Assembly (NCBI GenBank): GCA_964543815.1
Contig: CAZIZG010000001.1
Span: 116,265-180,264, forward strand
Length of the DNA: 64,000 bases
DNA from: an uncultured Bdellovibrionales bacterium
GTDB lineage: Bacteria; Patescibacteriota; Minisyncoccia; Moranbacterales; UBA1568
Direction of reading: 5' to 3'
Notes under the pieces: model-generated
Seen by the model: the letters and a program-made list of their open reading frames with translations, nothing else
What the model was told of the DNA's origin: nothing
Databases searched by the model: none
Part shown: positions 1 to 64,000 of the stretch, in pieces
How the letters are laid out: each line of letters starts with the position of its first letter
How positions within the stretch are numbered: position 1 is the stretch's first letter
Program-made: the position numbers and the translations under genes

Positions 1-190
1 GGGCTCCTTGCCAAAATTCCTCGAAAAATCTATCCCCTTGATACGTTGATCATTTTTACTGAGACGAAGTATCTCAAGCAGGCTATTATCCCGACTTCCA
101 TCGTTCACAAAGATAATCTCATACGAAAAAGGAAGCGAGGCAAAAACTCGCTCAATCTCTTTGGCGAGGATAGGAATATTTTTTTCCTCG

Positions 191-1498
191 TTATAAACTG
201 GAACGACTATCGAGATGAGATTGGACATACCGATGAGATTGGATAATGTAAAAAATCCCAAGAAAAAGCGCCCCTAATTGAGTCAAGATTGTTATTCCAA
301 TTATAGCATAGAGTGACACTCCAAAAAAGGCGAGAGCTCCAATTTCAAGGCTTGACAAAGCCAATAAATACCATACTATCTTGGTTTCATGAAGCGAAAG
401 CAGATACTGCATACACAAACTCGCCAATGAATACAACCCTGCCGCCAAAGCAAACCACCCGAGGAGTCGGCTGACAGCAAGATACTTTTCTCCAAAAAGA
501 AGTCCCACGATTGCCTCAGGAAACAGTGAAAAAATAAGGACGGACGAACCAGAAACCAGCGTCGTCAACCAGACGGCAAAGCGAAAGGTCTCAGCTGACT
601 TGCTCCGATTGGTAGTACTCACCTCTGACGACATAGCAAACAGCACTGTTGTCACTACCCCCGTCACAAAAAATATGGTCTTTGCCACCACGGACAACGC
701 TCCATATTCACCAGTAACTTCCCCTGTAAGGTGGTGTTTTGCAAAAATCATGTCAGCATTTCCGAAAATCGCCACCGCAAGTGTTCCGAAAAATGCCGGG
801 GCAAGATATTCCTTAACTGATCGAGCTATGGCATCAGGCGTTTCGGAAAAAGCCGAACTTTCCGCTCCCTCTCTACTCGTGAGACGTCTCAGTAGACACC
901 AAGAAACCAGGTATCCGATGCCAGCAGCGACAAGCAATCCCAAGACAACTCCACTTGACCCGAGGCCCATATATATAAACCCTACTGCTCCAAAAAATTT
1001 TATTACGGTTGAGGTAATATTAACAGTATTTACCTCAGAAAATTTTTGCCAACCAGTAAGCACCCCTATAATAACCGCACTCAAAAAGGAAATGAGCATT
1101 GTTCCCCACAAAAGGATAATTCCCGTACTCGTTTCGATATTCAGAAACTCCTTAACGAGCGGCGTAAAGAGAATCATCACAACAAACAACGGCAGACCGA
1201 ATCGAACAATCTGTTTGTTGAGATAGGTAGCCAAATTCCGCGTTCCCACCACGTCATGCCCACCCTTCATCCGAGCAGCATGCTTCGTAGCAATAAGCGT
1301 AAGCGTCCCCGCTCCCACCGAAATAATAGTGAGGAGAGAAATAAGAGATTCGATTTCGCCATATTCAATTGGCGAAACCATCCGACCAATAACAAGATGA
1401 AAGAGGTAGTTCAGCACATTAACCAGCATAGTGCCAGCAAAAAGAACGGTGCTGTTGCGTAAAAAGGGGTTCTTCGTGATTTGAGAAATAATTTTCAT
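191..1498 (-). CDS. polysaccharide biosynthesis protein, Wzx-like multi-TM flippase (MOP/PST family)
   Basis: ORF 191..1522 (-), about 12 hydrophobic helices, N-terminus MKIISQITKNPFLRNSTVLFAGTMLVNVLNYLF typical of PST/Wzx; start trimmed to internal Met. Confidence 0.6.
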   Translation of the reverse strand: MKIISQITKNPFLRNSTVLFAGTMLVNVLNYLFHLVIGRMVSPIEYGEIESLISLLTIISVGAGTLTLIATKHAARMKGGHDVVGTRNLATYLNKQIVRFGLPLFVVMILFTPLVKEFLNIETSTGIILLWGTMLISFLSAVIIGVLTGWQKFSEVNTVNITSTVIKFFGAVGFIYMGLGSSGVVLGLLVAAGIGYLVSWCLLRRLTSREGAESSAFSETPDAIARSVKEYLAPAFFGTLAVAIFGNADMIFAKHHLTGEVTGEYGALSVVAKTIFFVTGVVTTVLFAMSSEVSTTNRSKSAETFRFAVWLTTLVSGSSVLIFSLFPEAIVGLLFGEKYLAVSRLLGWFALAAGLYSLASLCMQYLLSLHETKIVWYLLALSSLEIGALAFFGVSLYAIIGITILTQLGALFLGIFYIIQSHRYVQSHLDSRSSL

Positions 1499-1552
1499 GG
1501 AAAAATATCTTACTGAAACCAATCCCAGTAAGCAACAGGAATTTAGCAGTAT

Positions 1553-1921
1553 CTATTCTTCTTCGGTTTGTCGCAATGCCCAGTGAGAAATTGCATTCAC
1601 CGCCGACAAGAAAAGCGCCCCTAAAACAGCCATGAGAAATCCATGAACTTCAAACCCCTTTATCACACCACCGAGAATCCAGAGCAGAAACCCATTGATG
1701 ATGAAAGTAAACAGACCGAAAGTCAGAAGATTAAACGGGAGGGTTAAAATAAGCAAAATTGGTTTGATGGTAATGTTGACTACCCCCCACAAAAATGCCA
1801 AGAGAAGCGCTGTTCCAAAGCCTTTCACGGAAATACCCGAAAAAAGATGAGACAGAGCCAAAAAAGCGAGGGCACTCGTGAGCCAACGAAGCAGAATCAT
1901 CATAGTGGAAAGAGTTAGCAA
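1553..1921 (-). CDS. DUF360 (YvlD-like, Phage_holin_4_2 family) small 4-TM membrane protein
   Basis: 122 aa; segment KPILLILTLPFNLLTFGLFTFIINGFLLWI closely resembles the B. subtilis YvlD family as I recall it. Confidence 0.7.
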   Translation of the reverse strand: MLTLSTMMILLRWLTSALAFLALSHLFSGISVKGFGTALLLAFLWGVVNITIKPILLILTLPFNLLTFGLFTFIINGFLLWILGGVIKGFEVHGFLMAVLGALFLSAVNAISHWALRQTEEE

Positions 1922-2021
1922 GTTACACTTATATTATAGCACCCTCCTTCTCGAATACTAGCCTCCATCGAGGATACAAAAAAAACCACCCATCTGGATG
2001 GTTTTTTTAAGACTCTTCATA

Positions 2022-3446
2022 TTACTTCGTATTCTTTCGGCGTCTGAGTAGTGCTCCAGCTGTTTTGAAACAAATGATAATATCAAGCCACAATGACCAA
2101 TTCTCAATATAAAATACATCGAGAAGATACTCATCTTCAAAGGCCAAATCCGAACGACCTGATACCTGAGCCATACCCGTCACACCTGGCCGCATCGTAA
2201 GCAATCGGCGATGATATTCAGAATAACGCTCCACCTCACGTTCTTGATGTGGCCGTGGACCCACCAAACTCATCGTTCCTTCGAGAACATTGAAAAATTG
2301 TGGGAGCTCGTCGAGAGAAAAACGCTCGATAAAGGCCCCAACTTTCATTTTTCGAGGATCATCTTTGATTTTATAGAGGATACCCCCCTTGCGAACGTTC
2401 CGTTCGGCAATAAGCTCCTTCTCAAAGGCCATGGCTTCGGCCATGTGAGGGTTATCCTTGGTAACACAGTATTTCCAAAGCATGTAGCGAAATTTATACA
2501 CAAAGAACTTCGTTCCGTTCTCTCCGATACGTTCATTTTTATAAATAATCGGGCCATCCGGATCCTCAAGCTTGATCAGAATCGCCACAATGAGCATAAT
2601 GGGCGAAAAGAGCACCGTCAAAATGAAGCCGGCCACGATATCGTAAGCACGTTTGATAATACGGCCCCAGCCATCAAGCGGCGTATGCTGAAATTCGATA
2701 ATCGGCTCACCATTAAATATCTTCATCGAATAATTCTGGGTCTGAAAGGTGGTTGGAAAATATTTGTAAGTAATATTATTAATCTGGCAATAATCGAACA
2801 ATTTTTCCTGTTCATCATCCGTCAACGTTGAGTCACCAACGATAATTTCATCAACTCCTTTCGCTGCTCGGATTTCCTTGACCTGGACCACGCTCGCAGT
2901 ATCAATCTGATCAACAACGCGATAACCAAGCTCCCGATGTTTGGATAAATATTTAGCCAAGGCATACATTTTTTTATTGGTCCCAATAAGGAGGATGCGG
3001 TGAATACCAACACCGCGGTTAACCAGAAACCACTTCTGAACTCGTTGGATAATATAACGTGCAAGTACCACGTAAACGATGGCAATCGCCCACCCAACAA
3101 GAATAACAAACCGTGAGGAAAACCATTCTCGATTCAAAAAGACAGCAATAACCAATATAATCAATCCAAACGTAATAGCCTTAACCACACTGTACACTTC
3201 CTGAGAAAAGCGACGCGTCGCACGCATGGTATACAATCCCTCAAACGCAATAGTGAGCAGAAAAAATGGCGCCACTGTTGCCGCAAATATCAGATAGTCT
3301 TCAAAACTGAGATTAAAAACACGAGAAACATATCCCTCGAATATCGGGAGGCCGCGCAAAAAATACGCCGAAGCAGCCGCGAAGACAATCATGAGAAAGT
3401 CTACGGGCACTTGAACGGCACTAAAGTAGATTTCTGAACGTTTCAT
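2022..3446 (-). CDS. initiating polyprenyl-phosphate sugar phosphotransferase (WbaP-type bacterial sugar transferase)
   Basis: 474 aa; N-terminal TM block; catalytic-domain motifs [28 protein letters not shown] and [22 protein letters not shown]. Confidence 0.85.
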
Positions 3447-3483
3447 ATAGTCACACTTCTCTCAAAAGTTCTTAATCATACTT

Positions 3484-3856
3484 TTCCAAAACAGATCTAT
3501 AAGCCGGATTCTGTTCCGCCGAGGAGGCGGAGATTACCATTTATCTTGTCTATCCGTTACCGGATAACTCTTTGCAGTTCTCCACATCTTTCTTGAGCTC
3601 CAAGAAAAACTTGGCACGACCTTGCACCGAGGTAAGGATTTAGCCGTTTCACTCTCCGCATTACTGTGGAGACTCAACCCTTGCGGGTTGCCGAGCGTCT
3701 TTCGTACTCGGCGTCTCTGCTCGCACCTCGCGCCTCACGGCGTATGGGGGTTACCCATTACCCTTGCCACTCTTGCGAGTAGCTCGGTGTCCGGACTTTC
3801 CTCACTCCAGCCCTTTGCAGAGCCAGCCGCGCGATAATCCAATCTGTTCTGGAAAA
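3484..3856 (-). ncRNA. rnpB: RNase P RNA, bacterial type
   Basis: minus strand carries GAGGAAAGTCCGGAC (P4 5-prime half; plus-strand rc at 3789-3803) and ACAGAATCCGGCTTATAGATCTGTT (3-prime P4 half/P1, rc of about 3490-3515); P1 pairing CCAGAACAGAT/ATCTGTTTTGG; ends approximate (+/-5 nt). Confidence 0.85.
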
Positions 3857-3872
3857 GAACTTTTAACATTCT

Positions 3873-3901
3873 ATTTTAGCACAAAATTGACACTTTGTCA
3901 A
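3873..3901 (-). promoter_or_regulatory. sigma70-type promoter for rnpB (TTGACA-17-TAAAAT); the -35 lies inside the palindrome CATTGACActtTGTCAATG
   Basis: minus-strand TTGACA (plus 3896-3901), 17-nt spacer, TAAAAT (plus 3873-3878), about 20 nt upstream of P1. Confidence 0.5.
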
Positions 3902-4071
3902 TGACGCACTCTCAGCTCTCATCCTCCCTTATTCTACTCGAAAACCCCACTTTCTGACAGTCTCACTCTTTACAAAAACTACAATCTGTGGGAAGATATA
4001 TTGTCATCTCAGGAATTCATCCGAAATGTTTTCGATGAACACTCCTGTAGACGGCTAGAAGAAGGAGCGAA

Positions 4072-4377
4072 ATGACAGGAGTCATTGAAATGCTGCGTAT
4101 TCGCGTCGAAACCACACCAGAGTTCATCTGCCTTGCGCGGCATGAACATCACGCCGAATTCCTTGGAGCCTTTGTTGGGTTCGAACTCGACGCGGTTCCA
4201 GATCCCGAAAATGAGACGCTCTATCGCGTCTCGGTTGGAGAGGTAGAAAAAGCCCTCCGCCAAAAAACAGGCGGCACCATGGCTGTGGTCTACTGGACGG
4301 GCCACTGGCATCGTACCCAGCACCTGCTGGACGATCCCGTCTACTTCCCCAAGAGTTGCTGCGTCATCGTCACGTAG
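4072..4377 (+). CDS. hypothetical protein (101 aa) in a locally GC-rich islet
   Basis: AAGGAG 7 nt upstream of ATG; followed by terminator 4386-4418; overlapping minus ORF 4009..4323 rejected. Confidence 0.45.
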   Translation: MTGVIEMLRIRVETTPEFICLARHEHHAEFLGAFVGFELDAVPDPENETLYRVSVGEVEKALRQKTGGTMAVVYWTGHWHRTQHLLDDPVYFPKSCCVIVT

Positions 4378-4385
4378 CGCCTACA

Positions 4386-4418
4386 GGCGACCGGAACCCG
4401 GCCGCCTTCTTTTTTTTC
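4386..4418 (+). terminator. Rho-independent terminator
   Basis: GGCGaCCGG-aac-CCGGcCGCC stem followed by TTCTTTTTTTTC. Confidence 0.6.
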
Positions 4419-4421
4419 TAC

Positions 4422-5378
4422 CTACACTTTGAAGTAGTCTCGATACCAGTCAACAAAATTCTTAATACCTTTGTCGATACGTGTCGTCGGCTTCCAGCCC
4501 AGTTTACGCAGACGCTTGATATCAGCTACGGTTGACGGGACATCACCCGGCTGTATAGGAAGGAGTTCCTTCTTAGCCACTTTGCCAACATTCTTCTCAA
4601 TCACCTCAATAAAGCGGGTAAGCTTCTCCTCCCTGTCTCCGCCGATGTTCATCACCGCATACGAGAGGTCAGCATCGAGGCATGTCAGGATACCAGAAAC
4701 AATATCATCAATATACGTGAAATTTCGAGTCATATTGCCGTGATTGTAAACCTTGATGGTTTCATCTGCAAAAATAGCTCGAGTAAAATCAAACAAGGCC
4801 ATATCCGGCCGACCCCATGGACCATATACGGTAAAAAATCGTAGCCCCGTCGTCGGTAGACCATGAATATGACTGTAAACATGAGCGAGGAGCTCAGTGG
4901 CTTTTTTGGTAGCCGCATACGGCGAAATAGGGGTATCCACTGGGTCCGTCTCTGAGAAAGGTAGCTTTTTATTGTTGCCGTATACCGAGGAGGAAGACGC
5001 GTACAAAAAATTCTTCATCCCATACTTCACTGATAAATCAAGCAGATGGGTCGTTCCCATGATATTGACATCAGCATAAAGTGCTGGATTTTTGAGCGAG
5101 TTCCGAACTCCAGCCATAGCAGCAAGATGAATTACTTTTTCTGGCCGCTCTTTCTTAAATACTCGTTCTAAAAACTTCTCATCACGTATATCACCACGAT
5201 ACAGTTTAAATTTTCCTTTATAGGCCTTGAGAAATTTCTTGATACGATCTTCCTTGATTCGAGGATCGTAGTAGTCGTTAAAATTATCAATGAGCACTGG
5301 TGTGTCGCCCCGCTCCATCAGCGCCTTAGCCGTTGCCGACCCAATAAACCCCGCCCCGCCGGTAATCAATACTTTCAT
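4422..5378 (-). CDS. NAD-dependent epimerase/dehydratase (UDP-sugar 4-epimerase-like)
   Basis: N-terminal Rossmann VLITGGAGFIGS; short-chain dehydrogenase/reductase fold, about 320 aa. Confidence 0.8.
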   Translation of the reverse strand: MKVLITGGAGFIGSATAKALMERGDTPVLIDNFNDYYDPRIKEDRIKKFLKAYKGKFKLYRGDIRDEKFLERVFKKERPEKVIHLAAMAGVRNSLKNPALYADVNIMGTTHLLDLSVKYGMKNFLYASSSSVYGNNKKLPFSETDPVDTPISPYAATKKATELLAHVYSHIHGLPTTGLRFFTVYGPWGRPDMALFDFTRAIFADETIKVYNHGNMTRNFTYIDDIVSGILTCLDADLSYAVMNIGGDREEKLTRFIEVIEKNVGKVAKKELLPIQPGDVPSTVADIKRLRKLGWKPTTRIDKGIKNFVDWYRDYFKV

Positions 5379-6541
5379 ATACACTGCTTTAAGAAATTAT
5401 TATAGGCCTCATCGCAATACTTGGTAGTATAGCGCGCCAGAACCGTCTGTCGAGCCCGTTCCCCCATTCGCTGTCGATCCTCAGGAGAAACAATCAGGTG
5501 CTCCAATTTTTCCTGCCATTCCGAAGGCGTGGCTGCCACAAAGCCATCCACCCCATCGACGATCGCCTCACGAAAAGTCTGAGTCGCCGCAGCTACCGTC
5601 GGTACCGCTATCAATCCCGCTTCAAACCATTTGAGCTCTGATTTTGATTCACAAAAGGGATTTCCGATTTCAAGTGGCGCCAAATTAATATCCATCTGCC
5701 TGATATGTTCGAAAAGTTCCTCGCGGGTAAGAAATGGCACTCGTTCTATTTGTGATATATAAGGTGTCAGTAACTCATCGATGTCGAGCGGGCCAACTAA
5801 TACCAAGCGGAGATGAGAATACTTACCAAGAAGCGTTGCGAGTACCGGCGCAATGGTAGCAAAGTCTTTGTTGTGACTCGGGGTACCCGAAAGGTACGTC
5901 ATCCGAATCAATCCATCCGAATGAACTAGTTTGCCGATCACTCTCTCAGCAAGAGCGACATCCGCCTGAGACAGTTTGTTCCGTACCACAAAAACATGCT
6001 TTCCTCGTTCGCGGAGCTTGTCAGCTAAAAAAGTGGTGGTTGTGGTCGCCACCTTCACTGCCTCATCCGCAACAATCTCACCTCCCAGGCCATGCTCATA
6101 GAGCTTTTTTTCCCACGCATTCATCTTGGTATAGTAGTCCATGTGCTTAAGAAAGACTGGGTCGTATACGAGATCGTCCGTTTCAAAAATAATGGTCTTT
6201 CCCTGTGCTTTGAGGCCAGTAACAAACTGCGCAATCCGATCCGTATAGAGTACCCGATGAAAGACGAAAACGGAAAACTTTTCCGTATACGACAAGAGAA
6301 AAGGATTATCCTGAACCGTAATCGCTGTCCGGATATTTTGAAACCGCAACTCCTCGGCGACATTGGCGGTACGATACCGAGCACTGTCCCCTACGCCGTT
6401 TGAAATAAACAGTACGTCTCCTGGTTTCACCGAACGAAAAAGCCCCACGAAGGCCTTCGCGATACGCTCTCCGCCTCGCCAGAGACCATCCCGTTTGAGT
6501 ACCTGCCACGCCTTGCCAAATTTTATAAGGAGTAACTTCAT
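5375..6541 (-). CDS. glycosyltransferase family 4 (GT-B, GT1-type)
   Basis: 389-407 aa; C-terminal GT1 motifs; start trimmed to avoid overlap with upstream gene. Confidence 0.7.
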   Translation of the reverse strand: MKLLLIKFGKAWQVLKRDGLWRGGERIAKAFVGLFRSVKPGDVLFISNGVGDSARYRTANVAEELRFQNIRTAITVQDNPFLLSYTEKFSVFVFHRVLYTDRIAQFVTGLKAQGKTIIFETDDLVYDPVFLKHMDYYTKMNAWEKKLYEHGLGGEIVADEAVKVATTTTTFLADKLRERGKHVFVVRNKLSQADVALAERVIGKLVHSDGLIRMTYLSGTPSHNKDFATIAPVLATLLGKYSHLRLVLVGPLDIDELLTPYISQIERVPFLTREELFEHIRQMDINLAPLEIGNPFCESKSELKWFEAGLIAVPTVAAATQTFREAIVDGVDGFVAATPSEWQEKLEHLIVSPEDRQRMGERARQTVLARYTTKYCDEAYNNFLKQCI

Positions 6542-7728
6542 ACTGATTGAAGTAGTGTTCGATAAATACCCTCTACGTGTTCGGCGCTTTTTTCCCAACT
6601 AAACTCCCGTGCCCGTTCTCGATTTACCGCTCCTTTTCGCTTCCGCAGTGATTCATCGGCTATGAGGAGAGCGATGGCTTGGGCCAAAGCGTCACTCGTA
6701 CAGGCAGTAGCATACGTTCCGCCCTCACCGAGATACTCACGATTATTACCCGTATCAAAACATGCTACTGGCAATCCCGCTCCCATATACTGAAGCGTCT
6801 TGCCACTTGCCTCACGTGTTGCCTCATCCTTGGGGTCAACACCAATATCGCTCATCCAGAGAATACCCGGCAAATCAAAGTACGGGGACGGACTAATAAG
6901 AGTCACTTTTTCAGCCAAAGCACTCGGGATATCTGAAGCAATCAGATCCAGCGGGAAACCAGCCAAAACAAAGTGAACGGATGGAAACTGATTTGCTAAA
7001 ATAGGCATGGCTTCCAGGAAAAAATGGATTCCCTTATTGCGAATAAACGCTCCAGTGTAAGTCACCACGACGGCACTTTCCGATATGCCATACTTTGTTC
7101 GAATATCCCGCTTTTGAGGTAAGCTATCAAACATAGAAAGGCGCGTCCCATCAAGGAGTACCGGTACCGTTTCTTTGCGATAGAGCGCAATTTCCTTGGC
7201 GTTATTCCAAGAACTTGTTACGGCTGTATCACCCATTTGATCAATCACTTGCTCAATAAAACGAAAGAGTCGTTTGAGACCCGAGGCCCGCAGATAACTG
7301 TGCGAAACCATCTCTTTGGTCAGGCTGCCATGAAAGTCCGCTACCACTTTGATCCCTCGCCAAAAAAGCAACTTCTGAACAATCCACGCAATAAGAACGC
7401 CCTCGTGCAGGTGAGCATGAATGATATCGGGTCGTTTCGTCCGGGCCAGGAAAAAAACTTTTTTAATCAATAAGAGATCAAGAATAATCTTCTGCCAATC
7501 TGGTCCCGCTTCCAATTTGTGATACCAAAAAAGCAGTCGTCTGATACGTCTCACATCGATATGACTCCCCAGCATCACGGGAAGATCCTGCCCGATATGA
7601 TACGTGGCAATCGTAACCTGATGTCCACGCTGCTCAAGCGCCAAGGCCTCTTCCAAAATACGAATATGCGTTCCCCGATCTGAGAAAAATGGTGTTGGCG
7701 CGACCACAAGAATATTGAGAGGAGACAT
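6538..7728 (-). CDS. glycosyltransferase family 4 (GT-B)
   Basis: N-terminus NILVVAPTPFFSDRGTHIRILEEALALEQRGHQV; start moved to internal MSPLNIL so it abuts the stop of the upstream ATPase gene. Confidence 0.7.
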   Translation of the reverse strand: MSPLNILVVAPTPFFSDRGTHIRILEEALALEQRGHQVTIATYHIGQDLPVMLGSHIDVRRIRRLLFWYHKLEAGPDWQKIILDLLLIKKVFFLARTKRPDIIHAHLHEGVLIAWIVQKLLFWRGIKVVADFHGSLTKEMVSHSYLRASGLKRLFRFIEQVIDQMGDTAVTSSWNNAKEIALYRKETVPVLLDGTRLSMFDSLPQKRDIRTKYGISESAVVVTYTGAFIRNKGIHFFLEAMPILANQFPSVHFVLAGFPLDLIASDIPSALAEKVTLISPSPYFDLPGILWMSDIGVDPKDEATREASGKTLQYMGAGLPVACFDTGNNREYLGEGGTYATACTSDALAQAIALLIADESLRKRKGAVNRERAREFSWEKSAEHVEGIYRTLLQSV

Positions 7729-7732
7729 ATCG

Positions 7733-10186
7733 TTAGAGATCATCAGCCGAAACAGAGAGTGTTCCACCAGGCGCCACCGTGCCGGCAATAATTTGATTGA
7801 CCACCGCATCCTCAATCGTATCTTCGATGTAGCGATTGATAGAACGAGCTCCAAACTCCGGTTCATACCCGGTTGCCACAATCTTTTCTGCTACTCCAGG
7901 AGCGAACTCAATAGCAATATTCTTTTCTGCTTTGAGTCTGTTGGCAAAATCTCTCAGTTTCAATTCCGTCACCCGAAGGAGCTCGGTATCACTCAGTGGT
8001 TCAAAGAAAATCACTCCATCAAAACGGTTAAGAAACTCTGGTCGATAAATATTGTTCTCTACAATGGAATCCATGACTTGCTTTCGTATTTCGCTAATAT
8101 CTAGACCCGCTGCCATACCCTCACGAATGATGGTGGCCCCAGCATTGGAGGTGGCGATAATAATCGTATTCCGAAAACTCACTTTACTGCCATGAGCATC
8201 CGTAATGAAGCCCTCATCGAGTACCTGAAGAAACAAATCCAGCGCCTGAGGATAAGCCTTCTCAAGCTCATCGAGAAGAAGAATGGAGAACGGATGCTCT
8301 TTTATGAGGTCTGTCAGCTGACCAGGCATGTTCATCGCCTCTGACCCAATGAGGCGCGCCACCGCTTCTGGAGTTTGAAACTCACTCATATCAAGCCGAA
8401 TCATGTGTTCCTCACTGCCAAAATAACTCTCAGCAAAGGCCTTAACCGTTTCTGTTTTTCCTACCCCTGTTGGCCCCAAAAAGATGAAGCTCCCTAGTGG
8501 CCGTTTAGCATCACCAAAACCTGCTCGAGCTTTGCGCATCGCCTCTGCCACTTGCCGAACTGCTTCATCTTGTCCGATGACTCGCTCATGGAGGTATTCC
8601 TCCAGCCTCAGGAGCTTATCCTTTTCATCAGAACCAATAGCACCAGTAGGCATACCAGTTTTCAGCGAAACAAACGCTTCCACCGTCTTGGGTCCGATGA
8701 TGCTTTCTTCGCCATTTCCTTGCCAATAGATAAGCACCTCCTGGGCTAAGTCAAGCGCACGCTCCGGAAAGGCTACCTCCCACTTGTAACGACTGGACTG
8801 AACAATAACCGAAAGAAGTCCTGGCAAACTAAAAATGACATCTTTCCCTTCCACCGAACGAGCATAGGCGAGCAGGATCTGAAGCGTTTCCTCTTCATTA
8901 GTTTCCCGTAGATAAATAGTTTCAAAAAACTTGAACAATTGTCCGTTTGTACTAGACAGAGCATGATAACGACCAGTCGTCGTCGTAGCAATCAGTCGAA
9001 AATTTGGCAAAGAAAGAAATTCACCCAATACTGGTGCCAAATTTTGATGAGACTGCCCCTCACCGAGATACGTATCAATATTTTCAATTACAAGCACCAC
9101 ATTGCCGGCATAATAGCCCTCCGCCAATAAGTCACGAATTGCCCCATCAACATCTATGCCCTGATTGGCCGCATCGGATGCGGCTCGTCCGATATCAAAA
9201 AGGAGAACCCGCGTATCACCCAAAGCCGTCCCCATAAAAAAATTCTCTCGTATCAAACGAGCGACATGGTGAATGAGGGTCATTTTTCCAATACCGGGAT
9301 CACTCACCAACAAAACACTGTTCTGCGATGGGCGCTCCAAAGTCAGTATCATCAACTTCAGTTCCTCCCCTCTTCCGATAAACTTCAATTTGGCATACTG
9401 GGTCGGATCAAACTCAGAGAGGTCAAGCGCATAGCGATCAAGGTGCGAAGTATAGGCATAACGCCAGCCTTTCCCGATCGGTGTCTGCTTAACTAAACGC
9501 TCCCACGAAAATAATTGGTCTTGACGATCACGTTCAGCCGCCGCCTCATATTCCACGCGCACCGCTTGCTGATAGGTTTCTTCCCGAACCCCCAACGTCG
9601 AAAGGTGCGCGACAAATGACTCTGTATCCTTAAGAATGACTGAATCAAGCTCCTTCTTTTCCAACCCTAACCGGCCAAGCAATTTACCAAACCACCGGCG
9701 TTTGGCGAGGCTGGTTATATCATACGTTAGTGGTTCTTCACGATCACGATGCGTATAACCGATGAAAGCACTTCCCGCCCCCGTAAAGCCCGCAAGCAGC
9801 AACGCGCCACTAAAAATGGGATTAATGAACAAAAAGACTGCGCCACCCACCATGAAGAGTGGCGAGAGGAGATAGATGAAAAATCCCACTATACCAAAAA
9901 GAATCGTGAGCACGAGCATAGCGCAGCCCAGAGCAATCACCATAAGACGAACAATCATGCCCAAAAAACGTGAGATGAAATTTTCAAAAATGGTCTGGAG
10001 GGCCAATATGGGATGGAGGCCTGTCCAATTCCTGGATGACACATCTCGCTTCCATGGAGAAAAAAGAGAGAGGATATGCCCACTCGTATGAAATCGATGC
10101 AACACCGATCGAATCAGATTGCCAAAAAGGATGATGCAGGATTGAAGACCCCGAGTATAGTACCAAAGAAAATAATTTTGATTCAT
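7733..10186 (-). CDS. Hsp100/Clp-family double-AAA+ ATPase with N-terminal transmembrane anchor instead of a Clp-N domain
   Basis: 817 aa; residues about 75-145 strongly hydrophobic (2-3 TM); D1 Walker A DPGIGKMT; D2 FLGPTGVGKTE and Walker B ILLLDELEKAYPQ, matching ClpA/B/C D2 (FLGPTGVGKTE...DEVEKAHPD). Confidence 0.7.
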   Translation of the reverse strand: MNQNYFLWYYTRGLQSCIILFGNLIRSVLHRFHTSGHILSLFSPWKRDVSSRNWTGLHPILALQTIFENFISRFLGMIVRLMVIALGCAMLVLTILFGIVGFFIYLLSPLFMVGGAVFLFINPIFSGALLLAGFTGAGSAFIGYTHRDREEPLTYDITSLAKRRWFGKLLGRLGLEKKELDSVILKDTESFVAHLSTLGVREETYQQAVRVEYEAAAERDRQDQLFSWERLVKQTPIGKGWRYAYTSHLDRYALDLSEFDPTQYAKLKFIGRGEELKLMILTLERPSQNSVLLVSDPGIGKMTLIHHVARLIRENFFMGTALGDTRVLLFDIGRAASDAANQGIDVDGAIRDLLAEGYYAGNVVLVIENIDTYLGEGQSHQNLAPVLGEFLSLPNFRLIATTTTGRYHALSSTNGQLFKFFETIYLRETNEEETLQILLAYARSVEGKDVIFSLPGLLSVIVQSSRYKWEVAFPERALDLAQEVLIYWQGNGEESIIGPKTVEAFVSLKTGMPTGAIGSDEKDKLLRLEEYLHERVIGQDEAVRQVAEAMRKARAGFGDAKRPLGSFIFLGPTGVGKTETVKAFAESYFGSEEHMIRLDMSEFQTPEAVARLIGSEAMNMPGQLTDLIKEHPFSILLLDELEKAYPQALDLFLQVLDEGFITDAHGSKVSFRNTIIIATSNAGATIIREGMAAGLDISEIRKQVMDSIVENNIYRPEFLNRFDGVIFFEPLSDTELLRVTELKLRDFANRLKAEKNIAIEFAPGVAEKIVATGYEPEFGARSINRYIEDTIEDAVVNQIIAGTVAPGGTLSVSADDL

Positions 10187-10255
10187 GTCAAAAGGAAATT
10201 GAATCTTTCTTCCCTATTGTAGCTTTCTCTTTAGCCCTTGGCAAACATTTTTGAA

Positions 10256-10284
10256 TTGAAATATACCTCCAACTTCGCTATACT
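10256..10284 (+). promoter_or_regulatory. candidate promoter TTGAAA-17-TATACT
   Basis: upstream of the 10294 start codon. Confidence 0.3.
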
Positions 10285-10293
10285 AGAAATACC

Positions 10294-12081
10294 ATGAAGC
10301 TCCCCAAACTGACCGAAACAACCGATATTCTTCTCACCCTTTTTGGACTAACTTTTATTGTCTTCGGGTGGTTCGCACTCTCACTAGCCCTGGGGGGGCT
10401 TTTTCTCTTTCCACTGCTCGCTCTTGGATTTACCCTTTCAGCAACTCTAGCCCTTTTTATCCTGGCACGCCTCGTCAAACGATCCCCCCTTGAATTGAAA
10501 GCCGTATTTTTAGTTGCTTTTCTCTACGCTGCCATTATCGGTACTATTGCTGAACCAACTCTCTTTTCCGGACGGGATCAGGGCTCTATCGCAGAAGCCG
10601 CGTACCGCTTAGCTCAAAACACAGAATTAGCATTTTCAACCCCTGGAAGTAATGCTTTCTATCAAATCTACGGCGAAGGAGCCGCTCTCAACTTTCCTGG
10701 TTTCGCCTATACGAAAGGCGGCTACCTCCTCACCCAATTCCCTCTCGGCTACACTGCTTGGCTCGCTAGTTTTGTTTCCCTCTTTGGTCTCAATGGCTAT
10801 GCTATCGCCAATAGTGTCCTTCTCTTCCTCTTTCTTGTTTTTCTCTATCAACTCATCCGTTTGTTTGCAGCTCCGGCCTATGCCAGTGTCGGTCTTTTGC
10901 TCGCCCTCACTTCATTCCTCCCAGGCTGGTTCACCAAACTAACCCTCACAGAAAACCTGGCAGTCTTTCTTTTCGTTTTCCTGACATACAACCTTATTCT
11001 TTTTTTTCGAGAAAAGAAATTTATCTTTTACGCTGGCATCCTCCTTTCAAGCGGACTCTTTGCCTTTACCCGGATTGAGGGGTTTTTGTTTCTCCTGATA
11101 ACACTTTCACTCATAGCCTTTCACCAACATACTCGCTCACTCATTCGGACCTATCCCTGGAAAAGTATCGTTCTTCCCGCCCTTCTTTTCACGTTCTTTT
11201 TCTTTCGTGATTTTTTTATCAACCTCCCCTACTACAAAGTTATCGGGAAGGCATTATTGAAGTTTTTTGGTCGACTAAGCGACGGCACCCTGACCGCTGT
11301 ACCCGCCCAGTCCGGAAGCCTTGGTTCAGTGCTCTTTCTCTATGGTTTTCTTCCTCTTGCATTGCTTGGCTTCTTTGGTTTTCTTCTCTTTCTCAAACGC
11401 AAGCAATACATTCTACTCCTTCCGGCTCTCATAGTCTTCCCGACATTGCTCTATTTTTTCATGCCCAATGTCACTCCGGATTACCCCTGGATGCTCCGTC
11501 GCTACCTCTTTACGCTGTTCCCGCTCTTTGTATTCGCTGCCACGCTATGCATCGCTCTCCTGTTCTCCAAAAAACAACCAGTCTATCCGTTAACCATGCC
11601 ACGCGGCCGGCATCTCATTCTTCCCTCGCTTTTATTTCTTGGTCTCATTATCCTCCAGCTGCCTGCCTGGTGGTCACAACTCACCTACGCAGAAAATCGC
11701 GGACTCCGTGAACAAATTGCCTCGTTCAGTCAGTTTTTTTCAGACCGTGACCTCATTCTCGTTGATCAAAATGCGACCGGCAATGGCTTCGCCATGCTCA
11801 CTGGTCCTGGTCAGTACCTTTTTGGGAAAAACACTGTCTATTTCTTCAATCCTTACGATTTAGCAGCCCTTGATACTTCACCCTTTGACCACGTGTACCT
11901 ACTGACTCCCGAAGAAAGTCAGGGGCGATATATTGCTGCCTTTGGCAATCGACTCGCCTTTAAGAAATCAGTCACTTTCACGCTCAATCAATACGAAAAC
12001 ATCTCTCTCTCTCGAAGCGCCAATCGTTTGCCTCAACAAGAAACGCTCAGCACGACCAATATTCTCTTCCAAGTTTACTAA
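10294..12081 (+). CDS. polytopic membrane protein, GT-C-fold (ArnT/PMT-like) glycosyltransferase candidate
   Basis: 595 aa, more than 10 TM helices; acidic first-loop segment RDQGSIAEAAYRL in the position of the ArnT/PMT DExxY motif. Confidence 0.5.
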   Translation: MKLPKLTETTDILLTLFGLTFIVFGWFALSLALGGLFLFPLLALGFTLSATLALFILARLVKRSPLELKAVFLVAFLYAAIIGTIAEPTLFSGRDQGSIAEAAYRLAQNTELAFSTPGSNAFYQIYGEGAALNFPGFAYTKGGYLLTQFPLGYTAWLASFVSLFGLNGYAIANSVLLFLFLVFLYQLIRLFAAPAYASVGLLLALTSFLPGWFTKLTLTENLAVFLFVFLTYNLILFFREKKFIFYAGILLSSGLFAFTRIEGFLFLLITLSLIAFHQHTRSLIRTYPWKSIVLPALLFTFFFFRDFFINLPYYKVIGKALLKFFGRLSDGTLTAVPAQSGSLGSVLFLYGFLPLALLGFFGFLLFLKRKQYILLLPALIVFPTLLYFFMPNVTPDYPWMLRRYLFTLFPLFVFAATLCIALLFSKKQPVYPLTMPRGRHLILPSLLFLGLIILQLPAWWSQLTYAENRGLREQIASFSQFFSDRDLILVDQNATGNGFAMLTGPGQYLFGKNTVYFFNPYDLAALDTSPFDHVYLLTPEESQGRYIAAFGNRLAFKKSVTFTLNQYENISLSRSANRLPQQETLSTTNILFQVY

Positions 12082-12085
12082 CAGT

Positions 12086-13231
12086 ATGTCTCCCTTCCTC
12101 TCTCTCGTTCCATCACACCTCCATAAGAAATACCGGGTGCTCCGAGTTCTTTTATGGTTTAGCATTGTATCCGTGGTCACACTTTTTGCCTTACGGGTTC
12201 TTTTTCCTACGCTACAACAGAGTTTTGATTTCCGTACTCCTGGTTCGAGTCGCAATGCTATCATGAACCCTCGATCACCAGAACTCGCCCCACGAACCAA
12301 TGGTAAGATTGAGTCAGGTGGTACCCTCATCGCCGATACGGCTGTTATTGGCGATTTCTCACTCCTTCAAGTGGCGGTAGTTCTAGAAAAAAAATCTGCC
12401 CTACCAGCATCGCTGCTGTTTTCTCTTCGCCGCTCCTATCAAAGTTTTTTCTATCCCACCGGAGAGGCTGTAACAGCATTTCCAGCAGAATCAAACTATG
12501 CTATTAATGGCCAGTATTATGCCCTCCGGAACGGCACGCTCTACCCCTACGTCAGCGAAGCCGCTTTCCTCTCGCGTTTTCCTCATGACCAGGCTCAAAT
12601 TGAAGATTCTTCATTCCTCAATGAACACCCCATTTCGGATACCTGGCTAGGATTCCGCGTTGGAACCCTTCTCTCTAATGCTACCGGCGTCTTTATTGTC
12701 ACCAACGAAACAGAAGTACGGCCCGTAGGAAGCGCGGAAATTTTTCTCGCCTTGGGGTATAATTTTTCTGATGTCATACCCGCCAGTGAGGAAGAGCTCG
12801 GGGTATACAAACGAGGTCGAATCGTTCTTCTCGGCTTCGCTCATCCAGACGGCACCGTATTATACGACCAGGAAAATAATACTCACTATCTCATAGACCA
12901 GGGCACGAAGCGGCCACTTTTGGGCGTCTATCGTGATTTTCTGCGAGAAAAAACCCATCCTATTCTCGTATCGACAAGAGCGAGCGAACGAAGCATTAGC
13001 TGTACCCTCCTCCCTAATTTTTTTGGAACAAATCTGACCTGTGCCGCACCGCTTGTCTCGCTCACACCCGGCTTTGGCAATGATTTTCAGCTCCAACTCA
13101 ATAGCCCTGAAACCACTATCGATATCAACAACCTGACGCTCTCATTTGAGACTGCCAAAAACAAGCAGAACTTCCTCTCACTTCTCTCCCAAATCAAGCA
13201 GCGCCTCCTTGCTCGCCTTGGCGGCGTCTAA
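12086..13231 (+). CDS. hypothetical N-terminally anchored/secreted protein (382 aa)
   Basis: ATG at 12086 five nt after the previous stop; one N-terminal TM helix then a soluble domain; no recognizable motif. Confidence 0.5.
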   Translation: MSPFLSLVPSHLHKKYRVLRVLLWFSIVSVVTLFALRVLFPTLQQSFDFRTPGSSRNAIMNPRSPELAPRTNGKIESGGTLIADTAVIGDFSLLQVAVVLEKKSALPASLLFSLRRSYQSFFYPTGEAVTAFPAESNYAINGQYYALRNGTLYPYVSEAAFLSRFPHDQAQIEDSSFLNEHPISDTWLGFRVGTLLSNATGVFIVTNETEVRPVGSAEIFLALGYNFSDVIPASEEELGVYKRGRIVLLGFAHPDGTVLYDQENNTHYLIDQGTKRPLLGVYRDFLREKTHPILVSTRASERSISCTLLPNFFGTNLTCAAPLVSLTPGFGNDFQLQLNSPETTIDINNLTLSFETAKNKQNFLSLLSQIKQRLLARLGGV

Positions 13232-13240
13232 CGACACTGT

Positions 13241-13663
13241 ATGACTCCTCTTCTCCAAAAAATTACGACCTTATTCAGGACTACCCATACTAGCGGCTGG
13301 CTCTCCGTGATACACGCCCTTGCTCTCGAAACGCTCGTTGTTGGCTATATGATTTTCATCAGTCTCTTCACCATCGAAACTCTCCTCCCCACATTTATTA
13401 CCGTTCGTTTCAGTCTGACGAAGTTTTTCTTTCTACTCATTGCGGCGACGATGCTCACCTCGCTTCTCAGTCATCTTCTCTCCGTCAGTTTCCGCATCTC
13501 TTGGAATCTAAAGAATCCCCTCCTCTGGCTTGGGTTACTCTGGGGTATCGGCATTCTCATCATTTCACTCATCAAATTTCCTGTGGTACTCATTCTGATT
13601 CTTACCACTCTCTTCCTCGCTGTTGGCTATCTTTTTTGGCGCATATTTCTTGAGGAAAATTAG
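13241..13663 (+). CDS. small integral membrane protein (140 aa)
   Basis: 4 hydrophobic helices; followed by the bidirectional terminator. Confidence 0.5.
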   Translation: MTPLLQKITTLFRTTHTSGWLSVIHALALETLVVGYMIFISLFTIETLLPTFITVRFSLTKFFFLLIAATMLTSLLSHLLSVSFRISWNLKNPLLWLGLLWGIGILIISLIKFPVVLILILTTLFLAVGYLFWRIFLEEN

Positions 13664-13680
13664 TCCGCAGAAAAAAAAGA

Positions 13681-13705
13681 GGAAGCCGAATTTCGACTTC
13701 CTTTT
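13681..13705. terminator. bidirectional Rho-independent terminator
   Basis: AAAAAAAAGA-GGAAGCCGaatttCGACTTCC-TTTTG; A-run upstream and T-run downstream serve the convergent genes on both strands. Confidence 0.6.
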
Positions 13706-13723
13706 GTGCGTGCCGCGCTCTGT

Positions 13724-14212
13724 TCAGTGCGGCTGACTGCGGCGATCGCGCGAGGCGAACAGATTCATCAGGTCGGACAGACTGCCCAGGCCGAGCTCCT
13801 GCTGCTCGATCTGCTTGAGTTGATCGAGGTCGAGCACCGACCAATGCGGACCGATGCCGAAGCCCAGCTTGCCACTGAGGCCGGGGAACTCCTGGAGCAC
13901 CGCCTCGTGAAACGTGGCTTCGAGCCACTTGGACCGGCGCGCCAGCGAAAGCGCCTTGGTCTTCGCGTCATCCTTGACACGAACCGGCGCGAGCGCGATG
14001 TCGAGCACGGCCACCTGGGCGTCGCGCGCTGCCTTCTGCTTGAGGTAGAACAGCGCACGGAGCGGATGTGACAGGGTGCCGAGCACGAAACGCCGGAGCT
14101 CCGAAGGCACGCCACCTGCCGGAACGACGGCCTCCATCTGCAACGCAGTGACCACCTCCAACTGACCCGTCAGGTCAGCGAAGAAAGGGATCTTGCCGAT
14201 TCTCTCGTCCAT
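13724..14212 (-). CDS. hypothetical protein (163 aa) in high-GC islet
   Basis: GGAG 8 nt upstream of the MDERIGKIP start; visibly GC-rich with several overlapping stop-free frames; no motif recognized. Confidence 0.45.
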   Translation of the reverse strand: MDERIGKIPFFADLTGQLEVVTALQMEAVVPAGGVPSELRRFVLGTLSHPLRALFYLKQKAARDAQVAVLDIALAPVRVKDDAKTKALSLARRSKWLEATFHEAVLQEFPGLSGKLGFGIGPHWSVLDLDQLKQIEQQELGLGSLSDLMNLFASRDRRSQPH

Positions 14213-14313
14213 GAATTCTCCATCTGTCAAACTTCGCCTACAGAAACAAGCCCTTGGCCTATTCCCAGGCGAAAGAATACTGTACCTCTTTTTGAGAATT
14301 TCGTCAAGTATTA

Positions 14314-15771
14314 TCAACTTAACGATTCGAGATCGAGCACCTCATCGATACGAATCTGGGCGACGAAATCAGGCACGTGGCTGACCAAAATCATGGCCCC
14401 CTGGTATTGATCGAGCGCCTCAGCAATCACCGGTAAGTGCCGGAAATTGATATGGTTGGTCGGCTCATCAAGAATGAGCAGGTCAGGCTTTTGCGCATAA
14501 AGACAAGCAAACATGAGTAGTCCCTTCTGTCCTTCGGAAAGGCTCTCTACTTTGTTCTGCATCAATTCTGCCGGCACCAGAAATTTCGTTGCTACCTTAT
14601 AGGCCAGTTCAATATTTTTTTCTGGTAATACTTCAAGTAATGTCTCAGCTACTGTTTTTTCAAAATCAAGCGTCGAAAAGTCCTGACGATAATAACCAAC
14701 CGTCACACCCGGAGTAATTTCAGCCCGCTCCGTATTGCCCGTCGCTAACTCCTCCAAAAACGTACTCTTACCAATACCATTCGGACCCGAAACGACGAGG
14801 TGAGTATTTTTCTTGAGGATCATGTCCACTCGCTTTATATTAGGACCAAACTCCCCGAGAACAGATACGGTCTTGATATTGACAATCGGTCCAACGATAC
14901 CATGGGTAGGGATTTCAAACGCCGGCAAAGTTTTATCCTCCTGACGCACATCAACTTTATTTTCCTCAAGCTCCTCGGCTAAAGTACGCATTCTTTTTGC
15001 CACGGCTCGAAGCTTTCCTCCTTTATTCGCAAAGACGTTGGCTTGGTCCTTTTTCTCCTGAATAGTCCGTTCCAAACGCACGTTCTCGCTCTGGGCTTTG
15101 GCAATACGTCGAGCAATCTCCTCCACCACATCATAATAATTCCCGGTGTACTGCTCAATCTGATGAGTAAAGATATCAAGATAGAACACTCCTTCCGTAA
15201 AAGCGTTCAAAAACTCAGCATCGTGCGAAATAACGATAACCGTTTTTTTATAATCGATGAGGAACCGTGTGAGATGCTCAATACCGGCATAATCGAGGTT
15301 ATTGGTCGGCTCATCAAGCAGCAGAATATCTGGATCCTGAATAAGGGCCGAAGCAAGAAGGAGACGCGCCTGCTGACCACCGGAAAACTGTCGGATTTTC
15401 TTATCAAGTGGCGGTACCGGTAAGTTCACCACTTCCAAAACATCTTTGATAAGCGCCGGTAAGTTCCATTTTTTTTCCTGAAAAAACTGTTCAAAAAATT
15501 CTTCAACGGTAAAATCGAGCTGCTCTCGCGGAATCGTCTGGCGCCCAATCGCCACCACAGCGTCTCGGTCGATGGAAATACGGCCGCCCTGTGGCTGCTC
15601 TTCCCGCGTGATGAGTTTAAAAAGCGAGCTCTTGCCAGCGCCGTTTTGGCCCATGAGCGTAATCTTGGAGCCAGCACGTAAACTAAAACTCACCTCATCG
15701 AGGATGGGTTTCTTATGCCCGTATTCAAACAATACCTTATCAAATCGGAGTACGACGTTATCTTTGGCCAT
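14314..15771 (-). CDS. ABC-F family ATPase (tandem ABC domains, no TM domain)
   Basis: two Walker A (GQNGAGKSS, GPNGIGKST), two signature motifs (FSGGQQARL, LSEGQKGLL), two Walker B (ILLLDEPTNNLD, LLILDEPTNHIN). Confidence 0.85.
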   Translation of the reverse strand: MAKDNVVLRFDKVLFEYGHKKPILDEVSFSLRAGSKITLMGQNGAGKSSLFKLITREEQPQGGRISIDRDAVVAIGRQTIPREQLDFTVEEFFEQFFQEKKWNLPALIKDVLEVVNLPVPPLDKKIRQFSGGQQARLLLASALIQDPDILLLDEPTNNLDYAGIEHLTRFLIDYKKTVIVISHDAEFLNAFTEGVFYLDIFTHQIEQYTGNYYDVVEEIARRIAKAQSENVRLERTIQEKKDQANVFANKGGKLRAVAKRMRTLAEELEENKVDVRQEDKTLPAFEIPTHGIVGPIVNIKTVSVLGEFGPNIKRVDMILKKNTHLVVSGPNGIGKSTFLEELATGNTERAEITPGVTVGYYRQDFSTLDFEKTVAETLLEVLPEKNIELAYKVATKFLVPAELMQNKVESLSEGQKGLLMFACLYAQKPDLLILDEPTNHINFRHLPVIAEALDQYQGAMILVSHVPDFVAQIRIDEVLDLESLS

Positions 15772-15894
15772 AAATACTTTTCAGTAAAGGAGATTCTTGA
15801 AAAACACACCCTCGCTCTTGGATTACGCAGGGTAAATAAAAACGCCGTTTTCGGCAAAAGCATTCTGACACAGAATTTTGAAATACGCAAGGCA

Positions 15895-15927
15895 TGAAAA
15901 AAGCGACGAGACATTCCCTCGTCGCTT
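15895..15927 (-). terminator. Rho-independent terminator for gene 15942..16268
   Basis: perfect 10-bp stem AAGCGACGAG/CTCGTCGCTT with 7-nt loop; U-tract on the minus strand. Confidence 0.7.
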
Positions 15928-15941
15928 ATCTGGTATTGGCC

Positions 15942-16268
15942 TCAGGCGATGGCGGCGGCACCGTTGCGCGGCAAGGTCGTCGCCAGGTAGATGCCCGCCA
16001 GTACCCCGAGCGACTGCCTGCCGCGTCCAATCATGCACTCGTCCATGACGGTGTGGAGTTCCTCGACAAACCGCCCGAGGACGATGAGGGCCACGTTTCC
16101 GCGCTTCGCATCGGCCCGATGGAGACGATAGCGTCCTTTGAGGAGGTCCACCGTGGCCAGGAGATCCTGCGGCACGATGAGTGCGAGCAAATGCTTGGCC
16201 TCACTCACACCACGAAGCGCGACGGCACATTCTTGGGCCTCTTGAAAAAGACTGGTCACATCATTCAT
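15942..16268 (-). CDS. hypothetical protein (108 aa) in high-GC islet; possibly a distant paralog of 13724..14212
   Basis: GGAGAGAG upstream of start; terminator downstream; weak by-eye similarity to 13724..14212 (LLKGRYRLHRADAKRGNVALIVLGRFV vs YLKQKAARDAQVAVLDIALAPV). Confidence 0.45.
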   Translation of the reverse strand: MNDVTSLFQEAQECAVALRGVSEAKHLLALIVPQDLLATVDLLKGRYRLHRADAKRGNVALIVLGRFVEELHTVMDECMIGRGRQSLGVLAGIYLATTLPRNGAAAIA

Positions 16269-16398
16269 GTCTTACTCTCTCCGGTGAAATTGCCGCTAAA
16301 CGGCGAAAAAAGAACCAAATCTGTCATAACATTTTAGTACAGATTTGTATTTTTGTCAACCCCCATTATTTTGCCTTCTCACCTCTACTCTGAGACAG

Positions 16399-16438
16399 AA
16401 TTCCTCACTTTCTCACGACCGTGAGAAAGTGAGGAATT
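16399..16438. repeat. perfect 18-bp inverted repeat with 4-nt loop
   Basis: AATTCCTCACTTTCTCAC-gacc-GTGAGAAAGTGAGGAATT, 6 nt beyond the GT4 stop codon; no U-tract. Confidence 0.8.
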
Positions 16439-16443
16439 GAAAT

Positions 16444-17559
16444 TTAACGAAAAATTACATCAAGAGTCTGTTTGGCACAAGTATCCCAGGAAAAATTCTT
16501 TAATCGTTCATTACCTTTCTGAACAAGCTCCATCCGGAGCATCTCATCTCCCCATAAGCGCTGCATTTTTTCCGCCATATCAGCCGCATCCTCAGCTTGG
16601 CAAAAAAGTGCTCCGTCCCCTGCTACTTCGATCAAACTAGAGTTCCCGGCTGTGAGGACCGGGATACCTGCGGCAAAAGCTTCAAGGAGAGGGAGACCAA
16701 ATCCCTCGTAGAGCGACGGGAAGACAAAAAACCGAGCGCCCTGATACAAAATACGCAGATCTTCAAACGACACCCTCCCTGGTAATACGATATCATCTCG
16801 AACCGAACTCCTTTTCCAAGCCTCTAGAATTCCTTGTGACAACCAGGCTGGTTCACCGGCGAGGACCAATTTCACCTCTGGAACAGAGCGTTTCAGTATC
16901 TGGAAAGCCTCAATCAAGCGAATAAGATTTTTTCTCGGCTGTAACGCTCCAACATAGAGGATATAATTTCGAGACTTGAGAAGATACTTTTGAAGCGTAT
17001 CAGCCACGATGACTTCCGACACCCTCTCACCAAAAAATTCTCCGTCAAAACCATGATGAATAACTGTTATACGCTCTTCAGGTACTACAGGAAAAAATTC
17101 AAGCAAGTCCCGCTTGGTTGATTCTGATACCGCAATCAACTTATGAGCTCGCTGCACCGCTGTCTCAAGCATAAAATTAAGTTTCAATCGGTGTGAGAGC
17201 GGAAAGGTTTCCGGATAACGACGGAAAGCTAAGTCATGAATCGTAGTTGTCACATCAACAGAACTCGGCATGACAAGTGGAGCCGCCTGAATAGGCAGAA
17301 AAAGCTTATCGGGTGTCTCACGAAAAAGCTCCCAAGCAAAACGTGTCTGCATCCAGGCTCGTGGAAACGACACCGATTGCTCGTGATAGTTTGGTAATTT
17401 CGGTGGCGCTAAAACAGGATTAAAAATTCCCTTATGATAGAGAGTGAACTCTGTCTTTGGTGAAAGGTCTCCAAAACGCTTAAGTATTTCTCGTAGATAG
17501 ACGCGCGTCCCATCGATGCGTGCATGATCGAGATCCGAAGCTTGGATGGCAACTCGCAT
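16444..17559 (-). CDS. glycosyltransferase family 4 (GT-B)
   Basis: start MRVAIQASDLDHARIDGTRVYLREIL; C-terminal GT1 motifs (FVFPSLYEGFGLPLLEA). Confidence 0.75.
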   Translation of the reverse strand: MRVAIQASDLDHARIDGTRVYLREILKRFGDLSPKTEFTLYHKGIFNPVLAPPKLPNYHEQSVSFPRAWMQTRFAWELFRETPDKLFLPIQAAPLVMPSSVDVTTTIHDLAFRRYPETFPLSHRLKLNFMLETAVQRAHKLIAVSESTKRDLLEFFPVVPEERITVIHHGFDGEFFGERVSEVIVADTLQKYLLKSRNYILYVGALQPRKNLIRLIEAFQILKRSVPEVKLVLAGEPAWLSQGILEAWKRSSVRDDIVLPGRVSFEDLRILYQGARFFVFPSLYEGFGLPLLEAFAAGIPVLTAGNSSLIEVAGDGALFCQAEDAADMAEKMQRLWGDEMLRMELVQKGNERLKNFSWDTCAKQTLDVIFR

Positions 17560-17566
17560 AAAAAAT

Positions 17567-18526
17567 TTATGATTTGTTTTTGGCGGCGCGAATATGCATG
17601 AGTTCAAGTGGTTCAGCAAATTTCATGGTCTCTGGCTTCACAACGAAATCTTCTACCGTCGCCCCAGAGGAAGACAGGTGAGCGACGAGCTCTGCCACGA
17701 GATGCTCCGGAGCACTAGCACCAGCACTCACCCCAACAGTTTCGACACCGTCTAACCAACGAGAATCGAGTTCCCGTACATCATCTACCAGGTATGCGAC
17801 TGTCCCACAGGCATTGGCCGTCTCCATGAGGCGCGTCGAGTTCGATGAGGAACGCGAACCCACGATAAGAACCAGGTCGCATTCTTTCGCGAGTGCTTTG
17901 ACTGTCTCCTGACGATTCGTCGTAGCATAACAAATATCCTCCAGTGGTGGCGCGATAATCTGCGGGTATTTCTGTTTTAATGCCTCAATCACCTGCTTGG
18001 TATCATCAATCGAAAGGGTTGTTTGAGTGAGATATACTAATTTTTCCGGCTGACCAATATCGAGACAGGCTACGTCTTCGACTGTCTCAATAAGTGGAAT
18101 TGATGCCTCGGGCACCTCCCCAAGTACTCCTACTCCCTCGATGTGTCCTTTGTGACCAATATAGATGATATGGTAACCATCCTTGATAAAGCGTTGGACC
18201 TCAAGATGAACCTTGGTAACCAATGGGCAGGTAGCATCAATCAACCGAATGCCTCTCACTCGTGCCTCATCATAGTGACTCTTCGGTGAGCCGTGAGCAG
18301 AGAAAACGACTACGGATCCTTCTGGTGCTTCCGTGAGCGATTCGATAGTCACCGCCCCTTTCTTCTCGAGAGCTTCTACGACATGTTTGTTATGAACGAT
18401 TTCATGCTTCACATACACTGGTGCCCCAAAAATCTCGAGGGTATCCTCCACCGCCTTCACTGCCCGAGCCACACCAGCACAAAACCCCCGGGGACTGGCC
18501 AATAATACTTTCTTGACTGATTCCAT
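17567..18526 (-). CDS. ispH: 4-hydroxy-3-methylbut-2-enyl diphosphate reductase
   Basis: 319 aa; RGFCAGVARAV, ...ATCPLVTKVH, three conserved Cys segments typical of IspH/LytB. Confidence 0.85.
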   Translation of the reverse strand: MESVKKVLLASPRGFCAGVARAVKAVEDTLEIFGAPVYVKHEIVHNKHVVEALEKKGAVTIESLTEAPEGSVVVFSAHGSPKSHYDEARVRGIRLIDATCPLVTKVHLEVQRFIKDGYHIIYIGHKGHIEGVGVLGEVPEASIPLIETVEDVACLDIGQPEKLVYLTQTTLSIDDTKQVIEALKQKYPQIIAPPLEDICYATTNRQETVKALAKECDLVLIVGSRSSSNSTRLMETANACGTVAYLVDDVRELDSRWLDGVETVGVSAGASAPEHLVAELVAHLSSSGATVEDFVVKPETMKFAEPLELMHIRAAKNKS

Positions 18527-18553
18527 ATCACCATCATTACTGTATTACCCCCT

Positions 18554-19279
18554 CTAATCCTTGATCAGGGTACCTACGAACTTTTTACCCGCTACGTAAT
18601 TTGAAACATTCTGAAGGTCGCCACCATTCATGATAGCCACTTCCATCCCCTCTTTTTCAGCCATTTCTGAAGCGATAGGATCAAACGGTACGTTCATCCC
18701 GGGATTCCATTTCTTTCCCACAATCTTACGAAAATTCTTCCAGGTGATACTATCATACGGAGTAGCATCAGCGTGAGTGCGTGGGTCCTTATCATAGACA
18801 CGCTCGACATTGGATAAGTTGATAATCTTCTTCGCATCCAAGTACTTCCCAATCACGACGGCATCGAAATCTGTTGAGAATCCAGGACGCCAACCAGCCG
18901 CCACAAGAATTGGTTCTGGAGCGGAATAGAAATCCTCAAGATCGTGAGGATTGGTATTGATACGGGGATGAGCGTACTCACGAAAAATCGTACGAACGAG
19001 ATGAGCGTTCATACGAGTGGCATGAATGCCGAGCCAGTCACGATCTTCATCAGTAATCTTGGTAATCTGACCGGCCGCTTCAATATATCGACGCGCTGTT
19101 TTTCCGCCACCTGTCACCAGAATAAAGCGATATCCCTTTTTGATATGGGAGACGATAAATTTCTTGAAATTTGCCACGAACTCCGCATCGATATTCTCCG
19201 GCACCAAAAGTGATCCACCGAGCGAAATAATGATTCGTTCCTTCTGGTTTTTTGTGGCCATAAAAGTATCAAAGCTCAA
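18554..19279 (-). CDS. pyrH: UMP kinase-like amino-acid-kinase family protein (resembles archaeal-type PyrH)
   Basis: ISLGGSLLVPENIDAEFV ... VTGGGKTARRYIEAA ... GIHATRMNAHLV; about 240 aa. Confidence 0.65.
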   Translation of the reverse strand: MSFDTFMATKNQKERIIISLGGSLLVPENIDAEFVANFKKFIVSHIKKGYRFILVTGGGKTARRYIEAAGQITKITDEDRDWLGIHATRMNAHLVRTIFREYAHPRINTNPHDLEDFYSAPEPILVAAGWRPGFSTDFDAVVIGKYLDAKKIINLSNVERVYDKDPRTHADATPYDSITWKNFRKIVGKKWNPGMNVPFDPIASEMAEKEGMEVAIMNGGDLQNVSNYVAGKKFVGTLIKD

Positions 19280-19296
19280 ATTACAATATCAAAAGG

Positions 19297-20535
19297 CTAC
19301 TTCTTGAAAAAAGAAACGAGATCACCAAACGATACTTCCTCAGCCTCTGTGGCAGTACGTTTCTTCACCTCGGCCTTGCCAGATTCGAGCGACCGTTTAC
19401 CAATCACCACTCGGTACGGCATCCCGAGGAGGTCACTTTCCGCAAACTTGGCACCCGCTGCTATATCTCGATCATCATAGAGTACTTCAATACCAGCCCG
19501 AATCAACGCTTCATAGACTTCACTTGCTCTCTCATCAGCCCCAAGCGACAAGAGATGAACCTGAAACGGTGCCACTACCTCCGGCCATACCAGACCCTTA
19601 CCATCAGAAAGTATCTCCGCGATTGTCCCCATGACTCGAGCTGGCCCAATCCCGTAACTTCCCATCACCACAGGAGTACTGTTTCCTGTCTCATCTTTGT
19701 ATGTCAGTCCTAACGGCTGAGAAAACTTGGTCCCGAGACTGAAAATATTTCCCACTTCGATTGATTTTTTCTCTTTCAAATTCTCCCGTTGTAGTCCGAG
19801 ATCAGCTAGCACTTCATCGTTCAGTACTTCAACATTGAGTGCCATACCACTCGTCTCGTCCACATAAATCACATCCTCACCCGCATCACTCACCGTTTGA
19901 AATTCTTCGGAGTATTTACTAAAAATTCCTCCGGAAGCAAAAGCTTTATAGGTCACTTCACCGAGTCCAACCCTCTTGAAAATAGTGATGTACGCCTCTC
20001 TCACTGAAGCGTATAGTCTCTCGTGCTCTTCTTGGTTGCGCGCAAACGAGTAAAGGTCCTTCATGATGAACTCCCGTGTGCGCATGATACCACTCTTGGC
20101 TCGAGTTTCATTTCGAAACTTCGTCTGAAATTGGTAGGCTAAAAATGGCAGATCACGATACGAGCTCACATGCTGGGTCATGATATTGGTAATTGGCTCT
20201 TCATGAGTCACTGCTAAACCAAGTTCGCTCCCATTCTTCAGTTTCGTTTTAAACCACACATCAACCTTACTATCATCCCAACGATCAGTCTTTTCCCAGA
20301 GCGTCTTCTCCTGAAGCGAAGCCATGTCCATTTCCTGGCCTCCGATAGCATCCATTTCTTCTCGGATCACCTGCATCACCTTGTTTAGGGTACGTAAACC
20401 AAGGGGCAGATAAGAATACACTCCAGCCATGTCCTTGTGAATGAAGCCAGCCCGAAGCAACAACTGAGCATTCTTACTCACCTCATCACGCGGCGCTTCT
20501 TTTTTCGTCTTAGAAAACAGGTGTGATTGTTTCAT
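19297..20535 (-). CDS. proS: prolyl-tRNA synthetase (short form without editing insertion)
   Basis: MKQSHLFSKTKKEAP...AQLLLRAGFI...YSYLPLGLRTLNKVMQVIREEM class II aaRS core; C-terminal anticodon-binding domain. Confidence 0.85.
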   Translation of the reverse strand: MKQSHLFSKTKKEAPRDEVSKNAQLLLRAGFIHKDMAGVYSYLPLGLRTLNKVMQVIREEMDAIGGQEMDMASLQEKTLWEKTDRWDDSKVDVWFKTKLKNGSELGLAVTHEEPITNIMTQHVSSYRDLPFLAYQFQTKFRNETRAKSGIMRTREFIMKDLYSFARNQEEHERLYASVREAYITIFKRVGLGEVTYKAFASGGIFSKYSEEFQTVSDAGEDVIYVDETSGMALNVEVLNDEVLADLGLQRENLKEKKSIEVGNIFSLGTKFSQPLGLTYKDETGNSTPVVMGSYGIGPARVMGTIAEILSDGKGLVWPEVVAPFQVHLLSLGADERASEVYEALIRAGIEVLYDDRDIAAGAKFAESDLLGMPYRVVIGKRSLESGKAEVKKRTATEAEEVSFGDLVSFFKK

Positions 20536-20607
20536 ACTATAAGCCTAATTTTCTTTTATAATAGCCGAAAAATGGCTTTCCGTCAAAGTAAAGAGTCCTT
20601 TTTATTA

Positions 20608-20636
20608 TTGACAAAAATCTATTTTAGGTGTATAAT
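20608..20636 (+). promoter_or_regulatory. consensus sigma70 promoter TTGACA-17-TATAAT
   Basis: exact consensus hexamers with 17-nt spacer, about 85 nt upstream of ATG 20722. Confidence 0.6.
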
Positions 20637-20643
20637 ACTATTT

Positions 20644-20658
20644 CTATCATAGTGATAG
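20644..20658. promoter_or_regulatory. palindromic operator candidate CTATCA-tag-TGATAG
   Basis: perfect 6-3-6 inverted repeat starting 8 nt after the -10 hexamer. Confidence 0.4.
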
Positions 20659-20721
20659 AACTGTTGGTAGCGCAGGTATGCTACTTAGCCTATTCTTTGG
20701 GCTATAGAGCTTGGAGCAGTC

Positions 20722-21423
20722 ATGAACCTTAACATCAGCGTCACGTCAGCAAGAACCCAAAAAGAAGCTTCAGTCAAGTGGATTCAGCCCACAGGGCCGG
20801 AGCTCAAGCAGGGTTCAAAGCAACGTCATCGCGCCACCTGGTCAGTCACGCTCGACAAACTCGAGAGTGAGATCATACGTATTTGGGGCGCCCCCCTGTT
20901 CCATGGCGAAATCGAAAATCCCCACGCCGAGGAAATAGGCGTAGAGTTCAACGACGTTCTCTGCAAGAGTGTCTGCGGTATCGGTATGGGAGCCGCCTAT
21001 AGGGTCATAATGACTCAGCCAGACAATCCCATCCACAGCGACCTCTTTCAGTTCCGTCTCAATGCCAATCTGATGAACGGTCGCCGTTCAATCATGGTGA
21101 GCATCGACAAGCCCCACATCAATGAGCAGAACCTGGAATTCTTCCTGCGACTCCTCAAGATCTGCATGAAGGAATTCTATCGAAAGGGCAATAAACAACA
21201 CGTCGGGGCATATTTCAACAGTCGTAAGGGTATCGGACACGCAAAGCGCCGCTACCTGCTCTGGCTGGGAGCTCAGGGACAACTCGATGCCGGCACCAGG
21301 GCGCTCTGGAGCAATTACCACGCTTTAGAGATCAAATACAACCTGACGGCTGGGACGTACAAGGGAGCTAATAGCGCCTGGCAACGTCTAATCGCAGTCG
21401 AACAAGCTTTGCAGAAGATCTGA
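20722..21423 (+). CDS. hypothetical protein (233 aa), moderately GC-rich
   Basis: GGAG 7 nt upstream; own promoter and terminator; no recognized motif. Confidence 0.5.
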   Translation: MNLNISVTSARTQKEASVKWIQPTGPELKQGSKQRHRATWSVTLDKLESEIIRIWGAPLFHGEIENPHAEEIGVEFNDVLCKSVCGIGMGAAYRVIMTQPDNPIHSDLFQFRLNANLMNGRRSIMVSIDKPHINEQNLEFFLRLLKICMKEFYRKGNKQHVGAYFNSRKGIGHAKRRYLLWLGAQGQLDAGTRALWSNYHALEIKYNLTAGTYKGANSAWQRLIAVEQALQKI

Positions 21424-21446
21424 CCCTGGGCGCTTAGCCGCTCATC

Positions 21447-21506
21447 ACCCGCCGCACGGCTTTAGGGAACCCCCTACTTGTTGTACAGGCGGGTTTTCTA
21501 TTTTTC
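21447..21506 (+). terminator. Rho-independent terminator (long-loop hairpin ACCCGCC...GGCGGGT + TTTCTATTTTTC)
   Basis: 7-bp GC stem closing a structured loop, then U-tract. Confidence 0.45.
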
Positions 21507-21548
21507 AAAAACTTTATTTGGAGGTATTATTCGAAATAGCTAATTCTT

Positions 21549-21887
21549 ATGATAATAGTTATGGTCTTTGAACAAGGGGGTTTCGGGAATCAAAAAGAAG
21601 TAGTCGGGGACGAAAAGAACGTTTCTGCTTTTGTTGAAAGAAATGCAGTAGCGATAAAAGAAAGATTATCTGCCATGACCCCCACAGAGCTCACAGCCTT
21701 TTTTGAAGCTATAATGCTCTGTGGATGGGATGCCTCTGGCGAGGGAGGTAATGGCGAAACAAGTGATGAAAAAAGATTTCCTCAAGACGAAAGGAGCGAC
21801 GGCAGTTATGGGGCAACTGGTTTGAAATTTGGCGAAAATCCCCTAGTAGTAGAAAGAATGAAAAAATTACTTGGTCTAGAAAAATAA
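21549..21887 (+). CDS. hypothetical small protein (112 aa)
   Basis: ORF only; acidic, Gly-rich; no support beyond frame. Confidence 0.25.
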   Translation: MIIVMVFEQGGFGNQKEVVGDEKNVSAFVERNAVAIKERLSAMTPTELTAFFEAIMLCGWDASGEGGNGETSDEKRFPQDERSDGSYGATGLKFGENPLVVERMKKLLGLEK

Positions 21888-21905
21888 TAGTTAGTAAGCT
21901 ATTTC

Positions 21906-23351
21906 ATGCCCGAATCAGACAGGCAAACAAACAAAAACCAAGAACACGAGATACTGGCCCGCGAGGCACTCGCACATCCTGAACTCTTTGAGCGTCGGAC
22001 GTATCTCGAAGATGCTTCGCTTCTTCATGAATTCGGCATCAGCATTCCTGGTAAGGAGTCCTTCGCTTCGGGCTATCTCAAACTCTGGCCTGGGGATTTT
22101 ATCGTGGAGGAAGTCAGTCCCGAAGGTGAAATAGCGACGGTCACAAGAGAAAATATCCTCACTCCCGAGACAGAACTCTCCTACGCTCCGACTATCTACG
22201 CCACCCTCGTCAAATGCGGCATCTCTACGATTGAGGCCATCGATGACATGGTGGCACAACTAGGCTGTGAAAGAACCGCTATCGGCTATGCTGGCATCAA
22301 AGATCGTGACGCTCTCACTGCCCAACGCATTTCTTTTCGAAAAGTTACTCCACAAAAGCTTAAGGCTCTTACCTCGCCCTATTTTTTCCTCAAAGATGTC
22401 ACCGAAGGCAAGGGAGCGGTAGCAACTGGCGGACTCAGGGGGAATCGTTTCACGCTTCTCATTCGGACCAATCAACAATTTTTTCAGAAACACACCCTCG
22501 ATGCCTTCGCCCACAATCTCACAACTCTGCGTGATTCTGGATTCACCAATTTCTTTTATCTGCAACGCTTCGGTACTCCCCGTCTCCGAAATTATGTCTG
22601 GGGACTCTCTCTTCTGCGAGGTGCCTATGAAGAAGCCGTGTATGATGTCTTGACGTACCAAGCCCCCCGCGAACTCACCTACTTCAAACAGCTTCGTGAA
22701 AAATGCGGCACCCTCTGGGGTCGCTGGAATGAAATTGAGACACTCATCAGTCCGTTTCCGATTATCTTTCGTCATGAGTTGCGTCTCGTTCGTTACCTCC
22801 AAGTTCATCCCAATGATTACAGCGGGGCACTGGCGGAACTCTCAGACCAAATAGTGCTGTGGGTCTATGCCCTGGCTTCACGCTACTATAACGAAACTCT
22901 CTCCGGATATCTCAAAAGAGGTGAGACGCCTCCAAAAAACCTCCCGCTCTTTCTTGGTTTCAACAAAAAAAGCTGGGGGCCCTATGAGGAGGTACTGCGC
23001 CGCGACGGTATCTTCCCGCCACCCTTTGATAATCTAAAACCTTTCCCCTTTCTCCAAATTCGTGAACGTACCCTTCCCTGTACTGACCGTCCAAATCTCT
23101 CTGGTATACAGGTATGTGACCAGGGCGTCATCCTGTCGTTTGAACTCGGCAAAGGTCAGTACGCCACCACTTTCCTCTCGCATCTCATCAATCTCCTCAC
23201 TGGCAAACCACCGGAAACCCTTCGAACGGAACAAGTTGATACCCGCGCTCTCCTCGGTGAACCCGGCAATGCCGAAACCATCGCCTATTTCGCCCCCATC
23301 ATTCGTTCCAAACTGGAAACCGAACAAGAATTCGGGGAAATCAAGGAATAG
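21906..23351 (+). CDS. truD: tRNA pseudouridine(13) synthase TruD-like
   Basis: LKLWPGDFIVEEVSPEG, GYAGIKDRDALTAQRISF, NFFYLQRFG match TruD signature blocks (PEDFVVVE, FAGQKDKHAVT, NYFGAQRFG). Confidence 0.65.
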   Translation: MPESDRQTNKNQEHEILAREALAHPELFERRTYLEDASLLHEFGISIPGKESFASGYLKLWPGDFIVEEVSPEGEIATVTRENILTPETELSYAPTIYATLVKCGISTIEAIDDMVAQLGCERTAIGYAGIKDRDALTAQRISFRKVTPQKLKALTSPYFFLKDVTEGKGAVATGGLRGNRFTLLIRTNQQFFQKHTLDAFAHNLTTLRDSGFTNFFYLQRFGTPRLRNYVWGLSLLRGAYEEAVYDVLTYQAPRELTYFKQLREKCGTLWGRWNEIETLISPFPIIFRHELRLVRYLQVHPNDYSGALAELSDQIVLWVYALASRYYNETLSGYLKRGETPPKNLPLFLGFNKKSWGPYEEVLRRDGIFPPPFDNLKPFPFLQIRERTLPCTDRPNLSGIQVCDQGVILSFELGKGQYATTFLSHLINLLTGKPPETLRTEQVDTRALLGEPGNAETIAYFAPIIRSKLETEQEFGEIKE

Positions 23352-23369
23352 TATCTTCAGACAAATTTA

Positions 23370-23402
23370 AACGGGTACCACTCTATTGGAGTGATACCCG
23401 TT
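23370..23402. terminator. 14-bp hairpin (one mismatch), probable bidirectional terminator
   Basis: AACGGGTAcCACTC-tattg-GAGTGaTACCCGTT between the convergent truD and 23435..24004. Confidence 0.5.
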
Positions 23403-23434
23403 CGTTTGGCCCCGCACTGCGGGACGTTCGTTCC

Positions 23435-24004
23435 TCAGGCCGCCTTGGGTTCAGCCTCGATGAGGACGAAAGTGCCTTCACGTACCACGGCCAGATACTT
23501 CGGCGGGTCTTCACTCGGCGAAGTAAAGTTGACTGTGATGGGACCATCCTGGTTCCACCACGTGCTGTCGTTCCAGCTGAAGCGGTTCGACAGAACAACG
23601 ATGGCGTCCCGCACTGGCCGCGAAAGCTCCAAGATTTCCTCCGGGTTGGGAGCGGCCTTGTAGACGAGTTGGACCACGTTTTGCGTGTCCCTTCCGATGA
23701 GCTTGGCCATGTGCTTGTCCGTGATTTCCTGTTCCCACTGGCCGATGTCCACCAGTTTCCACTGGTGGCCTTCGGCATTGGCGATGCCGAGACGGAGCAG
23801 CTTGGGGCTGACACCGCTCTGCCTGATGAGGCATTCTCCGGTGTCCTGTCTCTTCCCACGGACAGTCTTGAATTTGCCGCGGTAACCGAGGTCAGGGATA
23901 CCGCTAGGCACCGAATTACCCTGAAAGAAGAACTTGACGATCACGATACCGTTTGACTCATCGAGCCCCAGCGGAGACTTATCGTTCGCGTAGCTTGTTG
24001 CCAT
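23435..24004 (-). CDS. hypothetical protein (189 aa) in high-GC islet
   Basis: AAGGAGG upstream of the MATSYAND start; region has at least 5 overlapping stop-free frames (GC-rich); no motif. Confidence 0.45.
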   Translation of the reverse strand: MATSYANDKSPLGLDESNGIVIVKFFFQGNSVPSGIPDLGYRGKFKTVRGKRQDTGECLIRQSGVSPKLLRLGIANAEGHQWKLVDIGQWEQEITDKHMAKLIGRDTQNVVQLVYKAAPNPEEILELSRPVRDAIVVLSNRFSWNDSTWWNQDGPITVNFTSPSEDPPKYLAVVREGTFVLIEAEPKAA

Positions 24005-24155
24005 GATGCCTCCTTGGCGTTAGGCGTTGTGGATTGTGAAGGAAAGCTGTGACACTATCCCTCGTGGATGATGCCGTCGGAATTTCATTCCAACGTATCA
24101 GTATAGCACCTTTTGACATAAAAGTCAAGGTAAAGTGCTTAATAATGACTATTTT

Positions 24156-24182
24156 AAAGCAAAAAAGACTCTCTTGAGTCTT
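24156..24182 (-). terminator. Rho-independent terminator after the HtrA-like gene
   Basis: AAGACTC-tctt-GAGTCTT with U-tract on the minus strand. Confidence 0.5.
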
Positions 24183-24219
24183 TACTTTGATAGTATTTTC
24201 AAGAATCGAAAACCCCGAA

Positions 24220-25449
24220 TTACAATTTTACTTCTACAGTACGCTCCTCTCCTCCACGCAAGATGCGGAGATTGAGAGTGTCGCCTTGATTGAAACGACT
24301 GATGAGTTCGGAGAGTGGATTGTCGAGGTTCACCTCACTATCATTGACGGCTGTGATGATATCCCCGGCCAAAATCCCCGCCTTCATGGCTGGAGAATCA
24401 GCGATGAGCGCCAGTCCGGTACTGCCAGAACGAGAGTACACGAGCGCCCCGCGATCACGTGACAGTCCCCGGCCAAGTGCCAGAGCTTTGGTGATAGAGA
24501 GGTAGTAAACTCCAAGCGTTGGACGCTTCTCGAGAGTACCACTCGTCACATGATTAAACGCATCCCGAACGACATTTGAAGGAATGAGGAACGACTGAAG
24601 CGTATTGTTGATAGTGAGGGTACCCACGAGTCCTACCATTTCCCCATTCCATCCTACAACTGGCCCACCTACAAAAGCTTCTGGTTCAGCCAATCCCATT
24701 TCAAAAACACCTTCCCATTTTTCTGAAGAGGCCACCGTCTTACCAGAAAGGTTGAAAATACGGTTAACGTTGGTGAGGATATCGACAGAAAGGCGATTCT
24801 GGTATTCAGCAAAGGTATTACCAATAGCAATGAGCTTCTTTCCCACACGGGCATCATCGGAATTGGCCAGCGCAATAGCTGGAGTATTAGTAGCGTCACT
24901 CACTCGGAAAAAAGACAGATTGGTCAGTACGTCCCGGCCGACAAAGGCAGCCTCATGTATCGATCCATCAAAGAGTAAAATTGAATACCGGGTCTTTTGC
25001 GTATCAAACGGTAACTCACTATAAGTCACGACTAATCCATCATTGGTCATGAGCACTCCCGTAGTAGTTACCACCGTCTCTGCAGCCGCCCCCAGAGTGG
25101 CCGTATTCCCCTTTACATCCTTTGATTCTGATGGCAGGGCTACGATATTGACCACAGCGGTCGCTGGCTGTGAAACAATTTTTTCTACCGTATCGTCTTC
25201 GCGCACCACCACCTGTTCGGTCTTGTTGATAACCGTCACGTGCTCAGCTGCTTGTTTAAAAAAGTCCCACTGCGATAGATGCTTATTGGCTGCCAGGCGA
25301 GGCACAACAGAGCGCTCAAAAAACACTCCGCCCACACCTCCTAAAATGAGGATAATGGCAGCTAAAAAGGTAAAGAGGATGGCCTTTTTGATGAGAAATG
25401 ATGTCATAGAGAGCGCTCTCTTTGTATCACATTTTTCCATTTCTGGCAA
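24220..25449 (-). CDS. HtrA/DegP-like trypsin-fold + PDZ protein, predicted catalytically inactive
   Basis: 409 aa; N-terminal TM; PDZ GILAGDIITAVNDSEV; expected TNxHV His region reads MTNDGLVV and the GNSGGP Ser region reads AFVGGPVVG (catalytic His and Ser absent). Confidence 0.6.
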   Translation of the reverse strand: MPEMEKCDTKRALSMTSFLIKKAILFTFLAAIILILGGVGGVFFERSVVPRLAANKHLSQWDFFKQAAEHVTVINKTEQVVVREDDTVEKIVSQPATAVVNIVALPSESKDVKGNTATLGAAAETVVTTTGVLMTNDGLVVTYSELPFDTQKTRYSILLFDGSIHEAAFVGRDVLTNLSFFRVSDATNTPAIALANSDDARVGKKLIAIGNTFAEYQNRLSVDILTNVNRIFNLSGKTVASSEKWEGVFEMGLAEPEAFVGGPVVGWNGEMVGLVGTLTINNTLQSFLIPSNVVRDAFNHVTSGTLEKRPTLGVYYLSITKALALGRGLSRDRGALVYSRSGSTGLALIADSPAMKAGILAGDIITAVNDSEVNLDNPLSELISRFNQGDTLNLRILRGGEERTVEVKL

Positions 25450-25451
25450 CC

Positions 25452-26207
25452 CTACACCAGAATTCGCCAGGGCGAACTCAGGAGAAGAAGGAAGATAATC
25501 CCCAGAAAAAACAAGATGCGCAGGGCGGCCTTACGTAGCGAAAGCGTCTCACGAAAAGCATCGAATGAGATATCCCAGATGATAAAATAACAAACTATCC
25601 CAAGGGCCCCGGTTGTGAGATAGCCAAAGGGCCAGAGACTCATCACCCACACCATTTCACCCATGATAAGTCCGAGGAGCGCACTGTAAAGTATCACTCG
25701 GCGACGTTGTTTCTCGTCAACACTCATGAACGTCTCATAGCTCGTCAAAGCTGTACCAAGGAAATAGAGAAGCATCAGTCCCCAGAGAGGAAAGGAGAAG
25801 TTAAGATAGAACCCATACAGTCCAGCGTAGTAAAAGAACATAGCGGCCATGGCAGCCGTGTTAAGGAAGGCTTCGGCAGTTTTATCGGTTGGGGCATGAC
25901 GCAGCCGGTAGTTTCCAAGAAGAGCGAAGTAGTACATGGCAGCACAGAGCACCACGAACACCTGCTGTTTGCCGGGACTATCGATGAGTGATAGGAGCGT
26001 CGGAGCTGAGAGTGACAACAAAATAGGGATGAAAGCATCCGCAAAACGCTCCGTCAGGCGCCGACTGGCCACGAGAGAAATGACAACAAGTGGACCAATG
26101 GCAAGCAAATACCAACTCCACGAGGCCAAGATAGAGCTTTGTGACACCAATTCCAAGCCGACACCAAAAACAATACTGAAGAAGAGGACTGTGAAGTGAA
26201 AAATCAT
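25452..26207 (-). CDS. hypothetical polytopic membrane protein (251 aa)
   Basis: about 7 hydrophobic helices; sits between the two HtrA paralogs. Confidence 0.5.
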   Translation of the reverse strand: MIFHFTVLFFSIVFGVGLELVSQSSILASWSWYLLAIGPLVVISLVASRRLTERFADAFIPILLSLSAPTLLSLIDSPGKQQVFVVLCAAMYYFALLGNYRLRHAPTDKTAEAFLNTAAMAAMFFYYAGLYGFYLNFSFPLWGLMLLYFLGTALTSYETFMSVDEKQRRRVILYSALLGLIMGEMVWVMSLWPFGYLTTGALGIVCYFIIWDISFDAFRETLSLRKAALRILFFLGIIFLLLLSSPWRILV

Positions 26208-26238
26208 GATTTCCCTTTTCTTATCGTTACCTTCTCAT

Positions 26239-27567
26239 TTACTGGCGCTCCTCCAAACGAACCCTGACATCCTTAATATCACCTTTATGCCAAAGCTTGA
26301 GAGTAATTTCGTCGCCAACACTGTGTTGACCCATGTAGTACATAAGACCGTGATTCTCATCTACCTGCTTACCATCAATCTCTAAGATAATGTCGTTTTC
26401 AACAATACCCGCCTTGTCGGCCGGTGATCCTGGTACTACCGCAAAATCGGTAAGCGTATCACCCCTTAGCACGAGCGCTCCGTAATTGAATGGCAAACTA
26501 GTTTTTTTCTTCAAATCATCATTGAGCGTAATCGAACGAACCCCGAGATACGGAAAGGAAATTTTACCAGTTGTTTTGACCTGCTCCACGATACGCTTGA
26601 CCTGATTGATTGGAAGTGAAAATCCAATACTTTCTGCGCCTTGGGCCATAGCAACATTTACCCCAATCACCTCACCGGAGAGGTCAAAAAGTGGCCCGCC
26701 CGAATTACCAGGATTAATCGCTGCATCAATCTGAATGATATCAGAGAGGTGCTCCGAATCGCCCGAACCAGAACCCGCATTGAGACTTCGTTTCAGCCCT
26801 GATACAATCCCCCGGCTCACTGAATTTTCAAATTCACCGAGTGGATTCCCGATAGCAATAATCGTTTCTCCTGCCCGCACCTGGTCAGAGTCACCCAGCA
26901 CGAGAGCTGGATATCCACTTCCCTCAATCTTGATGACAGCGATATCATTACTCGGATCACGAGCTAAAACTTTGGCTTGATGTTCAGATTTATCACTCAG
27001 AATAACCGTGTATTCCGCCTGTTCATCAGACACAACGTGTTTATTGGTAACAATAAGACCGTCCGTCGAAACAAAAAACCCCGAACCACTCCCTACTTTC
27101 TGTCTTTCTGTTTCTTGTGGAAGGTTTCGTGATTGATCAGAACCAAACGGACTAAAGAATGGGAAACCAAAAGGGTTATTGAAATAATTTCTCACCTTGG
27201 GAACATCCTTACTGATGACGATACTGACCACGCCCGGTGAGTTTTTTTCTACTAAATCAGCCACCACATTTTCCTCGGCCATGACACGCACCTGCTCTGT
27301 CTTGAGCGAAGAGTCAGTACCCATACCAAGAAAGGTAATTTGCTCAGCAAAAAGACGCTCAATCCGCGGTGCCATAAACCCTCCGAAAAATCCCGTAATG
27401 AGCATGAGACAAAGGAGAGCGAAAGCCCGTACTCGCCCATATCGCCGTTCACCACGACCACAGGCGGCACACTGACACCGTGATACTGTGGGATTCTTCG
27501 TTTGTGTTTCAATAGTTTCTTTTTCCAGTGTATCCATAATTTTGTTGTTAACAATGATACCTCCCAT
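26239..27567 (-). CDS. HtrA/DegP family serine protease with PDZ domain (active-site residues intact)
   Basis: GNSGGPLFDLSGEVIGVN, TNKHVV, DIAVIKI; N-terminal CQCAACG motif then a TM helix. Confidence 0.8.
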   Translation of the reverse strand: MGGIIVNNKIMDTLEKETIETQTKNPTVSRCQCAACGRGERRYGRVRAFALLCLMLITGFFGGFMAPRIERLFAEQITFLGMGTDSSLKTEQVRVMAEENVVADLVEKNSPGVVSIVISKDVPKVRNYFNNPFGFPFFSPFGSDQSRNLPQETERQKVGSGSGFFVSTDGLIVTNKHVVSDEQAEYTVILSDKSEHQAKVLARDPSNDIAVIKIEGSGYPALVLGDSDQVRAGETIIAIGNPLGEFENSVSRGIVSGLKRSLNAGSGSGDSEHLSDIIQIDAAINPGNSGGPLFDLSGEVIGVNVAMAQGAESIGFSLPINQVKRIVEQVKTTGKISFPYLGVRSITLNDDLKKKTSLPFNYGALVLRGDTLTDFAVVPGSPADKAGIVENDIILEIDGKQVDENHGLMYYMGQHSVGDEITLKLWHKGDIKDVRVRLEERQ

Positions 27568-27595
27568 CTTCAGAACAGCAACTGTACCTCACTTC

Positions 27596-28654
27596 CTAAA
27601 AGGAAAATGCCGCATCGCCACCAGTCTTTTTCAAGAGCTCCTCTTCATACTGACGCCATTCCGCCTTCCGAAATTCAGCCCGAGCGCTGGTATTATTCCA
27701 CTGGTAATCTAGGTCAAGCACTTTGATAGAAAGTGTCTTCATCTGATCAGACAGCCAATCAGCAAACGTATTTTTACGGGCAAAAATCTGCTTGATGCGA
27801 TAGAGCTGAGCGCTCTTTTCTTTCTTCACCTCCTGAACCAGAACGATATGAAATCCGAGGCTACTTTCAATCACGCTCCCTGGAGCACCGACTTTTTGCG
27901 CCACCACAGGATTGCGCAATTCCGGGGCAAGATCCTCAATAGAAAACCAGCCTAAATCACCGCCTTTGTCAGCAGTCTGGCCCTCAGAATACTGCTTAAC
28001 GACGGACTCGAAAGCCTCGCCATTCCGTAGGGCCTCAGCCGCTTCTTCGATACGTTTCTTGGCCTTTGTCACGGGGTCCACTTCTTTGAGAAAGGCTTCA
28101 TTTAATTTCTCCTGGTACAAACTTGGGAGTACTACTTTTTCTTCAAAATCGGCCATCTTCCAGCCATACAATCGATCGAGATTACCCTCTACTGTCTTGC
28201 TATCACCATATTCTTCTAGCTTACGCGCGACTCCCTGGCGAGCTGTTTCTGGACTGACAAAAATATCTCGTTTCTTAGCCAGTACGACAATAGCCTCATC
28301 CTCAATCATTTTATTCAAAATCTCCTTCTCCCGTACCTTGAGACGCTTCTGGCCATCCTCAGTAGTAAAGTCTACACGCAGACCAACCTTGGAAAAATCC
28401 TGATTCTCATAAAATCGCTTCACAGACTGCACGTTCTGTGAAAGCTCATGAAAAGAAAACATACCTCGATACCCGACAACTACGGCCGGATACGGGACCC
28501 GATTCACAAACGATTGTACTAAGTGGCTGGTACGCGGAACAAAATAGGTCACAATAAGAGACATTGCTACCACAAGCACTAAGAGAGCAGCGCAACCATA
28601 CAACATGGTAGACCAACGTATTTTTTTAATCGTATCTGTCATAAGCACCATCAA
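27596..28654 (-). CDS. parvulin-type peptidyl-prolyl isomerase (PrsA/SurA-like), membrane-anchored
   Basis: PpiC domain ...DLGWFSIEDLAPELRNPVVAQKVG...SSLGFHIVLV; N-terminal TM helix. Confidence 0.75.
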   Translation of the reverse strand: MMVLMTDTIKKIRWSTMLYGCAALLVLVVAMSLIVTYFVPRTSHLVQSFVNRVPYPAVVVGYRGMFSFHELSQNVQSVKRFYENQDFSKVGLRVDFTTEDGQKRLKVREKEILNKMIEDEAIVVLAKKRDIFVSPETARQGVARKLEEYGDSKTVEGNLDRLYGWKMADFEEKVVLPSLYQEKLNEAFLKEVDPVTKAKKRIEEAAEALRNGEAFESVVKQYSEGQTADKGGDLGWFSIEDLAPELRNPVVAQKVGAPGSVIESSLGFHIVLVQEVKKEKSAQLYRIKQIFARKNTFADWLSDQMKTLSIKVLDLDYQWNNTSARAEFRKAEWRQYEEELLKKTGGDAAFSF

Positions 28655-29052
28655 TTATCATGATTTTCAAAAAAGAGCCTCCACCATTTCTCTCCGTTCG
28701 AAACACTGTCGCGACCACCAACAACCACTGCCGACTTTGGACTCTCAACTACAGACACGTCCGTATTTTCCGGTCGTGGCTTGATAACGACAACCTGCTC
28801 CTCTTTTTTTTTCATTCCAAGTTTCTCTTTTGCCTCCTGCTCACGAAAGTCAACTGACGAGAAATAGCCAATTTTTTCACTCAGGGTTTCGTTTTCTCTT
28901 CGTATCCTTTCGGCCTCCTCTTGAAGTTCCGCCACTTCATTCTGAATCCGTTCATTACGGGTCATTTGTTTGGAGGAGACATATACCGCCCACGAAACCA
29001 GCGCTATAATCCCTACCCCCCCGATGCGAATCCAGTATTTCTGTGCCACCAT
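28651..29052 (-). CDS. FtsB/DivIC-like septum formation initiator
   Basis: 133 aa; N-terminal TM then coiled coil NEVAELQEEAERIRRENETLSEKIGYF. Confidence 0.55.
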   Translation of the reverse strand: MVAQKYWIRIGGVGIIALVSWAVYVSSKQMTRNERIQNEVAELQEEAERIRRENETLSEKIGYFSSVDFREQEAKEKLGMKKKEEQVVVIKPRPENTDVSVVESPKSAVVVGGRDSVSNGEKWWRLFFENHDN

Positions 29053-29228
29053 AGAAATCCACCAAACCTGGTTAGGCTAATACATGAAAAATGGCGCAAA
29101 GAGAAAAGCAATCATCGACACAACTACAAAAACTGAGACCACGACCCAAAGAGCGTAGGCCTTTTTATGCCATCTTCTAAAACTCATAGGCTCTTTTTCA
29201 CAACTTACCTTGCTATGGTAACAAAAAA

Positions 29229-31484
29229 TCACTCTGGCGACAACCGAACTCCCGTCTCATTTGGAGCTGTTTCGGAAGATTTGGCTGTATCAATAAGCGC
29301 CCGGATACCGTTTGTATCCACCACCGGACGACGGCGTAATGCTTTAAATTTTTTTGGTTCTATATGTTTGGCCTGAGCCAAAGAAAGTGGGGCGTCTGTC
29401 GAGGCATATGCTTGATGGCGAACATCTCTTCGTTCGGATACACGAGACGGTCGGGCCGTCCTGCTTTGTTCATCTGGACGAGCCACTGGGGAAACTGTTT
29501 GCTTTCGCTCTATTTCATTGCGAGCCTTAGCAGTCGCCCGTTGATAATCCCGCAGACAGTCTTTACAGAAAGTTGGTCGACTTCCATCAGGTTTGAACGG
29601 CACTTCAATTTCCAGTCCACAGGTAGCACATACGGCCTGATAGAGTATTTTCTCTGGTACTAATGCTTCAGCATGGACCGCCTCCGTCTGCGCCTCCGCG
29701 TCAGACAAAACGGGTTCATGCTGTGATACTTCAAGAGCTTGATTCTTTTTTTCACCCTGCTCAAAGGCATCCAAATCTACCAACGACGCCTTCTTTGGTG
29801 CCAGCGGTGGTTCAAAAGCCGGCTTGGCAGCTGATGACACCACGCCTTTAAGCAAAATAGCCGCCTCATCCGCTGTGTAGATCTCAGGATTGGAGCCAGA
29901 GGGATCGGGGGTTACCGTATCTTTTGGTGCGGGAGTTGGTAAAGTGATTTTCGGAATCGCCGCATACTTCTGGGCCGAGGGCATCATTTTCTTTGGTGGC
30001 TGTGATGGTTGTGCTGAAACAACTGGAGCCGAGAGTGGCTTCTGAGCTGCTCTCCCCTCGCCAAACTGAGCGGTTGGTTGCGGCATCTTCGGTCGGGGTT
30101 GAGACTGGGATGGCACCCCCAAAGGACGCGACGTTTCTTTGGGTCGCACGGAGGCAACTGGTGGTGCGACTGTTTTCACCAAAGCTTGGCGCTCTTCGGC
30201 TGAGAGCATACCACTCCATCGCATAATTTTTTCTTCCACTTCTTCTTTTTTCGATGTATAGCGCTCCCGGGAAGAATTGATAATTTTTTCTTCATTTCCA
30301 GCATCTTCCAACTTGATAGGTGGCAAAGTTGTAGCTGAAAAGGCATCACCAGCAATACCATCAATCATGAGCTTGAGATAAATCTGGTACTTCGGCAAAT
30401 TGACGATATCATTCATCATGAATACCGGCTCAAACTCCTTTTCCAAAAACTCGGCGTCCATAGCCCCTACCCGGAACGAAACGATGCTACCAGCGTTTCC
30501 AAAAATAGCGTCACGCACCTTTTCATCAATCTGGGTCACGTACTGATTGGCCAGGATGAGGTTCAGGTGGTACTTACGCGCCTCAGAAAGAATATTAGCA
30601 AACGACTCCGTAGCAAAATTCTGAAACTCATCAACGTAAAGATAAAAATCCGCTCGAGTATCTTCTGGAATGTCTACTCGACCCATGGCAGCAAGTTGGA
30701 TTTTGGTAATCATCATAGCCCCAAGGAGAGCGCTATTGTCCTCACCGAGACGACCCTTGGAAAGGTTCATGATGAGGATCTTACGCTCATCCATAATCTT
30801 GCGCACATCAAAGGACGAGACGGTCTGACCCACAATATTTCTGATGAGAGCACTCGAAAGGAACTGCCCTACCTTGTTCTGAATCGGAGAAATAACCTCT
30901 TGAAGCACCCGAGGATCCCACTTGGAAAATTCGTCCACCCAAAAGGAACGAACCACTGGATCAGTGATTTTTTCTACTACCCGCTCCCGATAAGATTTAT
31001 CAACCAGGATACGAGTGACACCGAGAAGTGTGCTTCCCGGATATTCAAGCAGACCCAAAATAGCATTACGCAAAATATACTCCAGTCGCGGTCCCCAGGA
31101 ATCAGCCCAGATTTTTTTGAACACTCCCACCAAACCAGAGGCCACCAAGTGACGGTACTCCGGACTGACTTTTTCCATCACATTGAAAGCAATCGGGAAG
31201 TCTTGGTCAGCCGGATTAAAATAGATAACGTCATTAATACGATTTGACGGGATGGCCTTGATGAGTTTTTCAGCCGTATCACCGTGCGGATCAATAAAGG
31301 CGATACCATGACCCTTTTGGATATCCTGAATAGCCAGGTTTTCCAAAAGATTGGTCTTACCCATACCGGTTTTTCCAATCACATACATGTGTCGGCGACG
31401 ATCATCTTGCTTGATACCAAACACACGTTCCTGATTACGGAAGTTCGTCTTGGCAAAAAATGTGACGTCATTCTGTAAAGCCAT
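29229..31484 (-). CDS. TraG/TraD/VirD4-family (type IV coupling-protein-like) ATPase lacking TM anchor, with C-terminal CxxC...CxxC zinc ribbon
   Basis: Walker A VIGKTGMGKT at residues 34-43, Walker B FYLYVDEFQNF, then ARKYHLNLILANQYVTQI (VirD4/TrwB-like); Pro/Ala/Ser-rich linker; CATCGLEIEVPFKPDGSRPTFCKDC. Confidence 0.7.
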   Translation of the reverse strand: MALQNDVTFFAKTNFRNQERVFGIKQDDRRRHMYVIGKTGMGKTNLLENLAIQDIQKGHGIAFIDPHGDTAEKLIKAIPSNRINDVIYFNPADQDFPIAFNVMEKVSPEYRHLVASGLVGVFKKIWADSWGPRLEYILRNAILGLLEYPGSTLLGVTRILVDKSYRERVVEKITDPVVRSFWVDEFSKWDPRVLQEVISPIQNKVGQFLSSALIRNIVGQTVSSFDVRKIMDERKILIMNLSKGRLGEDNSALLGAMMITKIQLAAMGRVDIPEDTRADFYLYVDEFQNFATESFANILSEARKYHLNLILANQYVTQIDEKVRDAIFGNAGSIVSFRVGAMDAEFLEKEFEPVFMMNDIVNLPKYQIYLKLMIDGIAGDAFSATTLPPIKLEDAGNEEKIINSSRERYTSKKEEVEEKIMRWSGMLSAEERQALVKTVAPPVASVRPKETSRPLGVPSQSQPRPKMPQPTAQFGEGRAAQKPLSAPVVSAQPSQPPKKMMPSAQKYAAIPKITLPTPAPKDTVTPDPSGSNPEIYTADEAAILLKGVVSSAAKPAFEPPLAPKKASLVDLDAFEQGEKKNQALEVSQHEPVLSDAEAQTEAVHAEALVPEKILYQAVCATCGLEIEVPFKPDGSRPTFCKDCLRDYQRATAKARNEIERKQTVSPVARPDEQSRTARPSRVSERRDVRHQAYASTDAPLSLAQAKHIEPKKFKALRRRPVVDTNGIRALIDTAKSSETAPNETGVRLSPE

Positions 31485-31486
31485 AG

Positions 31487-32791
31487 TTATTCGAAATCTT
31501 GGATAGGGAGATTAGAGGGGGCACCACCACGCTTGGCCGAAACCCGAGTGAGCGACGGAGCCAATACCGCCATATCCGGAATATGGAATACTGTCGCTAA
31601 CTCTTCCGAACTAAAAAGAAATCGAGTACTCTGCGGATCAGTATCACGCGTAATATAACGACGAAACAGCCGTCGCTGTCGATAACGCAACCGCTCCTCG
31701 GTAAAAATATAGGAGGCGTATGTTTTGGACCCGTCCTCCGGTACCATGCTGTTCAAATTCTGATCATTAAATTGCTTGATACCACCAATAAAAGATGAGA
31801 CGCCAGTCTGCTTACTGAATCCTTCGCGACGACCAACGTAGACCATGCGCATACGTGTTTTATACATCTGTTTAGCCAAATTGGCCTGAAGTGCCTTGAG
31901 CACATCTTTCTCACCAGGCGAAAGACGAAATTCGAGCGGCTGCTCTTCCTTTTTTTCCGGTTTAGCACCAGCCGTATAGACCATCGGACCCCCGATGAGT
32001 CCCCGGCCAATATTAGAAACAAAATCCATAATATGCGCAAAGAACATCCCAAGAAATCCAGATTTCGCCTCCTTAACCCGACCCAAAAACTCATCAACTG
32101 TCTCCTTTCCCGTTGAATACCATTTCTCACTAATGGGAGTAATAATGTACTGAAGCCACAGGTGTTGCCCAGGACCGAGCTTGCCCATAGTTTCAATCAG
32201 GCCGGCAAGTGGATCAATCATTTTGCCAGTTACGGTCTCCTCGAAATTCCTGTATGTTTTAATCGGATAAAGGTCCGGTTTAAACAATTTGAAATCAACT
32301 CCCCATAAATCCCATTCTTTGTTAGGCACGGTCTTCGGTACGAGGTGTACATAATCCTCCACCTCAACTATTTCCACATTGGGATACTGCGCGTAGAAAT
32401 GAGCTTCAACCAGATTACGAAATCCTACCTGGGTACGAATGTACATATGAACCTGCCCCTCGATACTTACCAATTCCAAAGAAAAGGAGGTGGGAAATTC
32501 CCCTTTGATAAATTCTTCAGCAGCCGTCGGAGATTTGATAACTCCAGCAAATGCCGTGAAAATAGATTCCATAGGAAGCGGACTCGCTTCAATGTCACGT
32601 GGTGGAATAATTTCCAAAAGTACCCATTTCAGTCCGCCCGCAAAATGCCCACCGGCATGAAACATCCACAACAGTTTGAAAACAAAATAGAGCAGTGGTG
32701 GGAACAAAATAAACCACACGCTCATAACAGCAGAAAAAACACCTCCCATGACGGAGAAGAGTTCTTGAAAGTTTGGTAAAAGAGTGCCCAT
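31487..32791 (-). CDS. hypothetical membrane protein (2 N-terminal TM + about 370-aa soluble domain), adjacent upstream of the VirD4-like ATPase
   Basis: stop TAA 31487-31489 and downstream ATG 31482-31484 separated by 2 nt. Confidence 0.5.
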   Translation of the reverse strand: MGTLLPNFQELFSVMGGVFSAVMSVWFILFPPLLYFVFKLLWMFHAGGHFAGGLKWVLLEIIPPRDIEASPLPMESIFTAFAGVIKSPTAAEEFIKGEFPTSFSLELVSIEGQVHMYIRTQVGFRNLVEAHFYAQYPNVEIVEVEDYVHLVPKTVPNKEWDLWGVDFKLFKPDLYPIKTYRNFEETVTGKMIDPLAGLIETMGKLGPGQHLWLQYIITPISEKWYSTGKETVDEFLGRVKEAKSGFLGMFFAHIMDFVSNIGRGLIGGPMVYTAGAKPEKKEEQPLEFRLSPGEKDVLKALQANLAKQMYKTRMRMVYVGRREGFSKQTGVSSFIGGIKQFNDQNLNSMVPEDGSKTYASYIFTEERLRYRQRRLFRRYITRDTDPQSTRFLFSSEELATVFHIPDMAVLAPSLTRVSAKRGGAPSNLPIQDFE

Positions 32792-32932
32792 GGTATATGG
32801 GGTGCGTTGACCCCGTTAGAGTCTTGATGACCCTAAGTACTTTACGTTTCAAAGAAATAAAGCTCACCCTCTCCCGACACTGTATCCGAGCAAACACTAA
32901 CAGGAGCCATCTCTCCCCCTTTAGAGGTCTCT

Positions 32933-33991
32933 CTACTTGACAGTATAAGCGTTCTTGCCAATCCGCGCAAAAAAAGTATTCAGATTGATGATAACGGTTG
33001 ATTTTTTGACCTGACGAATTTCAAGTACCTGAGCCAATACCTCTTCACGAGACAGCGGCTTCTCTGCCGCCCGCAAAATATCCGTGATAACTTCTTTAAC
33101 AGTGCCGCGCTTGTATCCCCAATCCGAAAGAGCATAGATACCACGACCAACCAATACAAAGCGCTTGTCTTTAATAAGTTCATTATGCACCGTTTGAGGA
33201 TGACTCTTCTTCTTTTTCTGTAATCCGTAACTATCAATCAAATCAGCAATTTCACGGAAATGTAGTGGCTTGGCTGCTGTTTTCAAAACCAAATAAGCCT
33301 TCTCACGAGTTCCGCGGGGTTTGATATCACTCCAGCCAGAGAGTCCCCATTTTCCAAAAACATTCTGCTTGATTTCTTTGGATACTGCGAGCAGACTAAA
33401 AAGCTCCTGCTCACTGACCTCACTGTGCACTTTTTTAAATCGGACGTACAGTTCCTCAGCCTCAAGAGCATCCCCTGCTGTTTCAAGCAATGCCTTAGTA
33501 TTAGCAAGAATCTTCTTCAAACGAGTCAAGGAGAAGTCCTTCAAGCGATAGAGTCGTTCCAAATCCTTAGTGGCCTTTTCTTCTTTGACAATAGCCAACG
33601 CCTCCAAAAAGGCCAAGAGTGCACCTCGTTCCTTTTTGCTCTGAAATGAAAGCTTCTCAAGCAAGTCCTCGGACTTCATCACGCCAAAATGTTCAGAGAG
33701 TGTGCGCTCAATTGAATCCACCACCTGACCAATGGACGGGTGAGATTGTTCCTGCGAGAGAAATCCCAGGGCACTGCCGATAACCTGACGGACACGTTCG
33801 CGAGTAATTTGATACGACTTTCCAATTTCCTCTAGCGTCTTTGGCGTTTCGCTTCCAATACCAAAACGAGCTTCCACAATACTCCGTGAGCGTACCGGCA
33901 GGTGTTCCAAGAGAGCCTGCAGCGTGGTCGAAAAAAGTTCTTTTGATTCCTCTGTCGTTGTGGAGAGAGAACGAGCTTTCGCAGAAGCCAT
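32933..33991 (-). CDS. sigma-70 region-4-like HTH protein with C-terminal winged-helix (RNAP delta/HARE-HTH-like) domain; not a complete sigma factor
   Basis: LPVRSRSIVEARFGIGSETPKTLEEIGKSYQITRERVRQV (region 4.2-like); C-terminal HFREIADLIDSYG...FVLVGRGIYALSDW; no region 2. Confidence 0.55.
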   Translation of the reverse strand: MASAKARSLSTTTEESKELFSTTLQALLEHLPVRSRSIVEARFGIGSETPKTLEEIGKSYQITRERVRQVIGSALGFLSQEQSHPSIGQVVDSIERTLSEHFGVMKSEDLLEKLSFQSKKERGALLAFLEALAIVKEEKATKDLERLYRLKDFSLTRLKKILANTKALLETAGDALEAEELYVRFKKVHSEVSEQELFSLLAVSKEIKQNVFGKWGLSGWSDIKPRGTREKAYLVLKTAAKPLHFREIADLIDSYGLQKKKKSHPQTVHNELIKDKRFVLVGRGIYALSDWGYKRGTVKEVITDILRAAEKPLSREEVLAQVLEIRQVKKSTVIINLNTFFARIGKNAYTVK

Positions 33992-34273
33992 AAAACATGT
34001 CACTAACAAATAATACCCTTAAAAAATCAGTTTCCCGGTCCGTATTGGATCGCTTTATATTAGCGCATAATCCCATTTTTTGTCAAGAGATTCTCCCTTT
34101 GGTCAATTTTGGTTAAAATTACCACTCCCTACCGACCCATTCTCACGGGCCTTCTTGCAAAGGAACTTGCTTGACAAAAAAGATTCATATATAATAAGGA
34201 CACGATTAAAAACAAAAAGCAAAGGGGGCACTCTTGCTCAAAATTTCTTGAGACTGAGTGAAACACAAAAACT

Positions 34274-35050
34274 ATGGTGAAGCACATTACTCCTCCGGAG
34301 GAGGACAACAAGGACAAGGACGCAGCGGAGCAGGCTATGAAAATTCAGGCGCTTCGTGACATGGTAAGTAATGCCGAAAAGACTATCCAAGGAGCCAAAG
34401 CTATGCTCCTTCAGCTTGAAGGCAAGAAAAAAACTGGTCGACCACGAAAGATTGAAGGTGATCCCACCAATGGCACCATCATTGAAGGGACTTTTGATGG
34501 CCAGGTTATGATTGGTACCGATGGTAAACAATACCCTGTCCCAGCGAATTACGCCTCCAAGTCAAAACTTGTTGAAGGCGACATGCTCAAACTCACCATT
34601 ACCGACAGCGGGACTTTCCTCTACAAGCAAATCGGCCCGATTGAACGACGGCATGCTCTCGGCGTCGTCACTCAGGATGAAGGAGGGAATTACTATGTTC
34701 TCGCCAATGGTAAACCCCATCGTGTCCTTTTGGCTTCGATTACCTATTTCAAAGCGACTCCGGGTGACGAGGTGGCAGTTGTTCTCCCTCGTGACCTCGA
34801 CAGTAATTGGGCCGCCATTGAAAATATCATTCAGAAAGGCGCCCATAAAGACTGGCAGTCAGAAATGAGTAAAGCCAGCGATGAAAACAGTGCTATCAAC
34901 ACCTGGAAGAAAGACCTCAAAAAAGATGATTTCATGAGCGATTCTGATGACACTCATCACATCGCCTCAGCTAAGGCTGAATCCACTCCTCTCGATGCCT
35001 GGGTGCGCGATATGGAGGAGATTGAAAAAGAAATCAACAGTCAAGCATAA
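34274..35050 (+). CDS. hypothetical protein (258 aa), coiled-coil N-terminus, acidic C-terminus
   Basis: ORF with no competing frame; no motif recognized. Confidence 0.45.
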   Translation: MVKHITPPEEDNKDKDAAEQAMKIQALRDMVSNAEKTIQGAKAMLLQLEGKKKTGRPRKIEGDPTNGTIIEGTFDGQVMIGTDGKQYPVPANYASKSKLVEGDMLKLTITDSGTFLYKQIGPIERRHALGVVTQDEGGNYYVLANGKPHRVLLASITYFKATPGDEVAVVLPRDLDSNWAAIENIIQKGAHKDWQSEMSKASDENSAINTWKKDLKKDDFMSDSDDTHHIASAKAESTPLDAWVRDMEEIEKEINSQA

Positions 35051-35062
35051 CATTTACACGCT

Positions 35063-35665
35063 ATGAAACTGACCGCCCGGGACTTAATTTTTGGCGCCAT
35101 TAATGGTGCTTTTATTGGTATCCTCGCTCCGTATATTTTCAGCAACCTCGGAGCGAAGCTCCCTATTCCTGTCAGTCTCTTTGTGCCACTCTTGGCACTT
35201 GCTTCTGCTATGGGTATCGGTTTTGGTTACGTTCTCTCCAAAGTACGTCCATTCTTCTTTCAACTTTCCAAATTTGGTCTCATTGGCGTGGCCAATACCG
35301 TTGTTGATCTCGGTATCTACAACCTTTTCATCTACATGAGTGACGTCTCAAGTGGTTACATGATTGTCGTCTTCAAGTCGTTCTCTGTACTCGCAGCCAT
35401 CATCAATAGCTACGTCTGGAACAAATTTTGGTCCTTTGAGAAAAAAGAAACTCATAGTCTCGGCGAGGAATTTGCTCAGTTTCTCATGGTCAGCCTCGTT
35501 GGCCTCCTCCTCAATGTTGGTATCACCGCATTTGTCGTCAATGTCATTGGCGCTCCAACAGGAATGGCCGAAAAGACCTGGGCCAACATCGGCGGCCTCA
35601 CCGCCTCTATCCTGGTGCTCACTTGGAACTTCGTTGGTTATAAATTCCTCGTCTTCAAGCGCTAG
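35063..35665 (+). CDS. GtrA-family membrane protein
   Basis: 4 TM; FGLIGVANTVVDLGIYNLF...YVWNKFWSF typical of PF04138. Confidence 0.7.
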   Translation: MKLTARDLIFGAINGAFIGILAPYIFSNLGAKLPIPVSLFVPLLALASAMGIGFGYVLSKVRPFFFQLSKFGLIGVANTVVDLGIYNLFIYMSDVSSGYMIVVFKSFSVLAAIINSYVWNKFWSFEKKETHSLGEEFAQFLMVSLVGLLLNVGITAFVVNVIGAPTGMAEKTWANIGGLTASILVLTWNFVGYKFLVFKR

Positions 35666-35674
35666 CCTCGAAAA

Positions 35675-35698
35675 AACTCCCTCACCGGGGAGTTTTTG
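35675..35698 (+). terminator. Rho-independent terminator
   Basis: AACTCCC-tcacc-GGGGAGTT + TTTTT. Confidence 0.6.
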
Positions 35699-35743
35699 GT
35701 ATGTGCTATACTGAAAGTACCAAATCAGTTTTGGTGACTGTTT

Positions 35744-37474
35744 TTGATTATTGATTCTATGCCATCCTCCACCACTTTCTACCGCAAATATCGGCCACAG
35801 AAATTCTCTGACGTTATCGGCCAAAAACACATCGTTACTACTCTCGAAAACGCTCTCAAACTCGGCAAGGTTGGTCAGGCCTACCTCTTTACCGGTCCAC
35901 GTGGTACAGGCAAAACCACTCTCGCTCGACTCTTCGCCAAAGCCATCAACTGCGAGAACCGCAAAGGAGCCGAGGCCTGTGACAAATGCCGTCATTGCCT
36001 CCTCATGCACGAGGGACAGAGTTTCGATATCATTGAAATTGATGCTGCTTCCCATACTGGCGTCGACAATATCCGCGAACTACGGGAGACTGTCAATCTC
36101 CCCCCCAGTCTGGGCTCACATAAGGTCTATATCATCGACGAGGTACACATGCTCTCTATCGGCGCTTTCAATGCGCTCCTTAAGACACTTGAGGAACCAC
36201 CAGCTCACGTCGTTTTTATCCTGGCTACCACAGCCCTTCACAAGGTACCTGACACCATTGTTTCTCGCTGTCAGCGTTTCGACCTTACGCGCTTTCCTGT
36301 AAAGGATATCACTCGAAAGCTTACCTCTATCGCCAAAGAAGAAAAACTCAAAATTACGCCTGAGGCTCTCGCCATGATTGCTTTTTCCGCCGAAGGTGGC
36401 ATGCGTGATGCCGAGTCACTTCTCATGCAGGTTGCTTCCCTCGGACTCTCGCCCATCACCGAAGACATCATCATCGGCGCCCTCGGTACTACCAAGAAAC
36501 AAAACGTAACCACTCTCATTACATTTTTGGCTGATAACGATCTCTACGGGGCGCTTTCCTTTATTCGTGAAGTATCACAGAGTGGTGCTGAGTTATCACT
36601 CTACGCTTCACTCGTTCTTCATTTCTTACGTGATCTCCTTATCGTTAATACCAATGCTGAACGCGGCCTCCTCGTACTTGGCGAATTAACAGAAGAAGAA
36701 CGACGGAGCCTCACAACGCTCGCTCCTCGCTTCACGGCCGGACAAATCGTATTGATGCTCGAGCAATTCCAGATTGCTCAGAGCACAACCAAGAGCGCTG
36801 TCATAACGGAACTCCCCTTAGAGATTGCCGTCGTCAATATCCTGGCGCCCCGAGAGGTCGCGCCCACTCCAAGAGAACCGGGAACACCCACAGTCACCGC
36901 AACCAGCCACGAAAAAAAAGTAGTTCCAAAAATTAACCCCATGAAATCCAGTGATGCTGGTGCAAAGCAATTTCATAGGGCGAACCCTGACCAATCCAAT
37001 GAAGTTGGTCCGCCAGAGGCGGAATTTCACAGGGCAAGCCAAACTGAAATACCAAAAAAAGAATATACAAAAACAGCTACTGAAATAAATACTGATCAAA
37101 CAATCAAAGAAGAAGTAGCTGAGAAAACGGCTCGTTTTGACTTGTCTCACATCAAAGAGCACTGGCTCGCTATCCTCGATACCGCCAAGCGTCTCAACGC
37201 CTCACTCACCCTCGGACTCTCCACTGCCCGCCCCGTGGAAACGACTGGATCCACTATCGTTATCGCGGTCAAATATCCCTTTCACAAAGAGCGCCTCGAA
37301 GAAGCCGCCAATCAATTGACACTCGAAAAGGCCTTTGATACCATCTTAGGGGCCAAAATGAAGCTCGTTATTGTGCTCGATTCAGCCAAAAATGAAGCGG
37401 TAGCCCAGGAAGAAAATCCTCTCATCAGCCAGGCTTTGAGCATGCTCGGCGGCCGAGTGGTGAATGAAGCATAA
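35744..37474 (+). CDS. dnaX: DNA polymerase III subunit gamma/tau
   Basis: FYRKYRPQKFSDVIGQKHIVTTLENALKLGKVGQAYLFTGPRGTGKTTLARLFAKAINC; Zn module CENRKGAEACDKCRHC; true start may be Met at 35759; preceded by extended -10-like TGCTATACT. Confidence 0.9.
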   Translation: MIIDSMPSSTTFYRKYRPQKFSDVIGQKHIVTTLENALKLGKVGQAYLFTGPRGTGKTTLARLFAKAINCENRKGAEACDKCRHCLLMHEGQSFDIIEIDAASHTGVDNIRELRETVNLPPSLGSHKVYIIDEVHMLSIGAFNALLKTLEEPPAHVVFILATTALHKVPDTIVSRCQRFDLTRFPVKDITRKLTSIAKEEKLKITPEALAMIAFSAEGGMRDAESLLMQVASLGLSPITEDIIIGALGTTKKQNVTTLITFLADNDLYGALSFIREVSQSGAELSLYASLVLHFLRDLLIVNTNAERGLLVLGELTEEERRSLTTLAPRFTAGQIVLMLEQFQIAQSTTKSAVITELPLEIAVVNILAPREVAPTPREPGTPTVTATSHEKKVVPKINPMKSSDAGAKQFHRANPDQSNEVGPPEAEFHRASQTEIPKKEYTKTATEINTDQTIKEEVAEKTARFDLSHIKEHWLAILDTAKRLNASLTLGLSTARPVETTGSTIVIAVKYPFHKERLEEAANQLTLEKAFDTILGAKMKLVIVLDSAKNEAVAQEENPLISQALSMLGGRVVNEA

Positions 37475-37481
37475 CGAACAT

Positions 37482-37553
37482 TGGGGAGTAGCCAAGCGGT
37501 AAGGCAGGGGCCTTTGAAGCCTCCATGCGATGGTTCGATCCCATCCTCCCCAG
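37482..37553 (+). tRNA. tRNA-Gln (anticodon TTG); CCA not encoded
   Basis: TGGGGAG-TA-GCC-AAGCGGTAA-GGC-A-GGGGC-CTTTGAA-GCCTC-CATGC-GATGG-TTCGATC-CCATC-CTCCCCA-G; cloverleaf near-identical in plan to E. coli tRNA-Gln. Confidence 0.85.
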
Positions 37554-37559
37554 CAAATT

Positions 37560-38117
37560 ATGTTCACTATTCCGAAACAATACTCTTCCATCACTTTTAT
37601 TCAAGACACTTCTTGGCAGGGGGTTTTTGATACCTGGCGAGATTTAGAAGCCTGGCAAAATTCATGGAAACAACACTGGGAAGAAAGAGGATTTGACTCA
37701 TGGGATGAATGGCGAAAAGCATACATAGAACCGTATCATCCAGAGTCGCTCTCATGGGCATTGTACAAAATTACTGACCCGCTACAAGATGTACCACATT
37801 TTTACGGGACACCCACCAAGGGGTGGATCGAGAAAGTTTACAACGGGGAAACGACTCTACAACTGAAAGATCTTGTTACTCATCCAGTCATTACGAATAA
37901 TGAAAAAATTATAGACATCAAAAAAGACTTTCCTCCTGAGACAATGCTTACGGGTATCATTTTTGAGGATAAAATTGTCTTACTTGAAGGCATGCATCGA
38001 GCAAATGCTATCACTACATGGAATCCCAAAGACGCCTTTACTGGTACAATTACTATAGCTCTTGCTGAGTGGAAGCACCACTTGATAAAAATAGGCGGAA
38101 ACTACAAGTCTAAATAA
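37560..38117 (+). CDS. hypothetical protein (185 aa), first gene of the post-tRNA cassette
   Basis: start moved to MFTIPKQ so it does not overlap the tRNA; Trp/acid-rich N-terminus; no motif. Confidence 0.45.
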   Translation: MFTIPKQYSSITFIQDTSWQGVFDTWRDLEAWQNSWKQHWEERGFDSWDEWRKAYIEPYHPESLSWALYKITDPLQDVPHFYGTPTKGWIEKVYNGETTLQLKDLVTHPVITNNEKIIDIKKDFPPETMLTGIIFEDKIVLLEGMHRANAITTWNPKDAFTGTITIALAEWKHHLIKIGGNYKSK

Positions 38118-38151
38118 GTTCCAACTTCATCCCAAGCCTCAACACTATTTT

Positions 38152-38436
38152 ATGAAAGCAATGAAGGCTAGCGCGGTCATAAATCTACAGGACATCCCAA
38201 ATATTGGCCCGGCAATGATTGAGGATTTTAAAAAACTTGAAATTTACACGCCAGCCGATTTGAAAAAACAAGACGCCTTTGCGCTCTATCAAAAACTCTG
38301 TGCCCTAACTCACACTCGTCATGACCCCTGCGTCCTCGATACATTTATCGCTGCCGTTCAATTTATGAACGGCGCACCAGCTCATCCTTGGTGGCACTAC
38401 ACTGCCGAGCGCAAAAGAAACTACCCGACAATATAG
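38152..38436 (+). CDS. helix-hairpin-helix DNA-binding protein (Cdd1/TfoX-C-like)
   Basis: NLQDIPNIGPAMIEDFKKLEIYTPADLKKQDAFALYQKL. Confidence 0.55.
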   Translation: MKAMKASAVINLQDIPNIGPAMIEDFKKLEIYTPADLKKQDAFALYQKLCALTHTRHDPCVLDTFIAAVQFMNGAPAHPWWHYTAERKRNYPTI

Positions 38437-38485
38437 AAACTCCCCTTTCTTCCTCTAATCTCTTTATCCCATAACTTCAGTATCT

Positions 38486-38971
38486 ATGCTCGTCGAACTT
38501 TCAACCAATCAGATAAAATTTTCCAAAGAACTTCTCGGTGCAGAAACTGCCTGGCTCTGGGTCGGCTCTGGTTATAGTCCGCTTGATAATGACGATAACC
38601 GAGTAAAAGAAACTCGCGAACTCATGGAAAAATACTACCCTTACGTCCCCTATGGAATGTGGGTGGGAAATAAAGCTGGCAATGAAATGAAGCCACTTGA
38701 ACTCAGAGAAGAGGGATATACTCTCGATCTTTCCTGGTGGCCAGTTGGCGTTTACCGTATGAACCTTCACACTGGTGCTGGCATTGAATCACCTTTTGGT
38801 TCAAAACTGCATCCAGAAAAACGTGATCAGGAGTGCTCATGGTCACCACTTGAAACATTTCAGAATGAACTCAAGTCATTCCTTCACAAGGAAGAAAATG
38901 GCGCTGGATATTCCATTCGCTTCCTTATTCGTCCAGATCGTTCTGTGGAACCTTTTGGCGATTACAACTAA
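38486..38971 (+). CDS. hypothetical protein (161 aa)
   Basis: ORF in the operon-like cassette; no motif. Confidence 0.45.
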   Translation: MLVELSTNQIKFSKELLGAETAWLWVGSGYSPLDNDDNRVKETRELMEKYYPYVPYGMWVGNKAGNEMKPLELREEGYTLDLSWWPVGVYRMNLHTGAGIESPFGSKLHPEKRDQECSWSPLETFQNELKSFLHKEENGAGYSIRFLIRPDRSVEPFGDYN

Positions 38972-39003
38972 ACTTTCGCTTCACCCCGCAATCTTAGCCT
39001 TTT

Positions 39004-39879
39004 ATGGTAAATGTCTCAGTTATTACTACTCGATTACGAGATGAGATTAAGCAAAGTCATGCCCCTGTCACTGGCTATTTTATTGCCTGTGCACTCATAA
39101 CAGAGCATGCCATTTACATCGATCATAACTACGAGCACGAAGACTCATTGGTCTTTGAACATGCCGAACAAAGGGCCTTAGCCAAAGCCGTTAAAAACGA
39201 AGTATCGCCAAAAATTAAACAGGTTTTCATGTATGGGGAGGGAAAAGTGAAGAAGTTTAAGCATTATATTCCGTGTGCAGATTGCACTGATACACTCCAA
39301 CCCTACGTTGATTCAGGTACATCGATAACATTGTTGCCAACCCAAGAAACTAAGACTGAACTACATCTAGGCTTTAATGAAGTAAGGAATAGCTACACAT
39401 CGTACGAATACTCGAGTATTACAGATGCCACGAGACTTAAATACGAAACGTTGCTCAATGAAAAAGATCAGCGATTTATCTACGATCTTGTTGCGCTGGG
39501 AAAAGAAAGGGGGGCTACTTTTTTCTTAACTGGAAGCGCATCTCGACGAGGAGGATTCAGCAATCTCCTTCTTTCAAAGCTCAAGAAAACTTATGGTGAT
39601 TTAGATTTATTCTGCATGCTTTCAGATAAAGGGACGCTAAATGGTGTAATCGCATCAGTAGAGAGTCTTATTCAGACATACTATGGAGTCCTAAAAAAGG
39701 TAGTAAGACCTCTCCCCCCTTACCAGAATCGAAAAGACGTAGTCCTCACCAAGATTTACTATCACTTTGATTCTGAGACTGAGCCATTTGTTGACCTCAC
39801 ATTTAGCTTGGCATTAGATGGGTCATTTATCAGAAAAGAATACTTTGACCGAAACTGGTTTCATGAGCTAGCGTGGTAG
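39004..39879 (+). CDS. predicted zinc-dependent (CDA-fold) deaminase fused to a Pol-beta-type minimal nucleotidyltransferase
   Basis: N-terminal half: FEHAEQRAL (H-A-E) and YIPCADC (P-C-x-x-C) 36 residues apart; C-terminal half: FFLTGSASRRGGFSNLLLSKLKKTYGDLDLFCML (G[SG]...DxD). Confidence 0.5.
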   Translation: MVNVSVITTRLRDEIKQSHAPVTGYFIACALITEHAIYIDHNYEHEDSLVFEHAEQRALAKAVKNEVSPKIKQVFMYGEGKVKKFKHYIPCADCTDTLQPYVDSGTSITLLPTQETKTELHLGFNEVRNSYTSYEYSSITDATRLKYETLLNEKDQRFIYDLVALGKERGATFFLTGSASRRGGFSNLLLSKLKKTYGDLDLFCMLSDKGTLNGVIASVESLIQTYYGVLKKVVRPLPPYQNRKDVVLTKIYYHFDSETEPFVDLTFSLALDGSFIRKEYFDRNWFHELAW

Positions 39880-39940
39880 ACAGGGGTTATTCTCTCTTCA
39901 TCCCGCAATCACAGCCCCTAACCTCCTTGTAATCGATGTT

Positions 39941-40186
39941 ATGTCGAAAAAGACATCATTGCTCATCATCTGCATAACCTCCCTCCTCTGCTCGAGGATA
40001 TCGTTTGTATTCTTAAACGATCCTGAAGGCCCAAACCTCCTCATCGTTATCGGACTTGCCACTGTCCTCTCTCTTGTTTCTTGGACAATAGTCTCTCTTC
40101 TGCCCTGGGGCAATTCCAAAAAAGTGTCCGTAGCGATACTCATCCAAATACTCCTTGCCACTAGTTTCATCCTTCTCGGAAGATAG
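39941..40186 (+). CDS. small 3-TM membrane protein (81 aa)
   Basis: last gene of the cassette; hydrophobic. Confidence 0.4.
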   Translation: MSKKTSLLIICITSLLCSRISFVFLNDPEGPNLLIVIGLATVLSLVSWTIVSLLPWGNSKKVSVAILIQILLATSFILLGR

Positions 40187-40213
40187 AAAAACGCCGCACA
40201 GCTTGGTGCGACG
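40187..40213 (-). terminator. Rho-independent terminator for 40228..40596
   Basis: minus strand CGTCGCAC-caagct-GTGCGGCG + TTTTT. Confidence 0.6.
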
Positions 40214-40227
40214 TGAGGAGTGACCCT

Positions 40228-40596
40228 CTAGAGGTCATCGGGTGAGATGACCTGCGTGTGATTCAAGCAGGATCGCAAAAAGACCGTGGCGGCATCCTTT
40301 GGTTTCCTCGGGATATCAAAGACCCGTAACAGTGCTTCCCGGAGGAAGCGCGTCGCTCCTGGACTTCGTACGAACCAACGCTTCTCTGGATCCATTCCAG
40401 ACAGGACAGTGACGTTGTCATCGAACAGGCCAACGATTTTTTTCTTCGAATAGCCATTGTCCCGTGACATGGCGGCATGCTCGATGAAATCACTTCCCTC
40501 GTGACACTCCCGCACCGTTGGCAGGAAGTCTTGAGCAAAGGAACTGGTTGAAATACCAATCCACAGTATCAGTATACAGATACTCCAAACGCGCAT
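40228..40596 (-). CDS. secreted hypothetical protein (122 aa, signal peptide) in high-GC islet
   Basis: AAGGAGA upstream; N-terminus MRVWSICILILWIGISTSSFA-QD; GC-rich. Confidence 0.5.
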   Translation of the reverse strand: MRVWSICILILWIGISTSSFAQDFLPTVRECHEGSDFIEHAAMSRDNGYSKKKIVGLFDDNVTVLSGMDPEKRWFVRSPGATRFLREALLRVFDIPRKPKDAATVFLRSCLNHTQVISPDDL

Positions 40597-40701
40597 GACT
40601 GTCTCCTTGTCGGCACGAGAATTGGAGGAAGAGTCGGGTAGTTACCCTTGCCCATATCTTGTCTCGATTTTTTCCTTTTGTCAAAGAAAAATTCTAAGCT
40701 G

Positions 40702-41295
40702 ATGAGATATTTCTCTCTCAGAATGGTATACTGGATTGCAAGTAAAAGATACTCTATGACAACATACGTCGCCCTCCTCCGGGGCATCAACGTCGGAGGG
40801 AATAACAAAGTAGAGATGAAAAAACTGAGAGCCGTCTTTGAGACGCTCGGATTTTCAAACGTCACCACCTATATCAACTCCGGCAATATCATCTTTACTT
40901 CGGACAGAAAAAATACCAAGAGTCTCGTATCAGACATTGAAACCGCCATCCAGGAATCCTTCGGCTTTGCCGTGAGAGTAATCGTGCGTGATGAAAAAAA
41001 TATTCGGACGATTGAAAAAGCCATTCCGAAAGAGTGGTCAAACGACACCAAACAGCGGACGGATGTCCTCTTCCTCTGGGAGGAATATGCCAAAAAAAGC
41101 ACCCTCAAGCTCATCGTCACCAACCCTGACATAGACACTCTACTCTACACTGGAGGCGCTATTGTCTGGCACATGAGCGACCGGAAGCACTACAGCAAAA
41201 GTGGTCTGCGGAAATTTATCAGCACCGAGATTTACAAGCACATGACCGCTCGCAATGTGAATACCCTCCGCAAACTTACGACTCTTTTTCCTTAA
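40702..41295 (+). CDS. DUF1697 family protein
   Basis: MTTYVALLRGINVGGNNKVEMKKLRAVFETLGF is the family-typical N-terminus. Confidence 0.7.
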   Translation: MRYFSLRMVYWIASKRYSMTTYVALLRGINVGGNNKVEMKKLRAVFETLGFSNVTTYINSGNIIFTSDRKNTKSLVSDIETAIQESFGFAVRVIVRDEKNIRTIEKAIPKEWSNDTKQRTDVLFLWEEYAKKSTLKLIVTNPDIDTLLYTGGAIVWHMSDRKHYSKSGLRKFISTEIYKHMTARNVNTLRKLTTLFP

Positions 41296-41299
41296 ACGT

Positions 41300-41575
41300 A
41301 TGACAGAAATAAAGCGCGATTGGGATATTTTGACGGATGGAGAACGAAAACATGCCATCGATGAAATCATCGGATATTTTGCTACTGAAAGAAACGAGGA
41401 GATGGGTGTCATTGCGGCTAGCGAACTCCTCGATCTGTTTCTCCGAACTACTGGCGGCGCCGTCTACAACCACGCTCTCGATCATATCCGACCGCTCCTC
41501 GAAAAAAATCTCAACACCACTCTCCTCGATATTGATGTAACTCTCCGCAAAGAGATTATCAAGCAACTGTCCTAG
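41300..41575 (+). CDS. DUF2164 family protein
   Basis: 91 aa; IGYFATERNEEMGVIAASELLDLFL family-like. Confidence 0.5.
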   Translation: MTEIKRDWDILTDGERKHAIDEIIGYFATERNEEMGVIAASELLDLFLRTTGGAVYNHALDHIRPLLEKNLNTTLLDIDVTLRKEIIKQLS

Positions 41576-41614
41576 ACACAAAATTACGCCTTAATTTTCT
41601 CAGAAGAAAATACG

Positions 41615-42856
41615 CTATTTAAAAACGATAGAATTGCCAGCGACATACCCGGTGGTCCAGCAGAGCTGGAGACTATAGCCCCCGGATGGACGGTCAATAT
41701 TCAAAACATCACCAACAAAGTGCAGATTGGAAAACTTCCGCGAACGCATATGTTTCCAATCTACTTCTTCCAGGGCTACCCCACCCGAAGTAACAATAGC
41801 TTTATCAGCTCCGAGAAGCCCATCAACCGTCAAGCGGAAATCTTTTGTTTTCCTCGCCAAAGACAAGCGCTCATCACGGGTCACACTGTGTACTGGAGTA
41901 TCTGGATTGATACCAGAGAGACCAAGGAGTGTCGGGATAAGGAGTGGCGTGAGAAATCCATCCAAGCCATTCTTCGCCTGTTTGTTCTTATTCGCTTCAA
42001 AACACGTTTGAATATCATGATCAATTTCGCCAATATTTTTCTCAGGAAAAAAATCTATTGAAACGGGGACGGTACCGTACTGGAGGAACTCAGCGATACT
42101 GCGACTCATATTGAGTACGAGCGGACCTGAGAGTCCCACATGAGTAAATAAAAGTTTGCCCCGTTTGCTTTCTATCTTGCGGCCCTGCTGAAAGTAACTC
42201 AGTTTTACGTCCGGAAAACTCGCTCCAGAAAGCGCATGAGCCCAAGTCTCACGCACGGTGAGTGGCACCAGCGCCGGTCGTGGGGCCACAATCGTATGAC
42301 CAATCTTTTCAAGCCACCGAAAGCCATCCCCTGTTGACCCTGTCTCTGGCCGCGACTGACCACCCGTGGCAAGGATATATGAATGCGCTCGCATGATGCT
42401 CCCATTTTTCATCCGTACCCCACTTATATTGCTCCCTACCACCTCTAGACCCGCCACTTCCATCCCGGTAAGAATCGTCACATTTCCCTCTCGCATATAC
42501 GAAACTAGAGCATCCCAAACTGACTGGGCATTATCAGAAACGGGAAACACTCGCTTCTCCGCCTCTACTTTGGTCGGCATGCCCCTCATATGAAAAAAGT
42601 CGAGAGTGGACTGCACCCCAAACTGAGCCAGAGGTGAATAGAGAAACTTGGCAGCCGTTCCAAACTTTTGAAGAAACAGGTGCTCATCAAATTCAGCATT
42701 CGTGATGTTCGAACGCCCACCACCCGTGATGAGGAGCTTCTGGCCCAAAGACGTGTTTTTCTCCAAGAGCACCACTCGGGCGCCACACTCAGCCGCTCGG
42801 CCAGCCGCCATCATCCCGGCCGGCCCTCCTCCGATAACAATAACATCGTAGTCCAT
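41615..42856 (-). CDS. FAD-dependent flavoprotein, HI0933/BaiN (aminoacetone-oxidase-like) family
   Basis: MDYDVIVIGGGPAGMMAAGRAAECGARVVLLEKN...GGGRSNITN; 413 aa. Confidence 0.8.
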   Translation of the reverse strand: MDYDVIVIGGGPAGMMAAGRAAECGARVVLLEKNTSLGQKLLITGGGRSNITNAEFDEHLFLQKFGTAAKFLYSPLAQFGVQSTLDFFHMRGMPTKVEAEKRVFPVSDNAQSVWDALVSYMREGNVTILTGMEVAGLEVVGSNISGVRMKNGSIMRAHSYILATGGQSRPETGSTGDGFRWLEKIGHTIVAPRPALVPLTVRETWAHALSGASFPDVKLSYFQQGRKIESKRGKLLFTHVGLSGPLVLNMSRSIAEFLQYGTVPVSIDFFPEKNIGEIDHDIQTCFEANKNKQAKNGLDGFLTPLLIPTLLGLSGINPDTPVHSVTRDERLSLARKTKDFRLTVDGLLGADKAIVTSGGVALEEVDWKHMRSRKFSNLHFVGDVLNIDRPSGGYSLQLCWTTGYVAGNSIVFK

Positions 42857-42967
42857 ACTCTCATTGTACCAAGAAAAAGCATCATCACTCAGTTTTTGGT
42901 ATCTGTCAACAAAATTCCTTTTAAAAAACCGAAAAAAACACTATAATACGGGCATAATTCATCGCTT

Positions 42968-43531
42968 TTGACTATGACGATCCAACAATACTCGCTCGTT
43001 CTTTCGGTTCTCGTCCTACTCCTTGGATCAGCCACCCTGCTTTCTATCATCTTATTTTTTTCTTCCGCGGCCTGGCGAGAAAAGATACAAACTGTTGCCT
43101 ATGACACCTGGATGAAACTCATTGGCATTTTCGCTACTATCGCGACACTGGGTGCCCTCACCTATCAGTTTATCTATCTCACTCCTGTTTGCCTCGATTG
43201 TTGGTGGCAACGCATCTTCATGTTTCCGATAGAAATCATCGTTCTTGTCTCGCTTCTCACCAAGAACAGACAGAACCACTTCCTCACCTGGTTTATGGCG
43301 AGCATCGGCATCCTCTTTTCTCTTCATCACTACTCCGAGCACTTCGAACGCTATGTCATGGGAAATGCCACACTTGTTCCCTGCTCCCCCACCCCCAGCG
43401 AACCACTCTGCGGACTTGCACCAACTGTTACCTTTGGTTTCATCACTATCCCATTCATGGCCGTCATCGTCTTTGCTGCTCTCATCTGGCTCTCCTATCT
43501 TGCTTTTCATAAGTCTCGTCAACCCAAATAA
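42968..43531 (+). CDS. DsbB/BdbC-like thiol-disulfide oxidoreductase membrane protein (candidate)
   Basis: 4 TM; CLDCWW (CxxC) in first extracytoplasmic loop and a second Cys pair PCSPTPSEPLC. Confidence 0.5.
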   Translation: MTMTIQQYSLVLSVLVLLLGSATLLSIILFFSSAAWREKIQTVAYDTWMKLIGIFATIATLGALTYQFIYLTPVCLDCWWQRIFMFPIEIIVLVSLLTKNRQNHFLTWFMASIGILFSLHHYSEHFERYVMGNATLVPCSPTPSEPLCGLAPTVTFGFITIPFMAVIVFAALIWLSYLAFHKSRQPK

Positions 43532-43536
43532 GCGCT

Positions 43537-43854
43537 ATGCTTACCTTTAGTGAACGCGTCGTAAAAATCGCTCTCTCCATTCCCGAAGGAAGAGTCACTA
43601 CCTATGGCCGCATCGCAAGAGCAGCCGGCGGTGGCCCCATGGCCTCACAAAGTATTACGGCGATACTCGGAAAGGCCTGGGAACAAGGTGAAAAAAATAT
43701 TCCTTTTCACCGCATCGTGTATGCGGACGGGCACATCTGGGTAGACGAAAAACATCGGACAACTCGGCTCAAACTCTACAAAAAGGAGGGTATCGAACTC
43801 GACCAAAAAAACCGTATCCAGAACTTTCGTTCCATCCTTTGGGAATTAACATAA
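43537..43854 (+). CDS. MGMT-fold DNA-binding protein lacking the catalytic Cys (alkyltransferase-like, ATL)
   Basis: IPFHRIVYADG where O6-alkylguanine transferases have PCHRVV. Confidence 0.65.
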   Translation: MLTFSERVVKIALSIPEGRVTTYGRIARAAGGGPMASQSITAILGKAWEQGEKNIPFHRIVYADGHIWVDEKHRTTRLKLYKKEGIELDQKNRIQNFRSILWELT

Positions 43855-43859
43855 AAAAT

Positions 43860-44669
43860 ATGCACAAGCCATCGAGTTTTCGTGATTATCTCATCGCTAC
43901 CCTCATCGCTACAACCCTCTTTGTTTTTTTTGGGTTCTACCTCTTTATCCGCCACGGCTTTCTCTGGAGCACTCCCACCACCACAGATGCCCTTTTTCTC
44001 CCCAATAAAGCCTTGGCTTCTGTCGCCATGACACTGCTCGCTTTTACCTTTCTCATTGGTCCCATCGTACGTTATTTTGACCGCTATGATACCTGGCTCT
44101 CCTACCGCAAAGAAATTGGTATCCTCGCCGGATTTCTCGCCATCGTTCATGGACTTATTAGCTACTGTCTCCTGCCAATCAAATTTCCCCAAGCCTGGAT
44201 TGACTTTACTGCTACGGAATTTCTTGCCGGACTTGTCGGTGCCATTACTCTCGCCGTCCTCTTCATTCTCTCCTGGAAAAGCATCATTCTCCTCGTTACT
44301 GGTGGCCCCTGGTGGTTCCTTCAACGTTTTGGTCTCCGGCTTGCTATTATCGCCACCCTCATCCATGTCTACGTGATGAAGTGGTCAAGTTGGACGACTT
44401 GGTTTACTCAGGGCAACACCCAGCCAACAGCTGAGCTTATTCGTCCAGAACTCCCAGCACTCGAACTCCTTGTCACTCTCTTTATCACTTGGGTAGTTGT
44501 GATTCGATTCTACGAAACAATTTTTCTATTTCGAGACTGCGGTTTCAAAGCCAAAGAAATCTGCATGGACCTCCAGATTAAGGCGCGAGGGCGACACTTT
44601 TTTATATGGAGTTTTTTGGTTTATCTTGTCCTTACCCTCATTATTCTTGTCCGCTATCTCATCCCCTGA
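43860..44669 (+). CDS. ferric-reductase-like transmembrane domain protein (MsrQ/YedZ-like heme-binding core)
   Basis: 6 TM with His pairs in helices (IVHGLISY, LIHVYVMKW). Confidence 0.45.
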   Translation: MHKPSSFRDYLIATLIATTLFVFFGFYLFIRHGFLWSTPTTTDALFLPNKALASVAMTLLAFTFLIGPIVRYFDRYDTWLSYRKEIGILAGFLAIVHGLISYCLLPIKFPQAWIDFTATEFLAGLVGAITLAVLFILSWKSIILLVTGGPWWFLQRFGLRLAIIATLIHVYVMKWSSWTTWFTQGNTQPTAELIRPELPALELLVTLFITWVVVIRFYETIFLFRDCGFKAKEICMDLQIKARGRHFFIWSFLVYLVLTLIILVRYLIP

Positions 44670-44680
44670 TTGGTACATCT

Positions 44681-45304
44681 ATGAAAAAAACGATTATCTT
44701 TGATCTTGATGGAACACTGGTTGATATTGAGCCAGTTTTTTTCCGTATCTTCAATAATCTTGCTAGAGAGTTTGGCTTCGCCCCCCTAAGAGAGGATGAA
44801 ATTCCGTATCTCAAACAGTTTCATCTCAAAGACCTGGTTTGGCAACGACTCGGGTGGCATGTCATCCTGCTTCCGTTTATTCTTCATCGTGGCCGGGAAA
44901 CATATCATTCGCTTGTTCCAGAAATATCTCTTTTTTCTGGTACTACCAATACGCTTTCCGCCCTCAAATCCAAAGGTTACCGTATTGGTATCGTTTCATC
45001 CAGTCGTAGAGATACTATCGAGGCTATCGTCAAACATTACGCTCTTCCTGTCGATTTCATGTATCATGGACAACTGTTCAATAAAGCACGCTCTCTCAAA
45101 ACCGTCCTCTCAAATGAACACCTTGATGTCTCAGAAACACTCTACGTTGGCGATGAAGTTCGCGACATCGAGGCCTGTCACAAGATTAACCTTGATATCA
45201 TCGCTGTCTCCTGGGGTCTTAATAGTAAGGATTCCCTCAAGAACACGCGTGCTCTAACCGTCGATACCCAAGCAGAACTACTCGCTGCCATCATCGCCGC
45301 CTAA
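44681..45304 (+). CDS. HAD-IA family hydrolase (phosphatase)
   Basis: MKKTIIFDLDGTLVD motif I; GIVSSS motif II; VGDEVRDIEA motif IV. Confidence 0.8.
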   Translation: MKKTIIFDLDGTLVDIEPVFFRIFNNLAREFGFAPLREDEIPYLKQFHLKDLVWQRLGWHVILLPFILHRGRETYHSLVPEISLFSGTTNTLSALKSKGYRIGIVSSSRRDTIEAIVKHYALPVDFMYHGQLFNKARSLKTVLSNEHLDVSETLYVGDEVRDIEACHKINLDIIAVSWGLNSKDSLKNTRALTVDTQAELLAAIIAA

Positions 45305-45311
45305 ACTTAAA

Positions 45312-45338
45312 ACACCCTTCTCGCGAGGGTGTTTTGTT
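45312..45338. terminator. bidirectional terminator ACACCCT-tctcgcg-AGGGTGT
   Basis: flanked by A-run and T-run between convergent genes. Confidence 0.6.
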
Positions 45339-45356
45339 ATTTATCTGTCTGATTTT

Positions 45357-46940
45357 TTAGAGATCGTTTCCGGTGTAGGAAAGATTGAAGCTCTTGTTGA
45401 TAAGTGGAAAATCAGGCACCATGTCCCGCCCAATAACATACGGGAAAAGCTGCCAGTTCAAAAACGAGGGGTCGCGCACTTTGACACGAGAAATAGTTCC
45501 TGTGGCGTCAGTCATCACGAAGTAAGTAATATCTCCACGCCATCCCTCGACCGTTCCTACCGCATGACGATTGGCTAGCAAGGCTGGCATAGCAATACGG
45601 CACTCACTTGTTTCATGAATGAGGAGCGCCAGCACCTGATTGAGCAAGCGAAATGACTGAGTCACCTCACGTGCTCGTACCCGAAAGCGAGCATAGACAT
45701 CACCAGACTTCTCAGTCATCACCCCGAACTGAACCATATCATAGGCCGCATATGGGAAATCCGCCCGAGTATCAATTTCCAGTCCACAGGCCCGAGCAGC
45801 AATACCGACCGCGCCATGATCAGCCGCAACGGCCGAATCGAGAGTCCCTGTCCCTTTAAGACGGTTAAGCATCGAATCACTTTCTTTCGTTACTGCTACA
45901 ACCTCCATATAGTCCTTCTCTAGAAGTTCCAAATCATCATGTAGTTCTTTGACAAGAGCCGTTTCAATATCACGGGTCACACCCCCATAAGCAACGACGC
46001 CACGCAAAAATCGGCTGCCCGTCAAGCGTTCGTTCCATTGCATGACGCGTTCACGAAGCCGGGATCCGTGGCTGCCGCCAAAGGAAAATCCGGTATCCAG
46101 CATAATAAATGCTAAGTCATTGAAATGATTAGCGAGCCGCTCCAACTCACCATAAACTACCCGAAGCAGTTTAGCACGCGTTGGCACCGAAACATCAGCC
46201 ATATCTTCAACCGCCTGAGCAAAAGCCAAAGCATGATGATACGAACTGTCCCCCGAAATACGCTCTGCAAGGGTCAGTTTCTTATCCAAAGCCAAGTGCT
46301 CAAAAAGTTTTTCAGTCCCCTTGTGTACATAACCCAAACGAGGCTCGAGACGCAAAATTTCCTCACCCAAAACACTAAATCGAAAGTGGCCCGGTTCAAT
46401 GATACCGGCATGGACTGGTCCTACTGGAATTTCATAGACGCCTTCACCTTCGTACTTCTGAAATGTCGGATACGCTTTATGCTCTGGTGGTGTCACCACA
46501 GCGTTCCAAGCAAATTCCTTGCGAAGCGGATAAGTATTATCAGGATAATTTTCTTGGTGGAGATTGATACGGTTGGCCTGTGGATGACCAGCTGGAGTCA
46601 AACCGAAGAAAGTCTTGATTTCTTGTTCGTACACCGCAAACTCATGATCAATTGGGGTTAGCGAAGGGAAAGTCTCACTTCCACCCAAAGAAAGAAAAGG
46701 GATAAGAAAAATATTATCTTTCGGTACACCAAAAACATAATATACCCGAAAGGCACCCTGTTCGGCACGCTCATCGGTCGCCGTAACGGTTTTGAGTGGC
46801 AAAGCATGATCATGTTTCAGTGATATCACTAACGATTTCAAATCATGCTCGGATACTTGAAAAAGAAAGCTTCGTCCCTCTTGTTTCAGCTGATAGTTCT
46901 CAAGTCCGAACCGAGTAATCAGGGTATTCTGATCAGTCAT
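45357..46940 (-). CDS. fused NuoC-NuoD / HycE-like large subunit with all four NiFe-ligand cysteines substituted (Ehr-type)
   Basis: GPVHAGIIEPGHFRF, LGYVHKGTEKL (NuoD/HycE blocks); L1 position reads ERISGDSSYHH (RxCGxCxxxH expected); L2 position reads DPSFLN (DPCxxC expected). Confidence 0.75.
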   Translation of the reverse strand: MTDQNTLITRFGLENYQLKQEGRSFLFQVSEHDLKSLVISLKHDHALPLKTVTATDERAEQGAFRVYYVFGVPKDNIFLIPFLSLGGSETFPSLTPIDHEFAVYEQEIKTFFGLTPAGHPQANRINLHQENYPDNTYPLRKEFAWNAVVTPPEHKAYPTFQKYEGEGVYEIPVGPVHAGIIEPGHFRFSVLGEEILRLEPRLGYVHKGTEKLFEHLALDKKLTLAERISGDSSYHHALAFAQAVEDMADVSVPTRAKLLRVVYGELERLANHFNDLAFIMLDTGFSFGGSHGSRLRERVMQWNERLTGSRFLRGVVAYGGVTRDIETALVKELHDDLELLEKDYMEVVAVTKESDSMLNRLKGTGTLDSAVAADHGAVGIAARACGLEIDTRADFPYAAYDMVQFGVMTEKSGDVYARFRVRAREVTQSFRLLNQVLALLIHETSECRIAMPALLANRHAVGTVEGWRGDITYFVMTDATGTISRVKVRDPSFLNWQLFPYVIGRDMVPDFPLINKSFNLSYTGNDL

Positions 46941-46949
46941 AAGCGTACG

Positions 46950-48425
46950 TTAGTGGAGTTGAATCATTGAGAGGCTTGCCGCTGCCTGTTGAATAAGCAT
47001 AGAGAGAGTCTCGGGAACATACCAGCTCAGTACCACAAGGAGAGCTAGCAAAAAAATGAGTGGTACTTGGGTCAACTGGTTGGATTCACCTGATGTTATC
47101 CCTTCCGGCACCTTACCATACAGCATAGTCATCAAATGCTTCAGAAACCCAAAGAACACGATGCCGAGTGCCAAAATCACTACCGCTACCACATACGGGT
47201 AATGCTCCATGCCCGCCGACAAAAGCAAAAGCTCCGTCGTAAACATTCCGAATGGTGGCAATCCAAGAAGAGCAATAAAGGCCACAAAAAAAAGTGGGCC
47301 AGTAACTGGTAGCGTTCGCATCATACCACTGATATGACGCATCTTGGTCGAGCTGTATTTGAGAAAAATATTACCCGCAACAAAGAAAATAAGAGCCTTG
47401 CCAAGAGCATGGTAGAACATATGGAGCAGCGCCGCAAATGTCCCCACACCACCGAAGCCAAAACCAAGTACCAAGAGTCCTGCATGTTCAATACTCGAAT
47501 AAGCCAATAATCGTTTATAGTTTTTCTGAATGAAAATAATGAGCGCAGCGAAAACAATCGAAAGTACTCCAAAGAACAAAAAGAGTTCCGCAGTAAAAGA
47601 AGATTGTAGTGCCGTATCCGTAAGCGCCTTAAAACGAAGTACCGCTACAATCGCCACATTAAGCAGCACACTAGAAAGAAGTGCCGCAATAGGAGTTGGG
47701 GCCTTGGAGTAAGTATCCGGCTTCCAGGTATGCATCGGGACGAGTCCAACCTTGGTGCCATAGCCCACCAAAACAAAGATAAATGCAATCTTGACAATGA
47801 GTGGCTCCATTGAAGTAGCGCTGTCACGAAGCAATTCCCAGGTAATAGACCCTTCTCTCATTTGTGGCAGAGCCAGAAAAAGGAGTGTTCCGAGAAGCGA
47901 CAGAAGTAACCCCAAGGAATTAATAATGAGATACTTCCAAGCAGCTTCCGTAGCAGACTGTTTGTTGTAAAAACTAATGAGAAAAGCAGTCGAAAGTGTG
48001 GTTGCCTCGATAGCAATCCACATCACCACCGGACTCATAGTAGCCACGGCCAGAAACATGGCGAAAAAGAATAATTTGAGTAACAGAAAATATTGGCGCA
48101 CACGACTCGGTCCAATAATCCTCTTCTCTACTTCTGCTCGCAAATACCCAATTGAATACAGACTAGCAAAGAGACCCACCAAAGCAATAATGAAAGAAAC
48201 ATACACTCCAAGCGCATCAAGAGAAAAGAGCTGAGAGGCCTCTACTGCGCCACGATCCACAACTCCGGGGATAAGCGCCAATACAAGGCCAAGCTCAATG
48301 ATACTCGATAAGAGCACTGTCTTTTCGATAAGACGCGTGTGTTTCGATTGAAGGAGCGCAATGAAAAATGCGGCAAGAAACGGAACAGCAATGAGATAAG
48401 TAAGCAGCATAAAATTATTCTTCAA
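46950..48425 (-). CDS. NuoN/HyfF/MrpD-like proton-translocating antiporter subunit
   Basis: 491 aa, about 14 TM, Mrp-antiporter fold motifs. Confidence 0.75.
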   Translation of the reverse strand: MKNNFMLLTYLIAVPFLAAFFIALLQSKHTRLIEKTVLLSSIIELGLVLALIPGVVDRGAVEASQLFSLDALGVYVSFIIALVGLFASLYSIGYLRAEVEKRIIGPSRVRQYFLLLKLFFFAMFLAVATMSPVVMWIAIEATTLSTAFLISFYNKQSATEAAWKYLIINSLGLLLSLLGTLLFLALPQMREGSITWELLRDSATSMEPLIVKIAFIFVLVGYGTKVGLVPMHTWKPDTYSKAPTPIAALLSSVLLNVAIVAVLRFKALTDTALQSSFTAELFLFFGVLSIVFAALIIFIQKNYKRLLAYSSIEHAGLLVLGFGFGGVGTFAALLHMFYHALGKALIFFVAGNIFLKYSSTKMRHISGMMRTLPVTGPLFFVAFIALLGLPPFGMFTTELLLLSAGMEHYPYVVAVVILALGIVFFGFLKHLMTMLYGKVPEGITSGESNQLTQVPLIFLLALLVVLSWYVPETLSMLIQQAAASLSMIQLH

Positions 48426-49074
48426 TGAGACGTTTCATCTTATCAACGTTGAGCGATCCAAACTGACGGTAAATCATTGAGATAAAGATTTGAGCAATAA
48501 TCATCCAGATCACGATATCAAAAATAATGCCCATCTCGAGAGCGGCTGGTTGCCTGATACCAATAAAGGAACCTAAAAGCAATATACTATTCTCGAGAGA
48601 AAGAATTCCTATCACTTGTGAAAACGCCCCTCGTCGATTAATCAGAATGAATATAGAAACAAGAATGATAGCCAAATTGAGTGGCAACACGCCGAACGCC
48701 TCAGGAACCAAAATACCGAGAGGTAAAAATACTTGCGAGTATGAAAAGAGTACCAGTCCCATCAGGACGACGAGCGTCATTGGCGTCGAAAGATAGTTAT
48801 TAGCCGTAAAACGTGTGCCATATCGCCGAATGAGTCGGCTAAAGAAAATAGGTGCCACCCCGGCCTTAATAAAGAGAGTCAGTGCGGCAACCAATACCAA
48901 TCCACGATCTCCTTCCGAAAGACCAATCCAAAAGAGAAACGAAGTCACTACAAGTGACTGGACAAAATACAGCCGGATAAGACTGCGATGGGTCTTGACC
49001 AGATGCATGGCCATGGTAGCAAGAAAAGCAATCAAATCGAGAGAGAAGTACAATTCGTGAGAGTGTTCAATCAT
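48415..49074 (-). CDS. HyfE-like / NuoK-like small membrane subunit
   Basis: 219 aa, 6-7 TM; C-terminal LENSILLLG NuoK-like helix. Confidence 0.55.
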   Translation of the reverse strand: MIEHSHELYFSLDLIAFLATMAMHLVKTHRSLIRLYFVQSLVVTSFLFWIGLSEGDRGLVLVAALTLFIKAGVAPIFFSRLIRRYGTRFTANNYLSTPMTLVVLMGLVLFSYSQVFLPLGILVPEAFGVLPLNLAIILVSIFILINRRGAFSQVIGILSLENSILLLGSFIGIRQPAALEMGIIFDIVIWMIIAQIFISMIYRQFGSLNVDKMKRLIEE

Positions 49075-49084
49075 AACAATCGCA

Positions 49085-50050
49085 TTAAAAGGTAATCGTC
49101 ACTGAGAGAGCGATGACGGAAAGAACAAAGGAGGTAAACAGCAAGTCTGGAACGCGAAAAATACGGAACTTGGCCATGGTTGACTCAATAAAGGCAACAC
49201 TGAAAAGAAGTAGTAACGCCTTCACGGTAAACCACAGCCCAGATGTAAGGAGGAGAGAAGGAAGGAGTGATGTGGCAATACCCCACGGGAAAAACACGTT
49301 TGCCCCCAGAGCAACAAAGATAAGTAGTTTGCTCCAACTCGCCCACTCGATAAGCGCTAAGCGTTTACCGGAGTACTCCAGTATCATGGCTTCATGAATC
49401 ATGGTCAGCTCCAGATGTGTAGCGGGATTATCGACCGGGAAACGGCCGTTTTCTGCTAAGAGAGCAATAAAGAAAGCAAGGAAGGCAATCACGAGTGGGA
49501 GATAGGACTGAAATGGTAAAGACCCCAGACTTTCTGCCATCGTCATCACATTTCCCGTCTGGGCAATAACAGAAGCCACTAAAAGTGAAAAGAAAAGACC
49601 CCCTTCAGCTAAAGCAGCCATTGTCATTTCACGACTTGAGCCAAAACCACCAAACCCACTTCCGATATCCATCCCGGCCAACGCCAGGAAGAATGTCCCG
49701 AGCGCAAAAAGATAAATAAGTGTAATAAAATCACCGCTCGCCAAAAACGACAACGCGTACGGTGTACCCTCAAAGAGAGAAGGTGCAACGGTTGAAAATA
49801 CCGGGACACTCGCCCCAATGAGCAAGGTCACGGCAAAAATGAGAAAAGGAGCAAACCGGAAGACCCAAGAAGCATCCTCAGAAATGACTTCGTCTTTATG
49901 AAATAACTTCCACAAATCACGGTATGGCTGAAACACACTCGCTCCCTCTCGATTCTGCATACGAGCCTTAATCTTGCGAATAATCCCTACCGAAAGTGGC
50001 GAAAGCGCCGGGATGAGTAGGAGTTGGAAAATAAAAATGAGAATATCCAT
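49085..50050 (-). CDS. NuoH/HycD-like membrane subunit
   Basis: 321 aa; 8 TM; N-terminus LSPLSVGIIRKIKARMQNREGASVFQPYRDLWKLF matches NuoH/HycD. Confidence 0.75.
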   Translation of the reverse strand: MDILIFIFQLLLIPALSPLSVGIIRKIKARMQNREGASVFQPYRDLWKLFHKDEVISEDASWVFRFAPFLIFAVTLLIGASVPVFSTVAPSLFEGTPYALSFLASGDFITLIYLFALGTFFLALAGMDIGSGFGGFGSSREMTMAALAEGGLFFSLLVASVIAQTGNVMTMAESLGSLPFQSYLPLVIAFLAFFIALLAENGRFPVDNPATHLELTMIHEAMILEYSGKRLALIEWASWSKLLIFVALGANVFFPWGIATSLLPSLLLTSGLWFTVKALLLLFSVAFIESTMAKFRIFRVPDLLFTSFVLSVIALSVTITF

Positions 50051-50060
50051 ACGTAAAAAA

Positions 50061-52121
50061 TTATGAGCGGGTCGTCCAATACAATAACACTACGAGTGTT
50101 ACAAACACGTAAAGAATATAGGCGTTGACATTGCCACCATGAATCCGTCGCATCTTAGAAGCAGCAAAATGGAGCACAGTATGGAGCGGACCATAAATCA
50201 TTTGATGATATGGGTCAGCAAGAGATGTCTTTACTTCTTGTGACTTGATGAAGTACCGCATATTTTCATCATGATACTCGACCTCTGTCTGCTTGGTTGG
50301 CCGAAGAATACCCCGAAAAATAGTCACGAGTGCCCGTGAAAAACTCGTGGCGGTTATTTCTGTTCTTGACGTAAGGGGTGTCCCGCAATCCCACGTTCGG
50401 CTTAGGGTAACGGTGCGCTTACGAGTAAACCAAACAACGAGACCACTTACAAAAGCGAAGACCAAAACGAGAGCAATGGCGACGGCATCAAGTGGTAAAA
50501 CATTGGCAAACTGTTCACGAGCAGCAACAAATTGAGCAAAAGGAAATTCGTAGGTCGCCTGATTTATCAAACCTATACTCGCTATGATGGCCACGAGCGA
50601 GGCAATCACTATTCCCGAGAACAAACCTAAAACAAGAGTGAGAAGAGCCAGCAAGCTCATACTCGCTATCATTGTGGCACCGCTTTCAGACACCACGCGC
50701 GGCTCAGCCTGTCGGGAACGAGCCAAAAAGGTGGTTCCGAAAGCCTTTACAAAACAAGCAGCCGCTAGTCCCCCGGTAAATGCCAGGCTAGCAATCGCAA
50801 AAATAAACACTGCCTTAACAGCAACACTGGTTGAGCCAATACCAACAAAAAGCGCCTGAAAAGTAAGCCACTCACTCGCAAAACCATTAAAAGGCGGGAA
50901 GGCAGAGATAGCAAGCGATCCAATAAGAAATAGAAAGGCAGTGTACGGCATAAAACGAATCAGTCCTCCATAGGCCTCCATATTTCGTGTGCCCGTACTC
51001 GCTACTACCGATCCAGCACCTAAAAACAAAAGGGCCTTAAAAATGGCGTGGTTCATGGTGTGATAGAGTGCTGCCGCCAGCGCAAAGAGAGCAAACGTTT
51101 CCAATCCAAGAGCAAAGAACGTAATCCCTGCACCAAAACCAAGAAGGATAATCCCAATATTTTCGATACTATGGTACGCTAATAATCGCTTAATATCATG
51201 CTCCGAAAGAGCATAGAGCACACCCAAAAGAGAAGAAAGGCTACCCAAAATCAGGAAGACGAGACCCCACTCAAGAGTTGCGCCTGGAAAAAAATCAAAG
51301 AAAAAACGAATGAACATGTAGATGGCTGTCTTGATCATTACACCAGAGAGCAGGGCCGATACATGCGTCGGAGCCGCAGAATGAGCGCCTGGTAGCCAAA
51401 TATGCACTGGGATGATACCCGCTTTAATACCAAACCCAAGCAACGCCGCTAAAAGAATGAGGTTGTGCATGAGCGGAGCAATCGTTCCTGCTACGGACCG
51501 CCAGTCATCAAAGTCAAAGGACCCTGTCACCCGATAGGCAAGAAAAAATGAAAGCGCTATCGCCAGAGTCCCAAAATGAGTCATGAGGAAATACAAGAAT
51601 CCAGCCCTGATACTCTCTTGTTTTTTATACTCATAGATAACCAAGAAATACGAGGCAAGAGACATGCACTCCCAAACCAGAAGAAAGAACAAGGCTTGAT
51701 TAGCCATAGTCACAAGCATCATGCTCGCGATGAAGGTATTGTAGAAAAAACCAAAGGTACCCAAATTATACTTACCATAAAAATGCTTCTGATAAGAGAA
51801 GCCATAGAGCGCTGAGGCAGCAGCGATGAGTGATACTAGACCGAGAAAAAATGCCGAAAGGCCATCCAACCGAAAGGAAAAATCAAATATACCTGGCAAT
51901 ACCCCCGGAAAGGAAAAAGCTATCCCCTGGCCAGCAATCAACACCTGAGCCGAAAGGACCAGTCCGAAGAGAGAGCCAATAAGCGCCACGCCGTGTGAGA
52001 AATACCCTGCTGTCTTGCCCTGATCAGCTACCGCCCGAGACAGCAAAAGCGCCCCTAAAGCACCCACAGAAAAAATGGAAAGCAACGCCATGATACTCGT
52101 AGATGCAAAAAGAGAATCCAT
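50061..52121 (-). CDS. NuoL/HyfB/MrpA-like large antiporter subunit
   Basis: 686 aa, about 16 TM plus C-terminal extension. Confidence 0.75.
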   Translation of the reverse strand: MDSLFASTSIMALLSIFSVGALGALLLSRAVADQGKTAGYFSHGVALIGSLFGLVLSAQVLIAGQGIAFSFPGVLPGIFDFSFRLDGLSAFFLGLVSLIAAASALYGFSYQKHFYGKYNLGTFGFFYNTFIASMMLVTMANQALFFLLVWECMSLASYFLVIYEYKKQESIRAGFLYFLMTHFGTLAIALSFFLAYRVTGSFDFDDWRSVAGTIAPLMHNLILLAALLGFGIKAGIIPVHIWLPGAHSAAPTHVSALLSGVMIKTAIYMFIRFFFDFFPGATLEWGLVFLILGSLSSLLGVLYALSEHDIKRLLAYHSIENIGIILLGFGAGITFFALGLETFALFALAAALYHTMNHAIFKALLFLGAGSVVASTGTRNMEAYGGLIRFMPYTAFLFLIGSLAISAFPPFNGFASEWLTFQALFVGIGSTSVAVKAVFIFAIASLAFTGGLAAACFVKAFGTTFLARSRQAEPRVVSESGATMIASMSLLALLTLVLGLFSGIVIASLVAIIASIGLINQATYEFPFAQFVAAREQFANVLPLDAVAIALVLVFAFVSGLVVWFTRKRTVTLSRTWDCGTPLTSRTEITATSFSRALVTIFRGILRPTKQTEVEYHDENMRYFIKSQEVKTSLADPYHQMIYGPLHTVLHFAASKMRRIHGGNVNAYILYVFVTLVVLLYWTTRS

Positions 52122-52124
52122 AGA

Positions 52125-52664
52125 TTAGGAATTAACGGAAGTATTTTCAACTTCAATATCCTCAAAAATTTGAAGCAGTGCCGCTAATACGGCTTTGGGT
52201 GATGGTGGATCACCAGGAATTTTGAAGTCTACAGGAATAACGTCTTCGACACTATTGTGAATACCATACGAATCACGATAAATCCCTCCATCGATAGCCC
52301 CATCCCCAACCGCCACTACAAAACGCGGGGTTGGCATCGCTTCATACGTGTGACGAAGTCCCTGTGCCATATTCCGAGAAACAGGACCCGTGACAAAGAG
52401 CATATCCGCATGACGTGGCGAGGCAACAAAGTGGATACCAAAGCGTTCTACATCATAATAAACATTCCCAAGAGCAGTTAACTCTTGTTCTTCGGCATTG
52501 CTTGATCCGGCCGCTACCTCACGAATAGCCAGTGATCCCTTAAAAAGCTTTTTGACCGATGCTTCAATTTTTTCTCCCAAAACCTCAGCGCTAAGATTCA
52601 GTAGCTCTGAGTGTGGCACCACTAATTTTGGCGTGGCGGCAATTTTACGTAACAGTCGGTACAT
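52125..52664 (-). CDS. NuoB/HycG-like small subunit with all four Fe-S (N2-type) cysteine ligands replaced
   Basis: ASPRHADMLFVTGP (NuoB SPRQADxMxVAG block); expected CC, C in GSCAxxGG and C in PGCPP read SS, GDGAIDGG and PGDPP. Confidence 0.7.
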   Translation of the reverse strand: MYRLLRKIAATPKLVVPHSELLNLSAEVLGEKIEASVKKLFKGSLAIREVAAGSSNAEEQELTALGNVYYDVERFGIHFVASPRHADMLFVTGPVSRNMAQGLRHTYEAMPTPRFVVAVGDGAIDGGIYRDSYGIHNSVEDVIPVDFKIPGDPPSPKAVLAALLQIFEDIEVENTSVNS

Positions 52665-52775
52665 ACAAACGGCATGGTCACTTCGTGACCAGAATTACAG
52701 AAAAACACAGCCGAAACCCTCTTTTCGGAAACACTCCCATTCTACTCTTTTCGAACTTTTTGTCCAGTCCTAGCC

Positions 52776-53393
52776 CTAAAGCGATTTTTTTTCGTACGTT
52801 TCACGGAGAAACCCAATAATCGCTGGGGCAAAAGAAATAATCACGATAACAAGGATAATAGGAAGGAGGTATCGGTCTACATCAATGACACTCCCGAGCG
52901 AATATCCCATCAGCACCAAACCAAGAGTCCATGCGAGCGATCCAATAAGGTTATAGATAAAAAACGTTCGATAACGCATATTGGCTACCCCGGCCACGAT
53001 AGGAGCGAAGGTACGGACAATGGGCATAAAACGAGCCAAGACAATCGTTTTGGGTCCGTGTTTGTCGTAAAAAGCCTGTGCTTTCAAAACGTGGGCTTTT
53101 TTAAAAATGAGCGAATCCTCACGGCTGAAAATTTTTGGACCAACCCTTCTTCCAAATTCATATCCAAAAGCATTTCCCAGTACCCCGGCCAGAAAGATAC
53201 CCCCGAGCAGCAATGGGAGAGAAAACAGGTTTTGGGAAGCCAAAAAACCTGCCACGAACAGAAGACTGTCTCCTGGGAAAAAAAACCCGAGAAAAAGCCC
53301 AGTCTCAGCAAAAACAATAGCAAATACCCCAATATACCCGATAGTTTCAATGAGCGAAACCAAATTTACACCAAAAAATTCCATATATATCAA
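52776..53393 (-). CDS. DedA/VTT-domain membrane protein
   Basis: ETGLFLGFFFPGDSLLFVAGFLAS ... LARFMPIVRTFAPIVAGV. Confidence 0.8.
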   Translation of the reverse strand: MIYMEFFGVNLVSLIETIGYIGVFAIVFAETGLFLGFFFPGDSLLFVAGFLASQNLFSLPLLLGGIFLAGVLGNAFGYEFGRRVGPKIFSREDSLIFKKAHVLKAQAFYDKHGPKTIVLARFMPIVRTFAPIVAGVANMRYRTFFIYNLIGSLAWTLGLVLMGYSLGSVIDVDRYLLPIILVIVIISFAPAIIGFLRETYEKKSL

Positions 53394-53449
53394 CCATGAA
53401 TTACCTCTTCAGTATACCCGAGGCACAAAGAATCAGGAAGCCCTGCTCA

Positions 53450-55540
53450 CTAACGTGAGAAGTCCGCGTCAAGAAGTATGGCCAGCTTACTCGGTAGCAT
53501 ATTTTTCCGAGTAAGCTCTCTTAGACCTTCTCCAAAGGCCTTGCGAAGACTCTCATTTCCAAAATCAATGTCTAATGACTCTACGATTGCCCCTGATTCT
53601 TGAACCAGCTGTACTTTACGAGCAGCAGCATCATCATGGAATATCTGATAATCCGCCATTACTTTTTCCAAAAGAACATCATACGCCGGTGAATCAAAGG
53701 ATGGATGAGCTTTTAATTTAGCAAACTCCTTCAAGACTTTACGGGTAATAATTTCCTGCGCCCGATAATAGCGATATCGGTCTCTCAAAATATCATCAGG
53801 CGCCTGACTGAGGCTCAAAAGTCGGCGCATGCCACGTGCGATTTGCTCAAACCAGTCAGGCTGAAAATCTTCATCAAGCGATTGAATCTGCGCTACACCC
53901 CCCTCTACTCGCTCAAGCTGCACATCGAGCTTGGTAAGTATACGCTTGTAGACCGACTCACTTACTTCACGGTACTGAAATAACAGTCCGAGGAAGTGTT
54001 TCTCAATGCCAAGGGCATACACTCGAAGCGCCTCCTCAAAATCATTCGGTGATTGATCAATAAGCCGTTCACACTCCGCTCGTTCCTTTTGCTGTCGATC
54101 CCGAATAGCTTCGGAGAGCTGATTATACGTTTGATCATTCATGTAGTTCTTATCGAAAAAATCATCCACTTTGGTTTGTCCGTAAGAAACAATATACGAT
54201 CGTGCCTGCCGATAACCAGCCTCCTCTACCGGCGATAAAGCATCTAATCGAAACCTACGAATCATCGTTCCAATCGTCAACGCCTTAACGAAAAGAGTGA
54301 AATAGATACAACCAATAGTAAGAGCGGTTATGAACTCTTTGAGACTAAATGCAAATTGCCAATGAGGCAGTGTCAAATCATCAGGAATAAGAAGCACCAT
54401 CACAACTGCCAAAGCCCCCCGCAGGCTCCCCCAAGAGAGTAGGTGTTGCCAAGTTAAAGGGATGGTAGCCTCCTTCTTACCTACGTTGAGCCACCAAGCA
54501 ATTGGATAGATAGACACCGCACGAGCGAGAGCTACCACCATCACGGTCAAAATAATTGGGACAATAAAATCCTTCAATTCAATTGGAAGGCTCGCAAAAA
54601 GAAAACCCATGGTGATAAAAACAAGTGAATTCACCAAAAATGCAAAGTACCCCCAAAAACTTTCCATGAAATGATGGCTCGAAAGCGAAAGCTTGGAACG
54701 GCCATAATTTCCGATGACCATGGCCGCCATAACAGTGGCAATAATGGAAGAAAAATGAATCTCCTGACCGAAAAGAACCAAGTGATGAGAAATAACTTCT
54801 GATAAAATGAAGGTCAGGTGTGCCACAAGCATGGTCAGAGTAATTTCAATATGTTCGTTATCATCAACCCGCTCGATAATCTTGGCAAAAAGAAAACCCA
54901 TAAGGATACCGAAGGCTACGCCTCCAAATACCATGGTGACGAACATAAAAATACCTTCGATAATCGTCCCTACGCCGGTAAACCCATGAAGAATCACCTC
55001 CAGAACCACCAGAAAAGCAGCGAGTGATGTTCCGTCATTAAAGAGACTCTCTCCCTCAAACAGAAACGCTAGGCGTCGTGGCACACCAAATTCCTTGAAA
55101 AGCGCCAGAACGGCTACTGGGTCCGTGGCTGAAATGAGGGCTCCAAAAAGAAGCGTCCCGAGAAATGGCACTTCCATCCCGATAACTTTCAATACAAAGA
55201 AAAGTACAGCCGCAATAAAAAACATTGAAACAACGAGACTCCCCACAGAAAACCATGAGACAGCCCGAATATTGGTCATCAAGTCGCGAACCCGCATATT
55301 ATACGCCGACTCAAAAATAAGAACGGGTAAAAACAGATAAAACAACAGGTCGGGCGTCAATCGAAAGGCCTGAAGAAATGAAAAAAATGAGAGCTGTGTC
55401 AGTGGCACAAGAAGCGATCCTACCAATACCAAAAGCACCGTATACGGCATACGAATGCGACGAGAAATAAAATAAGTACCCAGTGAAATAAGCATGAGCA
55501 CAAAAAACGACAGTACCATTTCGAGCGACATAGTATGCAT
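53450..55540 (-). CDS. cation:proton antiporter, CPA1 (NhaP-type) with large cytoplasmic C-terminal domain
   Basis: LFEGESLFNDGTSLAAFLVV, 12-13 TM, about 270-aa soluble tail. Confidence 0.8.
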   Translation of the reverse strand: MHTMSLEMVLSFFVLMLISLGTYFISRRIRMPYTVLLVLVGSLLVPLTQLSFFSFLQAFRLTPDLLFYLFLPVLIFESAYNMRVRDLMTNIRAVSWFSVGSLVVSMFFIAAVLFFVLKVIGMEVPFLGTLLFGALISATDPVAVLALFKEFGVPRRLAFLFEGESLFNDGTSLAAFLVVLEVILHGFTGVGTIIEGIFMFVTMVFGGVAFGILMGFLFAKIIERVDDNEHIEITLTMLVAHLTFILSEVISHHLVLFGQEIHFSSIIATVMAAMVIGNYGRSKLSLSSHHFMESFWGYFAFLVNSLVFITMGFLFASLPIELKDFIVPIILTVMVVALARAVSIYPIAWWLNVGKKEATIPLTWQHLLSWGSLRGALAVVMVLLIPDDLTLPHWQFAFSLKEFITALTIGCIYFTLFVKALTIGTMIRRFRLDALSPVEEAGYRQARSYIVSYGQTKVDDFFDKNYMNDQTYNQLSEAIRDRQQKERAECERLIDQSPNDFEEALRVYALGIEKHFLGLLFQYREVSESVYKRILTKLDVQLERVEGGVAQIQSLDEDFQPDWFEQIARGMRRLLSLSQAPDDILRDRYRYYRAQEIITRKVLKEFAKLKAHPSFDSPAYDVLLEKVMADYQIFHDDAAARKVQLVQESGAIVESLDIDFGNESLRKAFGEGLRELTRKNMLPSKLAILLDADFSR

Positions 55541-55590
55541 TTTAAAAATGAGAAAACATTTCCCATGGTACTCCTCTCTTTTGTTTTGTC

Positions 55591-55625
55591 AAAACAAAAA
55601 CCCTCTCCTTACGGAGAGGGTTTTT
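55591..55625. terminator. bidirectional terminator CCCTCTCC-ttac-GGAGAGGG
   Basis: A-run before and T-run after; 17 nt past the rplL stop. Confidence 0.7.
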
Positions 55626-55641
55626 GAAACCGAAACGGTAC

Positions 55642-56043
55642 TTATTTGGCAACGGCAGTAGCACCAGCCTCTACAAGCTTTTTGACGATAGCTTCGGCAT
55701 CGGCCTTAGCAATCTTCTCCTTGATAACCTTTGGGGCGGCATCTACCATATCCTTAGCCTCCTTGAGACCAAGACCAGTCACTTCACGCACTACCTTGAT
55801 GACGTTAATCTTTTGAGCACCAGCAGCAGAGAGCTCAACATCAAACTCTGTCTTCTCTTCAGCAGCTTCGGCAGCAGCGGCTGGAGCAGCACCCATCATA
55901 ACAGGAGCAGCGGCAGAAACACCAAACTTGTCCTCAAGTACGTGGACGAGCTCAGAAAGATCAAGCACGCTCATCTTTTCAATCTCAGCAACGAGCTTCT
56001 CAAACTTCTCTGGCACTACGACGTCCTTCTTTTCTTCTGACAT
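55642..56043 (-). CDS. rplL: 50S ribosomal protein L7/L12
   Basis: 133 aa; Ala-rich hinge; C-terminal [32 protein letters not shown]. Confidence 0.95.
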
Positions 56044-56082
56044 ATCGTTAAAATTATGGTTACTTAGTTGATGACAAATAAA

Positions 56083-56607
56083 TTAGGCTTTCTTTTCTTC
56101 TATAGCTTTCAATACCTGAACCAATCCACTCAAATTACCATTGAGAACTCGAACAAAACTGGTAATGGGTGCCTGGAGTGTTCCGACGAGCTTCGCCCGA
56201 AGTTCATCCTGGCTTGGCAATTTGGCAAGCGCCTTCACTTCGTTAGCAGTAAGCGACTTGCTCCCAAGTGCACCACCCTCGATTGAAAGCGAAACCTCCT
56301 TATTGGCTTTCTGAAAATCGGCAATTACCTTGGCGGCAGCAACTTCATCCTGAGAAAAAGCCACTCCGACCTGGCCATCGAGCGCCCGAGCGTCAACAGC
56401 GACACCTGCATCTTTCAGGGCAATATTGAGCAAGGTCTTCTTTAAAACCTGCCAGCTTGAACCGCTCTTCCGGAGCTCACGACGAATAGCCGTAATGTCC
56501 TTCACGGACACGCCCTTAAAGTTGGCAAAGACAAGAGCCTTGGACTCCTTGATTTTCTTCGCCACCTCAGAAACGAGAGCTTCCTTCTGTTGTTTCGTCT
56601 GTTGCAT
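56083..56607 (-). CDS. rplJ: 50S ribosomal protein L10
   Basis: MQQTKQQKEALVSEVAKKIKESKALVFANFKGVSVKDITAIRRELR; start at ATG 56605-56607. Confidence 0.9.
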   Translation of the reverse strand: MQQTKQQKEALVSEVAKKIKESKALVFANFKGVSVKDITAIRRELRKSGSSWQVLKKTLLNIALKDAGVAVDARALDGQVGVAFSQDEVAAAKVIADFQKANKEVSLSIEGGALGSKSLTANEVKALAKLPSQDELRAKLVGTLQAPITSFVRVLNGNLSGLVQVLKAIEEKKA

Positions 56608-56623
56608 AGCGGTATATTTAAAC

Positions 56624-56647
56624 AAAAATCTGCGGGAAAACCGCAGA
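56624..56647 (-). promoter_or_regulatory. rplJ leader attenuator/terminator hairpin (TCTGCGG-ttttc-CCGCAGA + UUUUUGUUU) 17 nt upstream of the start codon
   Basis: intrinsic-terminator-like structure inside the roughly 180-nt leader between rpsP and rplJ. Confidence 0.5.
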
Positions 56648-56940
56648 CTTGAGAATTCTTTCAAAGGCTTCTGATACTATCTTTTCGACTGTTATCAGAA
56701 ATCTATTCCTCGTGAGGGACTTACTTCGCTACCACTGCTACCAATCCGGCGCAGGCAGCTCATGCCTCAGGTCTACGGATATTTGATTGTGTATCTAGGG
56801 TACCAAAGGAATATTCCTTTGTCAATCCCACACTATTTCCTTGGAAAATTTCAGCGAGCAGATGCCTTGAGGCGTAGCCGCCTATCGGCTCATATCAGAG
56901 AGTATCCACACGTCTATATAGAAATTGTGCGGGATCAATG

Positions 56941-57339
56941 CTACGCTTTGGACTCTTCGACCGGTGCTGCCTCTGTCGTCTCCTCTCCTTTGGGAGCTTC
57001 GGTCTCCGCTGCCACCTCTTCTGCTTTTGCTTCTTCAGAAGCTTCATCCACTACTGGCTCTTCCTTGGCTACTGGACGTGGCATTTTCTTGGCAACCTTC
57101 TTGCCAGTCACGATACCCTCACGAACAAGCATATTATGAACGGCATCAGACACCTGAGCACCCTGGGAAACCCAGTACAAGATACGATTCTTATTCAAGA
57201 GAGTTGTCTTTTTGTGTGGATCATAGCTCCCAAGAATCTCAACATGACGCTTACCTGGAGCTTTAGTATGTTCCTGAACAACAACACGAAAATGAGCACG
57301 ATTTCGTTTCCCTGTACGATTGAGACGGATAGCCAGCAT
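56941..57339 (-). CDS. rpsP: 30S ribosomal protein S16 with acidic/Ala-rich C-terminal extension
   Basis: MLAIRLNRTGKRNRAHFRVVVQEHTKAPGKRHVEILGSYDP. Confidence 0.9.
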   Translation of the reverse strand: MLAIRLNRTGKRNRAHFRVVVQEHTKAPGKRHVEILGSYDPHKKTTLLNKNRILYWVSQGAQVSDAVHNMLVREGIVTGKKVAKKMPRPVAKEEPVVDEASEEAKAEEVAAETEAPKGEETTEAAPVEESKA

Positions 57340-57498
57340 AGCAATAAACAGTATTAAGATAAACTTGTCCGTCCGAAGGCTTTTTCACGCCATAGGAGGA
57401 TACAAGCGCCATTCTAGCCTATTTCTCTGTCTCTGTCAATTCCCCTTACAAGTAATCAAAAAAAATATTAATATTCTGTCACATGCCGAGGAAATACC

Positions 57499-58156
57499 CT
57501 AATTTTCGACAGCAACCTTTTCAAGCACAACACGAAAGATAGGAAAACGACATTTCATATCATTCTCATCGTACAAAGATTTAAACTGCCCTGTTTCCTC
57601 CATTGTAAGTACGACCCCCTTCGGAAGAACCTTCTCAAGACTTTCCTGTAGGTTATGTCCAATCTCACCAAAAAATGGTGAGATACGAGCTTTTCCTCCA
57701 ATTCTCAGTACTCGAGCAGCCTCCTCAACCATCTTAATTCTAGCCTCAAATCCCAAATGCTCTACCAAGATGATTACTTAAAATCCAATCAAATGATTCA
57801 TTAGCAAATGGAAGCTGTTGAGCTAAGCCAGCAATCGGTTGAGCACCAGGGACCACATAGCCTTCAGATTCATCTTTGCCATTCTTAAAAAGTTTCTTCC
57901 GGTGCTTCTCATCCGCAAAATCAATACTCAATGAAACAATGTCACAATCTATACCTGCCTCCTGAGTTTCTCGTTCAAAGGTGAGTCGCTCACCAGCTCC
58001 CAAATTCAAAACTCGTTTTCCCTCAAGTTCATTCACTTTAAAGTTAAGTTGTTCCTCATACATCCTTACCCCCCTATCCAAAACATCGGCATACCTACTC
58101 CTATCTATTGTGTTCCTCTGATAAGACATATCGCCCGCCATTGGTTTTTCCATCAT
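57499..58156 (-). pseudogene. class I SAM-dependent methyltransferase interrupted by a frameshift (or sequencing error)
   Basis: ORF 57746..58156 carries motif I VLNLGAGERL and FDWILSNHL; ORF 57499..57768 in another frame continues EHLGFEARIKMVEEAARVLRIGGKA; the two overlap by 23 nt. Confidence 0.5.
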
Positions 58157-58172
58157 AGTTCGTAAAAATTAT

Positions 58173-60473
58173 CTAATGAGACTGAAATTTTCCTCCTTCA
58201 CCAATCTGATCCAGGCGAATAGAAAGTAGCTGAGAGACACCATCGGCGCCCATAGCCACTCCATAGAGGAGGGCTGCCTGTTCCATCGTCTGGCGGTTAT
58301 GAGTAATAGCAATGAATTGAGTATGGTCAGAAAGCTCTTGAAGCATCTTGGAGAACCGACGGGAGTTGGCCTCATCGAGCGCCGCTTCCACTTCATCGAG
58401 CACCGCAAACGGAGGTGGGTTATGAGAAATAATCGCAAAAAGAAGTGCCAACGACGTCAGTGACCGCTCACCACCGGAAAGCATCGACAAATTGGTAATC
58501 TTTTTTCCGGGTGGACAGGCAAAAATATCAATCCCGATCTCTTCTGGTTCTAAACTATCCTCATCATTCTCTGTACCATCATCATTCTCCTCGGTAATTT
58601 TACGTCGCTTGATTTTTACCATGTTTAATTCAGCTTTTCCACCACCGAAAATAATTTTAAAGTAAGCTTCAAACTTCTTACGAATCTGATCAAAGGCCTG
58701 TTCAAAAACCCCGTCAATTTTTTGATCCATTTCTTTCACCACAACGCGTAGCGATTCAATCGCTTGCTTCAGGTCAGCCGACTCGTGAGTGAGAAACTGA
58801 TAACGCCGCTCTGTTTCCTCAAACTCCTCCACCACCATTGGATCTATGGTTCCGATATGTTCCACCTCCACCTTGAGCCTTTGCACTTCCCGCTCCAGCC
58901 TCTCCCGATCCACTTCAGTACCATCATAGCGTAAATCAGCTACCTTCATATGAAGCTCTTCCTGCACTAGGTTAACCAGGTCCTCCTCACGTACCTCCAC
59001 CCGAGCTAGTCGGACCTTTACCTCGTTTAAGTTATCCTTGAGCACTGTGAGCTGACGCTCACGCTCACGCCAGAGTTTTTCTTTTACAAAAAACGTTTCA
59101 CGACTGGTACGACTCGTTTCACGATAAGAAGAGAGTTCTGCTTCTTTCGTCACAATGAGTTTCTGTAACTGCTCCAACTTTTTATTGAGAACCTCCTTCT
59201 CCTTGAGATACGTCGCCAGGCGCTCATCACTTGCCCGCTTTTCATCATCAGGCAAAGCGATGATTTTCTTCTCTTTGACACTCCCTTCACCAGCTTTGAC
59301 ATCTAAGTCATGCATTTTTTGCTTGATGACTTGGGCAAACTCCCGAATATCTTGTAAATCCTCAAGACGCTCAACGTTCTGAATCCGCTCAATGAGCTCC
59401 GCCTGATGGGTTCGAATTTCATCAAGCGCGCGCCGGACATAGTTCAAATCAACCGGGATAATCCGAATTACCTCTTCCGTCTTCTGCTTCTCACGTTCTA
59501 TTTCCATCTTACCCTCAAGAACGCTCCGATCACGAAGAAGAACATTCCCCTCTTCTCGTAAACGCGAAAGCTCCTGACTAAGCGCTTCCTCCTGACCCTG
59601 ATCTTCCATGCTCGCTGATGCCTCCGATACCTCCCGTTCGAGGGTATTAGTCTCTACTCCAATATCAAATACAGATTTTTCCAACACATCACGCTCAGCC
59701 ACCAACTTACCACGCTCTCCCTGAAAGTTGTCCCAAAGGTAGCTATACAAGAGCACCTGTTTCTCTTTTAATTTTTGCGCAATATCTTTTCCCTGCGAAG
59801 CCTTCTCTGCCTGACGCCTCAGGTTTTTCAAGTGCGGTTCAATCTCAAGACACAAGGCATCGACACGCACCAGATTCTCTCGAGTACTTTCTAACTTTCG
59901 AAGAGCCCGCTCTTTTTCTATTTGATACTGTTTGACACCTGCTGCGTCCTCAAAAATAGAACGTCGCTCCACTGCCGTAGCATTCAAAATAGCATCAGAC
60001 ATACCCTGGGTAATAACAGAGTAGCTGTCCTTGCCAATACCGGCCTTAGCGAGCAAATCAACCACATCCAAGAGACGTACCCGTGAACCATTAATCAGAT
60101 ATTCGCTTTCACCGCTACGATAAATCTTACGAGCAATAGACACCTCGGCAAACTCAATAGGAATTCGTTTGTCAGAATTATCAAAATAAAGCGTCACTGA
60201 AGCGGTCCCCAGGCGAGTCTTTTGATCAGTGCCAGCAAAAATAACGTCCTCAGATTTTTTCCCACGTAGGTTTTTGGATGACTGCTCACCAATAGCCCAG
60301 CGAATTGCATCGGCCACATTGGATTTCCCAGAACCATTAGGACCAACGATAGCCGTGATGCCACACTTACCACCATCGGCAATAGTGCATTCCGGCAAAA
60401 AATCCAGCGTCGTTTTATTCGCAAACGACTTAAAACCACTAATTTCGAGTTTCTTGAGATACATGGAAAACAA
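58173..60473 (-). CDS. smc: SMC-family chromosome segregation ATPase, unusually short (766 aa), no recognizable hinge
   Basis: N-terminal head LEISGFKSFANKTTLDF...ITAIVGPNGSGKSNVADAIRWAIGEQS; C-terminal head LSGGERSLTSLALLFAI...FAVLDEVEAALD; only about 450 aa of coiled coil between. Confidence 0.8.
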   Translation of the reverse strand: MFSMYLKKLEISGFKSFANKTTLDFLPECTIADGGKCGITAIVGPNGSGKSNVADAIRWAIGEQSSKNLRGKKSEDVIFAGTDQKTRLGTASVTLYFDNSDKRIPIEFAEVSIARKIYRSGESEYLINGSRVRLLDVVDLLAKAGIGKDSYSVITQGMSDAILNATAVERRSIFEDAAGVKQYQIEKERALRKLESTRENLVRVDALCLEIEPHLKNLRRQAEKASQGKDIAQKLKEKQVLLYSYLWDNFQGERGKLVAERDVLEKSVFDIGVETNTLEREVSEASASMEDQGQEEALSQELSRLREEGNVLLRDRSVLEGKMEIEREKQKTEEVIRIIPVDLNYVRRALDEIRTHQAELIERIQNVERLEDLQDIREFAQVIKQKMHDLDVKAGEGSVKEKKIIALPDDEKRASDERLATYLKEKEVLNKKLEQLQKLIVTKEAELSSYRETSRTSRETFFVKEKLWRERERQLTVLKDNLNEVKVRLARVEVREEDLVNLVQEELHMKVADLRYDGTEVDRERLEREVQRLKVEVEHIGTIDPMVVEEFEETERRYQFLTHESADLKQAIESLRVVVKEMDQKIDGVFEQAFDQIRKKFEAYFKIIFGGGKAELNMVKIKRRKITEENDDGTENDEDSLEPEEIGIDIFACPPGKKITNLSMLSGGERSLTSLALLFAIISHNPPPFAVLDEVEAALDEANSRRFSKMLQELSDHTQFIAITHNRQTMEQAALLYGVAMGADGVSQLLSIRLDQIGEGGKFQSH

Positions 60474-60589
60474 ATTTCAAAGCTCAAACAGCCATCAAAC
60501 ACAAACTACCAAAAATGGCCCTGTTTAAAAAAGCATCTGATTCGTCAACTGGCGAATTGATATCACCTAGAGTATATCGCATTTCAGGA

Positions 60590-60617
60590 TAAAAGAAAAA
60601 ACGCGCTCGCGCGCGCC
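60590..60617 (-). terminator. Rho-independent terminator after rnc (alternating-GC stem + U-tract)
   Basis: minus strand GGCGCGCGCGAGCGCG + TTTTTT. Confidence 0.5.
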
Positions 60618-60642
60618 TATCCCTCACATACTCATTAAAACT

Positions 60643-61341
60643 CTACTGCCAACCCTTGGCCAGAAGTGCCTGTTTGGCTGCCTCACGCTGGGCTTCCTGC
60701 TTAGATGAACCAGTCCCCTCGGCCACTTTTTCTTCGCCCAGATATACTCCGGCAATAAAGTTCCGATCATGGTCAGGCCCCCATTCCTTAAGGACCCGAT
60801 ATCCTGGTGTTACCCCCATTTTTTCCTGAGCCAACTCCTGAAAACGACTCTTGGCGTCAGTATGCAAACCCTGCTCAAACACCTCTGGCAAATGACTAAT
60901 AACCGTCTCCAAAATAAAATGTTTTGCCGCATCATACCCCTGATCGAGATAGAGCGCCCCAATGACAGCCTCCATAGCATTGGCGACGAGGTATCCACGT
61001 GCTCGGCCAGTATCCTTCGCTTCACCACGGCTCATAAGGAGATGGTGCTGCAACCCAAGATCGCTTCCGATTTTGGCCAGCATATCACCATTGACGAGTG
61101 CCGCTCGAAAACTGGTCAGTTCCCCTTCCGGATTTTCATAATTATGAAAAAGATTCTCAGTTACCACGAGCTCGAGAACGGCGTCGCCCAAAAATTCCAA
61201 ACGCTCATTGTGAGGATAACCATAGCCCTTATGTTCGTTTAAATACGAACGATGTGTTAAAGCCTCCTGAAAAAGCGCTATTTGTCGTACATCAATGTTC
61301 AGTTCCTGCTTCAGTTTTTCTATATCGATTTCTCTACTCAT
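60643..61341 (-). CDS. rnc: ribonuclease III
   Basis: HRSYLNEHKGYGYPHNERLEFLGDAVLELVV signature; C-terminal dsRBD. Confidence 0.95.
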   Translation of the reverse strand: MSREIDIEKLKQELNIDVRQIALFQEALTHRSYLNEHKGYGYPHNERLEFLGDAVLELVVTENLFHNYENPEGELTSFRAALVNGDMLAKIGSDLGLQHHLLMSRGEAKDTGRARGYLVANAMEAVIGALYLDQGYDAAKHFILETVISHLPEVFEQGLHTDAKSRFQELAQEKMGVTPGYRVLKEWGPDHDRNFIAGVYLGEEKVAEGTGSSKQEAQREAAKQALLAKGWQ

Positions 61342-61387
61342 AGTAGTGGCTCAATCTTTAAGAAAAAAGCGTCAATGAATGAACGCT

Positions 61388-61960
61388 TTACTCTCCTGTC
61401 TTCTTTTTCTTGGAAGAAGTCTTTTTCGTTTTCTTTGGTGGAGCTGACAAATTATTAGTTTCTTCTTCTACTGAAACATTCTCTTTCACTTCATCCTTAC
61501 TATGATTTTTGTGATTTTCAGAGGTATCATCCTTCATCGGCTCACCCATTTCCCGATAGATAGTACCAAGTACTCCGTTCACAAAACGCGGGCTTGCCTC
61601 GCTTCCAAAAGTTTTGGCGAGCTCGATAGCCTCATTGATAGCTACCTTGGGCGGCACCTCATCATAATTGCCAAACATGAGCTCGTAGATACCGAGACGG
61701 AGAACATTACGATCCACCACTGTCACCTGTTCAAGAGGCCACTCTGGCGCACACTTTTCAATGAGCTTGTCGATAGTGGAACGTTCACGGAGCGTCCCCT
61801 CCATCAGGTGTTCAGCAAATATCGTGTCTTCCAGTCCAGGAGCGAATTCGGCAATATTATGCCTCAGAATATCACGAGCGTGTTCATCGTGTTTACCCAA
61901 AAAATCCCATTCGAAGAGGGACTGCATTGCTACTGATCTTTGAAGATGCCGATTTGCCAT
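61388..61960 (-). CDS. nusB: transcription antitermination factor NusB with Lys-rich C-terminal tail
   Basis: NusB core [17 protein letters not shown]...[11 protein letters not shown]; 190 aa. Confidence 0.85.
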
Positions 61961-62037
61961 TTTTATTTTACTGCCTGAAACACATACATTGTTACTCCTC
62001 TCATTCTACAACGAAAGGAGCAAAGATCTAGGAGTTT

Positions 62038-62244
62038 CTAAGCAGACTTTTTGGTTGCCTCCAACTTGGGAGCCATTTTAACGACTTCGCGTCCTTTATA
62101 AAAACCACAGGCCGGACAGGCGCGGTGTGACAAAACTCGGGCTTTGCACTTTGGACATTCCTGAGTATTTACCAACTGCACATCATATTGCTTGCGAGCA
62201 CGATCGCGACGATGTCTGGTGTGTCTTTGCTTTGGTAGAGCCAT
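62038..62244 (-). CDS. rpmF: 50S ribosomal protein L32 (zinc-ribbon form)
   Basis: MALPKQRHTRHRRDRARKQ...CPKCKARVLSHRACPACG. Confidence 0.9.
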   Translation of the reverse strand: MALPKQRHTRHRRDRARKQYDVQLVNTQECPKCKARVLSHRACPACGFYKGREVVKMAPKLEATKKSA

Positions 62245-62314
62245 AACAGTAGCTACTGCACTTGAAAATTTACGTTGTCCTCAATCTAACACGCCTTTCC
62301 TGTTTTGGCAAGAT

Positions 62315-63025
62315 TTAGCCCCTCCTTGGCTTCAAAACACTTGAAAAACGCTTATTGACATTCTCCGGAAGCGACAACTGGACTGGCTTAAACGACAGAC
62401 GATGAATGGGGGTGGGGCCATATTTCCGAAGGGCCTCCATATGCATCTTGGTGCCATAGCCCTTGTGCTTGGCAAAGCCATATTCCGGATAATGCTTATC
62501 ATATTCCATAATCATATGATCCCGGGTCACTTTAGCGATGATGGAAGCGGCAGCGATGGATTTGACGCTTCCATCCCCGCCAACTATCGTTTCCTGTCTC
62601 AGGGAAAGATTGGGTATCATCTGATTACCATCAACGAGCAGCACGAGCTCTTCTTTTTTCTGGACATTATATATTTTTCGCTCGAGATCCGACACTGCTG
62701 ACTTCATCGCTAGAAATGTGGCCTCCAAAATATTAATCCGATCAATGGTATCAGCATGTGCCATCCCAATTCCAACAAAAAAATGTTCTTGAATGAAGTT
62801 ATGAATTTTTTCTCGTTGTTTCTCTGAAAGCTTTTTTGAGTCTCGGATAAGGGAAAATTCCTTTTCCAATCCTGGAGGAATAATAAAGTCTCCGTGTTTG
62901 TAACACACAGCAGCAGCCACCACTGGACCACAAAGTGGCCCCCTACCCGCTTCGTCCACCCCCACGACCAAAACACCGCCTTTCGTGGTAATTTCTCGTT
63001 CCTTTTCGAAGGTTGTTTCTTGCAT
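62315..63025 (-). CDS. rnhB: ribonuclease HII
   Basis: VVGVDEAGRGPLCGPVVAAAV ... DSKKLSEKQRE; start chosen at internal Met. Confidence 0.9.
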   Translation of the reverse strand: MQETTFEKEREITTKGGVLVVGVDEAGRGPLCGPVVAAAVCYKHGDFIIPPGLEKEFSLIRDSKKLSEKQREKIHNFIQEHFFVGIGMAHADTIDRINILEATFLAMKSAVSDLERKIYNVQKKEELVLLVDGNQMIPNLSLRQETIVGGDGSVKSIAAASIIAKVTRDHMIMEYDKHYPEYGFAKHKGYGTKMHMEALRKYGPTPIHRLSFKPVQLSLPENVNKRFSSVLKPRRG

Positions 63026-63211
63026 AAAATCATTATATACTATTAATAGGTAACTTCCCTGCAACGTCCAAGGAGCAATCCGGGCAATGAGGGAATTCAC
63101 AACCATGTCAAAATTTAAACTCCAAATTTCAAATCCCGCTTATTCTGCGGTTTTTATTTTGGTTTTTTAACCCTATACTTGTATATTTGAATTTTGAAAT
63201 TTAGATTTACT

Positions 63212-64000
63212 ATGTCATTTACCCACCTCCACGTCCATTCACACTACTCACTCCTCACGGCGCTTCCAAAAGTAGACGATCTCCTGAAGCGCGCTCAGGA
63301 ACTCGGAATGACTTCCTTGGCTCTCACCGATACTTCAGCCCTGTACGGAGCTGTTGAATTTTATATGCACGCCAAAGACTATGGTATCAAGCCAATCATC
63401 GGCGCCGAAGTCTTTGTTTGCAAAGATCTCTATAGCAAAAACAATACTTCTGAGGATCGGCGACGCACCCAGCTCGTACTTCTTGCTAAAAACAACGTGG
63501 GATACAAAAATCTCATGAAAATTATCTCTGTAGCGCAACTTGATGGTTTCTACTATAAAGCCCGCACCGATAAAAAACTCTTGAAACAATACAGCGAAGG
63601 ACTCATCGCCCTCTCGGGATCTCTTCAGGGTGAAGTGCCATCAGAAATTATTTACGGCAACTACGAGCGAGCTAAGCTTGCCGCTCTCGAATACCAGGAA
63701 ATTTTCGGTCAAGATAATTTCTATCTTGAACTCGGACCACATACTGATATAGAAAATCAGGTAGCTGCCAATCAAGGACTGGTCCAAATAAGTCAGGAAA
63801 CCGGTATTCCAGTAGTGGCCGCAGTTGATGTTCATTATGTAAAACGAGAAGATGCCTCCACTCAGGATATTCTCCTCGCTATCCGAGATAACAAAAAAGT
63901 CACCGATACGGAACGTTTTAGCATGATGTCGCTCGACTTGTCGCTACGCTCGACAGAGGAAATGACAGAAATTTTTCATGACATCCCTGAGGCCATCCTG
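63212..64000 (+). CDS. dnaE: DNA polymerase III alpha subunit, N-terminal PHP domain (partial, continues beyond the window)
   Basis: MSFTHLHVHSHYSLLTALPKVDDLLKRAQELGMTSLALTDTSALYGAVEFY; no stop before the window end. Confidence 0.9.
   Translation, partial: MSFTHLHVHSHYSLLTALPKVDDLLKRAQELGMTSLALTDTSALYGAVEFYMHAKDYGIKPIIGAEVFVCKDLYSKNNTSEDRRRTQLVLLAKNNVGYKNLMKIISVAQLDGFYYKARTDKKLLKQYSEGLIALSGSLQGEVPSEIIYGNYERAKLAALEYQEIFGQDNFYLELGPHTDIENQVAANQGLVQISQETGIPVVAAVDVHYVKREDASTQDILLAIRDNKKVTDTERFSMMSLDLSLRSTEEMTEIFHDIPEAIL

Follow-up and report, generated by a model that had tools for sequence, protein, structure and literature searches.

Several described enzyme systems approach one or the other part of the protein analyzed here. 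Among the deaminases, the homotetrameric cytidine deaminases of the Cdd type (B. subtilis 1jtk/1ux1, human CDA, and yeast CDD1), in which adjacent subunits complete the active sites, act on the free nucleosides cytidine and deoxycytidine, and the E. coli-type dimeric cytidine deaminase (294 aa) carries, behind its cytidine deaminase (CDA) domain, a second domain of similar size with an inactive, degenerate CDA fold. CDADC1 and DcdV join a zinc deaminase of the dCMP-deaminase (helix-4) class to a second phosphate-handling domain, this partner being a deaminase domain without activity or a P-loop kinase, and their dUTP product needs a dUTPase; DcdV, one of the dCTP deaminases of bacterial defense, consists of a P-loop kinase-like domain plus a deaminase. 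Among nucleotidyltransferases (NTases) of the Pol-beta type, the systems to be compared are MNT (HI0073, NTP_transf_2), TENT5/FAM46 (NTP_transf_7), and class II CCA-/A-adding enzymes (3h37, 4wby, 1miv; PF01743). Zinc-dependent (d)CTP deamination on the CDA fold, with Lys/Arg contacts to the triphosphate, has been reported for CDADC1 and the PBCV-1 enzyme (PMC12088426, PMC12184417), the contacts of the vertebrate CDADC1 being given in PMC12088426, and the classical route leads from dCTP deaminase through dUTPase to ThyA (PMC12088426, PMC12184417).

In the window (the whole 64-kb stretch of DNA analyzed), which belongs to a CPR/Patescibacteria bacterium with a tiny genome, a single gene unites a CDA-fold deaminase with a Pol-beta-type NTase, two of the most versatile folds among nucleic-acid and nucleotide enzymes. 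This rare combination is apparently undescribed: the initial annotation knew of no characterized protein built in this way, and the architecture was not found in Pfam, NCBIfam, solved structures, or a survey of the deaminase fold (PMC3239186). No single-function family aligns with the protein over its full length.

Gene and protein

39004..39879, + strand: coding sequence of the CDA-NTase fusion protein, complete, 291 aa plus stop (ORF list and translation)

The gene is an uninterrupted single open reading frame from the ATG at 39004 to the stop at 39879, as seen in both the ORF list and the translation, and an identical protein (P0001) occurs on 13 contigs in NCBI, Logan, and ENA. The product is acidic (median pI 5.7 over the full length, 6.5 in the NTase half) and has no N-terminal signal, secretion, or trafficking region. 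Its AlphaFold2 model reaches a pLDDT of 92.9, and both halves fold confidently into the predicted folds according to the model and its structure matches. The four signatures from which the initial annotation had proposed a deaminase and an NTase in one polypeptide (FEHAEQRAL, YIPCADC, TGSASRRGG, and YGDLDLF) are all found in the translation. They go beyond chance resemblance, with PF00383 scoring above its cutoff, the residues invariant in 8 close full-length homologs, and confident folds. The quoted catalytic residues are kept in homologs, and both domain assignments hold, with a CDA-fold zinc deaminase at the N-terminus and a Pol-beta-type NTase at the C-terminus.

The GC content dips slightly across 37.5-40 kb of the window. 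Between 37.4 and 40.7 kb, predicted promoters and terminators were no more numerous than in shuffled sequence.

The deaminase domain

39004..39408, + strand: Cdd-type zinc cytidine deaminase domain, residues 1-135 (PF00383; Foldseek against the PDB)
39127..39135, + strand: N42-Y-E44, with N42/E44 placed on N42/E44 of 1ux1_A by phmmer alignment
39160..39168, + strand: H53-A54-E55, zinc-binding His and catalytic Glu (alignment with 1ux1_A, residues 53-55)
39253..39285, + strand: K84-x-K86-H-Y-I-P90-C91-A-D-C94, conserved lysines and, behind them, the zinc ligands of PCxxC (family alignment)
39271-39285, + strand: P90-C91...C94 (YIPCADC; translation)
39394..39396, + strand: Y131, nearly invariant aromatic residue closing the deaminase domain (Y in 53/55)

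The Pfam model PF00383 (cytidine/dCMP deaminase) matches residues 15-99 with 28.5 bits, above its gathering cutoff of 25 bits, and the Cdd equivalog model TIGR01354 misses its own cutoff by far (26.1 bits vs 113.65). Both the AlphaFold2 model and Foldseek place a three-layer alpha/beta/alpha deaminase fold in the N-terminal half, which superposes on the tetrameric free-nucleoside cytidine deaminases. Foldseek returned 60 PDB matches at E<=1e-3, and the best 50 of these 60 are all CDA-fold deaminases; the best 41 are cytidine deaminases, among them 1ux1_A (E 6.4e-8, TM(target) 0.77), and blasticidin S deaminases come next. No chain of the E. coli-type cytidine deaminase appears among the best 50 of the 60 full-length matches. 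The deaminase half is thus a member of the free-nucleoside Cdd class (the C-terminal-hairpin division). Of the initial description of its motifs as a cytidine/dCMP/TadA-type signature, the zinc deaminase part stands and can be narrowed to Cdd, whereas structure and sequence matches speak against a TadA or dCMP-deaminase type.

The zinc ligands, the catalytic glutamate, N42/E44, and the aromatic residues at position 25 and at the C-terminus all lie at positions equivalent to those of Cdd, and the domain possesses the complete catalytic and ribose-binding residues of a Cdd-class zinc deaminase. In a 55-sequence alignment, on which all conservation counts for the wider family are based, N occupies position 42 in 43/55 members and E occupies position 44 in 51/55; in B. 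subtilis Cdd, Asn42 and Glu44 are the residues that bind the ribose 3'-OH. H53-A54-E55 is invariant in close homologs (wider family: H 43/55, E 46/55), and P90 (52/55), C91 (43/55), and C94 (43/55) are likewise conserved, together with K86 (50/55). Y25 aligns with the stacking aromatic residue F24 of 1ux1_A, and this position is mostly R or K across the wider family. Judging from its place in the modeled fold, Y131 is probably the equivalent of the C-terminal lid Phe of Cdd-type enzymes.

On the other hand, several features separate the domain from Cdd. Its first zinc ligand is His rather than Cys (HAE, as in E. coli-type enzymes), the Arg/Gln of PCGxCRQ are missing, a 5-residue insertion with conserved lysines precedes PCxxC, and an NTase domain of ~150 residues stands where Cdd ends. 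The spacing between the two zinc motifs, initially given as 36 residues and described as somewhat longer than in classic enzymes, is indeed longer: H53 and C91 lie 38 residues apart, compared with 33 in B. subtilis Cdd, and the difference therefore amounts to a small insertion bearing the conserved K84 and K86. The E. coli-type enzyme resembles the fusion protein in length, in its HAE(Q) motif, and in the order of a CDA domain followed by a similarly sized second domain, but the second domain of the fusion protein has the NTase fold, and no CDA-fold protein occurs among its structural matches. CDADC1 and DcdV share the principle of a zinc deaminase joined to a phosphate-handling domain; they differ from the Cdd-class, Pol-beta-linked fusion protein in both deaminase class and partner.

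The nucleotidyltransferase domain

39421..39876, + strand: minimal Pol-beta-type NTase domain, residues 140-291 (family without a Pfam model)
39448..39468, + strand: T149-x-L151-x3-D155, family-specific motif in the domain linker, where the first NTase helix begins (family alignment)
39529..39555, + strand: T176-G177-S178-A-S-R-R182-G183-G184, extended hG[GS] motif (family alignment, model)
39592..39609, + strand: Y197-G-D199-L-D201-L, metal-binding DhDh motif, with D199/D201 at 39598-39606 (family alignment)
39793..39795, + strand: D264, candidate third catalytic carboxylate, on beta strand 263-268 in the model
39841..39858, + strand: Y280-x3-N284-W285, family-specific C-terminal motif (family alignment)

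The C-terminal half shows the alpha-beta-alpha-beta-alpha-beta core of the Pol-beta fold. In the AlphaFold2 model, the glycine-rich GS loop sits between strand E171-176 and helix H185-192, and D199-L-D201-L opens strand 200-206. These elements are well conserved in the GS loop (G177 53/55, S178 53/55, R182 41/55, G183 43/55) and in the DhDh motif (Y197 52/55, D199 53/55, D201 53/55), and position 264 is D or E in 49/55 members. The GS was aligned to the GS of the CD-NTase 9sa4, and the DhDh motif to YKDLDL of TENT5A/B, YSDLDL of HI0073, and PDVDI of CD-NTase. The C-terminal half is a divergent, minimal member of the Pol-beta-type NTases in which the GS loop, the DxD motif, and a candidate third acidic residue are conserved.

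None of the existing NTase sequence models (PF01909, PF07984, and others) matches the fusion protein, and its relatives give sub-threshold matches only, in 6/38 and 2/38; the domain represents an NTase family without an existing model. Compared with MNT and TENT5, to which all sequence matches fall below threshold, the GS motif is here extended to TGSASGRGG, no HEPN partner of the kind known from the HEPN-MNT pairing is seen among the Pfam-annotated neighbors, and the helical domain of TENT5 is absent. Two motifs are peculiar to the fusion family, namely T-x-L-x3-D in the linker (T 50/55, L 53/55, D 52/55) and Y-x3-N-W near the C-terminus (Y 46/55, N 49/55, W 37/55, with F replacing W in 13/55).

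A loose likeness to class II CCA-adding enzymes had also been pointed out. It is confined to the catalytic head of ~110 residues, the structural match covering about 108 residues of a 415-residue enzyme; the neck with its nucleotide-selecting EDxxR, the body, and the tRNA-holding tail are absent, only about 150 residues coming after the deaminase domain, and PF01743 gives no match. A CCA-adding function is not supported.

Family distribution and deaminase-dead members

The family is rare. A profile search with the C-terminal domain among 1.84 billion representatives recovered ~75 clusters, of which two (P0025 and P0071, 2/75) are repetitive unrelated proteins and count as false positives; a word-indexed profile search with the 55-sequence alignment returned at least 7 proteins and contributed next to nothing new. 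Nearly all clusters have lengths of 280-340 aa with the NTase domain reaching from about residue 140 to the end, and the two halves occur together almost exclusively. The family looks confined to Patescibacteria; a scan of GTDB genomes with a small alignment found a single locus, in a Ca. Moraniibacteriota MAG. No relatives were found in IMG/VR, INPHARED phages, or PLSDB plasmids.

The deaminase center is intact in 43/55 members and lost in the other 12/55, and these 12 keep the NTase center. K86 is retained in 11/12 deaminase-dead members, and the T-x-L-x3-D motif is kept in deaminase-active and deaminase-dead members alike. Y280 and W285 are preferentially lost in the deaminase-dead ones.

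Genomic neighborhoods

37482..37554, + strand: tRNA-Gln(UUG) gene, given as context only (ARAGORN, Rfam, sequence)

Considering about 24 distinct loci, an NTP pyrophosphatase lies within two genes of the fusion gene in 6. In one locus, a dUTPase equivalog is found 8 nt upstream of the fusion gene together with a divergent ThyA; four loci have a NUDIX neighbor, separated in one of them by a gap of 3 nt, and CYTH/CyaB plus MazG occur as well. Nucleotidases recur too, the further neighbors being NT5C, HAD, a pair of His_Phos_1 phosphatases, and an EEP fragment in fused form. As no nucleotide-type genes occur among the ~70 other Pfam-annotated genes called farther out in these loci, the expectation by chance is, as a rough figure, below 1 locus. 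Deaminase-dead members retain a translationally coupled NUDIX, and the pyrophosphatase link therefore does not require deamination.

Apart from these recurring genes, neighbors vary between loci, and most are housekeeping genes. No conserved neighbor that might be an immunity or antitoxin partner was seen across the about 24 loci, and no HEPN family occurs among the Pfam-annotated neighbors, many other neighbors having no Pfam match. The 161-aa ORF upstream of the fusion gene in the window bears no similarity to the gene beside the 72%-identical ortholog, which itself adjoins a type I R-M system that includes a Bro-N gene. The best reading of these neighborhoods ties the fusion gene to pyrimidine nucleotide metabolism and not to a toxin.

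The fusion gene had been described as encoded next to a tRNA that needs CCA addition. The tRNA-Gln gene ends in ...CCCCAG CAAATT and indeed does not encode CCA, but it is not directly adjacent, since 1.45 kb with three ORFs intervene. In the ortholog, a tRNA-Gln(CUG) gene lies directly upstream, and a tRNA gene abuts the fusion gene in 5 of about 24 loci, with differing tRNA identities. This enrichment is marginal (roughly p 0.02, on our own estimate that about 4.5% of intergenic spaces contain a tRNA). A search downstream of the fusion gene for a direct repeat of the tRNA 3' end yielded short imperfect two-copy repeats only (e.g., in locus L002, 5820-5847/6893-6920, 79% identity), which are not regarded as evidence for a genomic island defined by tRNA 3'-end repeats.

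Functional interpretation

The preferred explanation, to which we assign a probability of roughly 40%, sees the protein as an accessory enzyme that works in the cytoplasm of Patescibacteria (CPR) and uses its two domains in the interconversion of pyrimidine (deoxy)nucleotides. The deaminase half would convert a cytosine nucleoside or nucleotide into its uracil form, and the NTase half would bind Mg-NTP; in the favored mechanism, the latter would clamp the triphosphate of (d)CTP while the base occupies the deaminase pocket, so that the fusion would act as a zinc-dependent deaminase yielding (d)UTP from (d)CTP. Such a clamp would be well served by the conserved basic residues near the pocket (K84, K86, R/K25, and R182), and the acidic character of the protein fits small-molecule rather than RNA substrates. 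The product might then be cleaved by the recurring neighbor pyrophosphatases (dUTPase, NUDIX, MazG, CYTH), providing dUMP for ThyA. In the members lacking the zinc site, roughly one fifth, the pocket may only bind a nucleotide, with NTase activity or NTP binding carrying the function. 

Several observations stand against this explanation. No nucleotide-metabolism gene lies near the fusion gene or anywhere in the 64 kb, local phmmer searches of the window finding no dUTPase, ThyA, NUDIX, NT5C, MazG, CYTH, NrdR, or His_Phos, and a free-nucleoside-type pocket normally excludes a 5'-phosphate. In addition, the near-invariance of all three NTase carboxylates suggests real nucleotidyl transfer rather than mere binding, and the NUDIX coupled to deaminase-dead members likewise counts against it. 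Given the rarity of the family, the enzyme cannot stand for a core step of salvage.

Patescibacteria are not known to synthesize nucleotides de novo and live by salvage; unrecognized enzymes of pyrimidine interconversion therefore bear directly on their survival on hosts. If the two halves cooperate on one substrate, the enzymology would be new: the fusion would be a zinc (d)CTP deaminase whose clamp is an NTase, or it would lead to a new nucleotidylated pyrimidine, and its compact scaffold could be of use to those who engineer deaminases. Should the halves work independently, it would be no more than a minor accessory salvage enzyme.

Alternative explanations

The more specific proposal that both halves form a composite active site on one cytosine nucleotide, or alternatively that an NMP is transferred onto a substrate held in the pocket, is conceivable but rather doubtful. 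In the composite arrangement, the base would be deaminated in the Cdd-type pocket with the Mg-triphosphate gripped by the NTase triad and the glycine-rich loop; such a site would be a third, structurally new solution to (d)CTP deamination and the first use of a Pol-beta NTase fold as a substrate clamp. In the transfer alternative, the NMP would be attached to a nucleoside, a nucleotide, or a tRNA terminal cytidine in the deaminase pocket, creating a previously unknown nucleotide product that neighboring NUDIX, MazG, or dUTPase might turn over.

Two further explanations appear unlikely, and to a similar degree. Separate or self-regulating activities would combine an ordinary (deoxy)cytidine salvage deaminase with an NTase that senses NTP pools or nucleotidylates the enzyme, for example on a conserved Tyr, much as MNT AMPylates HEPN and GlnE adenylylates glutamine synthetase. 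The nucleoside-type pocket with N42/E44 and aromatic lids, the minimal MNT-like size of the NTase with the HI0073 match on YSDLDL, and the high conservation of Y131, Y197, and Y280 agree with this idea, and the nucleotidase neighbors (NT5C, HAD, His_Phos) would supply nucleosides. However, Y197 is common in NTase cores (TENT5, HI0073), and an NTase left intact in deaminase-dead members makes little sense if it purely regulates deamination. The second is an enzyme of RNA or tRNA 3' ends, whose NTase would extend RNA or repair the CCA end while the deaminase-like pocket recognizes or edits the terminal cytidine. Beyond the CCA-enzyme comparison above, which leaves the catalytic head alone in common, the protein has no other RNA-binding domain and is acidic, its deaminase belongs to the nucleoside class rather than to a tRNA- or nucleic-acid-editing class, and the tRNA association is marginal and differs in tRNA identity from locus to locus.

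A toxin, or an effector aimed at phages or other bacteria, that would act by mutating, depleting, or tagging nucleic acids or nucleotides, along the lines ventured in the initial annotation, is improbable. The rare and patchy distribution, the changing context with its frequent tRNA genes (at which accessory genes typically accumulate), the GC dip, and the R-M system with Bro-N beside the ortholog would be compatible with it, and part of the literature presents nucleotide-depleting deaminases as defense proteins. Nevertheless, no PADLOC-DB v2 family (dCTP deaminase defense included) was found at E<=1 for the fusion protein or its three upstream neighbors, a PHROG search with the fusion protein gave no match, and the phage and plasmid collections were equally empty of relatives. 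The deaminase is N-terminal without a trafficking region, unlike the C-terminal toxin domains of polymorphic-toxin deaminases (MafB19, DddA, SsdA-like), the protein is acidic, no conserved partner gene fits an immunity or antitoxin role, most neighbors are housekeeping genes, and the match to the MafB19 deaminase lies far below threshold (E 0.14; 12.5 bits vs a cutoff of 27). Detoxification of cytosine-nucleoside antibiotics by a blasticidin-S-deaminase-like half and an ANT-/Lnu-like NTase half is very improbable, given that antibiotic NTases do not outscore the other NTases and their extra substrate-binding domains are absent from the fusion protein, that the neighbors concern nucleotides rather than resistance, and that the matches to Cdd are clearly stronger than those to blasticidin S deaminase (E 6e-8 vs 7e-5).

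Domain Architecture

Window positions 39004-39879 (+) hold one ORF of 291 residues, starting at the first ATG following a stop codon. The deaminase motifs FEHAEQRAL (H53-A54-E55) and YIPCADC (P90-C91...C94) and the nucleotidyltransferase (NTase) motifs TGSASRRGG (residues 176-184) and YGDLDLF (D199, D201) are present as described in the initial annotation. That observation is confirmed and both of its domain assignments are correct, with Pfam PF00383 and a Cdd-fold model at the N-terminus and a Pol-beta NTase fold at the C-terminus, while its interpretation as a whole is partly supported.

The N-terminal half (residues 1-135) passes the cut-off of PF00383, the cytidine/dCMP deaminase zinc-binding region, with 28.5 bits where 25 are required. 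With 26 bits it stays far below the 113.65 required by the NCBIfam tetrameric cytidine deaminase equivalog, and the domain is therefore regarded as a relative of Cdd rather than an orthologue. By phmmer, residues 10-65 align to Bacillus subtilis Cdd (1ux1_A) with identically numbered key positions (N42, E44, H53, A54 and E55) and with Y25 on F24; H53 matches position 53 of 1ux1_A, where the wild-type enzyme has C53. The AlphaFold2 model of the full protein, built from an input alignment of eight sequences, has a pLDDT of 92.9 and a pTM of 0.86. When compared with the PDB by Foldseek, its 41 best matches (top match E 6.4e-8, TM 0.77) are without exception cytidine deaminases of the free-nucleoside type, followed by blasticidin S deaminases, and TadA, dCMP-deaminase and APOBEC-type chains are absent from the 50 matches listed. 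Alignment and model together show a zinc deaminase of the Cdd class whose nucleoside-type pocket is complete; it differs from Cdd by a small insertion ahead of PCxxC that carries the conserved lysines K84 and K86.

The C-terminal half (residues ~140-291) matches no model in Pfam, NCBIfam, PADLOC or PHROG. Modeled by itself, it has a pLDDT of 85, and its best 50 Foldseek PDB matches are all Pol-beta-superfamily NTases (E 2e-3 to 4e-2). A profile of 38 sequences searched against PDB sequences gave CD-NTase, TENT5A, HI0073 (an MNT) and TENT5B as the top four, all sub-threshold (E 0.1-0.2) and each aligned on Y-x-D-L-D-L; with Pfam, sub-threshold matches to NTP_transf_2 and NTP_transf_7 were obtained for 6 and 2 of 38 family members, respectively. 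The modeled succession of helix, strand, GS loop, helix, strand with DxD, helix and strands is that of an NTase core. This half is a minimal NTase, free of accessory domains, whose predicted metal- and NTP-binding center is complete.

Relation to Known Systems

The first half is predicted to work like Cdd and the second like a minimal NTase, and the protein belongs to both superfamilies but to none of their characterized families. It falls below the Cdd equivalog cut-off, and it lacks the neck, body and tail of CCA-adding enzymes and poly(A) polymerases; the CCA-adding idea proposed initially is not supported. Unlike MNT-HEPN systems, the family gene has no HEPN neighbor among the genes that received a Pfam annotation; unlike toxin deaminases, the protein has neither their architecture nor an immunity gene; and, in contrast to defense dCTP deaminases, it has no PADLOC match. 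A fusion of Cdd with a Pol-beta NTase is not mentioned in a comprehensive survey of deaminase-fold architectures, whose sole "nucleotidyltransferase" is a HIGH-superfamily enzyme beside archaeal JAB genes (PMC3239186), and full-text literature searches found no description of one. The architecture is rare and apparently undescribed, and its NTase family has no existing model.

Family Size, Conservation and Distribution

Only 9 relatives were found among 5.8 billion proteins in a word-indexed search, and an exhaustive search of 1.84 billion proteins with the C-terminal-domain profile gave 75 cluster representatives, two of which are repetitive proteins rejected as false positives. Nearly all the others comprise 280-340 residues, and their NTase domain runs from about residue 140 to the C-terminus; this NTase family thus normally occurs as the fusion.

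Conservation in 55 full-length family members
G177, S178: each kept in 53
D199, D201: each kept in 53
D264 (as D or E): 49
Y131: 53
Y197: 52
T149 / L151 / D155: 50 / 53 / 52
Complete deaminase center: 43

Twelve members, about one-fifth of the family (P0026, P0032, P0044, P0051, P0054, P0055, P0058, P0066, P0068, P0074, P0076 and P0078), have lost the zinc ligands and catalytic Glu, mostly together with N42. In a comparison made without phylogenetic correction, these deaminase-dead proteins more often lack W285, Y280 and R182. Their whole NTase center is retained, as are K86, Y131 and the linker motif. The NTase center is therefore the family constant, with deamination in about four-fifths.

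As far as seen, the family is confined to Patescibacteria: the single GTDB species-representative match is a Ca. Moraniibacteriota MAG, and the neighborhoods resemble small Patescibacteria genomes. Searches of IMG/VR, INPHARED phages and PLSDB plasmids gave no relatives. Member P0043 has Trp in place of conserved Gly/Ser at five positions (LTWWASWRWG, YWDID). Such replacements would result if UGA=Gly (code 25) were misread as Trp, and would point to a Gracilibacteria/Absconditabacteria-like lineage. P0009 (229 aa) is frameshifted: it aligns well through LTGSASGR, diverges completely thereafter and represents a pseudogene or else an assembly error.

Proposed Function

Genomic context was compared over about 24 distinct loci (L numbers). 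No single neighbor is conserved across them, which leaves no candidate for an obligate partner, immunity or antitoxin gene. In six loci, NTP pyrophosphatases are encoded no more than two genes away from the family gene.

Nucleotide-metabolism neighbors
L007/L008: dUTPase equivalog 8 nt upstream, with a divergent thymidylate synthase
L001, L006, L012, L014: NUDIX neighbors
L021 2-840: MazG pyrophosphohydrolase and CYTH protein directly upstream

The CYTH protein passes the threshold for the class IV adenylate cyclase (CyaB) equivalog. Further phosphoesterases at these loci are NT5C, HAD and, in two cases, His_Phos_1, and one family member is itself fused to an EEP fragment. Among the remaining ~70 called genes with a Pfam annotation, which lie farther from the family gene, none belongs to these pyrophosphatase and phosphoesterase families, and about 0.6 such neighbors would be expected by chance, by our own rough estimate at a generous base rate of 1%.

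The class of the deaminase, an acidic pI (median 5.7) and the recurrent NTP-pyrophosphatase, nucleotidase and ThyA neighbors suggest a role in pyrimidine (deoxy)nucleotide interconversion, tentatively proposed here with (d)CTP deamination as its leading form (probability roughly 0.4). The NTase half would hold the Mg-triphosphate of (d)CTP, and the base would be deaminated in the Cdd pocket, lined by family-specific basic residues; the resulting (d)UTP might then be cut to dUMP by dUTPase, NUDIX or MazG, and dUMP converted to dTMP by ThyA. Such a route would equal the classical one from dCTP deaminase to dUTPase, but with a different fold. CDADC1 and the PBCV-1 enzyme set the precedent, as (d)CTP deaminases of the zinc CDA fold in which Lys/Arg contact the triphosphate (PMC12088426, PMC12184417).

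At L006, a wHTH-NUDIX gene is translationally coupled (gap of 3 nt) to that of the deaminase-dead P0078, which counts against (d)CTP deamination. Cdd-type pockets normally exclude 5'-phosphates, which also speaks against this mechanism, and the near-invariant three carboxylates of the NTase half suggest that nucleotidyl groups are truly transferred rather than a substrate only held. It is improbable that an ordinary nucleoside deaminase is joined here to an NTase used for sensing or self-modification.

tRNA Genes and Alternative Roles

tRNA genes lie at most 300 nt from the family gene in five loci. In four of them the tRNA (Asp, Gln, Glu or Gly) precedes the gene on the same strand with a gap of ~35-250 nt, and in the fifth a tRNA-Gly follows it on the opposite strand.

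tRNA genes abutting the family gene
L002 5674-5748
L003 5782-5856 (= L005 5692-5766)
L010 598-675
L018 2134-2210
L024 1118-1192

Five further loci, the window included, have a tRNA within 2.5 kb. Against the five abutting tRNAs, ~1.6 would be expected (p ~0.02) if, by our own estimate, ~4.5% of intergenic spaces carry a tRNA; the enrichment is suggestive only. Co-transcription, an accessory-gene hot spot or chance could each account for this proximity. An enzyme acting on RNA or tRNA 3' ends would fit these genes and the best structural matches, which are tRNA nucleotidyltransferases; however, the missing RNA-binding module, the acidic protein, the differing tRNA identities between loci and the nucleoside-class deaminase make it unlikely. 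A toxin or defense effector, as initially suggested, is very unlikely, every direct test having been negative, and detoxification of nucleoside antibiotics is less probable still.

Features around the gene in the window
37482-37554: tRNA-Gln(UUG)
37530-38971, same strand as the gene: ORFs of 195, 161 and 94 aa
40228-40596 (-): 122-aa ORF with hydrophobic N-terminus
40648-41295 (+): DUF1697 gene (E 2.5e-43), downstream
41300-41575 (+): DUF2164 gene (E 1.4e-12), downstream

The tRNA-Gln indeed has no encoded CCA, as initially claimed, but it is not adjacent to the gene, with 1.45 kb and three ORFs between them. A tRNA-Gln also lies upstream of the 72%-identical orthologue at L003, where the three extra ORFs are missing. 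Neither the 195-aa nor the 161-aa ORF matches a family of Pfam, NCBIfam, PHROGs or PADLOC; the 94-aa ORF encodes a helix-hairpin-helix protein of the "pathogenicity locus" family Cdd1/PF11731 (E 4e-32). These neighbors, like the DUF1697 and DUF2164 genes, are uninformative, and homologs of the nucleotide-metabolism neighbors of other loci are absent from the 64-kb window. GC content is slightly lower from the tRNA through the end of the gene (0.41-0.44 vs 0.46-0.50).

The first intervening ORF, as called, overlaps the 3' end of the tRNA, and its true start is probably later. About 1 kb downstream of the orthologue, L003 carries a type I restriction-modification cluster (7936-12969; HsdM, Bro-N protein, HsdS) with no counterpart in the window. 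At L002 (5820-5847/6893-6920) and L014 (3422-3453/4956-4987), the family gene lies between imperfect direct repeats of 28-32 nt (75-79% identity), which may be chance matches. In member P0031 (407 aa; L009 153-1376), ~110 N-terminal residues match the C-terminal part of an Exo_endo_phos (EEP) domain, reflecting either a real fusion or a gene call merged with a truncated upstream EEP gene. The window also contains a bacterial class A RNase P RNA at 3484-3850 (-), scoring 108.5 bits, barely over the gathering score of 100.

Follow-up and report, generated by a model that had tools for sequence, protein, structure and literature searches.

The locus and its family

Six tightly packed, co-directional genes occupy the minus strand at 52664..45357 of the window, the whole 64-kb stretch of DNA that was analysed. 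They encode NuoB/HyfI-, HyfB-, HyfC/NuoH-, HyfE-, HyfF- and HycE/HyfG-like proteins (Table 1); all six reading frames are intact, and the gaps inside the cluster do not exceed 10 nt. Pfam and NCBIfam matches upheld the original prediction of six complex-I/hydrogenase-like genes, in both family and position. Pfam Proton_antipo_M was matched twice in the cluster (2e-58 and 2e-50), and the large subunit matched the Complex1_30kDa and Complex1_49kDa domains. The HyfF-like gene is 486 aa long in public gene calls, presumably from an in-frame ATG five codons downstream, near 48410. Public sources label the source organism and its clade as Moranbacteria/Patescibacteria.

Table 1. Positions of the cluster genes and flanking features in the window.
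Feature	Position	Strand	Basis or remark
Small subunit (EhrS / NuoB / HyfI-like), 179 aa	52125..52664	-	Pfam Oxidored_q6 8e-24, NCBIfam NuoB, alignments
HyfB / NuoL-like antiporter-type subunit, 686 aa	50061..52121	-	NCBIfam HyfB 635 bits, residues 14-682
HyfC / HycD / NuoH-like subunit, 321 aa	49085..50050	-	Pfam NADHdh 7e-44
HyfE-like membrane subunit, 219 aa	48415..49074	-	NCBIfam HyfE 1e-16; Pfam Oxidored_q2 7.5e-4, residues 134-215
HyfF / NuoN-like antiporter-type subunit, 491 aa from TTG	46950..48425	-	NCBIfam HyfF 415 bits
Large subunit (EhrL; fused NuoC-NuoD / HycE-like), 527 aa	45357..46940	-	phmmer vs PDB, alignments, AlphaFold2/Foldseek
Promoter-like site TGGACA, 16 nt, TAGAAT	52739..52766	-	Consensus scan; in the 111-nt DedA/small-subunit gap
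Hairpin, 12-bp stem	45308..45336	.	Between large-subunit gene end and convergent HAD hydrolase gene
DedA-family membrane protein	52776..53393	-	Pfam VTT_dom 5e-19, NCBIfam DedA 3e-48; upstream neighbour
CPA1 Na+/H+ exchanger, C-terminal extension ~270 aa	53450..55540	-	Pfam Na_H_Exchanger 6e-52; further upstream

The promoter-like site in front of the small-subunit gene may be the cluster's own promoter; such sites were no more numerous in the region than in shuffled sequences, and this one is a lead only. The hairpin is likely a two-way terminator that marks the cluster end. The CPA1 and DedA genes do lie upstream on the same strand, as had been noted, but the functional link read from this position fared less well. 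DedA was found upstream of the cluster in 9/12 related loci and CPA1 in only 4/12, the closest relatives, within a block of otherwise conserved synteny; a separate promoter-like site, at 55592-55565, precedes the CPA1 gene. The link may be plain synteny, and membership of the system is uncertain for DedA and unlikely for CPA1. At another locus (L020), the cluster is followed immediately by an F-type ATP synthase operon.

The large subunit carries the motifs 'R-x-S-G-D ... H' and C-terminal 'FNLSY(S/T/A)GNDL', which occur throughout the energy-converting-hydrogenase-related (Ehr) family; 'SGD' and 'FNLSYxGNDL' were common to 92 representatives without any of the four [NiFe] cysteines. In a neighbour-joining tree of 213 sequences, built with no bootstrap, it nested inside Ehr and adjoined group-4f-like true hydrogenases. 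The six-gene composition is that of the Ehr loci sampled. Motifs, tree placement and composition support the proposed Ehr membership; the complex is a six-subunit Ehr descended from Hyf / group-4f-type membrane hydrogenases. PDB searches with the large and small subunits returned no Ehr chain among the matches. The literature describes Ehr as lacking CxxC motifs and having unknown function (PMC10284858, PMC6349859, PMC6728331). Jaffe et al. 2020 reported Ehr large subunits without [NiFe] cysteines from candidate-phyla-radiation bacteria, in a monophyletic clade that is separate from other Ehr and 'likely cannot interact with H2' (PMC7304191). That clade is probably the same as the one studied here. 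The alignment in that paper shows only the large-subunit L1 and L2 motifs; it does not deal with the loss of the small-subunit cluster, the set of subunits or the retention of pump residues (PMC7304191).

Cofactor sites of the soluble subunits

Neither motif of group 4 [NiFe]-hydrogenases (L1, RxCGxCxxxH; L2, DPCxxC) is present in the large subunit. Column-by-column alignment paired E. coli HycE 'RVCGICGFAHS' with 'RISGDSSYHHA' (C241 to S229, C244 to S232) and 'LDPCYSC' with 'FNLSYTG' (C531 to S521, C534 to G524), confirming that all [NiFe] cysteines are replaced. The original prediction had wrongly taken 'DPSFLN' as the DPCxxC position. This stretch lies ~30 residues upstream of L2 and aligns with HycE 'RAATYANW' and NuoD 'RTPSFAHL'; the true equivalent is the C-terminal 'FNLSYTG', and the conclusion of loss is unchanged. 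The protein stops 3 residues past the L2 position, which corresponds to the mature hydrogenase C-terminus, and so has no tail for cleavage by a maturation protease. Within the 64-kb window, tblastn with the E. coli maturation proteins HycI, HypA and HypB gave no match.

The best phmmer match of the large subunit in the PDB was HycE (7z0s_E, 3e-61), which was also the best Foldseek match (TM 0.88) of its AlphaFold2 model (pTM 0.88). A polar pocket of G230, D231, E182, H236, S521, Y522, G524 and D526 varies little or not at all across 59 diverse Ehr. In the cysteine-free clade, the pocket motifs carry no fixed change relative to FeS-bearing Ehr; the single fixed difference in the large subunit, N359 vs D, lies outside them. 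The pocket has no typical zinc ligand set, and the quinone-site residues H38 and Y87 of Nqo4 correspond to Ile181 and Gly230. The beta1-beta2 coupling loop is retained and invariant.

The small subunit contains zero cysteines. All four [4Fe-4S] ligands were found to be replaced, as claimed originally, and the alignment places S55, E58, G122 and D152 in their columns. Among 120 small-subunit homologues, 'GS(S/N)NAEEQE' was present in every one and 'PGDPP' in 119, and 105 had no cysteine whatever; E58 and D152 are essentially invariant in the cysteine-free clade. The other Ehr small subunits sampled (56/56) keep four cysteines in the motifs 'GSC-N-x-C-E', 'G-x-C' and 'PGCPP'. Of 38 long small subunits, 15 had a fused double-ferredoxin (2x[4Fe-4S]) motif; this tally also takes in two E. 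coli references and five subunits encoded at true-hydrogenase loci. The absence of cofactors therefore holds for this clade but not for Ehr in general. Four small-subunit cysteines are typical of the Ehr sampled and missing from this complex; this criterion comes from the sampled loci and, so far as we found, is no part of the published Ehr definition. The distribution indicates that the cysteine loss is derived and specific to a monophyletic PGDPP clade nested within Ehr. We found this small-subunit loss to be unreported before. The AlphaFold2 model of the small subunit had a mean pLDDT of 80.8, and its lowest-rmsd solved fold was MbhJ (6cfw_J, rmsd 2.6). The models predict that neither soluble subunit has lost its fold.

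Since no cysteine ligand is left, the complex cannot conduct electrons in the manner of its relatives. The complex might still be a redox enzyme if it held a non-cysteine cofactor or docked a ferredoxin, flavodoxin or group-3b hydrogenase module encoded elsewhere. A redox function is the probable ancestral state, as other Ehr keep the proximal cluster, some with the fused double-ferredoxin domain, and the unchanged large-subunit pocket is compatible with its persistence. Group-3b hydrogenases are encoded by some Moranbacteria (PMC10811913), and our inspection covered only 64 kb. Within that window, however, the motif CxxCxxCxxxC was absent from every frame, and tblastn with E. coli HyfA, HyfH, HycB, HycF, NuoI, NuoE, NuoF and NuoG gave no match. 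These searches bear out the statement that no NuoE/F/G, NuoI or HycF-type ferredoxin subunit is encoded nearby, and the separate Fe-S or NiFe subunit considered as a possible refutation was not found in the 64 kb. The cysteine-free small subunit, with S, E, G and D at its ligand positions, and the replaced quinone ligands also speak against a redox enzyme. We know of no [4Fe-4S] cluster that lacks every cysteine ligand. Overall, we regard a surviving redox function as improbable. An IspH gene at 17567-18526 indicates that the organism does make Fe-S enzymes.

Conservation and the membrane arm

The identical large-subunit protein recurred on 16 contigs, drawn from several independent samples, and the cysteine substitutions are kept in >100 homologues; the ORF-calling or frameshift artefact raised as a concern at the outset is thereby ruled out. 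The six gene types occurred in the same order at 80 loci from metagenomes and 12 from genomes, and gene order was unchanged down to 50% identity. dN was 0.10-0.35 with dS saturated; five of the cluster genes allowed dN/dS to be estimated, at 0.03-0.09. In every comparison dN was lowest for the small subunit, and no part of the complex is more conserved than the peripheral arm. The cluster is under strong purifying selection. A decaying hydrogenase or Ehr relic, or an artefact, would account for the disappearance of every cofactor ligand, but it is contradicted by the six intact frames, the low dN/dS wherever estimable, the conserved gene order and the fixed substitutions; we rejected it as extremely improbable.

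In the HyfB-like subunit, TM5 Glu, TM7 Lys, TM8 Lys and TM12 Glu (E/K/K/E) are all kept, whereas E. coli HycC is without the Lys in TM7. The HyfF-like subunit reads E/K/N/E, with TM5 Glu, TM7 Lys and TM12 Glu kept. Hyf models gave both antiporter-like subunits far higher scores than Mrp models did. Thirteen NuoH channel charges are kept in the HyfC/NuoH-like subunit, and its TM5-6 loop 'PVDNPATHLELTMIHEAMILEYSG' is family-invariant across Ehr and 4f-like loci. The C-terminal half of the HyfE-like subunit is NuoK-like, and the Glu matching NuoK E36 is kept in the alignment. As far as aligned residues can tell, the ion-translocation and coupling hardware (antiporter pair, NuoH charges, TM5-6 loop, beta1-beta2 loop and pocket) is fully retained.

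The complex might instead have a structural or regulatory role in the membrane and transport nothing, acting for example as a scaffold or as a sensor of membrane potential or pH that controls other proteins. In favour, no energy input can be named, and conservation is strongest in the peripheral arm. However, four membrane subunits keep buried Lys/Glu pump residues and channel charges, and this full set is hard to explain without ion movement. We consider such a role improbable.

Proposed function and comparison with known systems

We favour the reading that the complex translocates ions independently of redox chemistry, perhaps in the manner of Mrp, with its soluble arm kept as a cap or gate; we put its chances at about even. 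In this scheme, the antiporter-like pair together with the NuoH/HyfE channel would trade protons against a second cation, or let ion gradients dissipate or be converted into one another, and the soluble B-CD module would cap or gate the channel's entrance. E58 and D152, beside D121, would roughly reproduce with carboxylates the negative charge of the lost cluster, and this site may hold a cation or proton. Several points weigh against the proposal. Mrp needs MrpE, MrpF and MrpG, which are absent from the cluster; a partner subunit could lie beyond the 64 kb inspected; and a cap would not obviously need a pocket and coupling loops as invariant as those of FeS-bearing Ehr. This invariance may reflect some specific event in the pocket.

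The complex might even be a working complex-I-type energy converter without any redox chemistry, in which the carboxylate site or the pocket binds an ion, proton or small ligand; we hold this possible, though doubtful. Binding at E58/D121/D152 or in the pocket would drive, or be driven by, the loop movements and the Lys/Glu chain, which in complex I are driven by quinone reduction. Alternatively, an ion gradient might power a non-redox reaction or ligand binding in the pocket that replaces the [NiFe] site. There is precedent in vectorial CO2 hydration by DAB (DabB NuoL-like, DabA carbonic-anhydrase-like) and by the Cup subunits of cyanobacterial NDH-1. The invariant coupling loops and the pocket, unchanged in the cysteine-free clade, agree with gradient-driven chemistry. 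At locus L011, a gene that matches a carboxysome-shell carbonic-anhydrase catalytic domain (E 3.9e-8) lies divergently 130 nt from the cluster, but this neighbour occurs in one of ~15 clade loci, the pocket lacks zinc ligands of the usual kind, and no candidate substrate can be named. We find gradient-driven chemistry unlikely.

In complex I and its hydrogenase relatives, the coupling of peripheral-arm chemistry to ion pumping ~100 Å away is still debated. To our knowledge, electron transfer is the trigger in every superfamily member studied. A clade without redox centres, whose coupling loops, channel and pump residues are still strongly selected, is a natural dissection of the machine. If ion transport is true, a membrane arm plus Q-module scaffold would suffice for a secondary transporter, and structural and mutational studies would gain a minimal model of six subunits, free of metal and insensitive to oxygen. 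If the redox-free converter is true, it would be a natural 'redox-free complex I', and the superfamily's coupling machinery would be operable by a non-redox trigger. The clade also bears on what Ehr complexes do, a widespread family with members in Mycobacterium tuberculosis, Geobacter, nitrifiers and many others; with or without the cluster, the pocket has no fixed change. Bacteria of this candidate-phyla radiation have no respiratory chains, and the complex bears on how they manage membrane ion gradients.

Respiratory complex I (Nuo) has homologous B, C, D, H, L and N-type subunits, whose folds and channel/pump residues match those found here; in contrast to it, the complex described here has no NuoEFG, NuoI, N2 cluster or its ligands, quinone-binding His/Tyr, or separate NuoA/NuoJ/NuoK. 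For every subunit, the closest characterised homologues are those of E. coli hydrogenase-4 (HyfA-J) and formate hydrogenlyase (Hyc; PDB 7Z0S). The gene order B-C-E-F-G is common to both, whereas the small-subunit gene has moved to the cluster front, and HyfA, HyfD, HyfH, HyfJ, the [NiFe] site, the Fe-S cluster and the cleavable tail are missing. Compared with group 4 [NiFe]-hydrogenases, there is no [4Fe-4S] small subunit and, in the window, no HycF / EchF / NuoI-type subunit.

The Mrp Na+/H+ antiporter, which runs without redox input and is our preferred functional analogue, resembles the complex in its MrpA/MrpD-type subunits with a Lys/Glu chain and its NuoK/MrpC-like element; the Mrp residues TM5 Glu, TM7 Lys and TM12 Lys or Glu are all found here. 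Mrp has no NuoH-like subunit or peripheral arm, whereas two soluble subunits form such an arm here. It also has MrpB, MrpE, MrpF and MrpG, none of which is in the cluster, where the short gaps leave no room for them.

Ehr examples are GSU0739-0745 of Geobacter sulfurreducens (EhrA-D, L, S) and Rv0081-0087 of Mycobacterium tuberculosis (PMC8691401, PMC6728331, PMC10284858), and the gene orders B-L-H-E-F-CD and L-H-E-F-CD-B both occur. The complex differs from other sampled Ehr, whose small subunits keep the [4Fe-4S] cysteines, some with the fused 2x[4Fe-4S] domain. It has in common with them the six subunit types, the loss of the [NiFe] cysteines, 'SGD', 'FNLSYxGNDL' and the NuoH loop 'THLELTMIHEAM'.

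Gene cluster and family placement

The cluster comprised six ORFs on the minus strand between 52664 and 45357, with intergenic gaps of no more than 10 nt. Family matches of all six bore out the original prediction of a co-directional six-gene module (table). The order HyfB-C-E-F-G is common to the cluster and the E. coli hyf operon; however, hyfA, hyfD, hyfH, and hyfJ are missing from the cluster, and its hyfI-like gene is shifted to the front. No hydrophobic segments were found in the two soluble subunits, and the other four are polytopic membrane proteins. Over the membrane-subunit genes (46000-52000), plus-strand AT skew was strong (+0.18 to +0.31) and GC skew was near zero, consistent with minus-strand genes whose hydrophobic residues are encoded by T-rich codons. 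The long plus-strand ORFs over the cluster, of which 46125-46661 is one, probably just shadow the real genes. A 12-bp hairpin lies downstream, between the cluster and a convergent HAD hydrolase gene. A promoter/terminator scan revealed sites no more numerous than in shuffles; a promoter-like site was present in the gap between the DedA gene and the small-subunit gene.

Features of the window and of two compared Ehr loci
Feature	Position	Strand	Length	Match or content
NuoB/HyfI-like small subunit	52664..52125	minus	179 aa	Pfam Oxidored_q6, 8e-24
HyfB-like	52121..50061	minus	686 aa	NCBIfam NF005086, 635 bits, residues 14-682
NuoH/HyfC-like	50050..49085	minus	321 aa	Pfam NADHdh, 7e-44
HyfE-like	49074..48415	minus	219 aa	1e-16; C-terminal half NuoK-like
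HyfF-like	48425..46950	minus	491 aa	415 bits
Fused NuoC-NuoD/HycE-like large subunit	46940..45357	minus	527 aa	Complex1_30kDa + Complex1_49kDa
IspH/LytB	17567-18526	minus		[4Fe-4S] enzyme
Possibly redox-related gene group	41615-44669
Coupling-protein-like protein	29229-31484	minus	751 aa	TrwB / TraG-D domains, treble-clef zinc finger
RNase P RNA class A	3484-3850	minus		Rfam, 108.5 bits
tRNA-Gln (UUG)	37482-37554	plus		Rfam
F-type ATP synthase operon, locus L020 (metagenome contig Ga0209541_10011202)	9254-13737			subunits a, b, alpha, gamma (Pfam)
Carbonic-anhydrase-like ORF, locus L011 (MAG contig CAZWNC010000006.1)	3014-4093	minus	359 aa	CsoSCA_cat, E 3.9e-8, above Pfam cutoff

The large subunit (EhrL) was searched against 1.8 billion representative proteins, and the best 150 matches were examined. 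Ninety-two of these were full length and had none of the four [NiFe] cysteines; variants of 'R-x-S-G-D...H' and 'FNLSY(S/A)G' occur in nearly all of them. A further 21, interleaved with these, were true hydrogenases that had 'RxCGxC' and, in all but one case, 'F(E/N)LCY(S/A)C'. In a neighbor-joining tree of 213 sequences (no bootstrap), true hydrogenases were basal, the cysteine-less forms made up one large group, and the sub-clade with a 'PGDPP' small subunit, to which the cluster belongs (the window's clade), was monophyletic inside it. Tree placement and shared motifs support the predicted Ehr assignment; they fit the published description of Ehr as related to group 4 or 4f hydrogenases, without CxxC motifs, and of unknown function (PMC10284858, PMC6349859, PMC10432482). 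Ehr occurs in Geobacter (GSU0739-0745; EhrA, EhrC, EhrL, EhrS) and M. tuberculosis (Rv0081-0087) (PMC8691401, PMC7894505, PMC6728331). Ehr large subunits of the candidate phyla radiation (CPR) were reported to form a monophyletic group without metal-binding cysteines that 'likely cannot interact with H2'; the alignment in the supplement of that paper is limited to motifs L1 (RxCGxCxxxH) and L2 (DPCxxC) of the large subunit (Jaffe et al. 2020; PMC7304191).

A profile of 59 Ehr large subunits was used to fetch 80 further metagenome loci, a sample biased towards relatives of the query. Ehr gene orders were L-H-E-F-CD-B or B-L-H-E-F-CD, with the six subunit types alike, and a separate ferredoxin-like gene was present in only two of the retrieved Ehr loci. 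Tandem pairs of Ehr clusters were observed on several non-CPR contigs (L044, L063, L068, L079). The paired large subunits of L044, L068, and L079 differ in pocket motif ('TVAGD...FNLSYCG' vs 'SISGD...FNLSYSG'), as do their small subunits; the second cluster of L063 is partial, at the contig end, and only one large subunit is seen at that locus. The closest homologues are named Candidatus Moranbacteria, Moraniibacteriota, Uhrbacteria, or 'Patescibacteria group' in public sources. Records L001-L004, L007, L008, L012, P0043, and P0351 are labelled 'uncultured Bdellovibrionales' or 'Undibacterium sp.', yet are clearly syntenic with Moranbacteria-labelled genomes; these labels probably reflect wrong automatic taxonomy or mis-binning.

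Cofactor ligand positions of the soluble subunits

Alignment of the large subunit with E. coli HycE and HyfG paired 'RISGDSSYHHA' with 'RVCGICGFAHS' (C241 to S229, C244 to S232), and 'FNLSYTG' with 'LDPCYSC' (C531 to S521, C534 to G524). The [NiFe] cysteines are lost as predicted, with L1 read correctly; however, 'DPSFLN', previously taken for L2, pairs with NuoD 'RTPSFAHL' ~30 residues upstream of the true L2 position. The C-terminus lies three residues past 'FNLSYTG', which is the end position of a mature, protease-trimmed hydrogenase. Ile181 and Gly230 occupy the positions of H38 and Y87 of Thermus Nqo4 (complex I quinone site). 'SGD' and 'F/L-N/D-L-S-Y-S/T-G-N-D-L' were essentially fixed in the 120 best large-subunit homologues. 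No fixed difference between the window's clade and FeS-bearing Ehr was found in the former [NiFe] pocket motifs, and the only flagged large-subunit difference (N359 vs D) was outside the pocket.

The small subunit (EhrS) contains no cysteine. S55, E58, G122, and D152 stand at the ligand positions of NuoB, HycG, HyfI, and other Ehr, and alignments thus confirmed that all its 4Fe-4S ligands are lost. Among the 120 best small-subunit homologues, 'GS(S/N)NAEEQE' was present in all, 'PGDPP' in 119, and cysteine was absent from 105. Outside the window's clade, every one of the 56 Ehr small subunits has the four ligand cysteines ('VDAGSCNGCE', 'G-A/D-C', 'PGCPP'), and ligand loss was restricted to this clade among the Ehr sampled. 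Ordinary Ehr, with their proximal cluster, therefore probably remain redox proteins; the window's clade is a derived, fully cofactor-free variant. The loss of all redox ligands, those of the proximal [4Fe-4S] cluster included, is derived in this clade and does not characterise Ehr generally. Relative to FeS-bearing Ehr, the small subunit showed little change beyond the four ligand positions and D51 to A. In the small subunits of two loci, L010 and L017, a single cluster cysteine of the four remains ('SN(S/A)CEQE') and 'PGDPP' is already present; judging from these motifs they may be intermediates in cluster loss. At L010, which is labelled Deltaproteobacteria, NrfD and 4Fe-4S dicluster genes lie upstream in the opposite orientation. 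Of the 38 small subunits in the full set that exceed 230 aa, 15 have an N-terminal extension with one or two ferredoxin-type motifs; the 38 include five from true-hydrogenase loci and two E. coli references.

Decay of the cluster would also account for missing ligands; however, decay and artefact are both contradicted by the conservation data. The large-subunit protein was identical on 16 contigs from several independent samples, and the six genes were in unchanged order at 12 genome loci with 50-77% identity. Relative to three relatives, dN was 0.10-0.35 and dS was saturated, so that the dN/dS of five cluster genes (~0.03-0.09) is an upper bound only; no finite dS was obtained for the HyfE-like gene. 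In all three comparisons, dN was lowest for the cysteine-free small subunit. No frameshift and no cysteine ligands elsewhere in the ORFs were found, given full-length alignments to HycG, NuoB, and HycE, the absence of cysteine from the small subunit, and the protein shared by the 16 contigs. These findings demonstrated that a cysteine-ligated metal centre cannot form in the complex.

Small-subunit cluster loss was not mentioned, and no paper on an Ehr structure or transport assay was found, in the literature covered, which did not extend to the original Ehr papers (Coppi 2005, Marreiros 2013); PDB searches gave no solved Ehr structure. The new finding here is loss of the proximal [4Fe-4S] cluster in addition to [NiFe] loss, restricted to one Ehr clade; for studies of complex I superfamily bioenergetics, this clade is of moderate to high interest.

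Redox partners and ion-translocation elements

The 64-kb window contained no CxxCxxCxxxC motif in any frame and no match to E. coli HyfA, HyfH, HycB, HycF, NuoI, NuoE, NuoF, NuoG, HycI, HypA, or HypB. Within the window, the predicted absence of NuoE/F/G and NuoI/HycF therefore held, and no Fe-S or NiFe partner or maturation genes were found. A residual redox role, as a rival explanation, would operate through a non-cysteine-bound cofactor or a distant partner. The organism still makes iron-sulfur clusters, as the presence of IspH indicates, and the loss in Ehr is not due to a general inability to assemble them. Just downstream of the cluster lie a few genes that are possibly redox-related and are syntenic in most closer relatives. 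Their products are a minus-strand HI0933-like flavoprotein, a CxxC-containing membrane protein with weak similarity to DsbB, a protein with an MGMT-type DNA-binding domain, and a polytopic membrane protein of 276 aa without Pfam match.

The elements for ion translocation and coupling remain intact, and they evolve under purifying selection. At TM5, TM7, TM8, and TM12, the HyfB-like subunit has Glu, Lys, Lys, and Glu. The corresponding residues of the HyfF-like subunit differ only in the third, which is Asn as in E. coli HyfF. TM7 Lys is lost in E. coli HycC but kept in the HyfB-like subunit. The HyfE-like subunit has the Glu equivalent to NuoK E36, and the NuoH-like subunit keeps R37, R46, D63, K66, K70, R148, E157, R209, D213, E220, E228, K274, and R293 (E. 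coli NuoH numbering). Its TM5-6 loop 'PVDNPATHLELTMIHEAM(I/V)LEYSG' is almost invariant in all Ehr and related true hydrogenases, the window's clade included, and has a 3-residue insertion, shared by the sampled Ehr and 4f-like loci, relative to E. coli HyfC, HycD, and NuoH. The loop sequence 'THLELTMIHEAM', being almost invariant in every sampled Ehr or related true hydrogenase, is usable as a lineage signature. A structural or sensor role without transport is to be weighed against these retained elements.

The most conserved large-subunit segments of the family are the beta1-beta2 loop 'VGPVHAGIIEPGHFRF' and C-terminal 'VPDFPLINKSFNLSYxGNDL'. Low confidence in the AlphaFold2 monomer was confined to these two segments (residues 160-206 and 508-527), as expected for mobile or interface elements. 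The models otherwise suggest that both soluble subunits keep the folds of their relatives: the large subunit matched HycE (TM 0.88) and the small subunit matched MbhJ (rmsd 2.6 Å).

Possible function and genomic surroundings

We propose that the complex moves ions without electron transfer. In the simplest model it would act as a secondary transporter that exchanges cations and protons or converts gradients, on the plan of the complex I membrane arm and by analogy with Mrp; the two soluble subunits (B-CD module) would remain to cap or gate the NuoH channel. The invariant carboxylates E58 and D152, beside D121, replace two thiolate ligands. Judging from the alignments, this replacement and the loss of D51 together would keep the site negatively charged, much like the lost cluster, and the site could hold a cation or proton.

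A DedA protein and a CPA1 exchanger are encoded upstream of the cluster on the same strand, as originally predicted. They are weak support for ion translocation, because CPA1 is confined to the closest relatives, DedA falls within a block of general synteny, and close relatives share the entire neighbourhood. In L020, a deep-branching member of the cysteine-free clade, the ATP synthase operon, which includes one intervening ORF, is co-oriented with the Ehr large-subunit gene and starts ~800 nt downstream of it; this arrangement fits a role in ion-gradient management. Elsewhere in the window, the 751-aa protein with type-IV-secretion coupling-protein domains adjoins a 434-aa ORF without Pfam match. 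An Rfam scan of the window revealed no RNA families besides RNase P RNA and tRNA-Gln, and none near the cluster.

Instead of exchanging ions, the complex might use the gradient to drive a non-redox, DAB-like reaction in its conserved pocket. At one locus, L011, the ORF matching the carboxysome-shell carbonic-anhydrase catalytic domain is divergent from the Ehr small-subunit gene and 130 nt from it, a single case that would fit such a reaction. DAB and Cup systems pair NuoL-like subunits with carbonic-anhydrase-like proteins, and by analogy the L011 arrangement recalls these systems.
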